The notes under the pieces: model-generated
The model's database searches: none
The model's input: only the letters and a program-made list of their open reading frames with translations
What the model was told of the DNA's origin: nothing
Translations under genes and position numbers: made by a program
NCBI GenBank assembly: GCA_964585945.1
Contig: CAZPGB010000006.1
Coordinates: forward strand, 7,724-71,723
Length of the DNA stretch: 64,000 nt
Reading direction: 5' to 3'
Source: an uncultured bacterium
GTDB lineage: Bacteria > Eisenbacteria > RBG-16-71-46 > CAIMUX01 > WJJG01
In this document: positions 1-64,000 of the stretch, piece by piece
Numbering within the stretch: position 1 is the stretch's first letter
How the letters are laid out: each line of letters starts with the position of its first letter

Positions 1-76
1 CGACGCTTGGCAGGGCGCATCCGGCGCTCCAACGACCACCCGCGGCACCCCACGTTGCCACGTCAGGGAGGGAAGC

Positions 77-1168
77 ATGAAGAACGCGCACGCAACACTC
101 GCCGCGCCGCGCGGCAGCGCCGGCCTCGGCATGCTGCTGGCGGCCACGCTCTGTTTCTTGGCCCCGAGCTGTAGCGAATCGGAGCCATCCGACGTCGAAA
201 GCGTCAGCGCCCCCGAGCTGGCGCAGCCTGCGCTGGACGCGCAGGATCTGGTCCCCTCGTTGGAGGACCTGGAGCAGACTCTCTCGCTCGACGAAGCCCA
301 GCTCGAGGCGGTGCGCACCGCGCTGGCCAAGCTCCGCCTGGCGCTGGCCGACCGGCTGCGCCAGCGGTCCGAGCCGGAAGGATCCGGATACGGACCGCGA
401 GCCGGCTCCGACGCGGGCGAGGAACTGAGTCCGCAAATGGACTTCATTCTGGAGTGCGCCGAGTCGTTGGACCACGATCAGCTCATCGCCTTGCTTGGCG
501 TCCTGGCCGAACGGGCCGAGCGGCCCTTGCGCGCCGATCACCGCGAGCGGCGGCGCCGGGGGCCGGATGCCGAGGGCGATCCGATCGCGGCCCGCCTGGA
601 GGCGTGGAGCCAGGATCTGAACCTGACCCCGGAGCAGCTCGAGCAGCTCCGCGCGATCTTCGCGGCGCACCGCGAAGCCCTGCAGGACGCGAGGACCGCC
701 CGGCGGGAAGGGGGCGGCGATGGCGATCTGCGCGAGCGGATGAGGGCCCTGCGCGAGCGGATCCATGATGAGATCGCAGGCGTCCTCACCCCTGAGCAGC
801 TTCAGACCCTCGAGGAGGCCCGCGCGGCGCGCCACGCACAGGGGCAGGAAGAACGCGCGGCCCAGCAGGAAGCGCGGCTTGACCGTCACCTCGAGTTCCT
901 GACCGCGCTGCTCGAGCTGAGCGCGCAACAGACCGCCGGCGTTCGCGAGATCGTCAGCGAGGCCCGGGCGCAGGTGGAGCACGTCCAGGCGATGCTCCGT
1001 GACGGGAGCCTCGGCCGTAGGGACGCCCGCGAGCGCATCGAGGAGGTTCACGCGTCAGCGCGCGAGGCGATCCGGAACCTGCTGGATCCGGAGCAACAGG
1101 AGATCTTCGCAGCCCTCGAGGAGCTGCGCGGCCGGCGTCATCCCCCCGGCCTCCATGGTTGGCGCTAG
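77..1168 (+). CDS. LTXXQ-motif periplasmic protein (Spy/CpxP/ZraP-like), probable lipoprotein
   Basis: Signal peptide with Cys (LAPSC). Repeated LTPEQLEQL / LTPEQLQTL motifs typical of the LTXXQ (CpxP/Spy) family. Charged coiled-coil-like composition. RBS AGGGAGGGAAGC before the ATG at 77. Confidence 0.6.
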   Translation: MKNAHATLAAPRGSAGLGMLLAATLCFLAPSCSESEPSDVESVSAPELAQPALDAQDLVPSLEDLEQTLSLDEAQLEAVRTALAKLRLALADRLRQRSEPEGSGYGPRAGSDAGEELSPQMDFILECAESLDHDQLIALLGVLAERAERPLRADHRERRRRGPDAEGDPIAARLEAWSQDLNLTPEQLEQLRAIFAAHREALQDARTARREGGGDGDLRERMRALRERIHDEIAGVLTPEQLQTLEEARAARHAQGQEERAAQQEARLDRHLEFLTALLELSAQQTAGVREIVSEARAQVEHVQAMLRDGSLGRRDARERIEEVHASAREAIRNLLDPEQQEIFAALEELRGRRHPPGLHGWR

Positions 1169-1351
1169 GGCTCGAACGCGCCCTTCACGGGGGTCCGGCG
1201 CATGAATCCCCACGTGTGCCGTGCCGGGCCCCCGCCAACCCGGTCTCATCGTACCAGCCGGCAGCGCCCCCCCACGCGGCCGCCTAGAACCACCACCCAC
1301 ACCGCCTCGCGAGACGAGCGATGGACCCTGAAACGGGAAGGAGATCCAACC

Positions 1352-2224
1352 ATGACCCATGATGTGTTGGGCCGGTTGCGACGGCCGTGGGTGTGGGCGG
1401 TGGCGGCGGCCGCCGCCCTGGGATTGCAGGGGTGTTCCCGGCAGACGCTGTCGAGCTCCTGGCTGGACCGTGAAATCGCCATCGACGGCCGCGTGCAGGA
1501 CTGGGGCGACGCCCGAGCGCCCATGGAGCGCGAGGACCTGATCTGGGGTGTGCGCAACGACGCCGACCATCTCTATTTGACGCTCACCCCCCGGACGCGC
1601 TCGCTGCAGCGGCAGATGATGTTCCTGGGATTCACGATCTGGTTCGATCCCGCGGGCGGCAAGGAGAAGACGCTTGGGGTGCGCTGTCCCCTGGGAATGA
1701 TGGGCTTCGATCCACCGCCCCTGAGCGCGGCCGACGATTGGGACACGTCGATCGCGAAGGAGCGGTTCCGTGGGACGCTGCATGAGATCGAGCTGCTGAA
1801 GGACGGCGGGGCCGAGGCCCGTCGTCTGAGACGGACCGATGCCGAAGGACTGCGGGTGCACGTCGACCTGGTAGGCGATGTGCTGGTCTACGAGCTCTGC
1901 GTTGCGCTCCACGCTCCGGGGGCGCCGCTGGATCTTGGGCTGGCACCCGGGGCGCTGGTGGGTGTGGGCTTCGAGACGCCGGCGCTCGATCGCCGGGCGC
2001 TCATGGAGGCGATGCGCGAGGGCGCCCGGCCGCCCGCCGGCAGCCGTGGCCGTCCGCCGGCGGGAGGGGCGATGCGAGGCGGCGACCGGGGTGGGTCCGG
2101 GCCGAGTGGGGGTGGGCCGGGTGTGCCCGAACGGCTGGATGCCTGGGTGGCACTGCGCCTGGCCGCGGCCCCGCCGAGCACCGATCCCCCGGCACCGCAG
2201 GCACGGACAGGAACCGAGAGCTAA
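1352..2224 (+). CDS. hypothetical lipoprotein
   Basis: ATG at 1352 preceded by GGAAGGAG. Signal peptide ending in the lipobox LQGC. Gly/Arg-rich low-complexity C-terminus. The longer ORF from 1202 has an implausible Pro/Arg-rich N-terminal extension. Confidence 0.5.
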   Translation: MTHDVLGRLRRPWVWAVAAAAALGLQGCSRQTLSSSWLDREIAIDGRVQDWGDARAPMEREDLIWGVRNDADHLYLTLTPRTRSLQRQMMFLGFTIWFDPAGGKEKTLGVRCPLGMMGFDPPPLSAADDWDTSIAKERFRGTLHEIELLKDGGAEARRLRRTDAEGLRVHVDLVGDVLVYELCVALHAPGAPLDLGLAPGALVGVGFETPALDRRALMEAMREGARPPAGSRGRPPAGGAMRGGDRGGSGPSGGGPGVPERLDAWVALRLAAAPPSTDPPAPQARTGTES

Positions 2225-2463
2225 CCTTCCTATCACAATACAGATCAACCTATTAGCGCCTATCCTTCGTTCAGTTTCCAGGTTTGGCCCCATCCGGGTG
2301 GCCGGACGGGGCCGGCCCGCATGCGTCCGCTGCCGCCGAATTCAGGCTGGTTGAAACCTGCCGGGTGTATTATTCGTCCTATACACCTATCGCGCCGCTG
2401 CGAAACGGTCCGCCGGCGCGGGGGAATCGGGCCGGAGGACCATGTCAGGTGGGAAGGAGCGCC

Positions 2464-3375
2464 ATGCACACCGTGGAACTGGAACACATCACCAAGACCT
2501 TCGGGCGACACGTCGCTGTCGATGATCTATCGCTCGACGTGCCCGCAGGCAGCGTCTACGGGTTCATCGGGCCCAACGGCTCGGGCAAGACCACGACGCT
2601 GCGGATGATCATGAGCATCATCTACCCCGACCGCGGGCGGATTCGGGTCTTCGGGGAGACCGATCTGCAGGCCTGCAACGACCAAATCGGCTACCTGCCC
2701 GAAGAGCGGGGGCTCTATCGGAAGATGAAGGTGCGCGACGTGCTGCGCTTCTACGGCGAGCTCAAGAGCGGACACCGCGTCGACGAGGAGGTGGATCACT
2801 GGCTGGAGAGGCTCGATCTGAGCGACTGGGCGCAGCGGAAGGTGGAGGCCCTGAGCAAGGGCATGAGCCAAAAGGTCCAGTTCATCGCGACTATCTGCAC
2901 CCGGCCGCGGCTGCTGATTCTGGATGAGCCCTTCAGCGGCCTCGATCCCGTCAACGCCGATGTGCTGCGGGCGGCGGTGCTCGAGGTGCGCTCCCAGGGC
3001 ACGACCGTCATCTTCAGCACGCACGACATGGGCGTGGCCGAGAAGATGTGCGATTCGATCTTCATGATCTTCCGCGGGCGCAAGGTTCTCGACGGGCCCC
3101 TGGCCGCCATCCAGGACCGTTGCGGCAACGACACGCTGCGCATTCGCTGTGACAACGGGCGCGCGGCCCTGAGCGAGCTGGCCGGCGTCGAAGCGATCAA
3201 CGACTTCGGCCGGGTGCAGGAGCTGCGCATGGCGCGCGGGACCGATCCCCAGGCGCTGGTGCAGACGGTAATGGCGCGCACCCGCGTGCACAGCTTCGAA
3301 GTGGCCAAGCCCTCGCTGCATGACATCTTTGTGCGCATCGCAGGCCCGGAGGCGAAGGAGGCGACCCATGCGTAA
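2464..3375 (+). CDS. ABC transporter ATP-binding protein (ABC-2 exporter type)
   Basis: Walker A GPNGSGKTT, ABC signature LSKGMSQKV, Walker B LLILDEP. ATG at 2464 follows the RBS GGGAAGGAG. The ORF 5-prime extension from 2284 was rejected. Confidence 0.85.
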   Translation: MHTVELEHITKTFGRHVAVDDLSLDVPAGSVYGFIGPNGSGKTTTLRMIMSIIYPDRGRIRVFGETDLQACNDQIGYLPEERGLYRKMKVRDVLRFYGELKSGHRVDEEVDHWLERLDLSDWAQRKVEALSKGMSQKVQFIATICTRPRLLILDEPFSGLDPVNADVLRAAVLEVRSQGTTVIFSTHDMGVAEKMCDSIFMIFRGRKVLDGPLAAIQDRCGNDTLRIRCDNGRAALSELAGVEAINDFGRVQELRMARGTDPQALVQTVMARTRVHSFEVAKPSLHDIFVRIAGPEAKEATHA

Positions 3376-4678
3376 GACGCTGCGACTGGCCCGCCGCGAG
3401 TACCTGGCGGCCGTGCGAACGAAGGGCTTCCTGATCGCGATCCTGGTGATGCCGCTCTTGATGGGGGGCAGCGCCCTGGGAATGCTGCTGCTGAAGGACC
3501 AGGTCGACACAACCGACAAGCGCGTGGCGGTCATCGACCGCTCGGGAGCCGTGGGCGAGGTTCTCCGCGTTGCGGCCGAGGCGCGCAACGAGTCGGAGGT
3601 CTTCGACGACGAATCGGGCGAGAAGGTTAAGCCGGCCTACGTGATCGATCTGGTGGCCCCCGAGGACGACGCCGGGGCCCAGCGCCTGGCATTGTCCGAT
3701 CGGGTGCGTCGCGGCGAGCTGCACGCGTTTCTCGACATCGGTCCCGACGTCCTGGAGCCGGGCGGGGACCCGGAGCGCGCCCGGATCGCCTACTACGGCA
3801 AGAACGCCGCCATGGATGATCTGCGCACCTGGATGGGTTATCCGATCAACCAGCATCTGCGCCGGTCCCGTCTGGCGGAGGCCGGGGTCGATGAGGCCGC
3901 CATGGAAGCGCTTTTCCGGTGGATCCCCGTCGAGGGGCTGGGGCTGGTCTCGCTGGACGCCTCGGGTCAGGTCAAGGAGGCCCGGCGCAGCAGCGAGGCC
4001 GAGGCGATCCTGGTGCCGTTCGGTTTGGCGATGCTCATGTTCATGATGGTGATGATGGGAGCGATGCCTCAGCTCCAGTCGGTCATGGAGGAGAAGTCGC
4101 AGCGTATCGCCGAGGTCCTGCTCGGGTCGATCAAGCCCTTCGAGTTCATGATGGGCAAGATTCTCGGCGGTCTGGGTGTCACGATCACCGCTTCTTCGGT
4201 CTACGTGGTGGGCGGCGTCCTTGCCGCACGCCACTACGGGGTGAGCGAGTACGTGCCCTATCACATCCTGCCCTGGTTCTTCGCCTACATGCTGCTGGCG
4301 ATCATGATGCTGGGCGCATTCCTCGCGGGCCTGGGCGCGGCCTGCAACGACGCCAAGGAGGCCCAGGGCGTGACGCTGCCGGCCATGATGCCGGTCATGA
4401 TCCCGATGTTCGTCGCCATGCCGGTGCTGCGCGAGCCGCACAGCGCGTTCGCCACCGTCATGTCGCTGGTGCCGCCGTTCACGCCCATGCTGATGCTGCT
4501 GCGGCAGAGCGCGCCGGGAGGCGTGCCCGGCTGGCAGCCCTGGGTGGGCGTCGTGGGCGTGCTGCTGCTGACCCTGTTGACCGTATGGGCCGGCGGTCGC
4601 ATCTTCCGCGTCGGGATCCTCATGCAGGGGACGCCGCCCAAGCTGGGCAACCTCGTGCGCTGGGCGGTGAGGGGCTAG
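3368..4678 (+). CDS. ABC-2 family transporter permease
   Basis: Start ATG at 3368 overlaps the ATPase stop (ATGCGTAA). N-terminal TM segment, a large loop, then about 5 C-terminal TM helices typical of ABC-2 / NatB-like permeases. Confidence 0.8.
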   Translation: MRKTLRLARREYLAAVRTKGFLIAILVMPLLMGGSALGMLLLKDQVDTTDKRVAVIDRSGAVGEVLRVAAEARNESEVFDDESGEKVKPAYVIDLVAPEDDAGAQRLALSDRVRRGELHAFLDIGPDVLEPGGDPERARIAYYGKNAAMDDLRTWMGYPINQHLRRSRLAEAGVDEAAMEALFRWIPVEGLGLVSLDASGQVKEARRSSEAEAILVPFGLAMLMFMMVMMGAMPQLQSVMEEKSQRIAEVLLGSIKPFEFMMGKILGGLGVTITASSVYVVGGVLAARHYGVSEYVPYHILPWFFAYMLLAIMMLGAFLAGLGAACNDAKEAQGVTLPAMMPVMIPMFVAMPVLREPHSAFATVMSLVPPFTPMLMLLRQSAPGGVPGWQPWVGVVGVLLLTLLTVWAGGRIFRVGILMQGTPPKLGNLVRWAVRG

Positions 4679-4764
4679 CTCGGCGGGCTGCACCCGCAAC
4701 GTGGCAAGAACGGTCAAGCACCCTCACGAGCCGCCGGTATAGAGTGGCATCAGGAGGGTGGACC

Positions 4765-5670
4765 ATGAAGGCGATCACGTTCCAGGACTACCAGGCGCGC
4801 ATGCTGCGGGTGCTGGTCCACATTCAAGAGAACCTGGACCGGGACCCCGGTCTGGAGGAGCTCGCGCGGGTGGCCCACTTCTCGCCCTACCACTTCCACC
4901 GCGTGTTCCGCGGGATGGTGGGGGAGTCGGTCAAGGCGCACCTGCGCCGCATTCGCCTGGAACGCGCGGCCCTGCGTCTGAAGCACGGCGCGGGGTCGAT
5001 CACCGATGTCGCGCTGGAGGCCGGTTACGAGACGCACGAGGCCTTCACCCGGGCCTTTCGCGCCTTGATGGGCCAATCGCCCTCCGAGTACCGCGCCCGG
5101 CAACGCGCCGAGCTGCAAGCGGCCGCCCCGAGCGGCGTCCACTACGCACCGGACTGCCGGGTGCTCGCGTTTCAGCCCCTAACCACCGGAGGAGAACCCA
5201 TGGACGTGAACATCGAGACCATGCCGCCGCGCCGCGTGGCCTTCGTGCGCCACATCGGACCCTATGCGCAGTGCGGACCCGCCTGGCGGACCCTGTGCGG
5301 CCGGCTGGGTCCGCTGGGCCGGCTGGGTCCGCAGACCGAGTTCTGGGGCCTGTGCCACGATGACCCCGAAGTGACGTCCCCCGAGCACCTCCGCTACGAC
5401 GCCTGTGTGCCGGTCGACGAGGGCTTCCAGGCCGACGGAGAGGTGGGCGTGCAGGTCGTCGAAGGCGGTGAGTACGCCGTCACCATGCACCGGGGTGCCC
5501 ACGAGAACCTGGGGCAAACCTATGCGCGGCTATGCGGTGAGTGGATTCCGCGCAGCGGACGCGCGGTGCGCGCGGCCCCGAGCATCGAGGTCTACCTGAA
5601 CGATCCTCAGCAGACCCCTCCGGACCAACTGCTGACCCGGATTCACATGCCATTGGAGCCGATGGAGTAG
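4765..5670 (+). CDS. AraC family transcriptional regulator with C-terminal GyrI-like effector-binding domain
   Basis: AraC HTH motifs (HFSPYHFHRVFR, ITDVALEAGYETHEAFTRAFR) followed by a GyrI-like domain (RVAFVRHIGPY...EVYLND). ATG at 4765 after CAGGAGGG. The long upstream part of ORF 3919..5670 is antisense noise. Confidence 0.85.
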   Translation: MKAITFQDYQARMLRVLVHIQENLDRDPGLEELARVAHFSPYHFHRVFRGMVGESVKAHLRRIRLERAALRLKHGAGSITDVALEAGYETHEAFTRAFRALMGQSPSEYRARQRAELQAAAPSGVHYAPDCRVLAFQPLTTGGEPMDVNIETMPPRRVAFVRHIGPYAQCGPAWRTLCGRLGPLGRLGPQTEFWGLCHDDPEVTSPEHLRYDACVPVDEGFQADGEVGVQVVEGGEYAVTMHRGAHENLGQTYARLCGEWIPRSGRAVRAAPSIEVYLNDPQQTPPDQLLTRIHMPLEPME

Positions 5671-5761
5671 ACGCCGAGCCCAGCGGGGGTACGGGACCCG
5701 TCGACCTGGGCTGCACGAGCGGCGCGCCGGCCTCGCTTGCGCGTCGGCGCGCCGGTTGCAG

Positions 5762-6805
5762 CTAGTCGAAGTGGGCGTTGATCAGCGGCGTCCAGCGCAG
5801 CCCGCGGGGATTGTTGCCGGCGTAGTTGAGCAGACCGAGCTGCATGCCGTGCAGCTCGTCGGCGTAGTTGACCAGTCCGATGGTCAGACCGTGAACCTCG
5901 TCGCGGAAACGGGTCACGGCGGCCGCGCCGAAGCCCTCCAGCCGCTCGCCCCACAGGTATCCACCCGCGAGGTGGGCGCCGGTCATCGTCTCGGCTCGGA
6001 TGCCGCCTGCCGTGGCCAGGAGACCCTGAGTCTCGTCGCCGCCCAGCCCCAGCCCGCTCAGGAACAGGCCCTGCAAGCGGTGGCCGCCCGCCCCCAGGCC
6101 GGCCACGAAGATGCCGGTCATGTCGTGGCCGCCCATGCCGAGGCCCGCGGTGAAGATGCCGGTCATGTCGTGGCCGCCCATACCGAGGCCGGCGGTGAAG
6201 ATGCCGGTCATGTCGTGGCCGCCCATACCGAGGCCCGCGGTGAAGATGCCGGTCATGTCGTGGCCGCCCATGCCGAGGCCCGCGGTGAAGATGCCGGTCA
6301 TGTCGTGGCCGCCCATGCCCAAGCCCGCCGCGCAGAGACCCGTGATGTCGCTGCCGCCCACGCCGAGACCGGCCACGAAAGCTCCGTCCATCCGGTTCGC
6401 GCCCATGCCCAGTCCAGCGGCGCCGAGCCCGGTGAAATGCCCGGAGCTGAAGCCAAAGAGGCCCACCGCGACGCCCTCGATGTCCGGCTCGCCTGTCCCG
6501 ACCACCGAGAGGTACGCGCCCGAGATCCGATCGCCGGTGTTGCCGCCCAGGCCGAGCACCAGGCCCTCGTAGACCGCGCCCGGATTGCGGCCCGGCTTCC
6601 AGAGCGTGAGGTTCAGCCCCGAGATCCGCGCCACGCGACGATCGCTCCAGTTGAAGCGCAACCCGGTGAATTCCCTGCTGTTGCCGAAAGAGATGCCGTA
6701 GCTCTCGCTGGGCAGCTCCAGCGTCTGGGCGCTGGCGTGAACCGCCACCAGCGCTGCCAAGCACCCGAACAGGCGCCCGGCCGTCCCTCCGATTCCGCCA
6801 CGCAT
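5762..6805 (-). CDS. secreted glycine-rich tandem-repeat protein (15-residue GHDMTGIFTAGLGMG repeats; C-terminal GLVNYA/GLLNYA motifs)
   Basis: ATG (cat at 6803-6805) with a G-rich RBS. Signal peptide LAALVAVHASAQ. Five near-identical 15-aa repeats. Its C-terminus resembles the repeat region of the caspase-domain protein at 14517..16703. Confidence 0.6.
   Translation of the reverse strand: MRGGIGGTAGRLFGCLAALVAVHASAQTLELPSESYGISFGNSREFTGLRFNWSDRRVARISGLNLTLWKPGRNPGAVYEGLVLGLGGNTGDRISGAYLSVVGTGEPDIEGVAVGLFGFSSGHFTGLGAAGLGMGANRMDGAFVAGLGVGGSDITGLCAAGLGMGGHDMTGIFTAGLGMGGHDMTGIFTAGLGMGGHDMTGIFTAGLGMGGHDMTGIFTAGLGMGGHDMTGIFVAGLGAGGHRLQGLFLSGLGLGGDETQGLLATAGGIRAETMTGAHLAGGYLWGERLEGFGAAAVTRFRDEVHGLTIGLVNYADELHGMQLGLLNYAGNNPRGLRWTPLINAHFD
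6113..6337 (-). repeat. five tandem 45-bp near-perfect direct repeats (gccggtcatgtcgtggccgcccatgccgaggcccgcggtgaagat) inside CDS 5762..6805
   Basis: Read directly from the sequence. Units start at 6113, 6158, 6203, 6248 and 6293, with single-base differences. Degenerate copies extend to both sides. Confidence 0.9.
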
Positions 6806-7043
6806 GGATGTCCCCCCGGAAAGGTGTTGAGTCCGTACGACCGTCCAACGGGTGTAACGCTCCCTGTCGACGTAGACGAATGGGGTCCGGGGAAGGTTGC
6901 CCGCGCTCCCGCGAGACCCGACCCGAATAGGGTGTGCGCCGAACGGTACGTGTGACAGAATGGACGGTCGCGTCGTGAGCCATGCATCGACGCGGGCGTG
7001 ACGCGGACACTGCTGAACGGCGTGGAACCGAAAGGGGGACCAG

Positions 7044-8318
7044 ATGGAGGGCGTGCTGAGGAAGGCGACTCACCGAGCGAGGCCGCTGGCGGCTGTCCTG
7101 GGTCTACTAGGGCTCCTGTGGAGCGCTTCACCCGTCCTGGCCGGGGAAATCGTCATGGTCGATGGCGTCCCCCACGTCCGCAATCCGGCCGAGCCGCCCG
7201 AGGGCGTCGAGACCATGGAGCTCGAGGAACTCTGGCGAGCCGGGGGTGAGTCCGACGAGGAGACGCTCTTCGGGGTCATTGTTCAGGCGGTCTCGGACGA
7301 GGAGGGCAATCTCTATCTGCTCGACATGCAGCTCTCCGAGGTTCACGTCTTCGGTCCCGACGGGGCGAAGAAGGGCACGCTCAGCCGTCAGGGCGAGGGG
7401 CCCGGCGAGGTGCGCAATCCTTCCGACATGTTCTTCATGCCCGACGGCAGCCTCGGTCTGGTCCAGACGTTTCCGGGCAAGGTGATCAAGGTGAACCTCG
7501 ATGGCACACCCGCCGGCACCATCACGATGGGGGGCAACGATCCCACCCAGGGCGGCTTCGTCGCGGTGATCGATGGGCAGTGCCGCGATGGGCACATGGT
7601 CTTCGCCGGCGTCAACATCGTGCCCGGCGAGACGCAGCTTCAGCAGACACGCAAGAGCTTCCTGGCCAGCTTCACTCAAGAAGGCGCCGAGCTGACGCGC
7701 TACTGGGAGCACAGCCAGTTCTTCGACTTCGCCGATCTGCGGACCGACGAGCGCGATCAGTACAACGTCTTCCCCCGGCGCTGGACGTTGGGCGCCGAGG
7801 GCCGGGTCTACGCCGCCACCGAGCGCGACGCTTACAAGATCAGCATCTTCGCCCAGGACGGCACCCTCGAGCGCGTGATCGAGCGGGAATTCGAGAACCG
7901 GAAACGCACCGAGGAGGAGATGGGTACCTACCGGCGGATCGCACAGGCGCAGGTGGCCAATCTTCCGGGAGAGCCCAAGGTCGAGATCGCCGACACGCCC
8001 GAGGCGATCCAGTCGGTCGAGCTCTGGAACAACGGCTCGATCTGGGTCACCAATGCCCGCGGCAACCACGATCAGCCCGAGGGGATCATGGCGACCTACG
8101 ACGTGTTCGACCCCAAGGGCCACTTCGTGAAGCAGGTCGCGGTCGCCTGCGACGCCGACGGAAAGGACGACGCACTGCTGCGGGTCGGCTCCGATCGCAT
8201 GGTTCTGATCACCGGGCTGCTGCCGGCCATCATGTCGATGCAGGGCGGGGGTGCGGCGGCGACCGGCGATGAGGAGCCGGCGCCGATGGAGGTCGTCTGC
8301 TACCGGATCAAGAGCTAG
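7044..8318 (+). CDS. secreted hypothetical protein (possible beta-propeller fold)
   Basis: RBS AAAGGGGGA before the ATG at 7044. Signal peptide [19 protein letters not shown]. Repeated Gly/Asp-rich beta-strand-like segments. No catalytic motif recognised. Confidence 0.55.
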
Positions 8319-10474
8319 GCCGCCCGGTCGGGTTGCGACCGTGCGCCGGTCTTCGAGCGGGTCACGCGGGCCAGGTGCGTTTCCATCACCTCGCCCAGCT
8401 CACGGTGATCGACCGGCTTGGGAACGTAGGCGTCCATGCCCGCCGCCAGGCACCGCTCCCGATCGCCCTGCATGGCCAGGGCGGTCATCGCGATGATGAC
8501 GGCGCGAGGCGTCTCGCCCTCCAGGCGGCGGATGGCGCGCGCCGCCTCGAACCCGTCCATCTCGGGGAGCTGACAATCCATCAGGATGATGTCGTGCCGG
8601 TGTGACCGAAAGGCCTCCACGGCCTCGCGCCCGTCGGCGACGGTGTCGGGGCGGTAGCCCAGACGCTTCAGGATGCGCAGGGCCACTTTGCGGTTGATCG
8701 GATCGTCCTCCACCAACAGGACGCGCACGGCTCGGCGGCGAGTCTCGAACAGGCTGTGGCGGGTGATCAGGTCGCGACGGTGCGCCCGATCGGGTCCGCG
8801 CTGCTGGCGGCCGAAGCACTCCTCCAGGCAGGTGCGCAGGTGGCCGTGGCGGATCGGCTTGGTCAGGTAGGCGCTGGCTCCGATGCGCCGCGCCAGGGCG
8901 GCGTCCCCGCGCTGGCCGTTGGCGGTCAGCAGCACGACCGAGGTGCGGCAGAGTGCGGGGTCGGCCTTGATGGCGCGACAGAGATCGGCGCCGTTCATGC
9001 CGCTCAAGTGAAGCTCGACCAGCGCCAGGTCGAAGGCCCTCTCCTCGGTGCGGGACCCCTCCAGGGCCTGCAGGGCCGCCTCGGCCCCCTCCACGGGCAC
9101 GCTCTCGCAGCCCCACGACTGAAGCTGCAGATGCAGGATCTCGCGCGTGCCGGCATCGTCGTCCACGACCAGCACGCGCTTGCCGCGCGTGTCACCGCGC
9201 GCCACCTCCCGCCGCTGCACATCCGCGGGCTGCTTTGCCAGGCTCACCGTGAACCAGAACTCGCTGCCCTGTCCTTCCGCGCTCGTGAACCCCATCGCTC
9301 CGCCCATCATCTGGACCAGCCGCTGGCTGATGGCCAGGCCCAAGCCGGTGCCGCCGAACCTGCGCCCGGTGGATGCGTCGGCCTGGGAGAAGGACTGAAA
9401 AATCCGGCCGCGTCGCTCGGCGGGGATGCCGATCCCGGTGTCACGCACGATGAAGCGCACGACCTGTCGATCGTCGCGCTGATCGTCCAGACGTCCCTCG
9501 ACCGTCACGCGCCCGCGTTCGGTGAACTTGACGGCGTTGCCGACCAGGTTGATCAAGATCTGCCGCAGCCGACCCGGATCGCCGGTCAGGAAGGGATAGA
9601 CCTCGGGACGGATCACGCCGCTGAACGCCAGCCCCTTCTGCTCGGCCTTGTAGAGGAGGACGTCGAGGACCTCGTCCAGGGTCGCGCGAAGGTCGAAGTC
9701 GATCGACTCGAGATCCAATCTGCCGGCTTCGATCTTGGAGAAGTCGAGGATGTCGTTTACGAGCGCCAGCAGGGCGTCGCTCGAGGTCTGCAGGATCTCC
9801 GCGTATTCCCGTTGCTCCGGCGAGAGCTCGGTCTGCAGCAGCAGGCCGGTCATCCCGATGACGCCGTTGAGTGGGGTGCGGATCTCATGGCTCATGGCGG
9901 CGAGAAACTCGCCCTTGGCGCGACTGGCCTCGGCAGCCCTCTGCGCCTGACGCGTCGCCTGTTCGCGGGCCAAGCGCTCGGCGCGGACGATCCGTTCGGC
10001 CCGCAGGCGGTCGGCGCGCAGCAGCCGCTCGGCGCGGCAGGCCTCGGTTACGTCGGTGAAGGTGCCGGCCATCAGCACGCGGCCGGTCGGCGCGAACGAA
10101 AGGGGCTCGCCCCGGGTGGCAATCCGCCGCACCCGTCCGTCGGGCCGCAGCCAGCGGTGCTCGAGGCCGAAGGGCCGCCGATCCGCCCCGGCCCGCTCCA
10201 TGACGCGGCAGACCTCGGCCCGGTCCTCCGGGTGGACGAAGGCCTGGAAGCCTCCCCGCGTGCAGTCGAAGGCGTCGCCTGAGACCCCCAGCTTGCGTTG
10301 GGCCTGCTCGGACCAGGCCATGCGATCGCTGCCGGGGTCCCAGATCCACGCCCCGGCGTCTGCGGACCGCTCGCCGGCGGGTGCCGCCTCTTCCGGGCCG
10401 CGTCGGGTCTCGCCGGGAAGGTCTGGTCGAGCTCCTGGTTTCACGCGATGATGGTTCCTTGCGAATCCGGCCAC
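8315..10474 (-). CDS. hybrid sensor histidine kinase / response regulator (PAS-HisKA-HATPase-REC-REC)
   Basis: H-box [15 protein letters not shown]. HATPase region GNAVKFT...DTGIGI...GGTGLGLAI. Two receiver domains ([12 protein letters not shown]...; [13 protein letters not shown]...[12 protein letters not shown]). The start is GTG at 10474 (cac on the plus strand), so the exact start is uncertain. Confidence 0.85.
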
Positions 10475-10655
10475 GAGCCCGAGGGCTCGAGGCGTTGCCG
10501 GTGGTGTCGCCCGGACGCTCCTGGTAGATCTAATCGTTGGGTTTGACTCTCATCGTGAGCCACACTTGCGGCGGGAGAGAATCGCTACGGCCGGTGTTCC
10601 ACGGTCGGAGGATCCGGGGGGACGGCCCCCATTGCCGGCGATGGAGGAGGAAGGC

Positions 10656-11798
10656 ATGCGGCGCATGTGGATACGGGCGCGGACAAAGCACGTACGGCTT
10701 ACCGCGTTCGCACTGTTGATGTTGGGACTGTCGTCCTGCGGCGGCGGCGACCGCGGGCGGGACGAGGCGGGCCAAGTGAAGACCGGGGAGGGCCATGTGG
10801 TGATGATTGCGGACCAGGAGGAACTCAGCCGCCGCCTGGCGGAGGCCGGGGACCAGCTCGTCCTGGTGGATCTGTATGCCGATTGGTGTGGCCCCTGCCG
10901 ATTGCTCTCGCCGGTGTTGGAGGAGATCGCGCGGGAGCGGGCCGACCAGGTGTCGGTCTTCAAGGTCAACGTCGATGAGAACCGCGAGCTGGCCCGGGCC
11001 TTTGGCGTGACCGGAATCCCCCTGGTCGTCTTCCTCAGGGGTGGCGAGCGCGTGCACGCCATCACGGGCGTTCATCCCAAGGCCACGTACCTGCGCGCAA
11101 TCGAGCGATTCGGCGCGGTGGCGCAGACTCCGGCGACCGAGACGCCCGATGGGGAGTTGATCGACGGCGTGCGCGTGATCCGCATTGGCTCGGGTGTCGA
11201 TCTGGGGCCGCTGCAGGTCTTCCGCGGGGAGACGGTGCGGCTGGTGGTCGAGGCGACCGGCTGGCCGTTCCAGCTCAGCATTCCAGCCTTCGACATCCTC
11301 GAACGGGCGCCGGAGGACCGGGCTCTCGAGGTGTCCTTCAAGACGGCGGAGGTGGGCGTCTTTCCGGTCTTCTGCAACGGTCGCTGTCCCGCGGGGGACG
11401 GCGCCCGCGTGGGGCAGATCGTGGTGGTGCCCCTGACCTCCGTTGGGGAGACGCGCTTCACGGAGCTGACGACCGAAGAAGCCCGGGCCCTGATCGCGCG
11501 CGACGATCCCCTGATTCTCGACGTGCGGACGCCCCAGGAGTTCTATTCCGGACACCTGGAGAAGGCGACCCTGATTCCGCTTCAGCAGTTGGAGCCAAGG
11601 GTGGAGGAGATCGAGGCGCACCGGGATCGCCCGGTGCTGCTCTACTGCCGCTCGGGCAACCGGAGCACGGTGGCCGCCGAGATCCTGATGCGCCACGGCT
11701 TCAAGGATCTGTACAACCTGCGCTATGGCATCCGCGATTGGATCCAGGAGGGCCACCCGGTGGTGGATGCCTCCGGATCGATGGCCGCGAAGTCCTAG
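10656..11798 (+). CDS. tri-domain lipoprotein: thioredoxin (WCGPC) - Cys-containing beta-sandwich - rhodanese
   Basis: ATG at 10656 after GGAGGAGGAAGGC. Lipobox LSSC. Thioredoxin motif DLYADWCGPC. Middle domain with FCNGRCPAGDG. C-terminal rhodanese domain (ILDVRTPQEF...LLYCRSGNRS). Confidence 0.75.
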   Translation: MRRMWIRARTKHVRLTAFALLMLGLSSCGGGDRGRDEAGQVKTGEGHVVMIADQEELSRRLAEAGDQLVLVDLYADWCGPCRLLSPVLEEIARERADQVSVFKVNVDENRELARAFGVTGIPLVVFLRGGERVHAITGVHPKATYLRAIERFGAVAQTPATETPDGELIDGVRVIRIGSGVDLGPLQVFRGETVRLVVEATGWPFQLSIPAFDILERAPEDRALEVSFKTAEVGVFPVFCNGRCPAGDGARVGQIVVVPLTSVGETRFTELTTEEARALIARDDPLILDVRTPQEFYSGHLEKATLIPLQQLEPRVEEIEAHRDRPVLLYCRSGNRSTVAAEILMRHGFKDLYNLRYGIRDWIQEGHPVVDASGSMAAKS

Positions 11799-11858
11799 CC
11801 ACAAGAGGCGGCGGCGCCCCTTGGCCCGGCGGGGCGTGACCGGCCTCCGATCCGCGGG

Positions 11859-12716
11859 TCAGCGTTGCCATCCGAACCGCTCCACCATGGTCCGGTAGCC
11901 GGGCTCGGATCCCTCCGGATAGCGCGCCTTCCAGCGCCGGTAGATCGCGCGCAAGCGGTCCGGAGAAGCATCCTCCTCCAGCAGGGGCGCCAGCGTCGAT
12001 AGGAGGAAGTCGGAGTCGGCATAGCTGAAGTAGGCCCACGAGAGAATGGGGCTCGCGCTCCAGCGCGCCTGATAGACGCGGTCGCCGTCGGACGCCAGCA
12101 TGGCGATCAGGTGCTGTTCACCGTCGATGAAGAGCGAGAGCCACTGCACCGCCCAGCGGCGCAGGAGATCGGCGCTGCTGCGGTTGAGGATCACGTCGAC
12201 CCCGCTCACGTCCGCGGGCTCGTAGACCTGCACCGCCAAGCGCACCCCGCGTCGAACCGCGGCGCGAATCTCATCCTCGAGCTGGCGCAAGGGCTCGGGA
12301 AAGAGATCCAGGAACCCGACCTCGCGGCTACCCCTCAGCATCTGCCGGCACCGGCTGTAGACCTGGTCCACCGTCTGCAACGCGTAGACCCGACTGTCGT
12401 CGGGTGAGCACCCCAGTTCCCGCACCGCTTCGGCCACCTGGGCCCGTTGCTCCTGAAACCGATGGGCCATCTGCTCGAGCAACTCATCCGGGGGAACCGC
12501 TCGGCACAGGCGGGCGTCTCCGTCGTCCACGAGGATGGCGCCCTTGGCCTGCAGGGAAGCCAGGGCTTTGTAGGTGTTCGTCTTCGACCGGCCGATCCCC
12601 TTGGAGATCTTGTAGCCGGTGGCAGGGGAGTGCTGGATGAGAAAGACGTAGATTTCGGCCTCGAGCTGGGTGAGCCCGATGTCGCGGAAGAGACGCACGC
12701 ATTCACTCGATCCCAT
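11859..12716 (-). CDS. TrmB-family winged-helix transcriptional regulator (paralogue 1)
   Basis: N-terminal TrmB HTH: IGLTQLEAEIYVFLIQHSPATGYKISKGIGRSKTNTYKALASLQAKGAI. Start taken at the internal Met (MGSSE); ORF start 12773 is the alternative. 34-40% identical over its full length to the 13301..14170 protein. Confidence 0.65.
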   Translation of the reverse strand: MGSSECVRLFRDIGLTQLEAEIYVFLIQHSPATGYKISKGIGRSKTNTYKALASLQAKGAILVDDGDARLCRAVPPDELLEQMAHRFQEQRAQVAEAVRELGCSPDDSRVYALQTVDQVYSRCRQMLRGSREVGFLDLFPEPLRQLEDEIRAAVRRGVRLAVQVYEPADVSGVDVILNRSSADLLRRWAVQWLSLFIDGEQHLIAMLASDGDRVYQARWSASPILSWAYFSYADSDFLLSTLAPLLEEDASPDRLRAIYRRWKARYPEGSEPGYRTMVERFGWQR

Positions 12717-12929
12717 GGCGCTGCCCCTATCGGATGGTCTCACGGGTCGATGGGATTGCCAGCGCGAAGCCACGATGGTGGCGACTCTACACCGTGATGC
12801 GGTTGGCCAGAAGGGTGGAAGTGGAGGGGGAGGGAGCCGTCTCGACCAGAGATCGGCCGGCCGGGCGATTCCCGGCGTGGGCGCGACCCCGCGCTCACGC
12901 GACGTCCGCCGCGCGCACGGGGGGGGACG

Positions 12930-13286
12930 CTAGGAGTCCTCGACGTGGACGAACGGACGCAGCACACGGCCAATGCACTTCAGCATCCCGCCCATGCCCA
13001 GACCGTTGTCCAAGGGCTTGTAGGTGCACTCCACGCCGCCCAAGCGGACCCCCACCGTGGGTGTCGTGGCCCCGTCACCGCCTCCCAGCCCGCTGAGGGA
13101 CACCTCGCAGCCGGCGATCTCGAAGGTCACGCTCAAGCCCGGGCAGTCCGCCGCCGCAGCGTCCGCCGCCAGGATAGGGGAGGTCAGCAGCAGGATCGTC
13201 AGAATGCTACCGATCCAAACCGCCCTGCGCGCGGCCAGCCATCCGGCGACCCGGCCGCTTGTCGATCTGTCCGCCATGCGTTGCAT
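12930..13286 (-). CDS. small secreted cysteine-containing hypothetical protein (about 118 aa)
   Basis: ATG (cat at 13284-13286) preceded by GGAGAGGAAACG. Signal peptide IGSILTILLLTSPILAA. Four Cys residues. Lies 14 nt downstream of the TrmB-like gene 13301..14170. Confidence 0.45.
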   Translation of the reverse strand: MQRMADRSTSGRVAGWLAARRAVWIGSILTILLLTSPILAADAAAADCPGLSVTFEIAGCEVSLSGLGGGDGATTPTVGVRLGGVECTYKPLDNGLGMGGMLKCIGRVLRPFVHVEDS

Positions 13287-13300
13287 CGTTTCCTCTCCGC

Positions 13301-14170
13301 TCACGTGGAATTCCCTGCACTGCCTGCGAAACGTTGCTGCATATCTCGAAAGCCGTTGGAAATGAAAGCCGGGAAGGCCTCCGTCCAATGGCGATACTCC
13401 TCGCGCATCTCGGCGCTGCCGGCGCCGGCCTCCATCAGGTTGACCAGATCATTGGCCAGCAGCGTCCACTTCGCGTAGCTGGCCTGGCCCCAGGAGAGCA
13501 GCAGGCTGGCCGTCCACACCCCCTGGTGCAATCGCTCCTCGCTGCGGTCGAGGGCGGCCAGCAGGCTTTCGCGCCCGTCGGTGAAGACCGACATCCAGGA
13601 GATGGGCAGCATCTGCTCGGTCTGCTCGCTGCCCACCGCCACCGTGGTGCGCACCCCCGGAATCTGCGTCGGCTCGTATGCCATCAGCAAGACGCGCACA
13701 CCCCGGGCCGCGGCCTTGCGGATGTCTTCCCGAAGCTGTGCGAGCGGTCCGGGAAACAGGTCCAGCACGGCGATCGAGCGGCACTCGGCCAACATGATCC
13801 GGGCGCGCTCGAAGACCTGGGCGGCCGTGGTCAGACGGTAGACGCGCTCGTCGCTCTCGGACGGGATCAGGTCGCGCAACGATGCGCTGGCTTCCTGCCG
13901 CTGCCGGCCGAAGTCGCGCTCCAACCGGTCGAGCAGCTCCTCGGGCGCAATCGCCCGGCATTGACGCCCTTCGGCGTCATCGACGACCACCGCGCCGCGG
14001 GCCTGGAGAGAGGCCAGGGTCTTGTAGGTCGCGCCCTGGGTACGGCCGATCGCCTTGGCGATCGCGTATCCGGTGGCGGGTGAGTGCTGCACGAGGTGAA
14101 CGTAAACCTCGGCCTCGACTCGCGTAAACCCTAGTTTTTCAATGGCTTTCACGCCCGCCTCGGTGCTCAA
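13301..14170 (-). CDS. TrmB-family winged-helix transcriptional regulator (paralogue 2)
   Basis: TrmB HTH: LGFTRVEAEVYVHLVQHSPATGYAIAKAIGRTQGATYKTLASLQARGAV. TTG start at 14170 with GGAGG 3 nt upstream. Confidence 0.7.
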   Translation of the reverse strand: MSTEAGVKAIEKLGFTRVEAEVYVHLVQHSPATGYAIAKAIGRTQGATYKTLASLQARGAVVVDDAEGRQCRAIAPEELLDRLERDFGRQRQEASASLRDLIPSESDERVYRLTTAAQVFERARIMLAECRSIAVLDLFPGPLAQLREDIRKAAARGVRVLLMAYEPTQIPGVRTTVAVGSEQTEQMLPISWMSVFTDGRESLLAALDRSEERLHQGVWTASLLLSWGQASYAKWTLLANDLVNLMEAGAGSAEMREEYRHWTEAFPAFISNGFRDMQQRFAGSAGNST

Positions 14171-14210
14171 GCGCCTCCTCCGCGTCGGCGGCCCTCTCCG
14201 TTCCTGATGT

Positions 14211-14234
14211 TGCTACTCTACTAGTAGAATAGTA
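14211..14234. promoter_or_regulatory. AT-rich imperfect palindrome (GCTACTCTA-CTAG-TAGAATAGT) overlapping the -10 element; candidate operator for TrmB-like autoregulation
   Basis: tgctactctactagtagaatagtatagc is an isolated AT-rich island in a 70% GC context. The arms are inverted repeats centred on CTAG, matching 7 of 9 positions. Confidence 0.4.
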
Positions 14235-14262
14235 TAGCGGGGGCCCGCGGAACTGTCCAGCT
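14229..14262 (-). promoter_or_regulatory. sigma70-like promoter on the minus strand (-35 TGGACA, 17-nt spacer, -10 TATACT) for the TrmB-like operon
   Basis: Minus-strand reading: CTGGACAgttccgcgggcccccgcTATACT, about 60 nt upstream of the TTG start at 14170. Confidence 0.5.
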
Positions 14263-14516
14263 ATTCTTGTGACGGCTGAAAGGAGCCTTTCGTTCAATTG
14301 GACGACGCCCCAGGCTCGTTCTTCCGCGCGATTCTCTCGGCGGCCCTGCGTCTCGCGCCCCAGGCCGCGGACGGCCAGAGCCGCGTGGGCTGGGTCCCGA
14401 CGGTTTACGTCGAGGGTGCGCGCGGCTGGGTGCACGGGGGATCATCGCCACGCTGATGGACGAGGCCGTAGGCCTACGCCGCCCGCAGTCTCGCGCGCCG
14501 GAGGGGGGCCGGAAGA

Positions 14517-16703
14517 CTAGAACTGGATCCCCACGTAGTAGCCCGGCCACACGCGCACCCAGGTGCGGTCGCTCTTCTCGTCGTGCCAGAGGTCGCCGCC
14601 CACCAGGTCGCCGCCGTCGTTGCGCCGCGAGGTGAAGACGTTGACCGTGGCGCCGGCCGTGAGGGCCAGGCGCGGCGCGATCCGCCAGCCGAAGCCCACG
14701 CGGCCCTTGTTCAGCAAGTGCAGGTCGCGGTCGGATCGCTGGTCGCCCTCGCGCTCGTCCTCGAAGATGTAGTAGGAGAGCGCCTCCACCGTGCCGAAGA
14801 CCGACCCGCTCAGCGGCACGTGGGCGCCCCAGCCGAAACCGGCCAGCCACCGCTCGTTCTCTCCCGGTGACTCGACGCCCCCGGCGAAGATCGAGTAGAT
14901 GCTGCGGTTGCCGAGCTGCACGCCGACCATCGGGCCGCCGGCGTCGGTGTGCCACACGGCGGGGCGATGCCGTCCCCGTTGCACCAGGCTGAGCACCCCG
15001 ACCGGAGCGCCGGCGACATCTTGGGCGACGTTGAGGACGCCGATCTGCGCGCCCGAGACCGTGCGCGCCACATTGACCACGCCGATCTGCGCACCTTCGG
15101 CGTGGCCACTCACGTTGACGACGGAGAGCTGGAGTCCCCGCAAGGAAGGGGCGTAGTTGCCCAGCCCGCTGGCCTGCACGCCTTCGCAACGACCCAGGCT
15201 GATGCTGGCCAAGCCGGCCCCCTGGAAGAAGCCGACATCACCTTCCACGACGTTGAGCGCCCCCCACTGCATGCCCTGGAATGCGCCGCCGATGGAGTTG
15301 GCCAAACCCGCCCATTGGATCGCGCGCACATCCCCGCGGACACGGTTGATCAGACCCGAGAACTGCGCCCCTTCGAGGTCGCCCTCGACCAGATTGAGGC
15401 CGCCGGCGATCTGCAGGCCGTCGACGTTGCCCAGGTTCCAGTTGCCGACGTAGCCGATCTCGAAGCCGTTGACACCCGCGTTGCGTCCGAGGGTCAGATT
15501 GAGTGAGATGTCGCTCACGGTGCGCTCCGCCTCGGGCCCCGCGGTGCTCATGCCCGGCCACAGGCTGGCGGTGAAGTCTCGGTGAAGGACCTGGGTCTCC
15601 TCGATCGTTGCCTCGGGGGTGGGTGGGAACTCGCCGCGCGCGGCGGTCGCCTCGGGGGTCATCGGGATCAGATCGGCCATCTCCAGCCGCGTGAGCCCTT
15701 CCTCGGGCAGGTGGATCGCAGCGGTGTAGTAGCGACCGTCGTGGTCGAGAAAGACGCGGTAGTCGCCGGCATCCAAGCCCAGCTCGATGTGCCGTCCCTG
15801 GGGCTTGTGCAGCTCCACCACCAGAGCGTCCTGCGCGTCGCGCACGTGGAGGCGACCCTGCACCGATTCGGTCAGCACCAATCCGGCGCTGCTCGTGCGC
15901 AGATCGGTCATCACCAGATCGCCGGCGCCGACCATCTGGATGTCGTACCCGGGATGCTGGGGTCCGCTGAGCGTGCCCTCGGTGCGGGCGAGGGTGGTGT
16001 GAAAGGCGAACTGGTAAGCCTCGTTCAGCGTCACGCGCCGGTCCTGGGTGACGTCGGCCGCTCCGCGCAAACCGGTGACCAGGGCGTGGGTGAAGAAGCT
16101 GCCGCGGATGCGGTCCGATTCCTGCGCCGCCTCGTCGTGGGAGCTGGAGGTGAGGAACGCATGGCCCTTCATCTTGGCCGACGCGTCCATCAGAAACGGC
16201 GGTCGCCGGCGGCCCCCTTTCAGCCGCGTGAACGCGCCCGAGGCGCAGCTATCCAGGATGATGATCCGCACGTCGGCCGACACGGCGTTCACCGCCGCGC
16301 GCAAGTCGGTATAGGACAGGAGCTCCTCGCCCAGCCGCAATCCTTGGTCGTCGGAGTGTCCGGAGTAGTAGAGAATCAACTCCACGCGGCTGTGCTCTCG
16401 GGCGGCCGCGGCGATGCGGCCCTCGAGCTCGCCGAGCGACTGTCGCAGCGCCGCCGGTCCGGCGTCGAGCAGCAGCAGCCGGTCTTCGGGGTCGACGCCG
16501 CCCAGGTTCTCGAATACCCGCGCGACCGTCTGCGCGTCGGTGGCGGCGTAGTGCAGCGTGACCCGATTCGCCCCGCCGTCGTTGTTGCCCAGCGCCAGGA
16601 GGAAGCGGCGCACGGAGAAGACCTCGTCCTGTTCCTGGGCGCCGGCCGGCCCCCAGAGGGCCGCCCACAGCAGGGCCGACGCGATGCAGAGCAGACGCTT
16701 CAT
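14517..16703 (-). CDS. exported peptidase C14 (caspase/orthocaspase-like) domain protein with C-terminal Gly-rich 14-residue repeat domain
   Basis: Signal peptide MKRLLCIASALLWAALWGPAGAQE. Catalytic dyad context ILYYSGHS and IIILDSCASG. The C-terminal half carries repeats GAQIGVVNVARTVS / GAQIGVLNVAQDVA / GLQLSVVNVSGHAE. The start overlaps the upstream gene stop (ATGA at 16700-16703). Confidence 0.8.
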   Translation of the reverse strand: MKRLLCIASALLWAALWGPAGAQEQDEVFSVRRFLLALGNNDGGANRVTLHYAATDAQTVARVFENLGGVDPEDRLLLLDAGPAALRQSLGELEGRIAAAAREHSRVELILYYSGHSDDQGLRLGEELLSYTDLRAAVNAVSADVRIIILDSCASGAFTRLKGGRRRPPFLMDASAKMKGHAFLTSSSHDEAAQESDRIRGSFFTHALVTGLRGAADVTQDRRVTLNEAYQFAFHTTLARTEGTLSGPQHPGYDIQMVGAGDLVMTDLRTSSAGLVLTESVQGRLHVRDAQDALVVELHKPQGRHIELGLDAGDYRVFLDHDGRYYTAAIHLPEEGLTRLEMADLIPMTPEATAARGEFPPTPEATIEETQVLHRDFTASLWPGMSTAGPEAERTVSDISLNLTLGRNAGVNGFEIGYVGNWNLGNVDGLQIAGGLNLVEGDLEGAQFSGLINRVRGDVRAIQWAGLANSIGGAFQGMQWGALNVVEGDVGFFQGAGLASISLGRCEGVQASGLGNYAPSLRGLQLSVVNVSGHAEGAQIGVVNVARTVSGAQIGVLNVAQDVAGAPVGVLSLVQRGRHRPAVWHTDAGGPMVGVQLGNRSIYSIFAGGVESPGENERWLAGFGWGAHVPLSGSVFGTVEALSYYIFEDEREGDQRSDRDLHLLNKGRVGFGWRIAPRLALTAGATVNVFTSRRNDGGDLVGGDLWHDEKSDRTWVRVWPGYYVGIQF

Positions 16704-17533
16704 GGGCGCGACTCCTTCTTGCGGAGTATCCGGGCGTGTTGGTCGAGGCCGTCGGGCAGCGCGAGCAGATCGTGGGCCGCCCGCTCGGGTGATCGGGCCA
16801 GCTCCCGCGCGGCGGCCAGCACGGCGGCCGCGTCGATCGGACCCTCGGATGTGATCAGAAAGAAGCGCTCGAAGTCGGGCGCATCGTCCAGTTCGTAGGC
16901 ATGGGGCAGAAGCTGCTCGCCGCCCTCGGCGAGCTGGGTCGACCCCCGGGCGGTGGCGGGGAAGTGAAGCACCACCTCGCCCCGGCCGTCGATCGAGAGG
17001 ATCACCGCGTGGCGCGCCGCCAGCGGCACGACGCCGAGCTGCAGCACATCGCCCGCGCGGGCGACGTCCCCATCGGCCAGGGCGTCGAACCCTTCGCCGG
17101 CGCGGCGGTAGAGCCGCAGATGGGTCTCGCCCTTGGCACGGGTCGTCTCGGTCGCGGTTGCGGCGACGGAAGGCGCCTCCGGGACCGGCGGCGTCCGATC
17201 CGGTCGCACCACCAGCAGCAGCAGGACGGCCGCCGCGGCCACGGCCGGCGCCAGCAGCATCCAGCGGGGCGCCTGTCGCGCGGGAGCCGGACCTTCGGCG
17301 GCAGGCGCCGCATCGGCGGCATCGACCCGGCGGGTGACCTCGGCCGCGAAGACCTCGGGCGGCGTGGCCTCCAGGATCTCCTCGTTCGACCGGTGCAGCG
17401 ACTCGAAGCGCTCGCGCAACCGCCGGTCGGTCCGCAAGCGATGAGCCAGCGCCTCCTGCTCGTCCGGCGGCAGCTCCCCCAGCGCATACAGCTCCAGCAG
17501 ATAGGTGGGGACGGCGTTGGGCGCATCGGTCAT
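16700..17533 (-). CDS. putative transmembrane anti-sigma factor
   Basis: N-terminal anti-sigma-like region (YLLELYALGELPPDEQEALAHRL). Single TM (WMLLAPAVAAAAVLLLLVV). An extracytoplasmic domain of about 130 aa. 4-nt overlap with the sigma gene upstream and the caspase gene downstream. Confidence 0.6.
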   Translation of the reverse strand: MTDAPNAVPTYLLELYALGELPPDEQEALAHRLRTDRRLRERFESLHRSNEEILEATPPEVFAAEVTRRVDAADAAPAAEGPAPARQAPRWMLLAPAVAAAAVLLLLVVRPDRTPPVPEAPSVAATATETTRAKGETHLRLYRRAGEGFDALADGDVARAGDVLQLGVVPLAARHAVILSIDGRGEVVLHFPATARGSTQLAEGGEQLLPHAYELDDAPDFERFFLITSEGPIDAAAVLAAARELARSPERAAHDLLALPDGLDQHARILRKKESRP

Positions 17534-18015
17534 GATCCTGCTCCTTCCATCTCGAGCGCCCGGGCGCGCAGCATGCGGAGGCGCTTGCGCACGCCCGACA
17601 CCGAGAGACCCACTTCCCGCGCCACCTGCTCGAGCGTCAGGCCGTCGCGGTAGTGCAGCACGGCGATGAGCCGCGTCGAGGGTCGCTCGCGGCGGAAGAT
17701 CCGATCCAGGCGCAGGCTGGCGAAGATGCCCGCCTCGCTGTCGGAGGCGCAGGCGATGCGCTGGAGCAGCGCGTCGTCGGCGTCTTCAGGATGCCGGCGC
17801 TGAGAGCGCAAGATGTTCAGGCACACATGGGTCGCCATCCGCATCAGCAGTCCCGCCGGCGCGCTGTCGGTCAGGCGGTCCTGGTTGCGCACGAGCTGGA
17901 CGAACACGTCCTGCGCTGCTTCCATCGCCCTCTCCTCGTTGCGCAGCATCTCCCGGCAACGGCGGACCACCATCGGCCCGTAGCGCCGGTACCATGCCTC
18001 GACATCGATCGGCAC
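17530..18015 (-). CDS. ECF (group IV) RNA polymerase sigma factor
   Basis: Sigma70 region 2 (AAQDVFVQLVRNQDRL) and region 4 HTH (LTLEQVAREVGLSVSGVRKRL). GTG start at 18015 after GCAGGAGGGAGG. Confidence 0.85.
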   Translation of the reverse strand: MPIDVEAWYRRYGPMVVRRCREMLRNEERAMEAAQDVFVQLVRNQDRLTDSAPAGLLMRMATHVCLNILRSQRRHPEDADDALLQRIACASDSEAGIFASLRLDRIFRRERPSTRLIAVLHYRDGLTLEQVAREVGLSVSGVRKRLRMLRARALEMEGAGS

Positions 18016-18227
18016 CGCACCTCCCTCCTGCGACTACCCCCGACAACACCGGGTCCGCCCGAATCTGTCACCCCCGATCGCGGCCGATCCGTGCCGGCGA
18101 CGTCGATGCTCCCCGACGGACGGACTGCGCCAAGCGAAAGGGTAGGGTCTTCCGGCGCCGCGCTGCGCATCGGGATCCGCCCCGCGAGCCGCGGGTGGGC
18201 CAGGGCGCTAGAAGAGCTGCCCGGGTG

Positions 18228-18893
18228 TCAGAAGATCTGCCCGATCGCGTCCTTGAAGTCGCGGGTGAGGAACTGCACGCGCCCGATCAGAAGCGAGACG
18301 CGCGCCATGACCGTGTAGCCGAAGGAAGCGCCGAAGCCGGCCATGATGCAGAGCCGCCCGAAGTAGGCGAAGCGGCCCACCGCCCCCTTGTGCTCCACCG
18401 AGAAGAGGAAGAAGACCAGGCAGGCCAGCGTTCCCACGACCAGGAAGATCGCCCCGATCGAGGCGCCCAGGTTGCTCGTGAAGGTGCCGTTGGGATCCAG
18501 CGCGACCAGGCTGCGCACCGTGCCCTCGGTTTGCTGGAGGATGCGCCCCTCGAGCGTGGCCGGGATGCTGAGCCCCGAGCTGGCGCCCAGCAGGAAGGCC
18601 AGCGACCAGCGGCTCAGCCAGCCGTGCTTGGGCGTGAAGCGGGTGAAGAGCAGGATGCCGAAGATCAGGGGGATCAGGTAGTCGTACTTGCCCTGGTAAA
18701 GGATGTTGTCCCAGATCTTGGGCAGGAAGATGTTGTTGTAGTAGGTGATGATGATGAAGCCGACCGAGATGCCGACCGCCAGGTGCTCGGCCATCTTGTA
18801 GAAGGGATTGTCCCGGTAGAGGAAGGAGTAGATGGCCAGGGTGACCAGCCCTGCCAGCAGGGTCCACACGATGTTGAAGCCCCCTGATTCCAT
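18228..18893 (-). CDS. uncharacterised polytopic membrane protein (module gene D)
   Basis: Six predicted TM segments; Phe/Tyr/Asn/Ile-rich. Local GC about 55-58% versus about 70% in flanking DNA. Confidence 0.55.
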   Translation of the reverse strand: MESGGFNIVWTLLAGLVTLAIYSFLYRDNPFYKMAEHLAVGISVGFIIITYYNNIFLPKIWDNILYQGKYDYLIPLIFGILLFTRFTPKHGWLSRWSLAFLLGASSGLSIPATLEGRILQQTEGTVRSLVALDPNGTFTSNLGASIGAIFLVVGTLACLVFFLFSVEHKGAVGRFAYFGRLCIMAGFGASFGYTVMARVSLLIGRVQFLTRDFKDAIGQIF

Positions 18894-18950
18894 CTAGCCT
18901 CTCCTCCGGGCCGCGCACGATGCACGGCGATGCGTCTGCAAGCCGTCCAT

Positions 18951-19793
18951 CTAGGCGCCCCTCCTGCGGGCCGTCAGGTAGGCGACGTTGCCCAGCACGA
19001 TGAACAGGATGATCAGGTAGTGGATCACCTTCTGGGACCGCATGCCGTTGGTCCCGTCGCCCAGCTTGCCCACGCGCTTCTCGTACTCGGCCGCTCCTTT
19101 GAGACCTCCCAGCACGCCCTTGATCTGCCCGCTCTGGTAGAAGGGCTGGATGTCGGCCGTGTAGACGGCCGTGAGACCGGTCAGGACGGTCAGGCCGTAG
19201 CGCGACCCCGGGTAGATCGCCCAGAACTCGCCGACCGCGGTGGACGCCAGGCTGAGCACCGCCGGGATCTGGTCGTAGTTCTGGATGTTCTCCATCATCG
19301 GGATCTCATCGATCGGCGTTCCGTAGTAGTCCTTCGGGAACGTGCGCTTGATGTCCTCACCCATCTGGAGCATGGCCACCGCCGCGTTGGGCTGAAAGCC
19401 CAGGAAGGCCCAGTCGATGTCCCGCTTGCGGTCGTACTGGGCGGCGATCCGCGGCACCACGTCAGCCGCGATGCCGGCCCCCAGGCCGGTGTACTGCAGG
19501 CTGATCACCAGGACACGGATGTTGCGCGAGAAGCAGTGGTGCAGCACGGCCTCGGCCATCGGCGTCAATTCGGCCGAAGCGGCCGGGTCGTAGTCGAAGG
19601 AGAGCAGGAGCGGGTTCGCGTCGGGCTGGATCTGATCGATGATCCGGAAGGTGTCCTCCACCTCGCGGGAGACATCCACGCGGACGGGCGGCCAGGCCAC
19701 GTAGAACGGAATGACCACGCCGATGAACACCAGCGTGAAGATCACCCGTCGGTCCAGCTTGAGCATCCGGTCCAGGAGCGTCGGTGTCTCCAT
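18951..19793 (-). CDS. uncharacterised bitopic membrane protein (module gene C)
   Basis: N-terminal TM (VIFTLVFIGVVIPFYVA), a central soluble domain of about 200 aa, and a C-terminal TM (VIHYLIILFIVLGNVAYL). Confidence 0.55.
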   Translation of the reverse strand: METPTLLDRMLKLDRRVIFTLVFIGVVIPFYVAWPPVRVDVSREVEDTFRIIDQIQPDANPLLLSFDYDPAASAELTPMAEAVLHHCFSRNIRVLVISLQYTGLGAGIAADVVPRIAAQYDRKRDIDWAFLGFQPNAAVAMLQMGEDIKRTFPKDYYGTPIDEIPMMENIQNYDQIPAVLSLASTAVGEFWAIYPGSRYGLTVLTGLTAVYTADIQPFYQSGQIKGVLGGLKGAAEYEKRVGKLGDGTNGMRSQKVIHYLIILFIVLGNVAYLTARRRGA

Positions 19794-19796
19794 CGG

Positions 19797-20432
19797 CTAC
19801 TCCTTCCCGGACCCCAGATAGGACCGCTCGATGCCCATCACCACCTTGAGCGCGGTCGAGGCCATGCCCAGACCCACGCCCAGAATGATCGCCCGCTTCG
19901 CCACCAGGTTGGGGTTGTCCAGAATCCAGCGGGCGATCGCGGGGATGCCCAGGGAGGCGCCCTCGTCGAGCCGGCCGATCATGACGATGACCGCGGCGAT
20001 GAGCAGAATGGTTGCATCGACGCTGCGCGTGCGGAAGGCGCGGAAAGCCGCCGAGGCCAGATAGAAGGCCAGCAGCGAGAACATCGTCGCCTGCACCGGC
20101 AGCAGGATGGCGTTGAAGAGGTCCTGATACAGCGTGCCTTCGCCCCGTCCGCCGATGAAACCGGCCAGGAGCATCACCGTCAGCCCGACCAGCGCGGCCA
20201 GGCTGTAGACCCAGTCCTTGTGCCGCTTGCGCTCGGGCCCCGAACGCTGCACGCGGTGGGTGTGGCGCTGGATGACGCTGGCCAGTCCCAGGATGATCGA
20301 GAAGGCGTAGACGATCTGCATGTAGTCGTTGATGCGGTCGTAGTAGGGCAGGAACGCGGGCACGAAGTACTGGATGGCCATGAAGCTGCCGGCCAGGAAG
20401 CAGATCGTCAGCGGTACGCGCGTCCTCATCAT
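19797..20432 (-). CDS. uncharacterised polytopic membrane protein (module gene B)
   Basis: About 5 TM helices. ATG at 20432 overlaps the stop of gene A (ATGA). The ORF track start 20471 would overlap gene A by 43 nt. Confidence 0.55.
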   Translation of the reverse strand: MMRTRVPLTICFLAGSFMAIQYFVPAFLPYYDRINDYMQIVYAFSIILGLASVIQRHTHRVQRSGPERKRHKDWVYSLAALVGLTVMLLAGFIGGRGEGTLYQDLFNAILLPVQATMFSLLAFYLASAAFRAFRTRSVDATILLIAAVIVMIGRLDEGASLGIPAIARWILDNPNLVAKRAIILGVGLGMASTALKVVMGIERSYLGSGKE

Positions 20433-21679
20433 CCGCCCGACCCCCTCACGCGCAAGATCTCGTTGACCCAAGCGATCGGCTCACCGCGCACCAGCGCGCC
20501 GGCGGTCATCAGGGCCACGCCGACGATGATCATCAGAATGCAGAGCAGCTTGTAGTAGTCCTGCCCTTTCAGGCTGCCCAGCAGCGTCGGCTCGCGGCCG
20601 ATGTAGGCGCTGGCCGCGTAGAGCTCCTCGCCGATGATGGTGTAGTCGCAGGCGGTGACGAAGAAGGGTAGCTGCGTGATGGCGTCGGTGCCGGCGATCT
20701 GGATCGCCCCCACCGAGGCGCCGGTCTCGGCCAGTACGAGCGACTCGGCGTAGAACATCCCCAGCAGCAGATTGGCCCCGGGCCGCTCGCGCACCATCGT
20801 GCCGCAGACGGCCGCCGCGTAGGTGAACTGGTCGTTGGTGACGAAGTAGATGTCCTCGGGCCGGTAGTTGTGGGGGAAGCCGGCGGCGATGAAGGCCTCC
20901 TTGACGACGTCCTGCGTAACCGGATAGACGATCGGGTCGCGGTTGGGAATCAGGATGCGCGCCTGGTAGCGGGCGATCTTCTTGGCCACCTCGGAGAGGA
21001 TGTTGAGCGAGGCGATCGTGGCTACGTCCTGGATGGTGCTGATGCCGGGAATGTAGAGTGTCGGCCGGCCCATCTCGGTGCAGCGCCCGACGGCCTCGTC
21101 GATGGCGTCGAGGCCCGCGATGCGGCGGATCTTGAGCTCGCGACCCCGGCGGGCGACGTGGATGAAGCCCAGGATCATCGCCACGAAGATGATGACCGCC
21201 ACGAGCGTGTTGAGCTTGTTCGTGTAGAACCACTGCCGCGCGGGCGCCACCGGGGCCGAGGGCTCCGTGCTCGCCCGCATGCCGTCGGGACCATGCGTCT
21301 CGATCATGTAGACGTAGCTGCGGCCGGGGCGCAGTCCGGTGTCGTCGTAGCTGAAGCTCTCGGTGCGCAGGCGGGCCGGGAACGACTTCACCACGGCGAA
21401 GCTGTCCACCCCGGGATCCTGCCGCAGGATGACGTAACGGTCGACGGTGGGCGCATCCATCGCGTCACCGGGCGCGCGCCCGAACTGGATGCGCAGCGCG
21501 GTGCCGGCGTCGAGCGGCTTGTCTTCCACGGAGAAACCGGTGACGGGGGCGACGGCCGATGCAACTGCAGCAAGGGGGAGTGCGAGCGCGAGCAGCACCA
21601 AGGCGATGATCTCGGATGTCCGCTGTGTCCGTGCTAGGCCCAAGCCGGTGCGTTCCACGCGCCCCTCGTCCTCCACCAA
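20429..21679 (-). CDS. uncharacterised membrane protein with N-terminal signal/TM, FN3-like beta domain, TM, conserved about 220-aa domain, C-terminal TM (module gene A)
   Basis: TTG/GTG start region at 21659-21679 (RBS GAGGACGAGGGG before the GTG at 21661), so the start is uncertain. Beta-rich segment RYVILRQDPGVDSFAVVKSF...YVYMIETHGPDG. Hydrophobic helices VAVIIFVAMILGFIHV and LLCILMIIVGVALMTAGALV. Confidence 0.55.
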   Translation of the reverse strand: MVEDEGRVERTGLGLARTQRTSEIIALVLLALALPLAAVASAVAPVTGFSVEDKPLDAGTALRIQFGRAPGDAMDAPTVDRYVILRQDPGVDSFAVVKSFPARLRTESFSYDDTGLRPGRSYVYMIETHGPDGMRASTEPSAPVAPARQWFYTNKLNTLVAVIIFVAMILGFIHVARRGRELKIRRIAGLDAIDEAVGRCTEMGRPTLYIPGISTIQDVATIASLNILSEVAKKIARYQARILIPNRDPIVYPVTQDVVKEAFIAAGFPHNYRPEDIYFVTNDQFTYAAAVCGTMVRERPGANLLLGMFYAESLVLAETGASVGAIQIAGTDAITQLPFFVTACDYTIIGEELYAASAYIGREPTLLGSLKGQDYYKLLCILMIIVGVALMTAGALVRGEPIAWVNEILRVRGSGG

Positions 21680-21790
21680 GACCTCATGGGAATGCCCGTC
21701 GCCTATTCGCAGCGGATCCTAACAGGATCGACGCTCCGGTGCAAACCCGCGTCGGCTGCGGGGCCGGATCCCGCTTCTTCGGCCGCCCCG

Positions 21791-24508
21791 TCAGCGCAGC
21801 ACCAACACGCGTGCCCGGGCCGCGCCGCGTGCGCTCTGCCAGTGGAGCCAGTAGACGCCGCCCGGCACGAGATGCCCGCTTCGGTCGTGTCCGTCCCAGT
21901 GGAGGCGGTGCGCGCCGGGGGCCGCGTGCGCGCCGTCGAGAAGCGTAACGATACGCCGGCCGTCGGGACCAAAAAGGGCGAGGGTGCCGCGCGCCTGGGC
22001 GGGCAGGTGGAGCCGGATCGAGGCGCCCGACAGCACCGGGTTGGGGGAGATCTCCAGCCGGGGACCCGCTGCGCGGGCGGTGGGCCCGGCGGGGTCCACC
22101 GCCGGACCTCTCACCCCGGAGGTCGACGGCACACCGGTGAAGGACAGATCGTCGAGATACCAGCCGCGGCGCACGACGTTGCGGTCCGAGCCGAACTGCC
22201 ATCGCAGGCGCACCCACTGTCCACACAGCGCGTCCAGCGCGAAGGTGCGCTCCACCCAGGCGCCGGTCGTGCCGGTGAAGGCCTGCTGGCCGCCGATCGG
22301 GTTGCAGTTGCCGTCGACGATGCCGTCGTAGCCCTCGGCGGGCGCGACCAGGCTCCAGCTCTGGCCGCCGTCGGTCGATGCGCGCAGGTGTCCGCCGTCG
22401 CTGGCCGCCTCGTTCTCATACCAGGTCCAGCAGCGCAGCGTGGCCGCCTCGAAGTGGACCAGACTGAGCGGCGGCGCGTCGAGGCGATCGTCGGCGCAGG
22501 CGTCGTAGTCCTCGCCCAGCACCGTGCCCCAGACCCGGCTCCCTGAGTGGGCGCCGGCCATGGCGTCGCTGCCCCAGGCCCACTCGCCGAACGGGTCGAG
22601 CCCTTCGCCGGAGGTCTCGAAGTCCCAGACGTCGGCCAGGGTGAAGTCGACGCCGTGCGCGGCCTCGCCCTGCGCCAAGAACAAGGTGCGTCCGCGGGGC
22701 ATCCGGTCGGGCAGCGAGGCGCAGAGCGCGAGGGTGCCCGGCCAGACCGGATCGAGGACGTAGACGCCGTCGGGGCCGGTGAGCGCGCTGGCCGTCTGTC
22801 CCTCGATCTCCACCCTGGCGCCCGGCAGGGGTGCGCCGCCGGGCGAGCGCACCGTGCCGCTGAGGCTGCCGGCCACGAGCGGATCGAGCATCAGGTCGAG
22901 CGCCACGACGGCGCCGCCGGTGACGCTCACCATCACCGTGTCGGGCCAGCAGCCGGACGTCCCGGCGACCAGGGTGTACGCGCCGGGAAAGATCTCGCCG
23001 AAGGCATACTGGCCGTCGGCTCCGGTCACCTGCACCGGATACCCGGTGCCCACCAGACGCAGCGTCGTGTTCGACGGATCGCCGCCCCCCGCGATCGACA
23101 CGGTGCCCTGAATGCCGCCGGGGAGGTCCTGCACCTGGGCGAGCTGGGCGGCGGCGATGGCGTTGGTCACCGTGATCTGGCGCCACAGCCAAGGGTCCAA
23201 CCGGTCGACGCGGTCGCAGAACCGGTGGTAGCAGGGGTTGCTGTCCCACTCGTTCTCGATCGACAGCACGGCGGGAAAGCCGTGGTTGTGAAACGGCACG
23301 TGATCGGAGCCGAAGCCTTCGCCGGGATAGCGGTAGATGGTGAGCCCGGCGTGGTCGACCGCGACCTGCTCGAGCAGATCCATCATCCAGACCGAGCTCG
23401 TGCCCTCGTAGAACCCCTCGAGCCAGAGGTCCTCGCCCTGGGGGTCGTGGTAGCCGGTCATGTCCATGTTGAAGACGCCGCGGATGTCCATCCCCTGCAG
23501 CTCGGCCTCCGACGCGAAGTGCTCGCTGCCGTGCAGGCCCTGCTCCTCGGCGGAGAAGCAGATGAAGATGAGGGTGTAGTCGGTCGTCACGGGCGCCAGC
23601 AGGCGCGCGATCTCCAGGACGGCCGCGGCGCCCGAGCCGTTGTCGTCGGCGCCGGGGGCCAGGTTCTGCGGGTCGGGCGAGGTCGAGTCGAGGTGGCCGC
23701 CGACGATGTAGATGCGGTCGGGGTCGACCGCGCCCTCCTTGATGGCGACCACGTTCTTCAGCTCGTACGACATGTAGGTGAACGGATCGAACCAGGCCGT
23801 CAGGCCGGCCGCTTCGAAGGCGGCCTTGGCGTAGGCGCAGGCCAGCTCCATCTGGGGCGTCCAGGAGTGGCGCGTCTGCAGCTCGGTCGACAGATAGTCG
23901 AGGTCGCCGGACATCCGGTCCGCACGCACCGCCCCGGCGAGCGCGCTCCAGAGGTCCCGTGCGGCTCCGGGGAGCGTGCTCATGGGCTCGCCGCGGTCGA
24001 TCGCCTCGGGCGGTCGCCGGGGCACGACGCGCTGGGCCCGGCCTCCGGGGCCCGCCTTGAAGGGCCAGTCGCCCGGGGCTAGCTGCAGCAGGGCCACCGC
24101 GCGGTCCGCATCCAGGACCAGCGGGTCGCGGGGGGGAGGACCGGCGTGGGCAGCGCCGCCGGCGGACCAGCCCGCGGGCCAGACGCCGGCGCGCAGCGCC
24201 TCGAGCTCGCGGTGCGGCACGAGGAGATAGACCGATCCCTCCCGGTGTCCGCCCACCGCCGTGACGGCCGGATCGTCCAGCCACCTGCTGCCGGCCGGCA
24301 GCAGGCCCAGCGAGCGGCCGGCAAAGGTGTGCAGCACTCGCCAGTCGGGCACGTCGCCGGCGGATCCACCCTCCCAAGATGCTACAATAAAATCGTTTAC
24401 GCTTGAATCTTCAGGCTCGGCGCGAGACCCGTCCGCGCTCGCGGCGATGGCGGCCAGGGTCAGCGCAAAGGCCCATGATAGGGCGAGTGTCTTTCGGATC
24501 CAGACCAT
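21791..24508 (-). CDS. secreted M28 family zinc aminopeptidase with C-terminal beta-sandwich/sorting-type domain
   Basis: Signal peptide. M28 motifs IVGGHLDS, DDNGSGAAAVLE, FSAEEQGLHGS, GSDHVPF. CarbopepD_reg-like repeats. A C-terminal segment of about 80 aa resembles FlgD-Ig/T9SS-type C-terminal domains. Confidence 0.8.
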   Translation of the reverse strand: MVWIRKTLALSWAFALTLAAIAASADGSRAEPEDSSVNDFIVASWEGGSAGDVPDWRVLHTFAGRSLGLLPAGSRWLDDPAVTAVGGHREGSVYLLVPHRELEALRAGVWPAGWSAGGAAHAGPPPRDPLVLDADRAVALLQLAPGDWPFKAGPGGRAQRVVPRRPPEAIDRGEPMSTLPGAARDLWSALAGAVRADRMSGDLDYLSTELQTRHSWTPQMELACAYAKAAFEAAGLTAWFDPFTYMSYELKNVVAIKEGAVDPDRIYIVGGHLDSTSPDPQNLAPGADDNGSGAAAVLEIARLLAPVTTDYTLIFICFSAEEQGLHGSEHFASEAELQGMDIRGVFNMDMTGYHDPQGEDLWLEGFYEGTSSVWMMDLLEQVAVDHAGLTIYRYPGEGFGSDHVPFHNHGFPAVLSIENEWDSNPCYHRFCDRVDRLDPWLWRQITVTNAIAAAQLAQVQDLPGGIQGTVSIAGGGDPSNTTLRLVGTGYPVQVTGADGQYAFGEIFPGAYTLVAGTSGCWPDTVMVSVTGGAVVALDLMLDPLVAGSLSGTVRSPGGAPLPGARVEIEGQTASALTGPDGVYVLDPVWPGTLALCASLPDRMPRGRTLFLAQGEAAHGVDFTLADVWDFETSGEGLDPFGEWAWGSDAMAGAHSGSRVWGTVLGEDYDACADDRLDAPPLSLVHFEAATLRCWTWYENEAASDGGHLRASTDGGQSWSLVAPAEGYDGIVDGNCNPIGGQQAFTGTTGAWVERTFALDALCGQWVRLRWQFGSDRNVVRRGWYLDDLSFTGVPSTSGVRGPAVDPAGPTARAAGPRLEISPNPVLSGASIRLHLPAQARGTLALFGPDGRRIVTLLDGAHAAPGAHRLHWDGHDRSGHLVPGGVYWLHWQSARGAARARVLVLR

Positions 24509-24655
24509 CGTGGTGCTCCTCGGGTCGCCCGCCGAAGGGCGCCTGGCGGGTTCTGAGACGACCGCAGCCCCAAGTGTACCATGTCACGCCCGCCGCCGGC
24601 CCGGGCGGGTGAGTGCCGGGGCGTGCCGGCCGTTGCCGGCGTGGGGGACCGGTCG

Positions 24656-25744
24656 CTAGAGGAAGGCCCGCAGGCGGCGATAGGTGCCGGGGAAGTACTC
24701 CTCGAAGAGGCGATCCATATCGTCGATCGCCGCCCGCAGCAGGGCCACCTTCTCGTGATAGGGCTGGAAGGCGCTCTTGAAGCCGCTGATCAAGATGCCG
24801 CGCAGGTCGTAGATGCTGAGCTGGAACGTTCGGCAGGCCAGATCCAGCTCCTTGGTGACCGAGGTGTTGGAGACCAGCCGGTTGTCGGTGTTGATCGTCA
24901 CGCGCAGCCCCGCATCGAAGTAGATCCGAAACGGGTGGCTGTGGATGCTGGTGGTCGCCCCGGTCTGCACGTTGCTCGTCAGACACAGCTCGAGCGGGAT
25001 GCGGTGGTCGTTGACGTAGTTCATCAGCTCGCGGTCCTGCCAGAGCAGCGTGCCGTGCCCGATGCGGTGCGCGCCGCAGTAGTGGAGGGCTTGATGGATC
25101 GAGGGAGGTCCGAAGCCCTCGCCGGCGTGGACCGTTCCCGAGATGTTGTTGTTCCGCACGACGTAGAAGGCTTCCCGGTGGTCCTTGGCCGGGAAGTGGG
25201 CCTCCTCGCCGGCCAGATCGAAACCGACGACGCCGTTGTGCTTGTAGGCCACGGTCATCTCCGCCAGCCGCAGGCTCATCTCCGGGGTCATGGTGCGGAT
25301 GCCCGTCAGGATCACGCCCGTGCGAAGCACATAGCGGTCCTCCGCGTCGCGCAGGCCCGACAGCACCGCGTCGACCGCCTGCTCCCAGCTCTGCCCCTGG
25401 GCCTCGTGCAGGGGCGGGGCGAAGCGCGCCTCCATGTAGCGGACGTTCTCCTTGGCCGCGTCCTCGGCCAGCTCGAAGGCCACCCGGCGCAGGGCATCGG
25501 GTGTTTGCAGCACCTTGAGCGTGAGGTCGAAGACGCTCAGGTAGCGCTTCAGGTCCTGGGTGGCCGTCTCCTCCATGTAGCGCACCACGTCCTCGCACGT
25601 CTCGAAGGGCAGCTCGACCTGCTGTTGCCGCGCCAGCTCGAGTAGCGTCTCGGGTCGCAACGAGCCGTCCAGGTGGACGTGCAGGTCGGTCTTGGGCAGG
25701 CGGTGCACGAGCTCGTGGGGTATCTCCATCCTTTGCTCCTTCAA
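24656..25744 (-). CDS. add: adenosine deaminase
   Basis: HVHLDGSLRPETLLELA metal-binding motif. Full-length adenosine/AMP deaminase-family fold signature (SLSTDDP-like region CLTSNVQTG). Confidence 0.9.
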   Translation of the reverse strand: MKEQRMEIPHELVHRLPKTDLHVHLDGSLRPETLLELARQQQVELPFETCEDVVRYMEETATQDLKRYLSVFDLTLKVLQTPDALRRVAFELAEDAAKENVRYMEARFAPPLHEAQGQSWEQAVDAVLSGLRDAEDRYVLRTGVILTGIRTMTPEMSLRLAEMTVAYKHNGVVGFDLAGEEAHFPAKDHREAFYVVRNNNISGTVHAGEGFGPPSIHQALHYCGAHRIGHGTLLWQDRELMNYVNDHRIPLELCLTSNVQTGATTSIHSHPFRIYFDAGLRVTINTDNRLVSNTSVTKELDLACRTFQLSIYDLRGILISGFKSAFQPYHEKVALLRAAIDDMDRLFEEYFPGTYRRLRAFL

Positions 25745-25808
25745 CGCCGCGGGGCGGTGTGCCCCGCCATGGGCGCCGACGATCGCTCGTCGGCGCGCGA
25801 GTTCGCGT

Positions 25809-27164
25809 TCAACCGCTCAGATTCGCGCGCGCGAGCAACGCCTCGCGCTGCGTCGTGGCCTGCGCGCGAATTCGTTCCAGATCGCCGTCGACCAGCGCGC
25901 CGTCGCGCACCAGGAAGCGGCCGTCGACGACCACTTCCCGCGGTCGCGGCACCCCGGTGGCCAGCGCCAGACGGTGGGCCGCCGAGCTCTGTGGGTCCCA
26001 GGCGAGGTCCTCGTCGCGGAAGAGAATCAGATCGGCCCGGCGGCCGGCCGCCAGGGTGCCCACCTCCCGCTCCAGGCCCACGACGCGCGCGCCCTCCCGG
26101 GTCGCCATGACCAGCGTCTCCTCGATCGGCAGGGCGCCGGGACCCGCGCGCAGGCTCTGCATCTGGGCGGCCAGGCGCATGTCCAGGACCACCGACAGCG
26201 CATCGTTGCAGGCGGCCGCGTCGGAGCCCAGGCCGACCGGCACGCCCGCGGCGCGCAGGCCCACCACATCGGCGGTGCCTGAGCCCAGCTTGGCGTTGCT
26301 GCCGGGGCAGTGAACCACACCCGCGCCACAGCGCGCGAGGGCTTCCTGCTGGCGCCGATCGATCCAGATCGCGTGGACCAGAATGGTCCGGACCTCGAAA
26401 ACCCCCCAGCGAGCGAGGATCCCGATCGGGTCGTCGCCGTGCATGGCGCGGCAGGTCTCGTTCTCCCACGGCGTTTCCGACACGTGGGTGTGGATGGGCG
26501 CGCCGCGCGCTCTGGCCGCCGCCGCCAGCTCCTTCCACAGCGGCTCGGAGACCGAGAGGGTGAACCGGGGCGCCAGCGCGCCGCGCACCCTTCCATCGGC
26601 CGCCCCGTCCCAGCGGTCGTGCACCCCCAGCGCCTCGCGCAGGGCGGTGGCGGTGTCCTGGACCAGTGCGGGCGGCACCCGCTCGCCGGTGTCCATCAGC
26701 GCCTTGCCGAGCACGATCCGAATGCCCATCTCCCGGGCCACCTCGCCGATGACGTCGGTGTGGTGGACCGAGCCCATGTCCAGCAGCGTGGTGCTGCCCG
26801 CCAAGAGCGACTCGGCCACTCCGAGCCGGGCCGACGCGGCCATCGACTCCGGGTCGTGGGCCGCCTCCAGGGGCCAGATGCGCTCGGCCAGCCAGCGGTC
26901 GAGGGGCCGGTCCTCAGCCGTGCCCCGCAGGAGGCTCTGACAGAGGTGGATGTGGGCCTGCACGAAGCCCGGGAGCACCCACCAGCCCGGTCGGTCGAGC
27001 ACGCGCGTGGTCGGCTCGGGCTCGCCCAGGTCGGACCCCAGAGCGTGGATCCGGGAGCCCGCCACCTCGAGGTCGCCGGTCAGATCGCCCCGGTCGGGGT
27101 CCATCGTGATCAGTCGCGCACCCCGAATCCGCCATCGCGGGGTCTGGTCGGCGACCCTGGTCAT
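25809..27164 (-). CDS. amidohydrolase-family deaminase (MtaD/TrzA/SsnA-like; 5-methylthioadenosine/S-adenosylhomocysteine or guanine deaminase type)
   Basis: ATG (cat at 27162-27164) after AAAGGAG. Metal-binding LPGFVQAHIHLCQSL. An amidohydrolase-1 signature runs through the C-terminal HxH/D residues. The ORF extension to 27422 was rejected. Confidence 0.8.
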   Translation of the reverse strand: MTRVADQTPRWRIRGARLITMDPDRGDLTGDLEVAGSRIHALGSDLGEPEPTTRVLDRPGWWVLPGFVQAHIHLCQSLLRGTAEDRPLDRWLAERIWPLEAAHDPESMAASARLGVAESLLAGSTTLLDMGSVHHTDVIGEVAREMGIRIVLGKALMDTGERVPPALVQDTATALREALGVHDRWDGAADGRVRGALAPRFTLSVSEPLWKELAAAARARGAPIHTHVSETPWENETCRAMHGDDPIGILARWGVFEVRTILVHAIWIDRRQQEALARCGAGVVHCPGSNAKLGSGTADVVGLRAAGVPVGLGSDAAACNDALSVVLDMRLAAQMQSLRAGPGALPIEETLVMATREGARVVGLEREVGTLAAGRRADLILFRDEDLAWDPQSSAAHRLALATGVPRPREVVVDGRFLVRDGALVDGDLERIRAQATTQREALLARANLSG

Positions 27165-27318
27165 GCCATCTCCTTTCGCTCCTCTTTCGCTCCTCCGAGC
27201 CCGTTTCCTCCGCCCTGGTCGGGCTTTGGCGCTTGACACCCCCTCGGCCGCCCCGATACATCTTGGCGCAAGCTGGCGGGCTCGATCCGGTCCGAGCGAG
27301 CCCCGCCGTGGAGGGCTC

Positions 27319-27891
27319 ATGCGTGTTCTGCTCACAGAGTCGCAGATCCAGCAGCGGATCCGCGAGCTGGCCCGGGAAATCGCCCGGGACTTCCTCGGCA
27401 AGAGCCCGGTGCTGATCGGCATTCTGAAAGGGTCGATCTACTTCATGGCCGATCTCATGCGCGAGCTGGACGTCGACCACGAGGTCGACTTCATCTCCAT
27501 CTCCAGCTACGCCTCCGGCGTCACGTCGTCGGGCACCGTGCGCATGCTCAAGGATCTGGACCAGGACATCACCGGCCGGGACGTCCTGATCGTCGAGGAT
27601 ATCATCGACAGCGGCTTGTCGCTTTCCTATCTTCGCAAGAACCTTTTGTCGCGCAATCCGCGCAGCCTGTCGATCGTCACCCTGTTGGCCAAGGAGGTGC
27701 CCCGGGAGCGGCAGATCTACGTCGACTACTGCGGCTTCGACATCGGCGACGAGTTCGTGATCGGCTACGGTCTGGACTACGCCGAGCACTATCGTGAGCT
27801 GCCGTACATCGCCGTGATGGAATCCGAAGACCGCGCCCGTGTCGATGCGCTCCACGAGGCGGTCCAGGAGGGGCCCTCGGCCCCCGCGTAG
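27319..27891 (+). CDS. hpt: hypoxanthine-guanine phosphoribosyltransferase
   Basis: PRPP-binding motif VLIVEDIIDSGLSLSYL. Length and N-terminus MRVLLTESQIQQRIRELA typical of Hpt. Confidence 0.9.
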   Translation: MRVLLTESQIQQRIRELAREIARDFLGKSPVLIGILKGSIYFMADLMRELDVDHEVDFISISSYASGVTSSGTVRMLKDLDQDITGRDVLIVEDIIDSGLSLSYLRKNLLSRNPRSLSIVTLLAKEVPRERQIYVDYCGFDIGDEFVIGYGLDYAEHYRELPYIAVMESEDRARVDALHEAVQEGPSAPA

Positions 27892-27947
27892 GGGACGCGT
27901 CACCACCTGGGGAGTCGATTGCACGACGGGCTTGAAGGGAGGGAAGC

Positions 27948-28655
27948 ATGAGTCCCGGCCGACCCGAGGACGCCTTCTTCGTGGCCCTGTGCGGCAACAT
28001 CGGCGTCGGCAAATCCCTCTTCGCCGAGCGGCTCGGCCGGCGCATGGGCCTGGACATCTACTACGAGCCGGTCTCGCAGAATCCCTACCTGGAGGCGTTC
28101 TACCGGGACATGCGGCGCTGGGCCTTTCATCTGCAGATCTACTTCCTGGCCGAGCGGTTCAAGGCCCAGAAGGCGATGAACCAGAGCGGGCGGCCCTTCA
28201 TCCAGGATCGCACCATCTACGAGGACGGCGAGATCTTCGCGCGCGTGCTGCACGAGCGCGGCGAGATGGAGCGGCAGGACTACGAGAGCTACCTGGCGCT
28301 CTTTCGCGAGATGGTCGACCTGCTGGCCCGCCCTTCGCTCCTGATCTACCTGCGCGCCTCGAGGCCGACGCTGCTGCGCCGGATCGCCGACCGGGGACGC
28401 CGCTGCGAGGCGTCGATCGAGCCACGGTACCTGGACCAGCTCGAGGAGGCCTACCGCGCGTGGGCGCCCGGCATGGCGAGCGTCTGTCCGGTCCTGGAGG
28501 TCGACACCGAAGCGATCGTCTATCCGCCGGGGGAGGAGGTGCTCGAGCCGATCGTGGCCCGCATCCGCCGCGAGGCGGCCGGCCGCGGCGTGGCGCTGCC
28601 GCCCACGGCGACGCGGATCGAGACGCCGTCGCGGCCCGGCGGCGGGGGGGCGTGA
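27948..28655 (+). CDS. deoxynucleoside kinase (dAdo/dGuo/dCyd kinase family)
   Basis: P-loop LCGNIGVGKSLFAERL. dNK family motifs (YEPV...NPYLEAFY, DRTIYED, lid RRIADRGRRCE). Confidence 0.85.
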   Translation: MSPGRPEDAFFVALCGNIGVGKSLFAERLGRRMGLDIYYEPVSQNPYLEAFYRDMRRWAFHLQIYFLAERFKAQKAMNQSGRPFIQDRTIYEDGEIFARVLHERGEMERQDYESYLALFREMVDLLARPSLLIYLRASRPTLLRRIADRGRRCEASIEPRYLDQLEEAYRAWAPGMASVCPVLEVDTEAIVYPPGEEVLEPIVARIRREAAGRGVALPPTATRIETPSRPGGGGA

Positions 28656-29440
28656 TCGTGGTACCGAGGAAGACGGCGACATCGGGACGGGCCGGGCGCG
28701 CGGGCGAGACCACGTCCCGTCGCCCCAGGGCGGCCGCCGGAAAGAAGCCCGCACGGCGCAAGCCCTCCGGCGCGCGGCCGGTGCGCGGTCGCAAGACCGA
28801 GCTGCGCAGGGTGTTGATCGGTGTGGCGGGGGGCTCGGCCTCGGGCAAGACGATGGTGGCCGACCGCGTCTGCGAGGAGCTGGGCACCGATCAGGTGGCC
28901 ATCGTCAAGCAGGACTTCTACTACAAGGATCTGAGCCACCTGCCGTTCGAGGAGCGCACCAAGCAGAACTTCGATCACCCCGACGCCTTCGACATGGAGC
29001 TCTTCTACAACCACGTGCGGCTGCTGCTCGAGGGGTCGGACCTCGAGGTCCCCGTCTACGACTTCAGGAAGCACCTGCGCCTGAAGGAGACGCTGACCAT
29101 CTCGGGCTGCCGCATCATCATCCTCGAGGGCATCCTCCTGCTCGACGATCCGCTCCTGCGCACGCTGATGGACATCAAGGTCTACATCGACACCGACTCC
29201 GACATCCGCCTGATGCGCCGCATCCGGCGCGACGTCGCCGAGCGCGGCCGCACGCTGGAGGCGGTGCTCGATCAGTACGAGAACAGCGTGCGCCCGATGC
29301 ACCTGCAGTTCGTCGAGCCCTCGAAGCGCTACGCGGATGTGATCGTGCCCGAGGGCGGCCACAACGAGGTGGCCATCGATCTGCTGGTCACCAAGATCCG
29401 CTCGATCCTCGAACCGCGGGCGGGGGCCAAGCGCGCATGA
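28652..29440 (+). CDS. udk: uridine/cytidine kinase
   Basis: P-loop GVAGGSASGKT. Udk signature DFYYKDLSHLPFEERTKQNFDHPDAFD. GTG start overlaps the dNK stop (GTGA); the exact start (28652 vs 28658) is uncertain. Basic N-terminal extension. Confidence 0.75.
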   Translation: MIVVPRKTATSGRAGRAGETTSRRPRAAAGKKPARRKPSGARPVRGRKTELRRVLIGVAGGSASGKTMVADRVCEELGTDQVAIVKQDFYYKDLSHLPFEERTKQNFDHPDAFDMELFYNHVRLLLEGSDLEVPVYDFRKHLRLKETLTISGCRIIILEGILLLDDPLLRTLMDIKVYIDTDSDIRLMRRIRRDVAERGRTLEAVLDQYENSVRPMHLQFVEPSKRYADVIVPEGGHNEVAIDLLVTKIRSILEPRAGAKRA

Positions 29441-30045
29441 CCTTCGGCACCCCACAGGGCACCGGCTGGATCGAGGTCATCTGCGGCTGCATGTTCAGCG
29501 GCAAGACCGAGGAGTTGATCCGCCGTCTGCGTCGCGCGCAGATCGCCCGCAAGAAGGTGGCCATCTTCAAACCGGTGGTGGACGACCGCTACGCGCCCGC
29601 CGAGATCGTGACCCATGACCGGGTGAGCATCGAGTCGATCCCGGTGCGCCATCCACGCGAGATCCTCGATCGCGGGGCCGCAGCGGATGTTCTGGGCATC
29701 GACGAGGTGCAGTTTTTCGACCGCAGCGTCGTGGACGTCTGCCAGGAGCTGGCGGCGCGGGGCACGCGGGTGATCGTGGCCGGTCTGGACACCGACTACC
29801 GCGCCCAGCCCTTCGACCCGATACCCGAGCTGATGGCGGTGGCCGAGTACGTGACCAAAACCCAGGCGATCTGCGTGGTGTGCGGCAACCCGGCCAGCCG
29901 CACCCAGCGCGTGGTGGCCGGAGGCGACCGAATCCTGGTGGGGGGGATCAGCGCCTACGAGGCGCGCTGCCGGCGCTGCTATCGTCCGCCGGAGGCCGAG
30001 TCGGGGGAGCTGTTCGGGCCGTCGGAGTCCGGGGAGGAGGCCTAG
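29437..30045 (+). CDS. tdk: thymidine kinase
   Basis: P-loop CGCMFSGKTEELIRR. C-terminal zinc-ribbon cysteines (CVVCG...CRRC). The ATG overlaps the udk stop. Confidence 0.9.
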   Translation: MTFGTPQGTGWIEVICGCMFSGKTEELIRRLRRAQIARKKVAIFKPVVDDRYAPAEIVTHDRVSIESIPVRHPREILDRGAAADVLGIDEVQFFDRSVVDVCQELAARGTRVIVAGLDTDYRAQPFDPIPELMAVAEYVTKTQAICVVCGNPASRTQRVVAGGDRILVGGISAYEARCRRCYRPPEAESGELFGPSESGEEA

Positions 30046-31095
30046 ATGATCTGGCGCATGGGAGACCGCGGCCGGGCCGCGGACAACCGCCCGTGGGCGC
30101 TCCTGGCGAGCGCGCTGCTCCTGCTGGTGGTCGGCTGTTCGGGCGGCGATGGGGGCGCCGAGCGCGGCCCGGCCGACTTCCACGTCGGCCTCGTATTCGA
30201 TGTGGGTGGCCTGGGTGACAAGTCCTTCAACGACCTGGCCTACGCCGGGTTGATGCGCGCGCGCGAGGAGCTGGGCGTCAGCTTTGAGTACTTCGAGCCC
30301 ACGCAGGGGGCGGAGCGGGAGTCGGCGCTGCGCCTCTTCGCGCAGGGTGACGCCGATCTGATCATCGGCGTGGGGTTCCTCTTCACCGACGACATCCGCG
30401 CCGTGGCCGAGGACTTTCCCGACAAGCGGTTCGTCTGCATCGACTACACCTGGATGCCGGGCGACAGCGTGCCGCCCAACCTGGTGGGCGTGAAGTTCCG
30501 CGAGCACGAGGGCGCCTTCCTGGTGGGCGCCCTGGCCGCGATGGTGACCGAGACCGGGACGATCGGCTTCGTGGGGGGCATGGACATTCCGCTGATCCAC
30601 AAGTTCGAGGCCGGGTATCGCGCCGGCGCCAAGCACATCGATCCCGATTGCCGCGTGATCGTCAACTACGCCGGGGTCACCGGCGATGCCTTCAAGAACC
30701 CGTCGAAGGGCAAGGAGCTGGCCCTGTCGCAGTACGATCAGGGCGCCGACATCATCTTCCACGCCTCGGGCTCCACGGGTCTCGGGGTGTTCGAGGCGGC
30801 CCGCGAGAAGGAGCACCTCGCGATCGGGGTGGATGCCGATCAGTCCTCCGAGGCGCCGGGGCTGGTGCTCACCAGCATGACCAAGAACGTGGATGTGGTC
30901 GTCTTCCGGGAGATCGCCGCGGCGGTGTCGGGGAACTTCGAGGGCGGCGTCGAGGAGCTGGGCTTGCGCGAGAACGCGATCGGCTACGTGCGCAACGAGA
31001 CCAACGAGCGCTGGTTCACACCCGACGTGGTCCAGCGGCTGAACCGCATCCGCGGGGAGATCATCGCCGGGGGCATCGACGTCCCGAAAGAGTGA
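30046..31095 (+). CDS. BMP family (Med/PnrA-like) nucleoside-binding lipoprotein, ABC transporter substrate-binding component
   Basis: Lipobox VVGCSGG. BMP family motifs VGLVFDVGGLGDKSFND, IGVGFLF, IDYTW. Immediately upstream of the ABC ATPase and permeases. Confidence 0.85.
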   Translation: MIWRMGDRGRAADNRPWALLASALLLLVVGCSGGDGGAERGPADFHVGLVFDVGGLGDKSFNDLAYAGLMRAREELGVSFEYFEPTQGAERESALRLFAQGDADLIIGVGFLFTDDIRAVAEDFPDKRFVCIDYTWMPGDSVPPNLVGVKFREHEGAFLVGALAAMVTETGTIGFVGGMDIPLIHKFEAGYRAGAKHIDPDCRVIVNYAGVTGDAFKNPSKGKELALSQYDQGADIIFHASGSTGLGVFEAAREKEHLAIGVDADQSSEAPGLVLTSMTKNVDVVVFREIAAAVSGNFEGGVEELGLRENAIGYVRNETNERWFTPDVVQRLNRIRGEIIAGGIDVPKE

Positions 31096-31111
31096 GGGGC
31101 ACGATCGAGAG

Positions 31112-32725
31112 ATGACGGCCGAGTCCGGGACCGCCCTGCGCGCCCCCGAGGTGCGGCTCGAGGAGATCACCAAGCGCTTCGGCTCCACGGTGGCCAACGA
31201 TCGGGCCAGCGTCCGTTTCGCGCCCGGATCGATCCACGCGCTGGTCGGCGAGAACGGCGCCGGCAAGTCGACGCTCATGCGGGTGCTCTACGGCCTGCTG
31301 CGCCCCGACGCGGGCCGCATCTGGATCGACGGTGCACCGCGCACCATCGCGTCTCCCGCCCAGGCGCTCGAGTGCGGCATCGGGATGATTCACCAGCACT
31401 TCATGCTGGTGCCGCCGATGCGTGTGCTCGAGAACATCGCCCTGGGCTGCGAGGGGCTACGCGGGCTGCACGCCCTGCCCCGCGCGCGTCTGGCGGCCGA
31501 GCTGCGCCGCCTCTTCACCTCCTACGGCTTCGAGATCGACCCCGAGGCGCCGGTGGCCGCAATGGGCGTCGGCGCGCGCCAGAGGGTCGAGATCGCGCGG
31601 CTGCTCTACCGGGGCGCCCGGGTGCTGATCTGCGACGAGCCGACCGCGGTTCTGGCCCCGCCGGAGGTCGCCTCCTTCTTCGAGAACCTGCGCCGGCTGC
31701 GCAGTGAGGGGCGCACGGTGGTGCTGATCACCCACAAGCTCTCCGAGGTCCTGGCGATCGCCGACCGCGTCACCGTGTTGCGCAAGGGGCGCGTGGTGGG
31801 CGAGATGGAGCGCGACCAGATCCGCCGCGACGCGCTCGTGCAGATGATCATGGGGCCGGCGCGGGCGCAGGTGGACGAGCGGGGCGATCAGCCGACCGTG
31901 CGGGCCACGCCGATCGCGGCCGCGCCGTCGCTGCAGCGCGCGCGCGCGGCGAGCCGGGGCGCGGGACCGGCGCTGCAGCTCCGCCAGATCACGCTGCGCG
32001 GCTCGGGGGGCCGGTCGCTGCTCGAGCGTATCGATCTCGAGGTCGCGCCGGGCGAGATCCTGGGCATCGCCGGCGTGGCCGGCAACGGGCAGAGCGAGCT
32101 GGCCGAGGTGGCCTCCGGGCGCCGAGTCTTCGATGAGGGCGTGCTGCGCGTGGGGGGCTGCTTCTACGAGCCGGGGAAGCTGCCCGCCGCCCGCGAGCGC
32201 CCGTCGCTGATCCCGGAGGACCGCAACCAGGAAGGGCTGATCGGGGCGTTCCGCCTGTGGGAGAACCTGCTGCTGGGGCGCACGGAGGAGGCGCCCTTCG
32301 TGCGGCGGGGGCTCTACGCCCACGGCCCCGCGCGCCGCTGGGCGCGGCGGCAGCTCGAGCGCTTCGCGGTGGCGCCGCCCGACGAGATGCTCGCCGCCCA
32401 CGCCCTGAGCGGCGGCAATCAGCAGAAGCTGCTCTGCGCGCGTGAGCTCACGCGGGGCGGCAGCGTGCTGGTGGCCGCGCAGCCCACCCGCGGCGTCGAC
32501 ATCGCCAGCATCGCGTTCATTCACAGCACGCTGCGCGAGTTCCGCGCGGCGGGCGGCGGGGTGCTGCTGATCTCGGCCGACCTGGACGAGATCCTCGCGC
32601 TGTCCGACCGCGTGGCGGTGCTCTACCGCGGCCGCCTGGGTCGGGCTGAGGCGCGCGCCGATGTGGATATGGAGGGGATCGGCCGGGCGATGGTCGGGTT
32701 GGACGGCTCCCGGCCGGCCGTCTAG
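31112..32725 (+). CDS. ABC transporter ATP-binding protein with two fused ABC domains (nucleoside/sugar type)
   Basis: Two Walker A sites (GENGAGKST; GVAGNGQSEL). Signatures LSGGNQQK, and Walker B (LICDEP, LLISAD). 537 aa. Confidence 0.9.
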   Translation: MTAESGTALRAPEVRLEEITKRFGSTVANDRASVRFAPGSIHALVGENGAGKSTLMRVLYGLLRPDAGRIWIDGAPRTIASPAQALECGIGMIHQHFMLVPPMRVLENIALGCEGLRGLHALPRARLAAELRRLFTSYGFEIDPEAPVAAMGVGARQRVEIARLLYRGARVLICDEPTAVLAPPEVASFFENLRRLRSEGRTVVLITHKLSEVLAIADRVTVLRKGRVVGEMERDQIRRDALVQMIMGPARAQVDERGDQPTVRATPIAAAPSLQRARAASRGAGPALQLRQITLRGSGGRSLLERIDLEVAPGEILGIAGVAGNGQSELAEVASGRRVFDEGVLRVGGCFYEPGKLPAARERPSLIPEDRNQEGLIGAFRLWENLLLGRTEEAPFVRRGLYAHGPARRWARRQLERFAVAPPDEMLAAHALSGGNQQKLLCARELTRGGSVLVAAQPTRGVDIASIAFIHSTLREFRAAGGGVLLISADLDEILALSDRVAVLYRGRLGRAEARADVDMEGIGRAMVGLDGSRPAV

Positions 32726-32757
32726 CGTACAATGCCATCAGGGAGGGGCCCCGACAT

Positions 32758-33802
32758 CGTGGTGCGCTTGCAGAGACTGATTCGGCACGGCTTCCCCGTC
32801 GCCAGCGCGCTGACCGCCGCGGTGCTGCTGGCGATCGCGATCGCCGTGCTGCTGGGTGTCTCGCCCGCGCGGCTGGCCCACACCCTCATCGAGCGCCTGG
32901 GACCGTTCGCCTGGGGCCAGGTGCTCTTTCGGGCCACCTTCCTCACCTTCACCGGGCTCTCGGTGGCGCTCGCCTTCCAGGCCGGTCTGTTCAACATCGG
33001 CGCCGAGGGGCAGGCCGTCGTCGGATCGTTGGGCTGCGCGCTGGTGGGCATCGCCCTGACCGGCTGGCCCGCCTGGATCGTGCTGCCCGCCGCGATCGCC
33101 GGCGCGATGGTGGCGGGCGGCCTGTGGGGCTTCATCCCGGGCTGGCTCAAGGCGCGCTTCGGGACGCACGAGGTGATCAACACGATCATGCTCAACTTCA
33201 TCGCCTTGGCCGGATCGAACTTCTTGATGACCCGCTACCTGGCGCTGCCCGAGACGGTGCGCACCGCCGAGGTGGGCGCCGCGCTGCCGCGCCTGGATGC
33301 GCTGGTGCCCGCGCTGCGCGGCTCGGCGGTCAACGCCAGCCTGGGTCTGGCCGTGGCGGCCGTCGTGGTGGCGCACATCTTCACGCACCACACCGTCGCC
33401 GGCTTCAAGCTGCGGGCCGTGGGGCGCGGGCCGGTCCAGGCGCGCATGGCCGGCATCGATCCCGGGCGGCGCCTGGTGCTGGCCTTCGCGCTGGCCGGCG
33501 CGGCCGCCGGGCTGGTGGGCACCAACTTCGTGCTGGGCTACAAGCACTACTACGAGGACGGCTTCACCGGCGGCATCGGGTTCCTCGGTATCGCCGTCGC
33601 GCTGATCGCGCGCAACGAGCCGCTGGCGATCCTGCCGGCCGCGCTGCTGTTCGGCTTCCTGGCCGAATCGGGATTGGTGGTCAACACCCTGCTGCCGCGT
33701 GAGATGGTGGACGTGCTCACCGGCGCCATCTTGCTCGTCTTCATCGTGGCCGAGCGCATGCGGGCCCAGGGCCTGCGCCGCTTGCGGGAGCCGTCGCGAT
33801 GA
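32758..33802 (+). CDS. ABC transporter permease (nucleoside/sugar type, first membrane subunit)
   Basis: About 8-10 TM helices. Start taken at GTG 32758; the ORF-track start 32732 overlaps the ATPase end. Confidence 0.75.
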
Positions 33803-34722
33803 GTCCGATCGCCCTGGTGCTGTCGCTCATCGCCCAGACGCTGCGCATCAGCGTGCCCTATGCGCTGGCCTCGTGCGGTGGGGTGCTCTCGGAGCGCGGC
33901 GGCGTGGTCAACATCGCCCTGGAGGGCATCCTGCTCAACGGCGCCTTCTGCGCCGTGGTGGGCACCATCTTCACCGGCTCGCCCTACGCGGGCATCCTGT
34001 GCGCCATGTTCGGGGGACTGCTGACGGCCGCCCTGCACGCCCTGGTCACGGTGACGGGCAAGGCCGATCAGATCGTCTCCGGACTGGCGATCAACATCCT
34101 CAGCTTCGGCTTGACGCGGGGAGGGCTGCGGGTTCTCTTCCACAGCGCGAGCAACTCCCCGCGGATCGAGGCCCCCGCGACGCCGTGGACGGAGATGGAG
34201 GCCGGCGTCGTCGGACCGCTGGTCCGGGTGCTGGGCAATCCGCTCTTCCTGCTGACCGTGGCGCTGATTCTGGCGTCGCTCTGGCTGCTGTTCCGGTCCG
34301 GTCTGGGCCTGGCCCTGCGCACGGCAGGGGAGCATCCCGAGGCGGCGCACTCGGCCGGGTTCTCCGTGGCCCGCCTGCGCTGGCTCGGTGTGCTGGCCAG
34401 CGGTCTGCTCGGGGGCCTGGGCGGAGCCTGGCTGGCCTTCGAGCAGCACTCCTTCACCGACCAGATGTCGGGCGGGCGCGGCTACATCGCGCTGGCGGCG
34501 ATGATCGTGGGCAAGTGGCACCCGCTGGGGGCGGCCGCCGCCTGCCTCCTCTTCGGCGCGGCGGAGACGGCCCAGATCCGGCTGCAGGGCAGCGGCGCGC
34601 CCACACAGCTCTTGCAGATGCTTCCGTTTGCGCTGACGATCCTCGTGCTGGTCGTCTGGATCGGACGATCGGTGGCGCCCGCGGCGGTCGGCCGGCCCTA
34701 CGATCCCGAGCAGACCGACTGA
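33799..34722 (+). CDS. ABC transporter permease (second membrane subunit)
   Basis: The ATG overlaps the previous stop (ATGA). Polytopic, with the conserved permease loop region GGLGGAWLAFEQ. Confidence 0.8.
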   Translation: MSPIALVLSLIAQTLRISVPYALASCGGVLSERGGVVNIALEGILLNGAFCAVVGTIFTGSPYAGILCAMFGGLLTAALHALVTVTGKADQIVSGLAINILSFGLTRGGLRVLFHSASNSPRIEAPATPWTEMEAGVVGPLVRVLGNPLFLLTVALILASLWLLFRSGLGLALRTAGEHPEAAHSAGFSVARLRWLGVLASGLLGGLGGAWLAFEQHSFTDQMSGGRGYIALAAMIVGKWHPLGAAAACLLFGAAETAQIRLQGSGAPTQLLQMLPFALTILVLVVWIGRSVAPAAVGRPYDPEQTD

Positions 34723-34761
34723 GCCGCGCCCGCGGCCCGAGGAGAGGCGGATGAGAGGACC

Positions 34762-35586
34762 ATGAAACGGGTCTCCGAGTCGATCGACCCCGCGGCCCTG
34801 GCGGTGTTGCGTGCGGCCGCAGGAGATGTGCCCTTCGGGGGCGCGGCGGTCCTGGGCTCGGGGCTGGGCGGCCTGCTGGACGGGTGGAAGCCGGTGGCAT
34901 TCTTCTCGCCCGACGACCTGCCCGGCTATCCCCGTTCCACCGTGGAGGGGCACGCCGGCCGGGCGGCGGTCGTGCGCTGGGGCGAGCAGGCGGGACTGGT
35001 CTTTCAGGGTCGCGTGCACGTCTACGAGGGCTGCCGGCGTCCGGAGGTGACCTTCGGCGTGCGGCTGGCCGCGGCCCTGGGCTGCCGCTGGATCCTGCTG
35101 ACCAACGCCGCCGGCGCCACCGACCCCCGCCTGACGCCCGGCACCATCATGGTGGTCGAGGACCACGTGCGGCTGCTGCTGGGGGGGCGCGCGCTGGGCA
35201 CGACGGTCACCCCCGGGACCCGGTTGCGGGGCAGCCCCTACGACGCGCGCCGCACCGAGCGGCTGTTTCGGGAGCTGAGCCTGGCGCGCCTGCGAGTGGT
35301 CCGCGGCGTGCTGGTCGGCGGGCTGGGGCCCAACTACGAGACCGCCGCCGAGGTGGAGATGATCCGCCGCCTGGGCGGGCACGCCGCCTGCATGTCGACC
35401 GTGATCGAGGCCGAAGAGGCCGCACGGTTGGGCATGGACACAGTGGCCCTGTCGCTGATCACCAACCTGGCCACCGGCCTCACGCCGCGGCGGCTCGATC
35501 ACGACGAGGTGGTCGCGATCGCGGACCGGATGGGCCCCGACCTGTCGCGGGCGCTGGCCCGCGTGGTCGCGGACTGGTGTGCGTGA
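34762..35586 (+). CDS. purine nucleoside phosphorylase (PNP/MTAP family)
   Basis: Motifs GSGLGGL, HAGRAAVVRWGEQ, VHVYEG, GPNYETAAEVEM, STV.EA typical of trimeric PNP family enzymes. Confidence 0.85.
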   Translation: MKRVSESIDPAALAVLRAAAGDVPFGGAAVLGSGLGGLLDGWKPVAFFSPDDLPGYPRSTVEGHAGRAAVVRWGEQAGLVFQGRVHVYEGCRRPEVTFGVRLAAALGCRWILLTNAAGATDPRLTPGTIMVVEDHVRLLLGGRALGTTVTPGTRLRGSPYDARRTERLFRELSLARLRVVRGVLVGGLGPNYETAAEVEMIRRLGGHAACMSTVIEAEEAARLGMDTVALSLITNLATGLTPRRLDHDEVVAIADRMGPDLSRALARVVADWCA

Positions 35587-35631
35587 ATCCCCATCCCCGC
35601 CGAGAGCGGGCGTCGAGCCTGCGGGCGCGGA

Positions 35632-37044
35632 CTACCCGGACGACTTGGACGCGTGCCGGATGACGAGGTGGTCGTCCTGCACGTCGACCATGATGCTGCG
35701 CGCGGCGGCGTGCTCGAGCAGGTACTTCGAGAGCGGGGTGAACAGCTTCTCCTCGAGCGCCCGGTTCAGATACCGCGCGCCCGCCTTGCGGACCTCTTGC
35801 TCCTTGATGAACGTGTCGTAGACGCGGTCGCTGATGATGACGCCCCGGTTCTGCTTCTTGAGCCTCTCGAGGACGGTGTTGACCTTGTAGCGCGCGATCA
35901 GCCGCACGTCCTCGGGCGTGAGGCTGTTGAAGAAGAGGACCCCATTGAAGGCTCCGATCAGCTCCTGGGAGAACTGCTCCTCGAGGATCTTGCGTCGCCG
36001 CTCCTCGCGCGGGATGCGCGAGCGCGTGAACCCGATCTGTTCGACCAGCTCGACATCCTCGACATCCATGCGCGTCGTAGCGAAGACGATCGAGCGGCTG
36101 AAGGAAACCTCACCCTGCGCGTCGATCAGGTTGCCGCGCTCGAGGATGTGGAGCAGCAGGCGGCGGACCCCCTCGTGGGCCCGCTCGATCCCGCGAAACA
36201 GGATCACCGAGTTGGGATTGCGCCGCACGGGCGTGGTCAGGGTTCCCTCGATCAACACCCCCTCGGCGCCCGGGTACGCGGTGACCAGCAGGTCCTCGAG
36301 GTCCTCTTCTTCGGAGTAGTCGGCCATGTCCAGGTTGATCACCCGGCTGTCGCTGCCCAGCAGGACCTCGGCCACGGCGTTGGCGAACTCGGTCTTGCCC
36401 ACGCCGGGCGGCCCGACGAGGAGAAACGAACCGTCGGGACGGCTGGGCTTGAAGTCGAGGTTGGTGCGGCGGATGCGGATCACGTTGGCCACGCGCCGAA
36501 TGGCCTCTTCCTTCCCGACGATGCGCTGGCCCAGCTGCTCCTCCAGGTGCAGCAGCGTGCTGTTTTCATCGCGCACGATGCGGCGCCGAGCGGCGCGCTT
36601 GGCGTCGGCGGCGGATTTCCTGGACGATCCGGAACGGCTCGCGCGTGCCGACGGGCCCTTCGACGCAGGACGCCGCTCGCGGGCTGTCTCGCGCGACGGA
36701 ACGCTCTTGGCAGTCTTGCGAGCCTGATTCTTCTTGCGCTGAGCGCCGGCGGCCGGCTTCTTGGCGGTCTTCTTCTTGCGCTGAGCGGTCGTGGGCGGCT
36801 TCTTGGCGGCCTTCTTCTTGCGCTGAGCGGCGGTGGGCGTCTTCTTGGCCGCCTTCTTGGAGGCCTTCTTCCTGCCCGCAGGGTCTTTACGCTGGGAGCG
36901 GACGGCGCCCGACCCGGGGGCGCCGCCGGCGGGCTTCCGCGGGCGCGGCTTCTTGCGGCGCGGGGCGACCTTGCGCCCGCGACGGGAGCCGGGCGCGGCG
37001 GCCGACGGGCGGGAACCAGTGCGGGTCTTCTCCGGCTTCTTCAT
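35632..37044 (-). CDS. AAA+ ATPase-like protein (ClpA/ClpB D2-type domain) with N-terminal Lys/Ala-rich histone-H1-like tandem repeats
   Basis: ATG (cat at 37042-37044) after GAGGAGCAGGAGG. N-terminal repeats KKAAKKTPTAAQRKKKAAKKPPTTAQRKKKTAKKP. Walker A GPPGVGKT. Sensor/arginine-finger region like ClpB D2, but the Walker B reads ILFRGIERAH instead of the acidic hhhhDE. Confidence 0.7.
   Translation of the reverse strand: MKKPEKTRTGSRPSAAAPGSRRGRKVAPRRKKPRPRKPAGGAPGSGAVRSQRKDPAGRKKASKKAAKKTPTAAQRKKKAAKKPPTTAQRKKKTAKKPAAGAQRKKNQARKTAKSVPSRETARERRPASKGPSARASRSGSSRKSAADAKRAARRRIVRDENSTLLHLEEQLGQRIVGKEEAIRRVANVIRIRRTNLDFKPSRPDGSFLLVGPPGVGKTEFANAVAEVLLGSDSRVINLDMADYSEEEDLEDLLVTAYPGAEGVLIEGTLTTPVRRNPNSVILFRGIERAHEGVRRLLLHILERGNLIDAQGEVSFSRSIVFATTRMDVEDVELVEQIGFTRSRIPREERRRKILEEQFSQELIGAFNGVLFFNSLTPEDVRLIARYKVNTVLERLKKQNRGVIISDRVYDTFIKEQEVRKAGARYLNRALEEKLFTPLSKYLLEHAAARSIMVDVQDDHLVIRHASKSSG
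36725..36870 (-). repeat. imperfect tandem repeats of about 42-45 bp (cttcttcttgcgctgagcgg...ggcttcttggcgg) encoding the Lys-rich tail
   Basis: Three or more copies read directly from the sequence. Confidence 0.7.
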
Positions 37045-37383
37045 CGCCTCCTGCTCCTCCGTCCTCGCGGATGCACTGCTCCAAGGCCTTGTCCAGAAGC
37101 CAATTGAAGCATCGCCCCCAGGCCTCTTCGGCGCCGGCCCCGTCCCACTGAAGTGAAGGCGCATCGTTCGGGCGGCGTCCACCATCTACAGTTCGGCATT
37201 GTGGGGGCCGACGTTGATTCTGTCGAGTCCGCCGTTTGGTGTGCGCCGCCGCGATCCGCTAGGATCGGGGGGTCGGAACTGCGGGCGGGATGGACCGCGA
37301 GGGCTTTGCGCCCCGATGGCTGACCCGCGCCATCGGCGCGGCCGAGTTGCTCGCGGCGGCGAGTCCAGGGAGGGAGGCGTCGA

Positions 37384-38477
37384 TGGCCAAGGTGAAACGC
37401 TTGGGGGTGCTCACCGGCGGTGGGGACTGTCCCGGTCTGAACGCGGTTCTTCGCGGTCTGGTCAAGGCGGCCGCCTTCGATCACGACATCCATGTGGTGG
37501 GCTTCACCGACGGCTTCGCCGGCCTGATCAAGGACCACATCGTGCGCCTGGACTCCGACGCTGTGTCAGGCATCCTGGCCCGGGGCGGGACCATCCTGGG
37601 CAGCTCCAACAAGGACAATCCGTTCCGCGTTCCGGTCAAGGGCAACGGGGAGAACACGTTCGAGGATCGTTCCGACGAGGCGATGCACAACTTCGATCGC
37701 TATGGGCTGGATCTGCTGGTGGTGGTCGGCGGCGACGGCAGCCTGACGATCGCCAACCAGTTGGCCGAGAAGGGGATGCCGGTGATCGGCATCCCCAAGA
37801 CGATCGACAACGACCTGGCGGCTACGGACGTGACCTTCGGCTTCGACACCGCCCTGGCGACGGCCTGTGCCGCGCTCGACAAGCTCCACACGACGGCCCA
37901 GTCGCACCATCGCATCATGGTCCTGGAGGTCATGGGCCGGTACGCCGGATGGATCGCGCTCGAAGCGGGTCTCTCGGGCGGGGGCGACATCATCCTGATT
38001 CCCGAGATCCCCTTCACCGTCGACAGCGTGGTGGGGGCGATCAAGGACCGGCGTTTCCAGGGCCGCTACTACACGCTGATCGTGATCGCCGAGGGCGCCA
38101 AGGCCCAGGGCGGCGAGCTGCACGTCGCCAAGGTGGTCAAGGATTCGCCCGATGCCCTGCGCTTGGGTGGCGTGGGCGCATGGTTGGCTTCGGAGCTGGA
38201 GGCGCGGCTGGAAACCGAGGTGCGGGTCACCGTGTTGGGACACTTGCAGCGCGGGGGCACCCCCTCGGCCTTCGATCGGATCCTGGGCACGCGCTACGGC
38301 GTGCACGCGGCCAACTGCGCGGCCAAGGGGCTGCGCAACGTGATGGTCTCGCTGCGCGGGACGCAGATCACGGAAGTGCCGCTGGCCGAAGCGGTCGAAG
38401 TGTTGCGCCGCGTCGACCCCGAGTCGGAGCTGGTCCACGTGGCGCGCAGCGTGGGCACGCGCTTCGGTGACGAGTAG
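37384..38477 (+). CDS. pfk: 6-phosphofructokinase (PfkA/PPi-PFK family)
   Basis: GVLTGGGDCPGLNA, VVVGGDGSLT, IPKTIDNDL, MGR motifs. RBS GGAGGGAGG before the ATG at 37384. Confidence 0.85.
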
Positions 38478-38535
38478 CCTCCGCTGCCCGCGGCCGCGGG
38501 CCGCCAGGATCACGACGACGTCAGGACGGTGCAGG

Positions 38536-39882
38536 ATGCACGACGAGCCTCGCGACAGACGCCCAACGCCGGCGGGACGACCCGGAGACGGCGGCCGCAC
38601 CGGACCCCGCCGGGTGCGCGGGCTCATGCGCGGGCTCGTCGCGGGGCTGGCCCTCCTGGGGGCGGCGAGCGGATCGATCGGGGCACAAGGGGAGTGCGAC
38701 GAGGAGTCGCCCGCCAAGGGGCGCCACATGGCGCGGCCCCGTTTCGTGGCGGAGGTGACCGCCTGCATCGAGGCCGACAGCGCCTACGCGTTGCTGCACA
38801 TCGACGTCCCCTACCGCGAGCTCGCCTTCCGCAAGCAGGGCGATGGGCTGGAGACCTCGTTCGACCTGATCGTGCACATCCAGCGCGGGGACCGTCAGGT
38901 CGCCGGCGATGTCTGGACCGAGGAGGTCCGGGTGGGGGACCGGGCGGACCTGCGCGGACGCCAAGCGCGTTTCGTCAAGGACCTGACCTTCCCGCTGCCC
39001 CCGGGGAACTACACCCTGGACGTGCGGCTCTCGGAGCCCAAGGCGGGCCAGGAGGGCCGCCTCTGTCTGGGGGTCGAGATCCCCATGCGGCTGCCGGGTC
39101 AGGTCCTGCTCTCCTCGATCCTGGTGGGCGCGTGCGGCTTATCGGGCACGATCGCCCAGCTCCGTGCTTCCCCCGCGATCTCGTTCGAGATCGACGAGGC
39201 CGACCGCTCGGTGTGCGCCTACGCGGAGCTGTACCATGCGGACGTGCCGATGGACTTCGTGGAGCTCCACTGGCGGCTGAAGGCCTCCAACGGCGACATC
39301 GTGCGGCAAGGCGAGCGCGTCTACCCGGCCGGGGATCGCGTGACCGCGCTGAGCTGGGAGCTGCCGCTCGGGGACCTGTGGCTCGACGTCTACCGGCTCG
39401 AGGTCGCCGTCGCGGCCGCCGGCAAGCAGGCCCACGCCTCCACGTCGATCTCGCTGCGGGCCGAATCGGACCCGGCCCTCTCCACCTTCTTCCGCGAGTC
39501 GTTCGGCGTGCTGGCCTACATCGCCGGTGACGAGGAGCTGCAACCCCTGCGGATGGCCGCGCCGCGCGACCGCAAGCACATGTGGGATGCGTTCTGGGCC
39601 AAGCGCGACCCGACCCCCGAGGATGGCTACAACGAGTACAAGGAGGAGTTCTTCCGGCGGCTCAACTTCGCCAACGAGGAATTCACCGTGATCCGCCCCG
39701 GCTGGAAGACCGACCGCGGGCGCATCTACATCACGCTGGGTCCCCCGGACGATGTGCGGCGGGATCCCTACTACGTGGGCGGGCAGTCGATCGAGATCTG
39801 GTACTACGACCGGCTGGGCCGGCAGTACGTCTTCGTCGACCGCACCGGCTTCGGAGACTACGAGCTGCGCTGGACCGAGTGA
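38536..39882 (+). CDS. GWxTD domain-containing secreted protein
   Basis: C-terminal GWKTDRGRIYITLGPPDDV...IEIWYYD matches the GWxTD domain. Signal peptide LVAGLALLGAASG. Start uncertain (ATG 38536 vs 38626). A perfect GC palindrome at 38484-38499 sits just after the pfk stop. Confidence 0.65.
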   Translation: MHDEPRDRRPTPAGRPGDGGRTGPRRVRGLMRGLVAGLALLGAASGSIGAQGECDEESPAKGRHMARPRFVAEVTACIEADSAYALLHIDVPYRELAFRKQGDGLETSFDLIVHIQRGDRQVAGDVWTEEVRVGDRADLRGRQARFVKDLTFPLPPGNYTLDVRLSEPKAGQEGRLCLGVEIPMRLPGQVLLSSILVGACGLSGTIAQLRASPAISFEIDEADRSVCAYAELYHADVPMDFVELHWRLKASNGDIVRQGERVYPAGDRVTALSWELPLGDLWLDVYRLEVAVAAAGKQAHASTSISLRAESDPALSTFFRESFGVLAYIAGDEELQPLRMAAPRDRKHMWDAFWAKRDPTPEDGYNEYKEEFFRRLNFANEEFTVIRPGWKTDRGRIYITLGPPDDVRRDPYYVGGQSIEIWYYDRLGRQYVFVDRTGFGDYELRWTE

Positions 39883-41078
39883 AGTCCCGCCAAGAGCGCC
39901 TCCACCTCCGCAACCCGCTGCTGCCACCCATGTGCCTCGGCCGCCTGCCTGCGCAGGGCGCGTAGCTGCGGCCCGTCGGATGCGAGCGCGCGGTCGCACG
40001 CGGGCAGAAACCCCTCCCGGTCACGGTAGACGTACGCCAGTGGCTCGCGCGCGTGCGCGGCCAGGCTGGGCAGGTCCGCCGTCACCACCGGTCGCCCGCA
40101 CGCCAGGTACTCGAAGAACTTCATCGGGAAGCTGTGGCGCGTCACCTCGTTGTCGACGAACGGGATCAGGCAGACGTCCAGGTGGTGGATGTAGCCGGCC
40201 AGCTCACGGCGGCCGCGCTCGCCCAGGAAGTGGACGTTGGGGCAATCCGCCAGCGCCCGGGCCGGCGTGGAAGGCTCGCCGCGGCCCACCGCGCCGACGA
40301 ACACCCAGGAGGCATGGGGGCGGCTTCGGGCCGCATCGGCCAGCAGCGCCAGATCGCACTTGTAGGCGGCCAGGTTGCCGACATAGCCGATGCGCGGTCT
40401 GGGCAGCGCCGCCAGGTCGGCCGGCTCGGGCGGCGGCGCCGCGGGCGGGGGATAGGCCTCGAGATCGGCCACGTTGCCCATCAGAACGACCCGCCGGTGG
40501 TGCGCGGCCAGTCGATCCTGCAGCGGGGCCGAAGCGGCCACGACGATCGCCGCGCGCGCGAGCAGGCGACGTTCCAGGGAGGCGATGAGCGGCCCATCGA
40601 CGCCCGGGTTGGCGGCGTAGGCGTCCACGCAGTGATAGACGATCGGACCGACGTCCAGTCGCTCGAGCACCGGCGCGGCCGACGGCAGGAAGGCCCAGGC
40701 GACCGGCCGCGTAAAGCCCAACCGGCGCAGGGCCCCGCCCACCTGGCGGGCGAGCAGGCGTGGACCCAGCCAGGCGGTCAGACCTGCGCGCGCGGGCGGC
40801 AGCGTGAGGGGCGAGAGCACGAAGAGGTGCCGGTCGGGTGCGGGGCGACGCAGAGCGCTCCCCAGGGCGGCCAGCCGGCGGCCGATCTTGCGTGCATCGC
40901 GCCGCCCCGGCCGCGGCGCGCGCAGCCCCAGGCTGTTCACGTACAGCACGCGGTGACGGCGCGCCAGGCGCCACATCAGGTGCTGGGCATTCACCCAGTT
41001 GGGCTCCTCGAAGTCCGCCGATCCGAAGCAGAGGATCTCGGCCGCCTCCGGCGCATCGCTGTCCTGTGGGCGTCTCAT
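39858..41078 (-). CDS. glycosyltransferase family 4 (GT1-type fold, group 1)
   Basis: C-terminal GT4 region (FVGAVG...FLGERGRRELAGYI...LIPFVDNEVTRHSFPMKFFEYLACGRPVV). ATG at 41078 overlaps the upstream stop (ATGA). The long ORF extension to 41555 was rejected. Confidence 0.75.
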   Translation of the reverse strand: MRRPQDSDAPEAAEILCFGSADFEEPNWVNAQHLMWRLARRHRVLYVNSLGLRAPRPGRRDARKIGRRLAALGSALRRPAPDRHLFVLSPLTLPPARAGLTAWLGPRLLARQVGGALRRLGFTRPVAWAFLPSAAPVLERLDVGPIVYHCVDAYAANPGVDGPLIASLERRLLARAAIVVAASAPLQDRLAAHHRRVVLMGNVADLEAYPPPAAPPPEPADLAALPRPRIGYVGNLAAYKCDLALLADAARSRPHASWVFVGAVGRGEPSTPARALADCPNVHFLGERGRRELAGYIHHLDVCLIPFVDNEVTRHSFPMKFFEYLACGRPVVTADLPSLAAHAREPLAYVYRDREGFLPACDRALASDGPQLRALRRQAAEAHGWQQRVAEVEALLAGLHSVQRSS

Positions 41079-41887
41079 GAGGGGTCGGCCTCGAACCGCT
41101 CGGGGCTGAGGAAGTAGAGCTGACCCGCGCGCGGATAGCCGCCGCGACACCTCGGGCACCGCACCCGGAGCACGTCCACCTCCACCTCGCCGCTGCAGCG
41201 GGGGCAGCGCAGCAGTGGGGCCAGATCCATCCGGCGCGTGCGCCGGCGCCGCACCACGACGTGGCGCAGGGCGAGCCCGCCGGCCTTGCGCGCGAGAGCC
41301 CGCACGAAGCCCACGGGGCTCTGCGCCACCCAGGGCAGATAGGCGTCGGGGTGCGGCGGCGCCTGAACGATCCGATAGGTGATGCGCTCGCGCCACTCGA
41401 GCGCGGTCTTGAAGAGGCGCGGGTTGGTGTGCGCGAAGAGCTTCCAGCTCAGGTTGTCCTGGATCAGGCGGTTCGTCAGATGCTGATGGAATCCGCACGC
41501 CGCGGGCGGCTTGGCCGCGAAGAGCAGTTCCCCGCGCTCCAGCGCCACACTCCACCGGTGGTAGCTGCGATGGGGCTCGATACGCTCCATCAAGGCCGAC
41601 GGCGTCTCGATGTAGCCGGCGCGGGCCACCCGCTCCAGCTCGCCCAGCGCGCGTGTGGGATCGTGGACGTGCTCGACGACGTGGGCGGCGATGGCGTAGC
41701 CGAAGACGCGGTCGCCGAAGGGCAGTGCCTCCAGATCACAAACCACAATCGGCCGTCCATCGCGGCGCAGGCTGCCCTCGCGCTCGTCATCCGCGATGAG
41801 CTTGTCCACCAGGACGTCGCTGTGCGGGTAGGGGCGGTGCCCCGATCCCACTTCCAGCACGGGCCCTTGGATTCCGAAGTAGCGCAT
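41075..41887 (-). CDS. class I SAM-dependent methyltransferase with C-terminal Cys4 zinc-ribbon (Trm112-like)
   Basis: Motif I VLEVGSGHRP. Acidic loop DLEALPF. C-terminal CPRCSGEVEVDVLRVRCPRCRGGY. Start ATG at 41887 (alternative GTG at 41905). Confidence 0.65.
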   Translation of the reverse strand: MRYFGIQGPVLEVGSGHRPYPHSDVLVDKLIADDEREGSLRRDGRPIVVCDLEALPFGDRVFGYAIAAHVVEHVHDPTRALGELERVARAGYIETPSALMERIEPHRSYHRWSVALERGELLFAAKPPAACGFHQHLTNRLIQDNLSWKLFAHTNPRLFKTALEWRERITYRIVQAPPHPDAYLPWVAQSPVGFVRALARKAGGLALRHVVVRRRRTRRMDLAPLLRCPRCSGEVEVDVLRVRCPRCRGGYPRAGQLYFLSPERFEADPS

Positions 41888-41956
41888 CTCCCAGACCCTA
41901 GCCACCGTCTCGATCCACGGTCCAGTTCAATCGCTCGTGAGCGCGAAGCCGCGCGG

Positions 41957-43126
41957 TCAGCCGCCGCGCGAGCCGGCGCCGGCCAGCACCTCCTCGTAGA
42001 TCTGCAGCACGCGATCGGCCACGGCGCTCTTGCTCCAGCAGCGCTCGGCCGTCGCCCGCGCGGCCGCGCCGAGCCGCTCGCGGCGCTGGGTGTCTTCCAG
42101 CAGACCGTCCAGCTCCTCGGCGATGCGCTCCGGGTCGGGGGGCGAGGCGATGAGCACGGCGTCGCGGTCGTGGGTCAGCCACTCGGCCGCGCCGGCCACG
42201 TCGGTGGTCAGCACCGGCAGCCCGCTGGCCATCGCTTCGGCGATGACGAGCCCGAAGGCCTCGTAGAGGGTGGGAAAGGCGAACACATCGGCCGCGGCGT
42301 AGTAGGCCTCGACGTCGGGCACCGGTCCGGTGAAGGTGACCCGCTCCATCACGCGGTGGCGCGCCATCTGGCGCCGGGCGTGCGGGGTCGGCGGCTTGCC
42401 GATCACGACCAGCCGCGCCTCTCGCGTGCGCATGCGGGCCAGCGCCTCGAGCAGGAAGCGCAATCCCTTGCGCACGTACTCGTAGCCCACGAACAGGATC
42501 ACGGGCGCCTCGCCCAGGCCCAGACGGGCGCGCACGCGGGCGCGCCGCACGGCGCGCTCGCGCGGGTGGAACGCCTCCAGATCGACCCCGTTGGGCACCA
42601 CGTGGATGCGGCCGGGGTCGGTGCCGTAGCTGGCGACGATCTCGTCCTTGATGCGGCTCGAAACGGCGATGATCCGGCGATGGCCGTGCGGCGAGAAGTT
42701 GTGCCGCTCGAGGGCGTAGATGGCCGGATGCACGGGGTTGAGCGTCTTCTTGGTCCACTCCCACGGTCCCCCGATGCGGCGCATGAGCTCCATGCCGTAG
42801 CGATGGCAGGAGTGGGCCGTGATCACATCGGCGCCGCGGCTGTCGGTGGCCTGGCCGTGGACGAGGTCGAAGCGATCGCGCCGGCGCTGGCGCTGTGCGG
42901 CCCGGCTGGCGCGGACGGCGAAGAGGGGCACGCGCAGGGCGTAGGGTCGCGCGGGCACCGGCACGCGCACGAAGCGCACGCCGGGCGCAGTCGCTTCGCC
43001 GGGAGGGTCGGCGCAGAAGAAGGTCACCTCGTGGCCGCGCTGCAGGTAGGCCTCGCAGAGGTCCGTCGCCACGCGCCAGATGCCGGCGGTCTTGCCGTAG
43101 CCCCGACTGAGCATCGCGATGTGCAT
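41957..43126 (-). CDS. glycosyltransferase family 4
   Basis: N-terminal GT4 region (MHIAMLSRGYGKTAGIWRV...). E-x7-E region FPTLYEAFGLVIAEAMASGLPV. ATG at 43126 shares its A with the TGA of the upstream flippase gene. Confidence 0.8.
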   Translation of the reverse strand: MHIAMLSRGYGKTAGIWRVATDLCEAYLQRGHEVTFFCADPPGEATAPGVRFVRVPVPARPYALRVPLFAVRASRAAQRQRRRDRFDLVHGQATDSRGADVITAHSCHRYGMELMRRIGGPWEWTKKTLNPVHPAIYALERHNFSPHGHRRIIAVSSRIKDEIVASYGTDPGRIHVVPNGVDLEAFHPRERAVRRARVRARLGLGEAPVILFVGYEYVRKGLRFLLEALARMRTREARLVVIGKPPTPHARRQMARHRVMERVTFTGPVPDVEAYYAAADVFAFPTLYEAFGLVIAEAMASGLPVLTTDVAGAAEWLTHDRDAVLIASPPDPERIAEELDGLLEDTQRRERLGAAARATAERCWSKSAVADRVLQIYEEVLAGAGSRGG

Positions 43127-44700
43127 CACCTCGTCCCCCGGTTTCCCGGCCCCGCCGGCCGTTGCCGGCCCGCCCGGCGACGGCGGACCAGCTCCCCCGC
43201 GGCCGCGCGCAGGGAAGGCACGGCGATCACCCAGCCGGCCCAGAAGAGACCCGCCCAGCCGAGCTGCACCGCGAAGGCGGCCCAGGCCGAGGCGGCGACC
43301 CCGCGCAGCCACCAGGACACGGCGGCGCAGGGCACGGCGCCCGCCAGCAGCAGCAGCAGGCGTCGCGGCGCCCGGGCGCCGCCGTAGCCGAGGCGGCCAT
43401 AGTAGACGGCCAGCGCCCCGAGCGCACCGATCGAGGGGCCCAAGCCCAGGGCCAGAATGCCCAGGCGGCGGTAGGTGAGCAGCACGAAGGCCACGTTGAG
43501 CGCGACCGCGAGCGCTTCGGCGCGCAGCACGCGCCCGTTCTCCATGCGGGCGTGCAACACGTTGCGTAGGAAATAGGCCCCGCCCACGGCCCACAATCCC
43601 GCGCCCAGCCCCAGCAGCGCTCGGCGCGTGGTCTCGTGCGAAAGGCTGTCGAAGGCTCCGCGCTCGTAGAGCAGCCCGATCAGCGGTCCCCCGGAGACGG
43701 TCAGGAAGACCGAGATGGGCACCAACAGCAGGAAGATGAGGCTCAGGACGCGGTCGGTGGTCTCGCGCAGCCGCTCGGGGGGCAGCTCGGCGAAGCGGGT
43801 CAGACTGACCAGCCCCAGCGGCATCAGCATGAGGGCGTGGGTGGTCTCCGTGATGAAGCGGGCGTAGTCCATCGCCGCAACGGTGCCGCCGCCCACCAGC
43901 GAGGAGAGCAGCCGCTCGATCACCAGGTTGGCCTGGATCATCAGCGACAGGAGCAGCAGCGGGCGCAGCGGCACCCAGAAGGATCGCCACAGGGGCGCCA
44001 GGTCCGCACGCGGCAGGTGCCAGCCGGAGGGAAGCTCCCGTCGCGCCGCCAGCATCCCGGTGGCCACCGCGGCCAGCAGCCAGTAGGTCAAGGTGAAGCC
44101 GTAGGCGGCCAGCACCGGGCGGCCGGCGGCCACGGCCGCCAGGATCATCACCAGCAGGCCCAGGTTCTGGACGCCGGGCCGGATCGTCGGCAGGCGGTAG
44201 TCGCGCTGCGCGGCGCCGAGGGAGCTCAGCAGCGTGCAATAGATGTAAGGCGGCACACCCAGGGCCATGATCCTCAGCATGGCCGCCGTGAGCTGCTGGC
44301 GCTCGGCGTCGAAGCCGGGCAAGAGCGTGCGGGACAGCCAGCCGGCGCCCCCGAAGAGCACGGCGGCCAGCGCCAGCCCCGCGCCCAGGAAGAGCAACAG
44401 CACGCCCTGGAACAGCCCGTCGGCGCGGCGGCGGTCCTGGCCGCGCAACCGGGTGTAGAGCGGAATGAAGCAGGTCTGGATGGCGTGGGTGGTCAGCAGG
44501 TGCACCGGGGAGAGGGCCAGGGTGAGCGAGGCACGGTAGCCGTCGGTGACCGGACCGGTGCCGAAGAAGCGCGCCAGCAGGACCTCGCGCACCAGGCCCA
44601 GCGCCTTGCTGGCCAGCGCGCCGACGCCCATGCCCAGCGTGCTGCGGCGCGCCCACGCGGCATCGGGCCCGGGAGAGGCGGTTGGCGCGGAAGGAGGCAT
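43126..44700 (-). CDS. MurJ/MviN-like polysaccharide or lipid II flippase (MOP superfamily)
   Basis: N-terminal MurJ-like motif ASKALGLVREVLLARFFGTGPVTDGYRA. About 12-14 TM helices. 524 aa. Confidence 0.7.
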   Translation of the reverse strand: MPPSAPTASPGPDAAWARRSTLGMGVGALASKALGLVREVLLARFFGTGPVTDGYRASLTLALSPVHLLTTHAIQTCFIPLYTRLRGQDRRRADGLFQGVLLLFLGAGLALAAVLFGGAGWLSRTLLPGFDAERQQLTAAMLRIMALGVPPYIYCTLLSSLGAAQRDYRLPTIRPGVQNLGLLVMILAAVAAGRPVLAAYGFTLTYWLLAAVATGMLAARRELPSGWHLPRADLAPLWRSFWVPLRPLLLLSLMIQANLVIERLLSSLVGGGTVAAMDYARFITETTHALMLMPLGLVSLTRFAELPPERLRETTDRVLSLIFLLLVPISVFLTVSGGPLIGLLYERGAFDSLSHETTRRALLGLGAGLWAVGGAYFLRNVLHARMENGRVLRAEALAVALNVAFVLLTYRRLGILALGLGPSIGALGALAVYYGRLGYGGARAPRRLLLLLAGAVPCAAVSWWLRGVAASAWAAFAVQLGWAGLFWAGWVIAVPSLRAAAGELVRRRRAGRQRPAGPGNRGTR

Positions 44701-44715
44701 ACGGGATGGACCCGG

Positions 44716-46623
44716 CTAGGAGAGACTGCGCGCGCGAATCTCTGCCTGCATCTTGGCCAAGAACGCATCGACCGGCGAGGGCCCGTGCACCTGGTTGTCG
44801 CGGGTGCGCACGTTGACCGCCCCGGCCTCGATCTCCTTGTCGCCGACCACGAGGATGTAGTTGACCTGATCGAGCTGGGCCTGTCGCACGCGCTTGCCCA
44901 GCGATTCGTTGCGCGCGTCGACCTCCACGCGGATGCCGCCCGCCGCCAGCTTCCCGCGCACCTGCTGCGCATACTCGGCGTGGGCGGCGGTGACCGGCAC
45001 CAGGCGGGCCTGCACCGGCGCGATCCAGAGCGGCAGCTTGCCCGCGGTGTGCTCGATCAGGACGCCGATGAACCGCTCCAGGCTCCCCAGGATGGCCCGG
45101 TGGAGCATCACCGGCCGGTGCGACTGGCCGTCGGCGCCCTCGTAGGTCAGATCGAAGCGTTCGGGCATCGAGAAGTCGACCTGCACCGTGCCGCACTGCC
45201 AGCGCCGCTTCAAGCAGTCGCGGATGTCGAAGTCGATCTTGGGTCCGTAGAAGGCCCCCTCGCCCTCGGCCACCACGTAGGTGAGTCCCAACCGGTCCAG
45301 CCCCACGCGCAGCGCCTCGGTGGCCAGGTCCCAGATCTCCTGGTCACCCAGGTACTCCGCGGGCTGCGTGGAGAGCTTGATCTCCGGATCGGGGAAGCCG
45401 AAGGTCCGGTAGACGTCGATGCAGAACTCGATCAGCTTGACCACCTCGTCGTTGAGCTGCTCGCGGGTGCAGAAGACGTGGGCGTCGTCCTGGGTGAAGG
45501 CGCGCACGCGGAAGAGTCCGTGCAACACGCCGGAGAGCTCGTTGCGGTGTACAAGTCCCAGCTCGGCCTGCCGAATGGGAAGGTCGCGGTAGGAGTGGAG
45601 GCGGCTCTTGTAGATCAGCAGCCCGCCGGGGCAGTTCATCGGCTTGACCGCGTGCGGCTTCTCGTCGATGTCGACGAAGTACATGTCCTCCCGGTAGTGG
45701 TCCCAGTGACCGCTGCGCAGCCACAGTTCCTGATTCAGGATGATGGGCGTGCGCACCTCGACATAGCCTCGGCGCCGGCATTCCTCGATGATGTAGCGTG
45801 AAAGCTCACTGAAGATGATGGTGCCCTTGTCGTGCCAGAACGGGAATCCCTGGCCTTCCTCGTGAAAGGAGAACAGGTCCAGGTTCTTGCCGATCAACCG
45901 GTGGTCGCGCTTCTTGGCCTCCTCGATCATGCGCAGGTGCTCGCGAAGCTGTTTGGGGTCGCCGAAGCTGATCCCGTAGATCCGCTGGAGCATCTGCTTC
46001 TCGGCGTCGGCCCGCCAGTAGGCGCCGGCGACTTTCAGCAGCTTGAACGCCTTGATGCGGTTCATGTCGGGGACGTGCGGACCCCGGCACAGGTCGATGA
46101 AACCCTCGCCCTGTCGGTAGGCGCTGATCGTCTCGTCGGCGGGCATCTCGGAGATCATCTCGACCTTGTACGGGTTGTCCTTGAAGACCTCCAGCGCTTC
46201 TTCGCGCGACAGCTCGACGCGCTTCAAGGGCCGTCCCTCGGAGACGATCTCGGCCATGCGCTGCTCGATGCGCTCGAGGTCCTCCGGACTGAAGGGCTCG
46301 TGATCGAAGTCGTAGTAGAACCCCTCCTCGACGACCGGGCCGATGGTGGGCTTGGCGTCGGGAAAGAGACTGGTCACCGCTTCGGCCATCAGGTGGGCCG
46401 AGCTGTGACGGAAGACATCCAGCCCCTCGGGGTCGTCAGGGGTCAGAATCCGCACCCGGCAGTCGGCGTCCACCGGGTGGCTCAGGTCGCGCATTTGACC
46501 ATCCACCTCGGCCGCCACGGCCCGCTTGGCCAGCTTCTTCGAGATTCGCTCGGCGATCTGGGTGAGGCTGCTGCCCGCCTCGACCTCGAGCACCTGCTCG
46601 TCGGGTAGGGTCACCTTGACCAT
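44716..46623 (-). CDS. thrS: threonine--tRNA ligase
   Basis: TGS N-terminal domain (MVKVTLPDEQVLEVEAGSSL). Class II motifs (FRVRAFTQDDAHVFC, HRAILGSLERFIGVLIEH). Anticodon-binding C-terminus. ATG at 46623 with a GAGGA RBS; GTG at 46638 is the alternative. Confidence 0.9.
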   Translation of the reverse strand: MVKVTLPDEQVLEVEAGSSLTQIAERISKKLAKRAVAAEVDGQMRDLSHPVDADCRVRILTPDDPEGLDVFRHSSAHLMAEAVTSLFPDAKPTIGPVVEEGFYYDFDHEPFSPEDLERIEQRMAEIVSEGRPLKRVELSREEALEVFKDNPYKVEMISEMPADETISAYRQGEGFIDLCRGPHVPDMNRIKAFKLLKVAGAYWRADAEKQMLQRIYGISFGDPKQLREHLRMIEEAKKRDHRLIGKNLDLFSFHEEGQGFPFWHDKGTIIFSELSRYIIEECRRRGYVEVRTPIILNQELWLRSGHWDHYREDMYFVDIDEKPHAVKPMNCPGGLLIYKSRLHSYRDLPIRQAELGLVHRNELSGVLHGLFRVRAFTQDDAHVFCTREQLNDEVVKLIEFCIDVYRTFGFPDPEIKLSTQPAEYLGDQEIWDLATEALRVGLDRLGLTYVVAEGEGAFYGPKIDFDIRDCLKRRWQCGTVQVDFSMPERFDLTYEGADGQSHRPVMLHRAILGSLERFIGVLIEHTAGKLPLWIAPVQARLVPVTAAHAEYAQQVRGKLAAGGIRVEVDARNESLGKRVRQAQLDQVNYILVVGDKEIEAGAVNVRTRDNQVHGPSPVDAFLAKMQAEIRARSLS

Positions 46624-46738
46624 GATTCGAATCCTCACGCGTTACGTGAATCGGTCCGTGAGAAGGGCGGGGCTGCGGCCGGCCCCCCACGCTCCCCTCG
46701 GACCGATGCGGCTTGCGAGCATCTGTCCCGGTGCCGGA

Positions 46739-48319
46739 TCAGGGTTCGTTTTCCAGACCCGTCCCCACCGTGCGGAAACCGATGTTGTTGTCGCTGCTGT
46801 CCGGGAAGGCCGCCTGGCGCCAGAACGTCTGGCAGGCGATCGGCGTCGAGCGCCAGCCGCCGCCCTTGACGACCTTCATGCCCATGTTCGCGCCGCCGTG
46901 ATACGGTATGGCGGTGTCCTGGCACCACTCGGCCACATTGCCCGCCAGATCGTAGGCTCCATAGATGGAGCTGCCGTCCTCGGTCGCGTAGCCCCCGCGG
47001 TTGCGGCCGTCGTAGAATCCGCCCTCGGTCGTGCTGACTCCGACGCGCACGTCGAAGGGATCGCCGCTGCCGCTGTAGTTGTAGCGACGCGGATCGGAGT
47101 CGCTGCCCCACGGGTAGGCGGTGCCGAACCCCACCAGGACGCTGGTTGTATCGTCGATCACCACCAGCGTGTCCTCAACCGTACTTAGCGTGCCCCGCGC
47201 GGCTTTTTCCCACTCCAGCTCCGAGGGCAGCCGGCGGCCGAAGAATTCGGCGAAGGCCTTGGCCCCGTGCCAGCTCACCTCGACCACCGGATGATTCTCG
47301 CGGCCGGGCCGGGGCAGGAAGGCCCCGTTCTCGCCCTGGTTGGGGTCGTAGGTCAGACCGGCGTGCTCATCGCCGTCGGGGTAGACCTTGGCGTAGAGGA
47401 TGGCCTCGGGATTGTTCGTGACCACCAGTCCGTTCTCGACGATCACCCAGCGACCGTCGATCCGCTCCTGGAGAAACTGGGCGAAGAGCTGGTTGGAGAC
47501 CTCGAATCTGTCCATGTTGAAGTCGTCGACCCAGGCCACGCGGTCTTCGGGACAGTAGGTGTGGGGATCCTCCGGATAGAGCAGCCCGCAGTTGCCCCGC
47601 ACGAAATAGCCGGCCGGCACATCGATGTGCTCCACGCGCATACCGAAGCTGAAGGTGGGTGAGAGCGTGGTGGCGCCGTAATCATCGTAGGCGGCCACGC
47701 GCCAGTAGTAGAAGCGGGTGAACTCGGGCGTGGTGACCAGCCGGTAGGTGGAGCTGTCGGCGGTGGCGACCAGGTTCTCCTCCAGCGTGACCCGGGAATC
47801 GCTGTAGTGCACGCGGAAGTGGACCGGGTCGCCGTCGGGGTCGCTGGCCGACCAGGCCAGGCGCGTGACCGACATCAGGCCGAGCGAGCCGGTCTCGGGC
47901 TGGATCGCCCCGGGCTCCAGGTCGAAGATGGGCGGCTCGTTTTGCTCGGCCACACCCCAGACCGGCTCGGTGAGGTCGCCCGGGCGGCCGATCTGGTCGA
48001 AGCCCCGGACGCGGTAGTAGTACCGCTCGCCGGCTTCGACGGCGGTGTCGGTGAAGCCGGCGGCGTCGATGTCGAGCGTGTCGATCGGCGTGTAGCCGTC
48101 GTCCATCCGCAACGAGCGGAGCACCTCGTAGCCGGCCTCCGTGGTGGCCTGGTCAGTCCAGCTCAGGCGGAGCGAGTCGGGGGTGGTCATCGAGACGTGG
48201 ACCCAGGCCGGGGCGGTGGGGCCGGGGACGGTGACGCCCTCCACTTGGGTGTCGTCACTGCAGCCGGCGACAAGAAGCACCACGGCCGGCAGAGCGGCCA
48301 GCCATCCTGCGCGCGTCAT
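46739..48319 (-). CDS. lipoprotein with tandem FN3-like domains and C-terminal FGE-sulfatase (SUMF1/formylglycine-generating enzyme-like) domain
   Basis: Lipobox LVAGCS. FN3-like segments (SLRLSWTD...YYYRV; RLAWSASDPDGD...YYWRV). FGE-sulfatase motifs HPVVEVSWHGAKAFAEFFG, LPSELEWEKAARG, GNVAEWCQD, GGGWRS. Confidence 0.8.
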   Translation of the reverse strand: MTRAGWLAALPAVVLLVAGCSDDTQVEGVTVPGPTAPAWVHVSMTTPDSLRLSWTDQATTEAGYEVLRSLRMDDGYTPIDTLDIDAAGFTDTAVEAGERYYYRVRGFDQIGRPGDLTEPVWGVAEQNEPPIFDLEPGAIQPETGSLGLMSVTRLAWSASDPDGDPVHFRVHYSDSRVTLEENLVATADSSTYRLVTTPEFTRFYYWRVAAYDDYGATTLSPTFSFGMRVEHIDVPAGYFVRGNCGLLYPEDPHTYCPEDRVAWVDDFNMDRFEVSNQLFAQFLQERIDGRWVIVENGLVVTNNPEAILYAKVYPDGDEHAGLTYDPNQGENGAFLPRPGRENHPVVEVSWHGAKAFAEFFGRRLPSELEWEKAARGTLSTVEDTLVVIDDTTSVLVGFGTAYPWGSDSDPRRYNYSGSGDPFDVRVGVSTTEGGFYDGRNRGGYATEDGSSIYGAYDLAGNVAEWCQDTAIPYHGGANMGMKVVKGGGWRSTPIACQTFWRQAAFPDSSDNNIGFRTVGTGLENEP

Positions 48320-48428
48320 AGCTCTTCCTCCGCAAGCTCATGATCGAAGTCCGACCCGCGGTAGCTGCCCGAGCGAGCCATGCCCGAACGACCCCCGCCG
48401 GCCGGTCCGCGAGGACTGACCCCCGGCA

Positions 48429-48908
48429 CTACTGTCCGTCCCCCTTGATGCAATCCAACTCCGACATCTGGGACAGCTTTTCGTTCTCCTTCATCAACGT
48501 GACGTCGAAGCTCATCTGGGGCCGCAGTTCCATGCGCGGCAGGCACGGGCTCCACAGCTCGAGATCCTTCGACTTCAGGCTCTCCCGCAGGATCAAGATC
48601 TCCGGGATGAGGTCGGGCTGCTCGGGCACGAACCAGACCAGCACGGTCCAGTCGATGTCCGGCAGGTAATCGACGTCGAGCGAGTAGGAGCCGCCGGCCT
48701 GCGATGTGGTCTCCGTCAGAAGGAAGCCCTCCTCGAACAGCTTGACCTTCACCCCGGCCAATCCTTGGCCGGAACTATCGGTGACCTTTCCCGTGAGCAC
48801 GCCGCGGGCCCTCGTCAGGCCTTCCGGGGTCGCACCCTGACCCCCGGCGCCGCCCGTCACCAACGCCATCGCCAGTATAGGCGGAATCACGAAGCGCAAG
48901 TGTCTCAC
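48429..48908 (-). CDS. small secreted protein with carboxypeptidase-regulatory-like (CarbopepD_reg) domain
   Basis: Signal peptide ILAMALVTGGAGG. GVLTGKVTDSSGQGLAGVKVKLFEEG motif. Locally lower GC. Confidence 0.5.
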   Translation of the reverse strand: MRHLRFVIPPILAMALVTGGAGGQGATPEGLTRARGVLTGKVTDSSGQGLAGVKVKLFEEGFLLTETTSQAGGSYSLDVDYLPDIDWTVLVWFVPEQPDLIPEILILRESLKSKDLELWSPCLPRMELRPQMSFDVTLMKENEKLSQMSELDCIKGDGQ

Positions 48909-49192
48909 TTCGGTACACCTCCTTGGAGAGCCCCCGCTCCAATCTGCGGCCGCGCACGGGCGAGAGCGTACGGCGCCCGCGAAAAGTTGCCGATCAACCT
49001 AGCAACCGACCCCAAGACCGTCAAGGCCAAAGAAACTCTGGACTTCTGAGCGAAACGCTTGCGCGATTTCGGGCCGTTTGCTACGTTGCCGGCGTTCAAC
49101 AGCCGAGCACAGGAGCCTATCTCGCCGATCGGCTCAAGTCTATGCCTTTCCCCTGCCTGTGGACAGGGATGTCCCGAGAGGGCCAGAAGCCC

Positions 49193-50227
49193 ATGTTCCT
49201 TTCGAAGCTCATCGGCTACATGACGAACGACGTGGCGATCGACCTCGGCACCGCGAACACCCTGGTGTATGTCAAAGGGCGGGGGATCGTCCTCAACGAA
49301 CCCTCCGTGGTGGCCGTCGAGAAGGCCACGCGCAAGGTCCTCGCCGTGGGGATGGAGGCCAAGGAGATGCTTGGCCGTACCCCCCAGGCGATCGAGGCGG
49401 TGCGTCCGATGAAGGACGGCGTCATCGCCGACTTCGAAATGACCGAGGAGCTCCTGCGCAAGCTGATCTCCAAGGTCCAGAAGCATCGCTTCATTGTTCA
49501 CCCCCGCATCATCGTCAGTGTTCCCTCCGGGATCACCGAAGTCGAGAAGCGAGCGGTGCGCGACTCGGCCGAGCGGGCCGGCGCCCGGGAGGTCTTCCTG
49601 GTGGCCGAGCCGATCGCGGCGGCCATCGGCGTCGGCCTGCCGGTGGAAAAGCCCCTGGGCAACATGGTGATCGACATCGGCGGCGGCACGACCGAGATCG
49701 CGGTGATGACCCTCAACGGCATCGTGCACGACACCAGTCTGCGGGTGGCGGGTGACAAGATGGACGAGGCGATCCAGCAGTATGTGAAACGCGCGTACAA
49801 CCTGCTGATCGGCGACCGGACGGCCGAGCGGATCAAGATGGAGATCGGCTCCGCGTTTCCGCTGGAAGAGGAGCTGGAGCTGGAGATCAAGGGGCGCGAT
49901 CTGATCGGCGGGATCCCCAAGACGATCAAGGTGACCTCGGTCGAGATTCGCGAGGCCCTGCAAGAGCCAATCAGCGCCATCGTGGAGGGACTGAAGCAGT
50001 CCCTGGAGCAGACCCCGCCCGAGCTGGCATCGGACATCGTCGATCGCGGCATCGTGATGACCGGGGGCGGCGCGCTTCTGCGTGGGCTCGACATGCTGCT
50101 GCGCGAGGCTACCAACCTCCCGATCACCGTGGCCGAGGACTCCCTGCTCTGCGTCGTGCTGGGGTGCGGGAAGATCCTCGACAACATCGAGGCCTACGAA
50201 AAGGTGCTCATGAAGAGCAACGCCTGA
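49193..50227 (+). CDS. mreB: rod shape-determining protein MreB
   Basis: Actin-like ATPase motifs IDLGTANTLVY, DIGGGTTEIAV, GIVMTGGGALL. Start taken at ATG 49193; ATG 49169 is the alternative. Confidence 0.9.
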   Translation: MFLSKLIGYMTNDVAIDLGTANTLVYVKGRGIVLNEPSVVAVEKATRKVLAVGMEAKEMLGRTPQAIEAVRPMKDGVIADFEMTEELLRKLISKVQKHRFIVHPRIIVSVPSGITEVEKRAVRDSAERAGAREVFLVAEPIAAAIGVGLPVEKPLGNMVIDIGGGTTEIAVMTLNGIVHDTSLRVAGDKMDEAIQQYVKRAYNLLIGDRTAERIKMEIGSAFPLEEELELEIKGRDLIGGIPKTIKVTSVEIREALQEPISAIVEGLKQSLEQTPPELASDIVDRGIVMTGGGALLRGLDMLLREATNLPITVAEDSLLCVVLGCGKILDNIEAYEKVLMKSNA

Positions 50228-50251
50228 TCCAACGCCTGCGGAGTCGAATCG

Positions 50252-51073
50252 ATGAAGCGCAAGAGTGCCGCCTACCCCGGGATCGGCGACTGGGTGGCGC
50301 TGGTCGCGGCTGCGCTGCTCTCGATCGCGCTGCTCCTGGGCGGCACGTCGACGCGCTACCGCGTGGCCGAGCTGCTGCGCTCTTCGGTGCTCTACCCCTT
50401 CCGTCTGGTCAGCTCCTACGCCGCGCAGCCGGTCGACCCCGAGCGCGAGCTGACCCGGTTGCGGCGGCAGCTCGCCCGCAACCGGATCGACGCCGCGGCC
50501 CAGCGGGCGGCGCTGCGGGAGAACGAGCGGCTGCGCCGGCTGCTCGACTTCGTGGAAGGCCGGGAGCACCGGCTGCTGCCCGCGCTGGTGGTCGGGCGCA
50601 GCGCCGACCGGTTCGGCGAGGTGCTGACCCTGGGGCGCGGACGCGAGGACGGCGTCTTCGCCGGACAGACGGTGATCGGAATCGAAGGGCTGGTCGGCGT
50701 CGTGACGGGCACCGAGGGCGGGGAGTGCTGGGCCCGCACGCTGCGGCACGGCGCGGTGCCGGTCAGTGGTCTGCTCACCGCGACGCGCTACGTCGGACTG
50801 CTGCGCTGGAGCCCCGAGCGCCAGCTCCTGCGCTTCGAGGGGATCCCCGTGCACCACGACCTGCAGGTGGGCGAGGAGGTGGAGACCTCCGGCCACGGAC
50901 GGATCTTTCCCAAGGGGATCCCGGTGGGAACAGTGGTGTCGGTCGCCGACGACCGCACCGGACTGCTGAAGGAGATCTACGTGCGACCCCATGTGGATCT
51001 GGACCGCATCGAGGAGGTCTTCCTGCAGGTGCCCGCACCCCCCGATTCGTCGGCGACGGCCACGGAAGGATAG
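50252..51073 (+). CDS. mreC: rod shape-determining protein MreC
   Basis: N-terminal TM, coiled-coil (LTRLRRQLARNRIDAAAQRAALRENERLRRLL), beta-domain GQTVIGIEGLVGVVT...GIPVGTVVSV. Confidence 0.85.
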   Translation: MKRKSAAYPGIGDWVALVAAALLSIALLLGGTSTRYRVAELLRSSVLYPFRLVSSYAAQPVDPERELTRLRRQLARNRIDAAAQRAALRENERLRRLLDFVEGREHRLLPALVVGRSADRFGEVLTLGRGREDGVFAGQTVIGIEGLVGVVTGTEGGECWARTLRHGAVPVSGLLTATRYVGLLRWSPERQLLRFEGIPVHHDLQVGEEVETSGHGRIFPKGIPVGTVVSVADDRTGLLKEIYVRPHVDLDRIEEVFLQVPAPPDSSATATEG

Positions 51074-51082
51074 GAAGAGGAC

Positions 51083-51577
51083 GTGTTCTATCTGCGCTAT
51101 CTGGTGCTCACCTTCGTCGTGCTGCTGCTCGATGCCACGCTGGTCCACCGCCTGGCCATCGGGTCGGTACGGCCCGACCTGGGTCTGGCCCTGGTGGTCT
51201 ACGCGGGACTCGCCGGAGGGGGGCGCGGCGGCACCCTGTTCGGCTTTCTGGTGGGATTGGTGCGCGGCTGCGCGCAGCCGGAGTGGCTGGGTGTCGACGC
51301 GCTGCTGTTCAGTCTGGTGGGGTTCGGGGCCGCCTACACCTCCCCGATGGTGAACCGTGAGCATCCGCTGGTGCAGGCGGGCCTCATCGCGCTGCTGCTC
51401 ATGGGCCACGATCTGCTCCGGGCGTTGATCGTCACGTCGGCGTCGCTGCCGCGCACGCTTCTGCTCTGGCTCAGCGTGTCGCCGGCGGCCGCCCTCTACA
51501 CGGGGCTGCTTGTGCCGCTGGCAGTGGCGCTGCTGCCGCGCGTGCTGATGGGGGACTCGCGGCGTGCCCTTTCCTGA
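51083..51577 (+). CDS. mreD: rod shape-determining protein MreD
   Basis: Small polytopic membrane protein immediately after mreC. GTG start. Confidence 0.75.
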   Translation: MFYLRYLVLTFVVLLLDATLVHRLAIGSVRPDLGLALVVYAGLAGGGRGGTLFGFLVGLVRGCAQPEWLGVDALLFSLVGFGAAYTSPMVNREHPLVQAGLIALLLMGHDLLRALIVTSASLPRTLLLWLSVSPAAALYTGLLVPLAVALLPRVLMGDSRRALS

Positions 51578-53450
51578 GAACCTCCGCGAGCGGCGCCGGC
51601 GGGCCTGGATCTACGGCGCCCTGGTGGCCGCCGTGCTGCTGCTCCTGACGGTCCGGCTCTTCCACTTGCAGATCGTCCGGGGCGAGAGCTATGTGGAGCT
51701 GGCCCGCGAGAACATGGTGCGCAGCGAGCCGATCCCCGCCCTGCGGGGCTGCATCTACGACCGCCACGGACGGCTGCTGGCGGGCAACCGGGCCAGCTTC
51801 AATCTCAGCCTCGAGGCGGGCCACCCCTTCTACGCGGACCGCGACCATCTGCGCTCGGCGGTGGCGGAGGCGGCCCGCATCCTCGGCCGCGACCCCGCCG
51901 AGCTGGAGCAGCGCGCCTTGCGCTACCGCACGATGTTCGAGCCGCTGCTGCTGGCGCGCGATCTCGATCAAGCCCTGTTGGCGCCCTTCGTCGAGCGCCT
52001 GCATCCGATCGCCGGGATCACGATCGACCAAGTGCCCCTGCGATGGAACCCCCACGGCGCTCTGGCGGCGCACGCCCTGGGCCACGTTGGCGAGATCAGC
52101 GAGGAGGAGCTGCAGGAAGCCGAGAAGGGGGTCTACCGTCGCGGCCAGCTCGTGGGCCGCTCGGGGCTCGAGCGCCAGTACGAGACGCTGCTGCGGGGCT
52201 TGGACGGGGAGACCTACGTGAAGGTCGATGCGCTGGGACGCAAGATCGACCTGTTCCCCGATCTGCCCCCCTCGGAGCCGCGTCCCGGGGCCGACCTGCA
52301 CCTGACCTTGGACGCCCGCCTTCAGCGCGTGGCCGAGGTGGCCCTCCAGCAGGCCCCGCGCGAGAGCGGCGCCGATGAGGCCCTGCGCGGGGCGGTGGTG
52401 GCCCTGGATCCCCTGACGGGCGAACTGCTGGTGTGCGCCAGCGCGCCGACGTTCGATCCCAACGCTTTCGCGCACGGGTTGACCACCGAGCAGTGGGCCG
52501 CTCTCAACGTGGCCGCGCACCCGTTGCTCAATCGCGTGACGCAAGCGGGCTATCCGCCGGGGTCGATCTTCAAGATCGCCACCACGCTGGCCGGCCTCGA
52601 CGGGCAGGTGATCACCCCCGACACCGCGCTCGGTCCTTGCTACGGCAGCTACACGTTCGGCAACCGGTCCTTCCGCTGCTGGAAGGCGGAGGGGCACGGT
52701 CGGGTCCGCCTGCTCCAGGCCTTCGCGCAGTCCTGCGACGTCTACTACTACCAGGTGGCGCGCGGCCTGGGCATGCGCCGGCTGCTCGCCTACCTGGACG
52801 CGCTGGAGCTGGATGTCACCACGGGGGTCGACCTGCCGCAGGAGCGCGAGGGTCTGGTGCCCACCATGGAGTGGTACCGGCGGCGGCTGGGGACCGAGCC
52901 GCCCGAGGGCAACGCCCTCAACCTGGGAATCGGCCAGGGCGAGATCATCCTCACGCCGTTGCAGCTCGCCAGCTTCGTGGCCGCGGTGGTGACCGACGGG
53001 CAGATGCGTCGCCCGCACGTGGCCCGCCGCGCGGTGGGAGCCGGGGGCGAGGTGGTCTGGGACTACGGTCCGCCCCAGATGGTGCACGACCTGGAGCTCT
53101 CCGCCGAGCGCCGCGATCTCGTCCGCGGGCTGATGGAGGAAGCCGTGGAAGGGGAGCGGGGCACCGGGGCGCGGGCGCGCGTGAGCGGCTGGCGCGTCGG
53201 GGGCAAGACCGGCACCGCCCAGAACCCGCACGGTGAGGACCACGCCCTGTTCGTCGGGGTGGCGCCCATCGACCGGCCCGGCATCGTCGTGCTGGTGGTG
53301 ATCGAGGAGTCGGGTCACGGCGGAACAGTCGCCGCGCCGGTGGCGCAGAAGGTCCTGGAGGCCTTCCTGCAGGAGGACACGCCGCCCATGACCGGCGGCA
53401 CGGCCCCCGTGAGCCGGCGGCCGTCCGAGACGCGGGGGGTGCCCGGATGA
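51564..53450 (+). CDS. mrdA: penicillin-binding protein 2 (peptidoglycan D,D-transpeptidase MrdA)
   Basis: N-terminal TM. PBP dimerisation domain. Transpeptidase motifs PGSIFK (SxxK), SCDVYYY, KTGTA. The GTG start overlaps the mreD end. Confidence 0.9.
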   Translation: MPFPENLRERRRRAWIYGALVAAVLLLLTVRLFHLQIVRGESYVELARENMVRSEPIPALRGCIYDRHGRLLAGNRASFNLSLEAGHPFYADRDHLRSAVAEAARILGRDPAELEQRALRYRTMFEPLLLARDLDQALLAPFVERLHPIAGITIDQVPLRWNPHGALAAHALGHVGEISEEELQEAEKGVYRRGQLVGRSGLERQYETLLRGLDGETYVKVDALGRKIDLFPDLPPSEPRPGADLHLTLDARLQRVAEVALQQAPRESGADEALRGAVVALDPLTGELLVCASAPTFDPNAFAHGLTTEQWAALNVAAHPLLNRVTQAGYPPGSIFKIATTLAGLDGQVITPDTALGPCYGSYTFGNRSFRCWKAEGHGRVRLLQAFAQSCDVYYYQVARGLGMRRLLAYLDALELDVTTGVDLPQEREGLVPTMEWYRRRLGTEPPEGNALNLGIGQGEIILTPLQLASFVAAVVTDGQMRRPHVARRAVGAGGEVVWDYGPPQMVHDLELSAERRDLVRGLMEEAVEGERGTGARARVSGWRVGGKTGTAQNPHGEDHALFVGVAPIDRPGIVVLVVIEESGHGGTVAAPVAQKVLEAFLQEDTPPMTGGTAPVSRRPSETRGVPG

Positions 53451-54676
53451 GCGTGCCCGCCTCCAGGAGGCCGATCTTCTGGGACCCGTGGTTGATCGTG
53501 CCCGTGATCCTGCTGGTAATCATCGGAGCGGTCACCGTTTACTCGGCCACAGTGCTGTCGCGCAGCGGTGAGGTGGGGCTGTTCCAGCGCCATCTGGTCT
53601 CGATCGGCTTGGGGGTCTTGCTGGCCCTGGTGATGGCCTGGCTGCCCCCGCGCATCCTCGAAGACCTGGCCCCGCTGTTCTACGCCGTGGCGGTGATCCT
53701 GCTGCTGCTCGTCCTGGTGGCCGGAGAGTCCTACGGCGGAGCCCGACGCTGGCTCTCCGTGGGTCCCGCGCGGTTCCAGCCGTCGGAGCCGGCCAAGATC
53801 GCGACGATTCTGTTCCTGGGCCACTACCTGGCCCGCAAGCGGTGCGACCTGTCGCGGTTCTGGTCATTGGCGGGCGCCCTGGCGATCGCGGCGATCCCTT
53901 TCCTGTTGGTGCTGCGGGAACCGGACCTGGGCACCTCGCTGGCGTTTGTGGCCATCGGAGGGGGCATGCTCCTGTGGGCGGGTCTCTCCTGGCTCACGCT
54001 GTTCGCCTTCGTCTCGCCGCTGATCGTGGCCCTGCTCTCGCCCTGGGTGCTCTTCTGGATTCCCTTCCTGATCGCCGCGGTCGCGCTGCTGCGCCACTAC
54101 CGGGTGGGCTGGCTGTTGATCGGCTTGTACGCGCTGCTGCACATCGGCATCGCCGTCGAGACCCCCCGCTTGTGGCGCAGCCTCGAGCCCTACCAGCGGG
54201 CCCGCTTGAGCACGTTCCTGAACCCGGAGCGGGAACCGGCCGGCGCGGGGTATCAGGTGATTCAGTCGAAGATCGCCATCGGCTCGGGCTGCATGACCGG
54301 TCAGGGGTACGGGCGCGGATCGCAAAAGGCGCTGGCCTTCCTGCCGCGCCAGCACACCGATTTCATCTACTCGGTGGTGGGGGAGGAGTGGGGCTTCCTG
54401 GGGGGCGGCCTGATCCTGCTGCTCTTCGGCGTCCTGCTGTTGCGCGCGCTGGCGTTGGCGCGCCTGATCCGTTCGCGTTTCGGATCGGTGGTGGCGGTGG
54501 GCGTGGTCTCACTGCTGTTCTATCACTGCGCGATCAACGTGGCGATGACGCTGGGCATGGCCCCGGTGACCGGCCTGCCGCTGCCGTTCATGAGCTTCGG
54601 CGGTTCCTTCATGGTGACGGCCCTGGCCGCGACGGGGCTGCTGCTGGGCGTGGCCGCTCGGCGTCGCGAACGGTGA
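53447..54676 (+). CDS. rodA: rod shape-determining protein RodA (SEDS family glycosyltransferase)
   Basis: FtsW/RodA/SpoVE family. 10 TM helices. Conserved SEDS motifs (RWLSVGPARFQPSEPAK, GMAPVTGLPLPFMSFGGS). The ATG overlaps the mrdA stop. Confidence 0.9.
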   Translation: MSVPASRRPIFWDPWLIVPVILLVIIGAVTVYSATVLSRSGEVGLFQRHLVSIGLGVLLALVMAWLPPRILEDLAPLFYAVAVILLLLVLVAGESYGGARRWLSVGPARFQPSEPAKIATILFLGHYLARKRCDLSRFWSLAGALAIAAIPFLLVLREPDLGTSLAFVAIGGGMLLWAGLSWLTLFAFVSPLIVALLSPWVLFWIPFLIAAVALLRHYRVGWLLIGLYALLHIGIAVETPRLWRSLEPYQRARLSTFLNPEREPAGAGYQVIQSKIAIGSGCMTGQGYGRGSQKALAFLPRQHTDFIYSVVGEEWGFLGGGLILLLFGVLLLRALALARLIRSRFGSVVAVGVVSLLFYHCAINVAMTLGMAPVTGLPLPFMSFGGSFMVTALAATGLLLGVAARRRER

Positions 54677-54760
54677 TCCCCGGTGATGGGCTGGTGATCG
54701 CGGGCCCGCGGCAGGCGGGATCTCAGGCCGAGACGTCTCTGACCGAAGGGAGCGGGCACG

Positions 54761-55606
54761 ATGAAACCGACCCTGCTGGAACTGGGCCCCTTGAAGATCC
54801 ACGCCTACGGCCTGGCGCTGGCCCTCTCATTCCTCATCGGCAGCATCCTGGTGACCCGCTGGGGCCGCGAGCGGGGGTACCCGGAAGACGAGCTGATGCG
54901 CCTGTTCTGGTGGATCCTGATCAGCGCGCTCATCGGCTCGCGTCTCTACTACGCCATCCAGCACCCCGACGACTTCCGCGAGAACTGGCTCGGCATCTCG
55001 CAGATCTGGCGCGGCGGGCTGACCCAGTACGGCGGCGTGATCGGGGCGATCATCGCCGCGGCGCTCTTCGTGCGCTCGCGCGGTTGGAGCTTCCGCGACA
55101 TCAGCGATCTGGTCGCGCCCGCCCTGGCGCTGGGGGAGGGGATCACCCGCATCGGCTGCTATCTCAACGGCTGCTGTTTCGGCGACGTCTGCGATCTGCC
55201 CTGGGCGGTGCGGTTCCCGGCCGGCTCGCACGCCCACGCCGTGTTGGGCGGTGTGCTCGTGCACCCCGCGCAGCTCTACCTCAGTCTCTCCAACCTTCTG
55301 CTGTTCCTCTTCATGGTGCGCCTGCGGCCGCGACTCGTGCGGCCCGGCCGCCTCTTCGCGATCTACTTGGCGGTCTCCTCCCTGATTCGCCTGGCGGTCG
55401 ACTTCACCCGCTACTACGAGGCGAGCGACCGGATCGAGATCGCCGGCCTGACGCTGGCCCACAGCCAATGGGTCTCGGTCCTCTTCGTCGCCGTGGCGGT
55501 CTGGATCTGGTTCAGCGCGCCGACGCACCGCCGCCATCCCTACGGGGAGGACGACGCCTCCGGTGAGGCGTCCTCCGCCACCGGCGGGTCCTCCTCGGCC
55601 GGCTAG
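54761..55606 (+). CDS. lgt: phosphatidylglycerol--prolipoprotein diacylglyceryl transferase
   Basis: Lgt signature motifs: GGLTQYGGVIG and RIGCYLNGCCFG. Confidence 0.9.
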   Translation: MKPTLLELGPLKIHAYGLALALSFLIGSILVTRWGRERGYPEDELMRLFWWILISALIGSRLYYAIQHPDDFRENWLGISQIWRGGLTQYGGVIGAIIAAALFVRSRGWSFRDISDLVAPALALGEGITRIGCYLNGCCFGDVCDLPWAVRFPAGSHAHAVLGGVLVHPAQLYLSLSNLLLFLFMVRLRPRLVRPGRLFAIYLAVSSLIRLAVDFTRYYEASDRIEIAGLTLAHSQWVSVLFVAVAVWIWFSAPTHRRHPYGEDDASGEASSATGGSSSAG

Positions 55607-55658
55607 GCGCTAGGGGCTTGCGGGCGCGGCGGCACGCCGCTGGCTGACACGCCGGGTC

Positions 55659-56342
55659 GTGAAGATCCCGAGCCCTCAATCGATCTGGGCGGCCACCCTC
55701 GACCTGGTGGCCCCCTTGCGCTGTCCGGTGTGTGGGCGCGTGCTGGCGGAGGCGGCCCGTTGCCCCGACTGCCGGATGCCCGACCCCGCCCGGGTGGCGC
55801 GGACACTGGGGCAGGACGCGCGCGGTCCCTATCTGATCCTGACCGGCGGGGCGCTGACGGGTCGCTATCGCCGTCTGCTGCATGCCTTCAAGTACACGCA
55901 GGACCCCGGCGCACGGGCGCTACTGACCGCGCAGACCGTCCTGGCCCTCCCGCCGGGAGGCGGCTGGGACGCCCTGGTGCCGGTGCCCACGCATGCGGTG
56001 CGGCGGCGCGAGCGCGGCTTCGACGCGGTGGAGGCGCTGGGGCGGGACCTCTCGCTCGCGCTGCGCATGCCACTGCTGCGGCTGCTGCGCCGGGTTCGCT
56101 ACTGCGCGCCGTTGACCGGGCGGGGGGCCCTGGAGCGGCGGCGGCTGGTCGAAGAGACTGTTGCCGCGGCGCCGTCGTGGGGCCGCCTCCTGCTGCTGGA
56201 CGACGTGGCCACGACGGGCACGACGTTCCGCACCTGCCGGCGGCTGCTGCTGGCGGCCGGCGCCGAGTCGGTCGACCTTCTGGTCGCCGCCCACCGGCCC
56301 CGCGCGCGCCGGAGGATTGTAGCGGCCCGGAGGCTGTGCTAG
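55659..56342 (+). CDS. ComF family protein (phosphoribosyltransferase-like, competence protein ComFC-type)
   Basis: N-terminal Cys4 motif (CPVCG...CPDC). C-terminal PRTase motif LLLLDDVATTGTTF. GTG start. Confidence 0.7.
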   Translation: MKIPSPQSIWAATLDLVAPLRCPVCGRVLAEAARCPDCRMPDPARVARTLGQDARGPYLILTGGALTGRYRRLLHAFKYTQDPGARALLTAQTVLALPPGGGWDALVPVPTHAVRRRERGFDAVEALGRDLSLALRMPLLRLLRRVRYCAPLTGRGALERRRLVEETVAAAPSWGRLLLLDDVATTGTTFRTCRRLLLAAGAESVDLLVAAHRPRARRRIVAARRLC

Positions 56343-56436
56343 CGTCCCGATGGCCGCGCGGGCCCAAATGTGCCGACCACCCGTCGACGCGGCCCGGGGA
56401 AGCGGTCGGGTGGACGGCGGGCGAGGGGATGGGCGG

Positions 56437-57963
56437 ATGTTTCGCGAGATCGTCATCAATGCTGACCCGGCGGAGACCCGCGTGGCGGTGCTGGAAGACG
56501 CCACGCTGGTCGAGTTCTTCGTGGAGCGTGAGGAAGAGCGCCGGCGCGTGGGCGACATCTACAAGGGCCGCGTCAACAAGGTCCTGCCGGGCATGCAGGC
56601 CGCCTTCGTCGACATCGGCCTGCCGAAAGCGGCCTTCCTGCACAGCTCCGACATGCTCACCTCGATCATGGATCTCGATGCCTTCGACCTCGACGAGGGC
56701 CGCGTGCGCCGCACCCGACCGCGGGACGTCTCCATCGACAAGCTGCTGCAGAAGGACCAGGAGATCTTGGTGCAGGTCATCAAGGAGCCGATCGGCACCA
56801 AGGGCCCCAAGGTGTCGGGCCGCTTGAGCCTGCCGGGGCGGTTCATGGTGCTGATGCCGGGTCTCGACCGGATCGGGGTCTCGCGCAAGATCGGCAACCG
56901 CGAGGAGCGCACCCGCCTGAAGAAGATCCTGCGCGAGCTGCGGCCCAAGAACGCCGGCCTGATTAGCCGCACCGTGGGCGAGGGGATGTCGAAGAAGGAG
57001 TTCGCCCAGGACGTGAAGTATCTGGTCGATCTCTGGCGCGACATCGAGGGGCGCTCGGCCCGGCTCCCGGCGCCGGCGGTGATCCATCGCGACATGGGCC
57101 TGACCACCAGCCTGATGCGCGACATCTTCACCCATCAGGTCGATCGTGTGGTGGTCGACTCGAAGGACGTCTACAAGGAGATCCTGCGCTACCTGAAGAT
57201 GGTCGCCCCGGAGCTGAAGACGCGCGTCAAGCTGTTCACCGGCGAGGGGCCCGTCTTCGACGAGTACGGCATCGAGGCGGAGATCCAGAAGAGCTTCGAG
57301 CGCAAAGTCTGGATGAAGAAGGGCGGCTACATCATCGTCGAGTCGACCGAGGCGATGGTGACCATCGACGTCAACACCGGGCGCTTCACCGGCAAGCGAT
57401 CCCAGGAGGACACGATCCTCAAGACGAATCTGGCCGCCGCCCAGGAGATCGCCCGCCAGCTCCGGCTGCGCGACCTGGGCGGGATCATCGTCATCGACTT
57501 CATCGACATGGAGGAGGAGGGTCATCGGCGCAACCTGCTCGACGCCTTCGTCAAGGCGCTCGACCAGGACAGCGCCCGCACGCGCGTCTTCCCGGTCAGC
57601 GAGCTGGGGCTGGTGGAGATGACGCGCCAGCGCGTGCGCGAGCCGCTGATCAACTACTTCAGCCAGGGCTGTCCCTATTGTCTGGGCACCGGACGGGTGG
57701 CCTCGATGCCCGCCGCCGCCATGCGGGTGGAGCGCAGCCTCAAGCGGGTGGGGGGGCACACCCATGAGAAGGAGATCCGGCTCACCCTGCACCCCGAGCT
57801 GGCCACCTACCTGTTCGACAAGCGGGGACACCGGATTGAGCAACTCGAAAAACAGTATGGGTTTAGAATAGACATCCGCGAAGACCCCCGCCTGGGCCCC
57901 GACGCCATGCGGATCTACTTCCCGCGCATGAAGAAGGACGTGACGGCCGACTTCTTGGTCTAG
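56437..57963 (+). CDS. rng: ribonuclease G (RNase E/G family)
   Basis: S1 domain GDIYKGRVNKVLPGMQAAFVDIG. DNase-I-like catalytic region. Zn-link CPYCLGTG. ATG at 56437 after GAGGGGATGGGCGG. Confidence 0.9.
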   Translation: MFREIVINADPAETRVAVLEDATLVEFFVEREEERRRVGDIYKGRVNKVLPGMQAAFVDIGLPKAAFLHSSDMLTSIMDLDAFDLDEGRVRRTRPRDVSIDKLLQKDQEILVQVIKEPIGTKGPKVSGRLSLPGRFMVLMPGLDRIGVSRKIGNREERTRLKKILRELRPKNAGLISRTVGEGMSKKEFAQDVKYLVDLWRDIEGRSARLPAPAVIHRDMGLTTSLMRDIFTHQVDRVVVDSKDVYKEILRYLKMVAPELKTRVKLFTGEGPVFDEYGIEAEIQKSFERKVWMKKGGYIIVESTEAMVTIDVNTGRFTGKRSQEDTILKTNLAAAQEIARQLRLRDLGGIIVIDFIDMEEEGHRRNLLDAFVKALDQDSARTRVFPVSELGLVEMTRQRVREPLINYFSQGCPYCLGTGRVASMPAAAMRVERSLKRVGGHTHEKEIRLTLHPELATYLFDKRGHRIEQLEKQYGFRIDIREDPRLGPDAMRIYFPRMKKDVTADFLV

Positions 57964-58001
57964 TGCGCCCGGGCCGCGGACCCGGCGCCGCGACGCGCAG
58001 C

Positions 58002-58031
58002 TTGACACGCCGGGGCAGCGAACTCTATACT
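58002..58031 (+). promoter_or_regulatory. sigma70-like promoter (-35 TTGACA, 18-nt spacer, -10 TATACT) upstream of rplU-rpmA
   Basis: cTTGACAcgccggggcagcgaactcTATACTcgc, read directly. About 50 nt upstream of the GTG start of rplU. Confidence 0.6.
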
Positions 58032-58083
58032 CGCTTCTTTGTCGATTTCAAAGAGATGGACAGGAGTGCCCGGGAGGTGGGCG

Positions 58084-58398
58084 GTGTACGCGATTGTCTC
58101 GCTACAGGGATTCCAGTATCGGGTGGATCCGGATGCGATCCTGCGGGTGCCCGCGTTCGCGGCGGCGGAAGGTGACGAGATCACCATCAACGACGTGCAT
58201 CTGATCGCGGACGGGGACGAGGTTCTCGTGGGCAAGCCCACCGTGGCCGACGCCGCGGTCAAGGCCGAGGTCCTCGGTCACGCGCGCGGCCCCAAGGTGC
58301 TGGTGGGGAAATACAAGCGTCGCAAGGACTATCGTCGGCGTCGCGGCCATCGGACCAACTACACCGAGATTCGCGTCAAGGAGATCGTGCGACCCTAG
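58084..58398 (+). CDS. rplU: 50S ribosomal protein L21
   Basis: GTG start after GGGAGGTGGGCG. VYAIVSLQGFQYRV...KVLVGKYKRRKDYRRRRGHR typical of L21. Confidence 0.9.
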   Translation: MYAIVSLQGFQYRVDPDAILRVPAFAAAEGDEITINDVHLIADGDEVLVGKPTVADAAVKAEVLGHARGPKVLVGKYKRRKDYRRRRGHRTNYTEIRVKEIVRP

Positions 58399-58416
58399 GA
58401 CGCGCGGGAGGCAGTC

Positions 58417-58677
58417 ATGGCACACAAGAAGGGCGTCGGCAGTTCGAAGAACGGCCGGGACTCGAATCCGCAGTATCTGGGCATCAAGCGTTACGGCGGC
58501 GAGCGCGTAACGGCGGGCACGATCGTCATCCGCCAGCGCGGCACCCGCATCCTGCCCGGTGAGAACATCGGACGCGGCAAGGACGACACGCTCTTCGCCC
58601 TCATCGACGGGCGCGTCCTGTTCGAGCGCAGGGGCAAGAACCGCAAGCGCGTCAGCATCGAGCCGCTGGAGGCCTGA
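58417..58677 (+). CDS. rpmA: 50S ribosomal protein L27
   Basis: [29 protein letters not shown]... canonical L27 N-terminus. Confidence 0.95.
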
Positions 58678-58711
58678 CAAGGAGCGTCGTCGGGCAGCGT
58701 CGTGCATTGCC

Positions 58712-58760
58712 GGGGCCGGCCGCATCCCACCGGTGGGATGGCCGGCCTCGCGTCGTTTAG
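58712..58760 (+). terminator. GC-rich hairpin (GGCCGGCCG-CATCCCACCGGTGGGATG-GCCGGCC) followed by a short T-run; probable intrinsic terminator after rpmA
   Basis: A perfect 18-bp palindrome (58723-58740) flanked by a GCCGGCC inverted repeat, then cgtcgttt. Confidence 0.5.
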
Positions 58761-58879
58761 GCGCGCGGCAGCTTGGTGGTTGACCGGGCGGCACCGTCGA
58801 TCCAATCTTGGGCGGCGACCGGCATGGCGACGTAGGCGCGCACCCAGGGCCGCTGGGGCCGCGAGAGGAGTGGAGGTTC

Positions 58880-59695
58880 ATGGGCTGCGAGGGCGGCGGG
58901 GTGGCCCTGATCATCCCCGCCCGGCTGGGGGCCACCCGTTTTCCCGGCAAGCTGTTGGAGCGCGCCGCCGGGCGCAGCATCCTCGAGTGGACCTGGCGAC
59001 GCGCGCGGGCGGCGGCGGGGCCACAGCGCGTCTGGATCGCGACCGACAGCGATCCGATCGCGCGGGAGGCCGGGCGCTTCGGCGGGGTCGTGATCCGCAC
59101 CGGTGAGCACCCGAGCGGCACCGATCGGGTGGCCGAAGCGGCCGACCGCATCCAGCCCGCGCCGCGGTGGGTCGTCAACCTCCAGGGCGACGAGCCGCTG
59201 ATCGATCCGAGCGTCATCGGCGCCGTCTGTGAAGAGCTGCAGCGCTCCGACGAGGCGGTGGTCACCTGCAGCGCGCCGTTGACCGCGTACCGCGAATGGA
59301 TCGATCCGGCGGTCGTCAAAGTGGTCTGCGACCGAAACCGAGAGGCGCTCTACTTCTCGCGGGCACCCATTCCCTCGACCCCGCGTGGCGCAACGCCCGA
59401 CGCGTTCGCCGACGTGCGGGCCGTCGCCCGGGTGCACGTGGGCATCTACGGCTTCCCCGCCCCGTTGCTGCGGCGGATGGTGGGAGAGGAGCGCGCGCCT
59501 CTGGAGCGGATCGAGTCGCTCGAGCAGTTGCGTCTGCTCGAGACCGGTGTGCGGATCCGGGTCGTGCCGGTGGCGCGGCGCAGCGTGGCGGTGGACGTTC
59601 CGGAGGATCTCGAACGGGTGCGACCCCTGTTGGAGCAAGAGGCCTCGGCCGGCGAGGACGAGGCCGGAGCATCGAACCAAGGGAGGCAAGGTTGA
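58880..59695 (+). CDS. kdsB: 3-deoxy-manno-octulosonate cytidylyltransferase (CMP-KDO synthetase)
   Basis: ALIIPARLGATRFPGK, NLQGDEPLIDP. ATG at 58880 after GAGAGGAGTGGAGG. The TTG-initiated ORF from 58808 was rejected. Confidence 0.9.
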   Translation: MGCEGGGVALIIPARLGATRFPGKLLERAAGRSILEWTWRRARAAAGPQRVWIATDSDPIAREAGRFGGVVIRTGEHPSGTDRVAEAADRIQPAPRWVVNLQGDEPLIDPSVIGAVCEELQRSDEAVVTCSAPLTAYREWIDPAVVKVVCDRNREALYFSRAPIPSTPRGATPDAFADVRAVARVHVGIYGFPAPLLRRMVGEERAPLERIESLEQLRLLETGVRIRVVPVARRSVAVDVPEDLERVRPLLEQEASAGEDEAGASNQGRQG

Positions 59696-61404
59696 CCCAG
59701 AAGAGCGTATCGTCGTCCGGGGGTGTGTTGCCCAATGGGGAGCGCCGGCACATCTTCATCACCGGCGGGGTCTGCTCGGCCCTCGGCAAGGGGATCGTCT
59801 CGGCCTCGCTGGGCTTCCTGCTGAAGGAGCGGGGCTTTCGTGTCACGCTGCAGAAGTTCGATCCCTATCTCAACGTCGATCCGGGCACGATGAGCCCGTT
59901 TCAGCACGGCGAGGTCTATGTGACCGACGACGGCGCCGAGACCGACCTCGACCTGGGCCACTACGAGCGCTTCACCGACCAGAGCCTGAGCGGCGAGAAC
60001 TGCACGACCGCGGGTCAGATCTACGACACCATCATCACCAAGGAGCGGCGCGGCGACTTCCTCGGCAAGACGGTGCAGGTGATCCCCCACGTCACCGAGG
60101 AGATCAAGCGCCGCATGGTCGCCACCGCCCGCGGCCAGGACGCCGACATCAACATCGTGGAGATCGGGGGCACCGTCGGCGACATCGAGGGGCTGCCCTT
60201 CCTGGAAGCGATCCGGCAACTGCGGCTCGACCTGGGGCGCGAGCGGGTGATCTTCGTCCACCTGACCCTGGTGCCCTACATGCGCGCCGCGGCCGAGCTG
60301 AAGACCAAGCCGACGCAGCACAGCGTGCGCAAGCTGACCGAGATCGGGATCCAGCCCGACCTGCTGGTCTGCCGCACCGAGGTGGCCCTCGGCGACGAGC
60401 TGAAGGACAAGATCGCCCTGTTCTGCAACGTCTCGCGCGACTGCGTGGCCGAGTCGCGTGACGTGGAGACGGTCTACGAGGTGCCGCTCATGCTTCACGC
60501 ACAGGGCCTCGACAGCCGGGTGCTCTCGTTCCTGCGGCTGGAGGGGCCGCGCGACATCGAGCTGGGCGCCTGGCGCGAGATGGTGCAGACGATTCTGCAG
60601 CCGCCGCGCGAGGTCGAGATCGCGATCGTCGGCAAGTACACGCACCTGAGGGATGCCTACAAGAGCATCGTGGAGTCGTTCGTGCACGCGGGCGTGGCCA
60701 ACCGCGTGCGCGTCCACATCCGCTGGATCGAATCGAGCCTGATCGAGGGCGAGCCGCCCGAGACGTACCTCGACGGCGTCCACGGCCTCCTGGTGCCGGG
60801 GGGATTCGGGGTGCGGGGCATCGAGGGGATGGTGCGGGCCATCCGCTACGTGCGCGAGAAGGAAATTCCCTTCTTCGGCATCTGCCTGGGTCTGCACTGC
60901 GCCGCGATCGAGTTCGCCCGCAACGTGTGCGGACTCGATGGCGCCCACTCCACCGAATTCGATCCCACCACGCCCCACCCGGTGATCGACCTGCTGCCCG
61001 AGCAGCGGGGCGACGTGCCGATGGGCGGCACGATGCGTCTGGGGGCCTACGACTGCGACGTGGCCGAAGGCAGCCGGCTCTACGAGGCCTACCATGCCGA
61101 GCGGATCTCCGAGCGGCACCGCCACCGCTACGAGTTCAACAACGCCTACCGGGCGCGGCTGGAAGCGGCCGGCCTGCGCGTGACGGGCGTGCATGCGGCC
61201 CGGGACCTGGTCGAGACGATCGAGCTGCCCGGGCATCCGTGGTTCCTGGCGGGCCAGTTTCACCCGGAGCTGAAGAGCCGGCCCCGGCGTCCCGCGCCGC
61301 TGTTCCGTGAGTTCGTCAAGGCGGCCAAGACCTGCGCCTCGGGCCAGCCGACCCTGCCGGGCCTGGCCGCGGCCGCGTCCCGGGGCAGGAGAGACGAGGG
61401 ATGA
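59692..61404 (+). CDS. pyrG: CTP synthase
   Basis: [17 protein letters not shown]-loop-like N-terminus. Glutaminase triad region [19 protein letters not shown] start overlaps the kdsB stop (TTGA) after AAGGGAGG. Confidence 0.9.
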
Positions 61405-62312
61405 GCCCCAACCCGGACGCGGGCCCGGCCGCCGGGGTGAGCCCGATCGCCCCCGATGCGCGGCGACCCTTCATCATCGCGGGCCCCTGCGTGATCGAAG
61501 AGGAGGCGATGGCGTTGCGCGTGGCCGAGACCGCCGCCCGCGAAGCGCGGCGCCATGGTCTGACCTACGTGTTCAAGTCATCCTATCTTAAGGACAACCG
61601 CACCAGCGCCGGCGCCTACACGGGCCCGGGCCTCGAAGAGGGCTTGCGCATTCTGCGCCGGGTGCGCGCGGAGGTGGGCGTGCCGGTGCTCACCGACGTG
61701 CACACCGCCGAAGAGGCCGCGGCGGCGGCCGAGGTGGTCGACGTGCTCCAGGTTCCGGCGTTCCTGTGCCGTCAGGGCCGGCTGCTGCGCGCGTGCGGGC
61801 GGACGGGCAAGGCGGTCAACGTCAAGAAGGGGCAGTTTCTGGCGCCGGCCGACATGGCCCACGCCGTCGCCAAGATCCGTGAGGTCCACCCGGGGGCCGA
61901 CATCTGGCTGACCGAGCGGGGCACTGCGTTCGGCTACCGCGACCTGGTGGTGGACATGCGGGCCGTGGCCCTCATGCGGGGTCTCGGCGGCCGCGTGGTC
62001 TTCGACGCCACCCACTCCCTGCAGCACCCCGGCGCCGGAGGCGACCGACGCTTCGCGGCGTCGCTGGCGCGCGCGGCGCTGGGTGCGGGCGCCGAGGGTA
62101 TCTTTGCGGAGATCCACCCCGATCCCGCGCGCGCCCGCTGCGACGCCAGCACGCAGCTTCCGCTGGCGCAGCTTGGGACCTGGATGGAGCAGTGGGCCCG
62201 GCTGGGCGCCCTGATCACCGAGCTGGAGCGACAGGACCCGCCCCTGGGAGAGGGCCGGTGGCCCGGTCTGGAGACTCGCGGCCCGGGCGACGATGGGGGG
62301 GCGGGGGCGTGA
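61401..62312 (+). CDS. kdsA: 3-deoxy-8-phosphooctulonate synthase (KDO8P synthase)
   Basis: FIIAGPCVIE, YVFKSSYLKDNRTS, DVLQVPAFLCRQ, THSLQ motifs. The ATG overlaps the pyrG stop (ATGA). Confidence 0.9.
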   Translation: MSPNPDAGPAAGVSPIAPDARRPFIIAGPCVIEEEAMALRVAETAAREARRHGLTYVFKSSYLKDNRTSAGAYTGPGLEEGLRILRRVRAEVGVPVLTDVHTAEEAAAAAEVVDVLQVPAFLCRQGRLLRACGRTGKAVNVKKGQFLAPADMAHAVAKIREVHPGADIWLTERGTAFGYRDLVVDMRAVALMRGLGGRVVFDATHSLQHPGAGGDRRFAASLARAALGAGAEGIFAEIHPDPARARCDASTQLPLAQLGTWMEQWARLGALITELERQDPPLGEGRWPGLETRGPGDDGGAGA

Positions 62313-63364
62313 TGGCGCGTGGGGCATCAGGATCGGACCCTTGTGGACCGGATGGCCTCGACCGGACGGGCCTCGACCGGGCGGGCGTGGAGCGGGCGGC
62401 GCTCGATGTGGCCCGCGCTGAGGCGCGGCGCATCGAGGAACTGGGCCCGCTGTTCGCCTCCGACGCCTTCCACGAGGCGCTGGCGCTGCTCCACGGCTGT
62501 CGCGGCCGCATCCTGGTGTGCGGCCTGGGCAAGTCGGGGCTCGCGGGCCAGCGCATCGCCGCCTCGCTGCGGTCGACCGGCTCGCCCTCGATCTTCATCC
62601 ATCCCGTTGAGGCGGCGCACGGCGATCTGGGGATCGTCGACGGGCAGGACGTGGCGCTGCTCATCAGCAAGAGCGGACAGAATCCGGAGCTCTCGGCCCT
62701 CATTCCCACGTTCCGGCGCATGGGTGTGGCGATCATCGCGCTCACGGCGCGGCCGGGGTCGGATCTGGCGCGCTCGGCCGACCTGGTGCTCGACATCGGG
62801 CCCGTCCATGAGCTGCCGCCGCTGACCGAGGTCCCGACGGTCAGCACCACGCTGTTTCAGGTGGTCGGCGACGTGCTCACCGTGCTGCTCTGCCGGCTGA
62901 AGGGCTTCTCGGCGGAGGATTTCGCGTTCCTGCATCCCGGGGGCATCCTGGGCCACCGCGTGACGCAGCGCGTCTGCGACGTGATGCATCGTGGCGAGGA
63001 GCTGCCGCGCGTGACCGAGGAGACGCAGCTCGTGGAGGCGCTGACCCAGATCATGGACAAGCGGTTGGGCATGACCACCGTGGTGGACGGCGAGGGGCGG
63101 CTCACGGGGGTGATCGCCGACGGCGACTTGAAGCGGATCTTGCATCGCACCGGCGGCAGCCTGGTCGGTCTGCGCGCCGGCGAGGTGATGACGCGCGATC
63201 CGAAGACCATCGCCGCCGACGCGCTGCTCGTGACCGCGCTGAAGACGATGGAGACCAACCGACCCGGCGCGATCACGTTCCTGGTGGTCGTGGACGATGA
63301 GAGGCGCCCGACAGGCGTGGTGCACATTCATGACTGCCTCAGTCTGCCCGACCCGCGCGGTTGA
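62312..63364 (+). CDS. kdsD: arabinose-5-phosphate isomerase (KdsD/KpsF; SIS + tandem CBS domains)
   Basis: SIS domain (ILVCGLGKSG..., LISKSGQNPE), two CBS domains. The ATG at 62312 overlaps the kdsA TGA (TGATG). Confidence 0.85.
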   Translation: MARGASGSDPCGPDGLDRTGLDRAGVERAALDVARAEARRIEELGPLFASDAFHEALALLHGCRGRILVCGLGKSGLAGQRIAASLRSTGSPSIFIHPVEAAHGDLGIVDGQDVALLISKSGQNPELSALIPTFRRMGVAIIALTARPGSDLARSADLVLDIGPVHELPPLTEVPTVSTTLFQVVGDVLTVLLCRLKGFSAEDFAFLHPGGILGHRVTQRVCDVMHRGEELPRVTEETQLVEALTQIMDKRLGMTTVVDGEGRLTGVIADGDLKRILHRTGGSLVGLRAGEVMTRDPKTIAADALLVTALKTMETNRPGAITFLVVVDDERRPTGVVHIHDCLSLPDPRG

Positions 63365-63432
63365 GGCCGGATCCCTCGCGGCGGCCCGCCGGTCCGCGGG
63401 CGGCTGATGGGACCCCTTCGGCCGTGAAGCGG

Positions 63433-64000
63433 ATGAAGCCGATCTGGCGCACGGTGCGGTTCCACGCCCTGCGGGTGCTGCTCACGCCCGTGGCCTGGCT
63501 GCCGCGCGGGGCGGGCCTGCGCATCTTCGGCGCGCTGGGCGCTCTCTGCTACGATCTGCTGCCGCGGACACGGCGCATCATTCTGGGCAACATCACGCTG
63601 ATCCACCCCGACTGGGACGCGGGCCGTCGCCACCGGTTCGGACGCGGGGTGTTGCGCTGGCTGGGGCGAAACGGATTCGACTTCGTTCGTCTGCGCGGCT
63701 ACAGTGAGGAGGATCTGAAGCATCTGGTGCGCATCGAGGGACTCGATCACCTGCGCGCTGCACAGCAACCGGGCGTCGGCGTGATCTGCCTCAGTGCGCA
63801 CCTGGGCTGTTGGGAGCTGATGCCGGCCCGGTTGCGGGCCGAGGGTTTCGACGTGGCGGTGGTCTACCGCCGCCTGCGCTCGCGCGAGCTGCACGCGTAC
63901 GTGACCGCGCGCCGCGCGCGCCACGGCATCGAGACCCTGGATCGCGACACCGACGGCCGCCGCATCCTGCGCGCGCTGCAGCGCGGGGCCGTGCTCGGCG
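63433..64000 (+). CDS. lipid A biosynthesis acyltransferase (LpxL/HtrB-like lysophospholipid acyltransferase family), 3-prime truncated by window end
   Basis: Own translation from ATG 63433: MKPIWRTVRFHALRVLLTPVAWLP...GVICLSAHLGCWELMPA. This contains the HxGxWE-type acyltransferase motif. No stop before position 64000. Confidence 0.6.
   Translation, partial: MKPIWRTVRFHALRVLLTPVAWLPRGAGLRIFGALGALCYDLLPRTRRIILGNITLIHPDWDAGRRHRFGRGVLRWLGRNGFDFVRLRGYSEEDLKHLVRIEGLDHLRAAQQPGVGVICLSAHLGCWELMPARLRAEGFDVAVVYRRLRSRELHAYVTARRARHGIETLDRDTDGRRILRALQRGAVLG

Follow-up and report, generated by a model that had tools for sequence, protein, structure and literature searches.

A degenerate ClpC-D2-like AAA+ protein of Candidatus Eisenbacteria with an invariant putative ClpP-docking tripeptide and a polycationic tail

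The Clp ATPases that pair with ClpP (ClpC, ClpA, ClpX and ClpE) share a PhiGF/L tripeptide, which is borne by a flexible loop behind sensor-1. In ClpC, ClpA and ClpX, the PhiGF tripeptide enters hydrophobic pockets of the ClpP barrel, the H-sites, and stable binding of ClpP by ClpX-type rings requires several IGF loops acting jointly. To our knowledge, all characterised bacterial ClpP partners are ATP-burning unfoldases, and we know of no partner of PhiGF loops besides ClpP. Motor-less activators are found at the proteasome, namely PA28 and Bpa. In ClpC of S. aureus, the tripeptide A671-G672-F673 docks in the H-site of ClpP, and ClpP binding is abolished in a G672D/F673D mutant (PMC12521514). 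Occupancy of the H-sites, either by IGF loops or by ADEP, opens the ClpP gate (PMC9035409). In the chloroplast, a co-chaperonin serves as a non-ATPase cap whose loops dock into the ClpP clefts, by which the protease is repressed (bioRxiv 10.1101/2021.07.26.453741).

The gene analysed here is located in a 64-kb window, by which we mean the whole stretch of 64,000 nucleotides, and encodes a protein of 470 aa (Table 1). The same product was called in public assemblies (P0001), and the identical protein was obtained from two independent sequencing runs. The GC3 value of 0.89 for positions 35632-37044 is consistent with coding on the minus strand. A plus-strand mirror ORF (35653-37107) did not pass the GC3/GC2 filter and was rejected as a high-GC artefact. 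With respect to the start codon, the ATG at 37044 was favoured over an upstream ATG at 37185 because every homologue in the alignment begins at the aligned Met; the 517-aa form starting at 37185 was rejected, as both the public gene calls and the homologues use the Met at 37044. Terminator-like matches within the coding sequence were discarded as chance matches inside a repeat.

Table 1. Features of the gene for the 470-aa protein and of its upstream region (positions in the window; residues of the 470-aa protein).
Feature	Position	Strand	Evidence
Complete CDS of 470 codons and a stop; disordered basic tail and, after it, one ClpC-D2-like AAA+ module	35632..37044	minus	ORF list, translation checked
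Polycationic disordered N-terminal tail, residues 1-159	36568..37044	minus	Composition, pLDDT, Pfam
42-bp tandem repeat, 3.1 copies, residues 70-113	36728..36858	minus	TRF, 88% matches, score 206
Large AAA+ subdomain, Pfam AAA_2, residues 202-365	35950..36441	minus	Pfam E 3e-30, pLDDT above 90, Foldseek
Walker A/P-loop GPPGVGKT, intact, residues 211-218	36391..36414	minus	Family column counts
Pore-1 loop position YPGAEGVL, residues 257-264 (canonical PPGYVG)	36253..36276	minus	Alignments, column counts
Degenerate Walker B VILFRG, residues 280-285 (canonical hhhhDE)	36190..36207	minus	HMMER alignment to ClpC, ClpB
Sensor-1 position R325 (canonical Asn, TSN)	36070..36072	minus	Alignments, column counts
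I337-G338-F339, PhiGF tripeptide (tip of a flexible loop), predicted to dock in the H-sites of ClpP	36028..36036	minus	Alignment, conservation
Arg-finger position A365 (canonical R in FLNR(I/L)D)	35950..35952	minus	Family counts, canonical sequences
D2-small (lid) domain, residues 375-448	35701..35922	minus	Pfam ClpB_D2-small E 3e-9
Sensor-2 G422-A423-R424, within the lid domain	35773-35781	minus	Alignment
Shine-Dalgarno-like purine-rich run GGAGGAGCAGGAGG directly upstream of ATG 37044	37047..37060	minus	Read from sequence
Sigma-70-like promoter candidate TCGACA-17-CACAAT	37198..37226	minus	Consensus scan; pattern match only

An earlier, sequence-only reading of this DNA had recognised one D2-type Clp AAA+ module in the protein, and this was borne out: residues 160-470 were modelled by AlphaFold with a pLDDT above 90, and the combination of an AAA_2 large subdomain with a ClpB_D2-small lid places the module among the D2-type Clp/Hsp100 proteins. 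The same reading had aligned it with ClpA and ClpB, which was correct for the D2 type, whereas the nearest relative is ClpC according to PDB search, Foldseek and tree. The closest solved relatives were S. aureus ClpC (E 3e-49) and then ClpB NBD2 in the PDB sequence search, the Foldseek matches to ClpC and ClpB D2 (E down to 4e-30) were headed by ClpC-ClpP complexes and ClpB NBD2, and the neighbours of the module in a neighbour-joining (NJ) tree were ClpC-like. The module is thus nearer to ClpC than to ClpB.

The D2 (AAA-2) of ClpC from S. aureus, B. subtilis and M. tuberculosis (ClpC1) was the best match in sequence and fold (32-33% identity) and shares with the module the large and small subdomains, the linker helix before D2 and a PhiGF loop at the identical alignment position. 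Unlike ClpC, the 470-aa protein lacks the N-domain, D1 and the M-domain and possesses a basic disordered tail, and it differs in the Walker B motif (DE to RG), the pore loop (GYVG to GAEG), sensor-1 (N to R) and the Arg finger (R to A). Pfam found neither Clp_N nor D1 nor an M-domain in this single-module protein, and the NCBIfam equivalog models for ClpA and ClpB scored 156 and 191 bits compared to cut-offs of 993 and 1232, respectively. By architecture and by equivalog score, the protein is therefore neither a ClpC/ClpA orthologue nor a ClpB disaggregase.

NBD2 of ClpB/Hsp104 is similar as well (about 34% identity to T. thermophilus ClpB, Foldseek target TM-score 0.83-0.87), but ClpB-type D2 modules have no PhiGF loop, whereas the 470-aa protein has the loop and is devoid of the motor residues and the M-domain. 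ClpB binds ClpP only with a grafted ClpA loop (BAP, entries 5ofo and 4d2q). ClpX resembles the protein in having a single AAA+ module with a ClpP-docking IGF, the tripeptide being identical (PMC9035409). In sequence it was a weak match (tblastn E 0.04, with an approximate E. coli ClpX core sequence as query), and the 470-aa protein belongs to the ClpA/B/C D2 lineage and not to ClpX. ClpX is an active motor equipped with a zinc-binding N-domain, RKH loops and pore loops. Human CLPB/Skd3 likewise combines a non-AAA N-terminal region with a single D2-type module (PDB match, E about 4e-21); Skd3, however, has canonical motifs and ankyrin repeats, is active as a disaggregase and is not known to bind ClpP.

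At least 74 homologues with 30 invariant columns were found, and all those with an organism name, taken from the source names of the sequences, were labelled Candidatus Eisenbacteria, a phylum without cultured members. When genome contigs were scanned for the Walker A pattern, only canonical ClpB/ClpC loci with 28-36% identity were present among the matches listed. The changes in the motor residues are fixed in 74/74 homologues down to about 36% identity, and the gene order is the same in four divergent loci. These data point to purifying selection on the gene and, because of the common gene order, to vertical inheritance. Taken by themselves, degenerate motifs would also fit a gene in decay, an artefact of assembly or a wrong annotation, but the frame is intact with a high GC3, two independent sequencing runs yielded the identical protein, the fold is predicted by AlphaFold with high confidence, and neither the homologues with their invariant columns nor the conserved gene order would be expected for an artefact. 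The conservation data refute this explanation, whose probability we consider to be negligible.

The sequence-only reading had further claimed that both acidic residues of the Walker B motif are replaced. In phmmer alignments with S. aureus ClpC and T. thermophilus ClpB, 'svilfrgierah' stood opposite 'svilfdeiekah', so that D is replaced by R284 and E by G285, and no intact D/E appeared when the profile alignment to ClpB and ClpC was made. Among the 74 homologues, the D position is occupied by R (63), H (6), Q (4) or K (1) and the E position by G (73) or C (1), which means that an acidic residue occurs at either position in 0/74. For comparison, 145 canonical D2 modules from the same search were used; they were defined by carrying DE, and their 100% E is given by construction. 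At the column of K178, 99% of these DE-bearing modules have a Gln. Both objections to the earlier claims, a Walker B lying elsewhere with intact D/E and orthologues lacking the two features, fail because the loss was placed by profile alignment and because degenerate Walker B and basic tail are kept in the orthologues (see below for the tail).

Decay of the active site extends beyond the Walker B motif noticed before and includes the pore-loop Tyr, the sensor-1 Asn and the Arg finger. The canonical D2 modules compared have pore loops of the GYVG type, Asn at sensor-1 and Arg at the finger. In the family, no aromatic residue is found at the pore-loop position and residue 261 is often acidic, sensor-1 is R in 58/74, and the Arg-finger column contains mainly A (56) and S (11). 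Since Walker B, sensor-1, Arg finger and pore-loop Tyr are lost, neither canonical ATP hydrolysis nor substrate translocation is to be expected, and the protein is very probably motor-dead. A chaperone-like activity, which had been suggested from the sequence alone, is unlikely: with GAEG in the pore loop and without the sensor-1 Asn and the Arg finger, no ClpB-like threading should occur. The public labels 'ATP-dependent Clp protease ATP-binding subunit ClpA/ClpB/ClpC' and 'AAA family ATPase' are probably wrong as statements of function.

In the P-loop, G211, G214, G216 and K217 of Walker A are invariant in 74/74, position 218 varies (T in 34, N in 29, S in 9 and A in 2), and the sensor-2 Arg is retained in 45/74 and absent from all 31 members with GVGKN as Walker A. 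The two subclades are at different stages of active-site decay. Of the earlier prediction of ATP binding without hydrolysis, the binding part is plausible for the 470-aa protein, in which the Walker A Lys and Thr and the sensor-2 Arg are kept, and it is doubtful for the GVGKN subclade without the sensor-2 Arg. The invariance of the P-loop indicates no more than that it still binds some ligand or is required by the fold. The intact Walker A, the sensor-2 Arg of the 470-aa protein and the conserved residues behind the former Walker B (E287 invariant, A289 in 72/74, H290 in 70/74) might be taken as signs of an ATPase or unfoldase that still works by means of non-canonical catalytic residues such as E287, which lies two residues behind the former Walker B Glu. 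We regard this as highly improbable, as four independent elements (Walker B DE, sensor-1, Arg finger and pore-loop aromatic residue) are lost together and one subclade in addition lacks the Walker A Thr and sensor-2. Moreover, the corresponding EKAH glutamate is also present in canonical D2 modules, where it is not catalytic; this region has been termed allo-W (PMC12521514).

The most informative feature of the protein, the IGF tripeptide, was not mentioned in the sequence-only reading. IGF is invariant in 74/74 homologues despite a mean column identity of about 36%. Its three columns coincide in the alignment with A671-G672-F673 of S. aureus ClpC, whose residue numbers were counted by hand and agree with those in PMC12521514, and the loop that carries it is exposed and predicted with low confidence (pLDDT 57). 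Among the canonical D2 modules, a PhiG[FL] loop motif was present in 92, which are ClpC/ClpA-like, and absent from 49, which are ClpB-like. IGF is invariant in both subclades, including 31/31 members of the one without Walker A Thr and sensor-2 Arg. Because the tripeptide is kept even where these residues have been lost, the retained function should not be ATP turnover. We predict that the 470-aa protein docks on ClpP, a proposal that we hold to be slightly favoured by the alignment and the conservation of the loop.

The N-terminal tail (residues 1-159) has a net charge of +53 and a pI of 12 and is composed mainly of K (31), A (31), R (28), P (16) and S (15); AlphaFold predicted it without secondary structure (pLDDT about 50). 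It is the sole Lys-rich stretch in the six frames of the window, in a genome with a GC content of about 69%. The earlier description of about 130 residues of tandem repeats proved too wide, since only 3.1 copies of a 42-bp unit are present, encoding three 14-aa units of the type PT(A/T)AQRKKK(A/T)AKKP at residues 70-113, and the remainder of the tail is low-complexity basic sequence without repeats. The repeat length had been given as 42-45 bp, of which TRF supported 42 bp and found no 45-bp period. In alignment A1, a gap in all other sequences corresponds to the repeat stretch, which is an insertion without counterpart in the closest homologues; the repeat is thus strain-specific.

The basic tail itself is kept in the orthologues, as 62/63 full-length members have one, with 22-170 aa, a net charge of +8 to +67 and a pI of about 12, adjoining an acidic AAA module with a pI of about 6; one family member carries its basic tail at the C-terminus instead. 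The charge of the tail is kept across the family, but its sequence is not. The tail had been likened to histone H1 and to extensions of HU, and this holds for composition and not for homology: at residues 1-150, Pfam found no family with E up to 0.1 and neither a linker-histone nor an HU domain. Histone-H1-like Lys/Ala/Pro tails are known in bacteria from the C-tail of mycobacterial HupB and from Pseudomonas AlgP. With such tails the protein shares short repeats of the KKAA type and a low-complexity sequence in which K, A, P, S and T abound, whereas Arg is as abundant as Lys, homology is not detectable, and the tails of other family members are rich in R, S, T and P without KKAA repeats. Judged from charge and composition, the chances that the tail binds polyanions are about even.

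The conserved charge of the tail, its singularity in a genome of about 69% GC and the invariance of the P-loop in the absence of the catalytic residues would also suit a ClpP-independent scaffold on the nucleoid, RNA or polyphosphate. In that case the tail would be the business end, the dead AAA+ module an oligomerisation platform, possibly stabilised by nucleotide in the manner of NSF, which is held together by a non-hydrolysing D2 ring, and IGF would bind another partner. The genomic context also counts in favour of a scaffold and against docking on ClpP, as neither clpP nor clpX was found in the 64-kb window or in four to six homologue loci by tblastn with approximate E. coli ClpP and ClpX core sequences, the sole match being the AAA gene itself. 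However, a scaffold leaves unexplained why the only loop motif invariant in 74/74 is a PhiGF at the ClpC docking position, and the variable length and non-conserved sequence of the tail suggest that the tail is accessory. We therefore regard the scaffold as unlikely.

A second family (P0153) comprises two-ring ClpC-like pseudo-ATPases of 606-660 aa that are labelled mainly Candidatus Eisenbacteria. In the NJ tree it forms the sister group of the D2-only family to which the 470-aa protein belongs, a placement to which long-branch attraction may contribute; hhalign gave 33% identity between the D2 profiles (E 2e-62). In the two-ring proteins, too, the Walker B motifs are degenerate, the pore-loop Tyr and the Arg finger are missing, and GF is invariant in the docking loop. 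They differ in having retained a D1 ring, which is also degenerate (NQ in Walker B) and has no counterpart in the D2-only family, in their acidic instead of basic N-terminus and in their conserved neighbourhood. Their existence raises the question whether the 470-aa protein might be a dead regulatory subunit which joins an active Clp ATPase or this paralogue in mixed rings or stacks and tunes the activity of its partner. Dead AAA+ partners occur elsewhere, for example LAP1 for Torsin and the delta-prime subunit of clamp loaders. The whole D2 fold is kept, including the interface-forming lid with its family-specific invariants (I383, A384, R385 and K387, of which R385 and K387 bear on this point), and the acidic N-tail of the two-ring proteins could pair with the basic one. 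We consider such a subunit improbable, because it has lost its own Arg finger and cannot donate one, because no genome with both families emerged from a comparison of their NCBI accession series and sample identifiers, which do not overlap, and because the two genes were never adjacent in the loci compared. Nor are mixed Clp hexamers of such a kind known to us.

The loss of the motor residues, the strict conservation of a ClpP-docking loop and the basic tail together suggest that the protein is probably a motor-less ClpP partner, and of an undescribed kind: our literature search returned no description of a ClpP partner with degenerate Walker B, of a pseudo-ATPase or ATP-independent partner, nor of one from Eisenbacteria. 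The full reading, in which a pseudo-ATPase descended from a ClpC D2 docks on ClpP as a motor-less partner and binds polyanions by means of its polycationic tail, seems to us evenly balanced between right and wrong. According to this reading, the protein would have originated from the second AAA+ ring of a ClpC-type unfoldase, with N-domain, D1 and M-domain cut off cleanly at the D1-D2 boundary and a polycationic disordered tail in their place. The P-loop GxxGxGK and IGF on its flexible surface loop are the parts that have been strictly maintained by selection. The protein would form a ring with nucleotide, if bound, as structural cofactor, and R284, which has taken the position of the Mg-binding Asp, may touch the phosphates directly. 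Assembly of a hexamer could be compromised by the loss of the Arg finger and, in one subclade, of sensor-2.

Through its IGF loops, such a ring would cap ClpP without a motor. Because H-site occupancy opens and activates ClpP, the cap might let unstructured polypeptides pass without unfolding driven by ATP, or it might act as a competitor of ClpX/ClpC for ClpP. On the ClpP-distal face of the ring, the tails would extend outwards and bind DNA, RNA, polyphosphate or acidic proteins, by which ClpP might be localised or substrates recruited. More tentatively, both the D2-only and the two-ring family might be natural ClpP caps independent of ATP hydrolysis, degenerate rings of former unfoldases in which only the docking loops are retained. 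They would open or gate ClpP for unstructured or polyanion-bound substrates, and a polycationic brush would tether the protease to nucleic acid or polyphosphate; this broader proposal is possible rather than likely. If true, they would do for ClpP what PA28 and Bpa do for the proteasome and would be a natural equivalent of ADEP antibiotics. The known motor-less regulators (chloroplast Cpn11/20/23 cap, ADEP, PA28, Bpa) also occupy docking pockets without ATP hydrolysis and thereby open or block a gate, but they are unrelated to the D2-only family in sequence and fold, and none of them is a degenerate AAA+ ring. A motor-less partner derived from ClpC would mean that a Clp ATPase can evolve into a passive cap or regulator, and it would provide a model from nature of how ClpP can be controlled independently of ATP, as exploited by ADEP-class antibiotics and mitochondrial ClpP agonists. 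The two subclades and the two-ring paralogue may serve as a natural experiment by which those parts of an AAA+ ring that assembly and docking require can be told apart from those required for motor work.

Pfam analysis of ten further ORFs of the window revealed no Clp, Lon or HslU components. The gene is monocistronic throughout, so that its context lends no support to a function; the neighbourhood was rejected as a functional clue, since the common gene order reflects shared ancestry. It is located divergent to the genes for phosphofructokinase (PFK) and a GWxTD protein and convergent with the gene for purine nucleoside phosphorylase (PNP) and a nucleoside-uptake operon. The consensus scan for promoters, which reports pattern matches only, gave one candidate compared to 0.0 expected, and this candidate lies between the gene and the divergently oriented PFK gene.

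The AAA gene, whose product we refer to as the 470-aa protein, is also present in public assemblies, where an identical product was called in a 146.7-kb NCBI contig and in two Logan sequencing runs. Its GC3 of 0.89 agrees with coding on the minus strand. A 517-aa form starting at position 37185 was rejected, because all homologues begin at the aligned methionine encoded by the ATG at 37044, a Shine-Dalgarno-like run lies there and the public calls have 470 aa.

Features of the window described in this section
Feature	Position in window	Strand	Basis or remarks
AAA gene, 470-codon ORF	35632-37044	-	ORF list, translation
Shine-Dalgarno-like purine-rich run GGAGGAGCAGGAGG	directly upstream of ATG at 37044	-	read from sequence
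42-bp tandem repeat	36728-36858		TRF; 3.1 copies, 88% identity
GWxTD-domain gene	38467-39882	+	PF20094, function unknown
Nucleoside-salvage block	~24656-35586		syntenic in homologue loci
Adenosine deaminase	24656-25744	-	start of salvage block
Salvage block after adenosine deaminase		+	deoxynucleoside kinase, uridine kinase, thymidine kinase, Bmp lipoprotein
Rest of salvage block		+	ABC ATPase, two permeases, purine nucleoside phosphorylase
347-aa ORF	5762-6805	-	coding-like GC3, zero Pfam matches
PAS-containing hybrid histidine kinase	8315-10474	-	two receiver domains
Thioredoxin-rhodanese fusion protein	10566-11798	+	
728-aa protein	14517-16703	-	sole Pfam match N-terminal caspase (Peptidase_C14); ~500 residues without assignment
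DUF6754 protein	20429-21679	-	function unknown; very strong match, E 7e-114

Pfam searches assigned residues 202-365 of the 470-aa protein to AAA_2 (E 3e-30) and residues 375-448 to ClpB_D2-small (E 3e-9). Residues 150-462 aligned to the C-terminal third of the NCBIfam models for ClpB, ClpV, ClpA, ClpG, and ClpK with 142-191 bits, far under the equivalog cut-offs of 885-1900. Among proteins of solved structure, the top relative found with HMMER was S. aureus ClpC (E 3e-49), followed by T. thermophilus ClpB (E 3e-46) and then by ClpC1, Hsp104, ClpE, ClpA, and human CLPB; these alignments begin at residue 155, exactly where D1 and D2 meet. In an AlphaFold model, for which 74 homologues were used, the pLDDT exceeded 90 across residues 160-470 and was about 50 for residues 1-150, and Foldseek matched ClpC-ClpP complexes and ClpB NBD2 with 30-34% identity.

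A sequence-only reading had proposed a degenerate Walker B motif, and this was confirmed by the HMMER alignment, in which 'svilfrgierah' stands opposite 'svilfdeiekah', i.e., Asp is replaced by R284 and Glu by G285. The decay of the active site proved to be much wider than that reading had noted, since the pore loop ('ypgaeg' versus 'ppgyvg' in ClpC/ClpB relatives), sensor-1 ('ttr' versus 'tsn'), and the Arg-finger motif ('ligafn' versus 'flnrvd') are lost as well. Walker A (GPPGVGKT) and the sensor-2 motif GAR are intact. Judged from these alignments, all canonical residues that serve to hydrolyse ATP, to sense nucleotide between subunits, or to grip substrates are absent; the predicted product has a Clp/Hsp100 fold but lacks the catalytic features by which the active Clp family is defined. 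That it is nevertheless an active ATPase of a non-canonical type appears very improbable.

A family search covering 5.8 billion proteins yielded about 77 close relatives, 258-496 aa long, below which the score falls sharply to canonical Clp ATPases. When 1.84 billion cluster representatives were searched with a profile, no more than a handful of 50%-identity clusters proved to be of this type. All relatives with an organism name are labelled Candidatus Eisenbacteria/Eiseniibacteriota (e.g., UniRef A0A948RTN5), and they are annotated generically, as 'AAA family ATPase' or 'ATP-dependent Clp protease ATP-binding subunit'. In the alignment of 74 sequences of this D2-only family, with a mean column identity of 36%, the Walker A residues G211, G214, G216, and K217 and the loop residues I337, G338, and F339 were each present in 74/74. 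The Walker B Asp position was occupied by R (63), H (6), Q (4), or K (1), the Glu position by G (73) or C (1), the sensor-1 position by R (58), H (6), T (5), Q (3), or L (2), and the Arg-finger position by A (56), S (11), or others (7). For comparison we used 145 canonical D2 modules, chosen for an intact DE Walker B; those of them inspected individually had GYVG-type pore loops, sensor-1 Asn, and the Arg-finger Arg. Invariant and specific to the D2-only family were K178 (Gln in 99% of the canonical modules), G285, R341 just after the IGF tripeptide, F366, K387, and H445. Residue 218 of Walker A varies (T 34, N 29, S 9, A 2): the subclade with T, S, or A kept the sensor-2 Arg (45/45), the subclade with N lost it (31/31), and IGF is invariant in both. 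We speculate that a basic residue in place of the Walker B Asp (R, H, Q, or K) together with the Thr to Asn exchange in Walker A might provide Mg-independent phosphate contacts or a one-state pocket. These data show that the 470-aa protein is conserved, derived from a ClpC D2 module, and under purifying selection, and in the alignment the P-loop and the putative ClpP-docking tripeptide are retained absolutely. The chance that the gene is an artefact or a pseudogene is practically negligible.

Counted through the HMMER alignment, I337-G338-F339 corresponds to A671-G672-F673 of S. aureus ClpC (6em8). According to the cryo-EM structure of MecA/ClpC/ClpP, the latter residues form the PhiGF motif at the P-loop tip, which docks into the ClpP H-site, and G672D/F673D abolished the ClpC-ClpP interaction (PMC12521514). 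The pLDDT of 57 for loop residues 330-345 fits an exposed, flexible loop in the model. A PhiG[FL] motif was present in this loop in 92 canonical modules (ClpC/ClpA type) and absent from 49 (ClpB type). In a neighbour-joining tree, the D2-only family was monophyletic (76 sequences), its immediate sisters were three two-ring proteins with a partly degenerate D2, and the next group outward consisted of ClpC-like proteins with [IL]GF loops. This placement argues for an ancestry from ClpC rather than from ClpB, although long branches may have influenced the tree. Four proteins encoded outside the window (P0104, P0105, P0108, and P0110; 1018-1121 aa) contain canonical D2-type Clp modules in tandem, two or three per protein, and outscore ordinary ClpC or ClpB against the D2-only family profile; in P0105, P0108, and P0110 the N-terminus is hydrophobic and resembles a signal peptide.

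We infer that the 470-aa protein is a pseudo-ATPase that would still dock on ClpP as a motor-less ring. When IGF loops or ADEP occupy the H-sites, the N-terminal loops of ClpP become ordered and its axial gate opens (PMC9035409), and chloroplast ClpP is repressed by a non-ATPase cap inserting loops into the same clefts (bioRxiv 10.1101/2021.07.26.453741). Therefore either activity is possible: the protein could activate ClpP for unstructured substrates, or act as a competitor or cap. In the literature searched, we found neither a motor-dead Clp ATPase nor a protein partner of bacterial ClpP that is independent of ATP described.

The N-terminal tail (residues 1-159: K31, A31, R28, P16, S15, G11, T9; 4% hydrophobic) has a net charge of +53 and a pI of 12, is predicted by AlphaFold to be disordered and matches no Pfam family. 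No second Lys-rich stretch occurs in the six frames of the window (~69% GC). The 42-bp repeat within it encodes three PT(A/T)AQRKKK(A/T)AKKP units and is an insertion missing even from the closest homologues in the alignment, and thus a recent, strain-level expansion. A basic tail (22-170 aa, net +8 to +67, pI ~12) was found in 62 of the 63 full-length family members, whose AAA modules have a median pI of only 6.1. One relative, P0044, has a short N-terminal tail and instead a long, polycationic, disordered C-terminal tail of about 45 residues; short basic C-terminal extensions also occur in several members of the GVGKN subclade. The tail sequence is not conserved; selection acts on a polycationic disordered region and not on a histone-like domain, and the proposed likeness to histone H1 is one of composition only. 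In a docked ring, the tails would lie at the ClpP-distal face and bind polyanions.

The AAA gene is monocistronic; it diverges from the genes for phosphofructokinase (PFK) and the GWxTD-domain protein and converges with the purine nucleoside phosphorylase gene and a nucleoside ABC-uptake/salvage operon. The identical arrangement surrounds homologues of only 38-60% identity, and this gene order common to distant homologues shows that the AAA gene is vertically inherited. No Clp component was found among its neighbours, and neither clpP nor clpX in the 64-kb window or the flanks of the homologue loci. A ClpP-independent scaffold on the nucleoid or RNA, for which the basic tail might serve, is conceivable but unlikely next to the invariant IGF. 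The GWxTD gene overlaps the PFK stop codon by 11 bases and, in 5/5 loci examined, adjoins the AAA gene or is one gene away on the opposite strand.

The sister sequences (P0153, P0254-P0279, P0171, P0190) represent a second, paralogous family of 606-660 aa and about 29 clusters, labelled mainly Eisenbacteria, one member each being labelled Latescibacterota and Gemmatimonadota. In this two-ring family, the D1 Walker A is GPxGVGKR, NQ, ND, or SQ replaces DE in the D1 Walker B, and most D2 Walker B motifs read VDG, FDQ, or FEH, DE being kept in only two members. Pore-loop Tyr and Arg finger are absent, all members keep the GF of the docking loop, and the N-terminus is acidic. The D2 profile of the two-ring family matched that of the D2-only family with 33% identity (hhalign E 1.7e-62). 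Co-assembly of the 470-aa protein as a dead subunit with such a paralogue or with an active Clp ATPase seems improbable. The two-ring genes (L087:8001-9836, L088:8001-9830) have their own conserved neighbourhood, in which no clpP was found at these two loci; an ExbBD/TPR cluster lies upstream, and genes for a VWA protein and an ECF sigma factor follow downstream.
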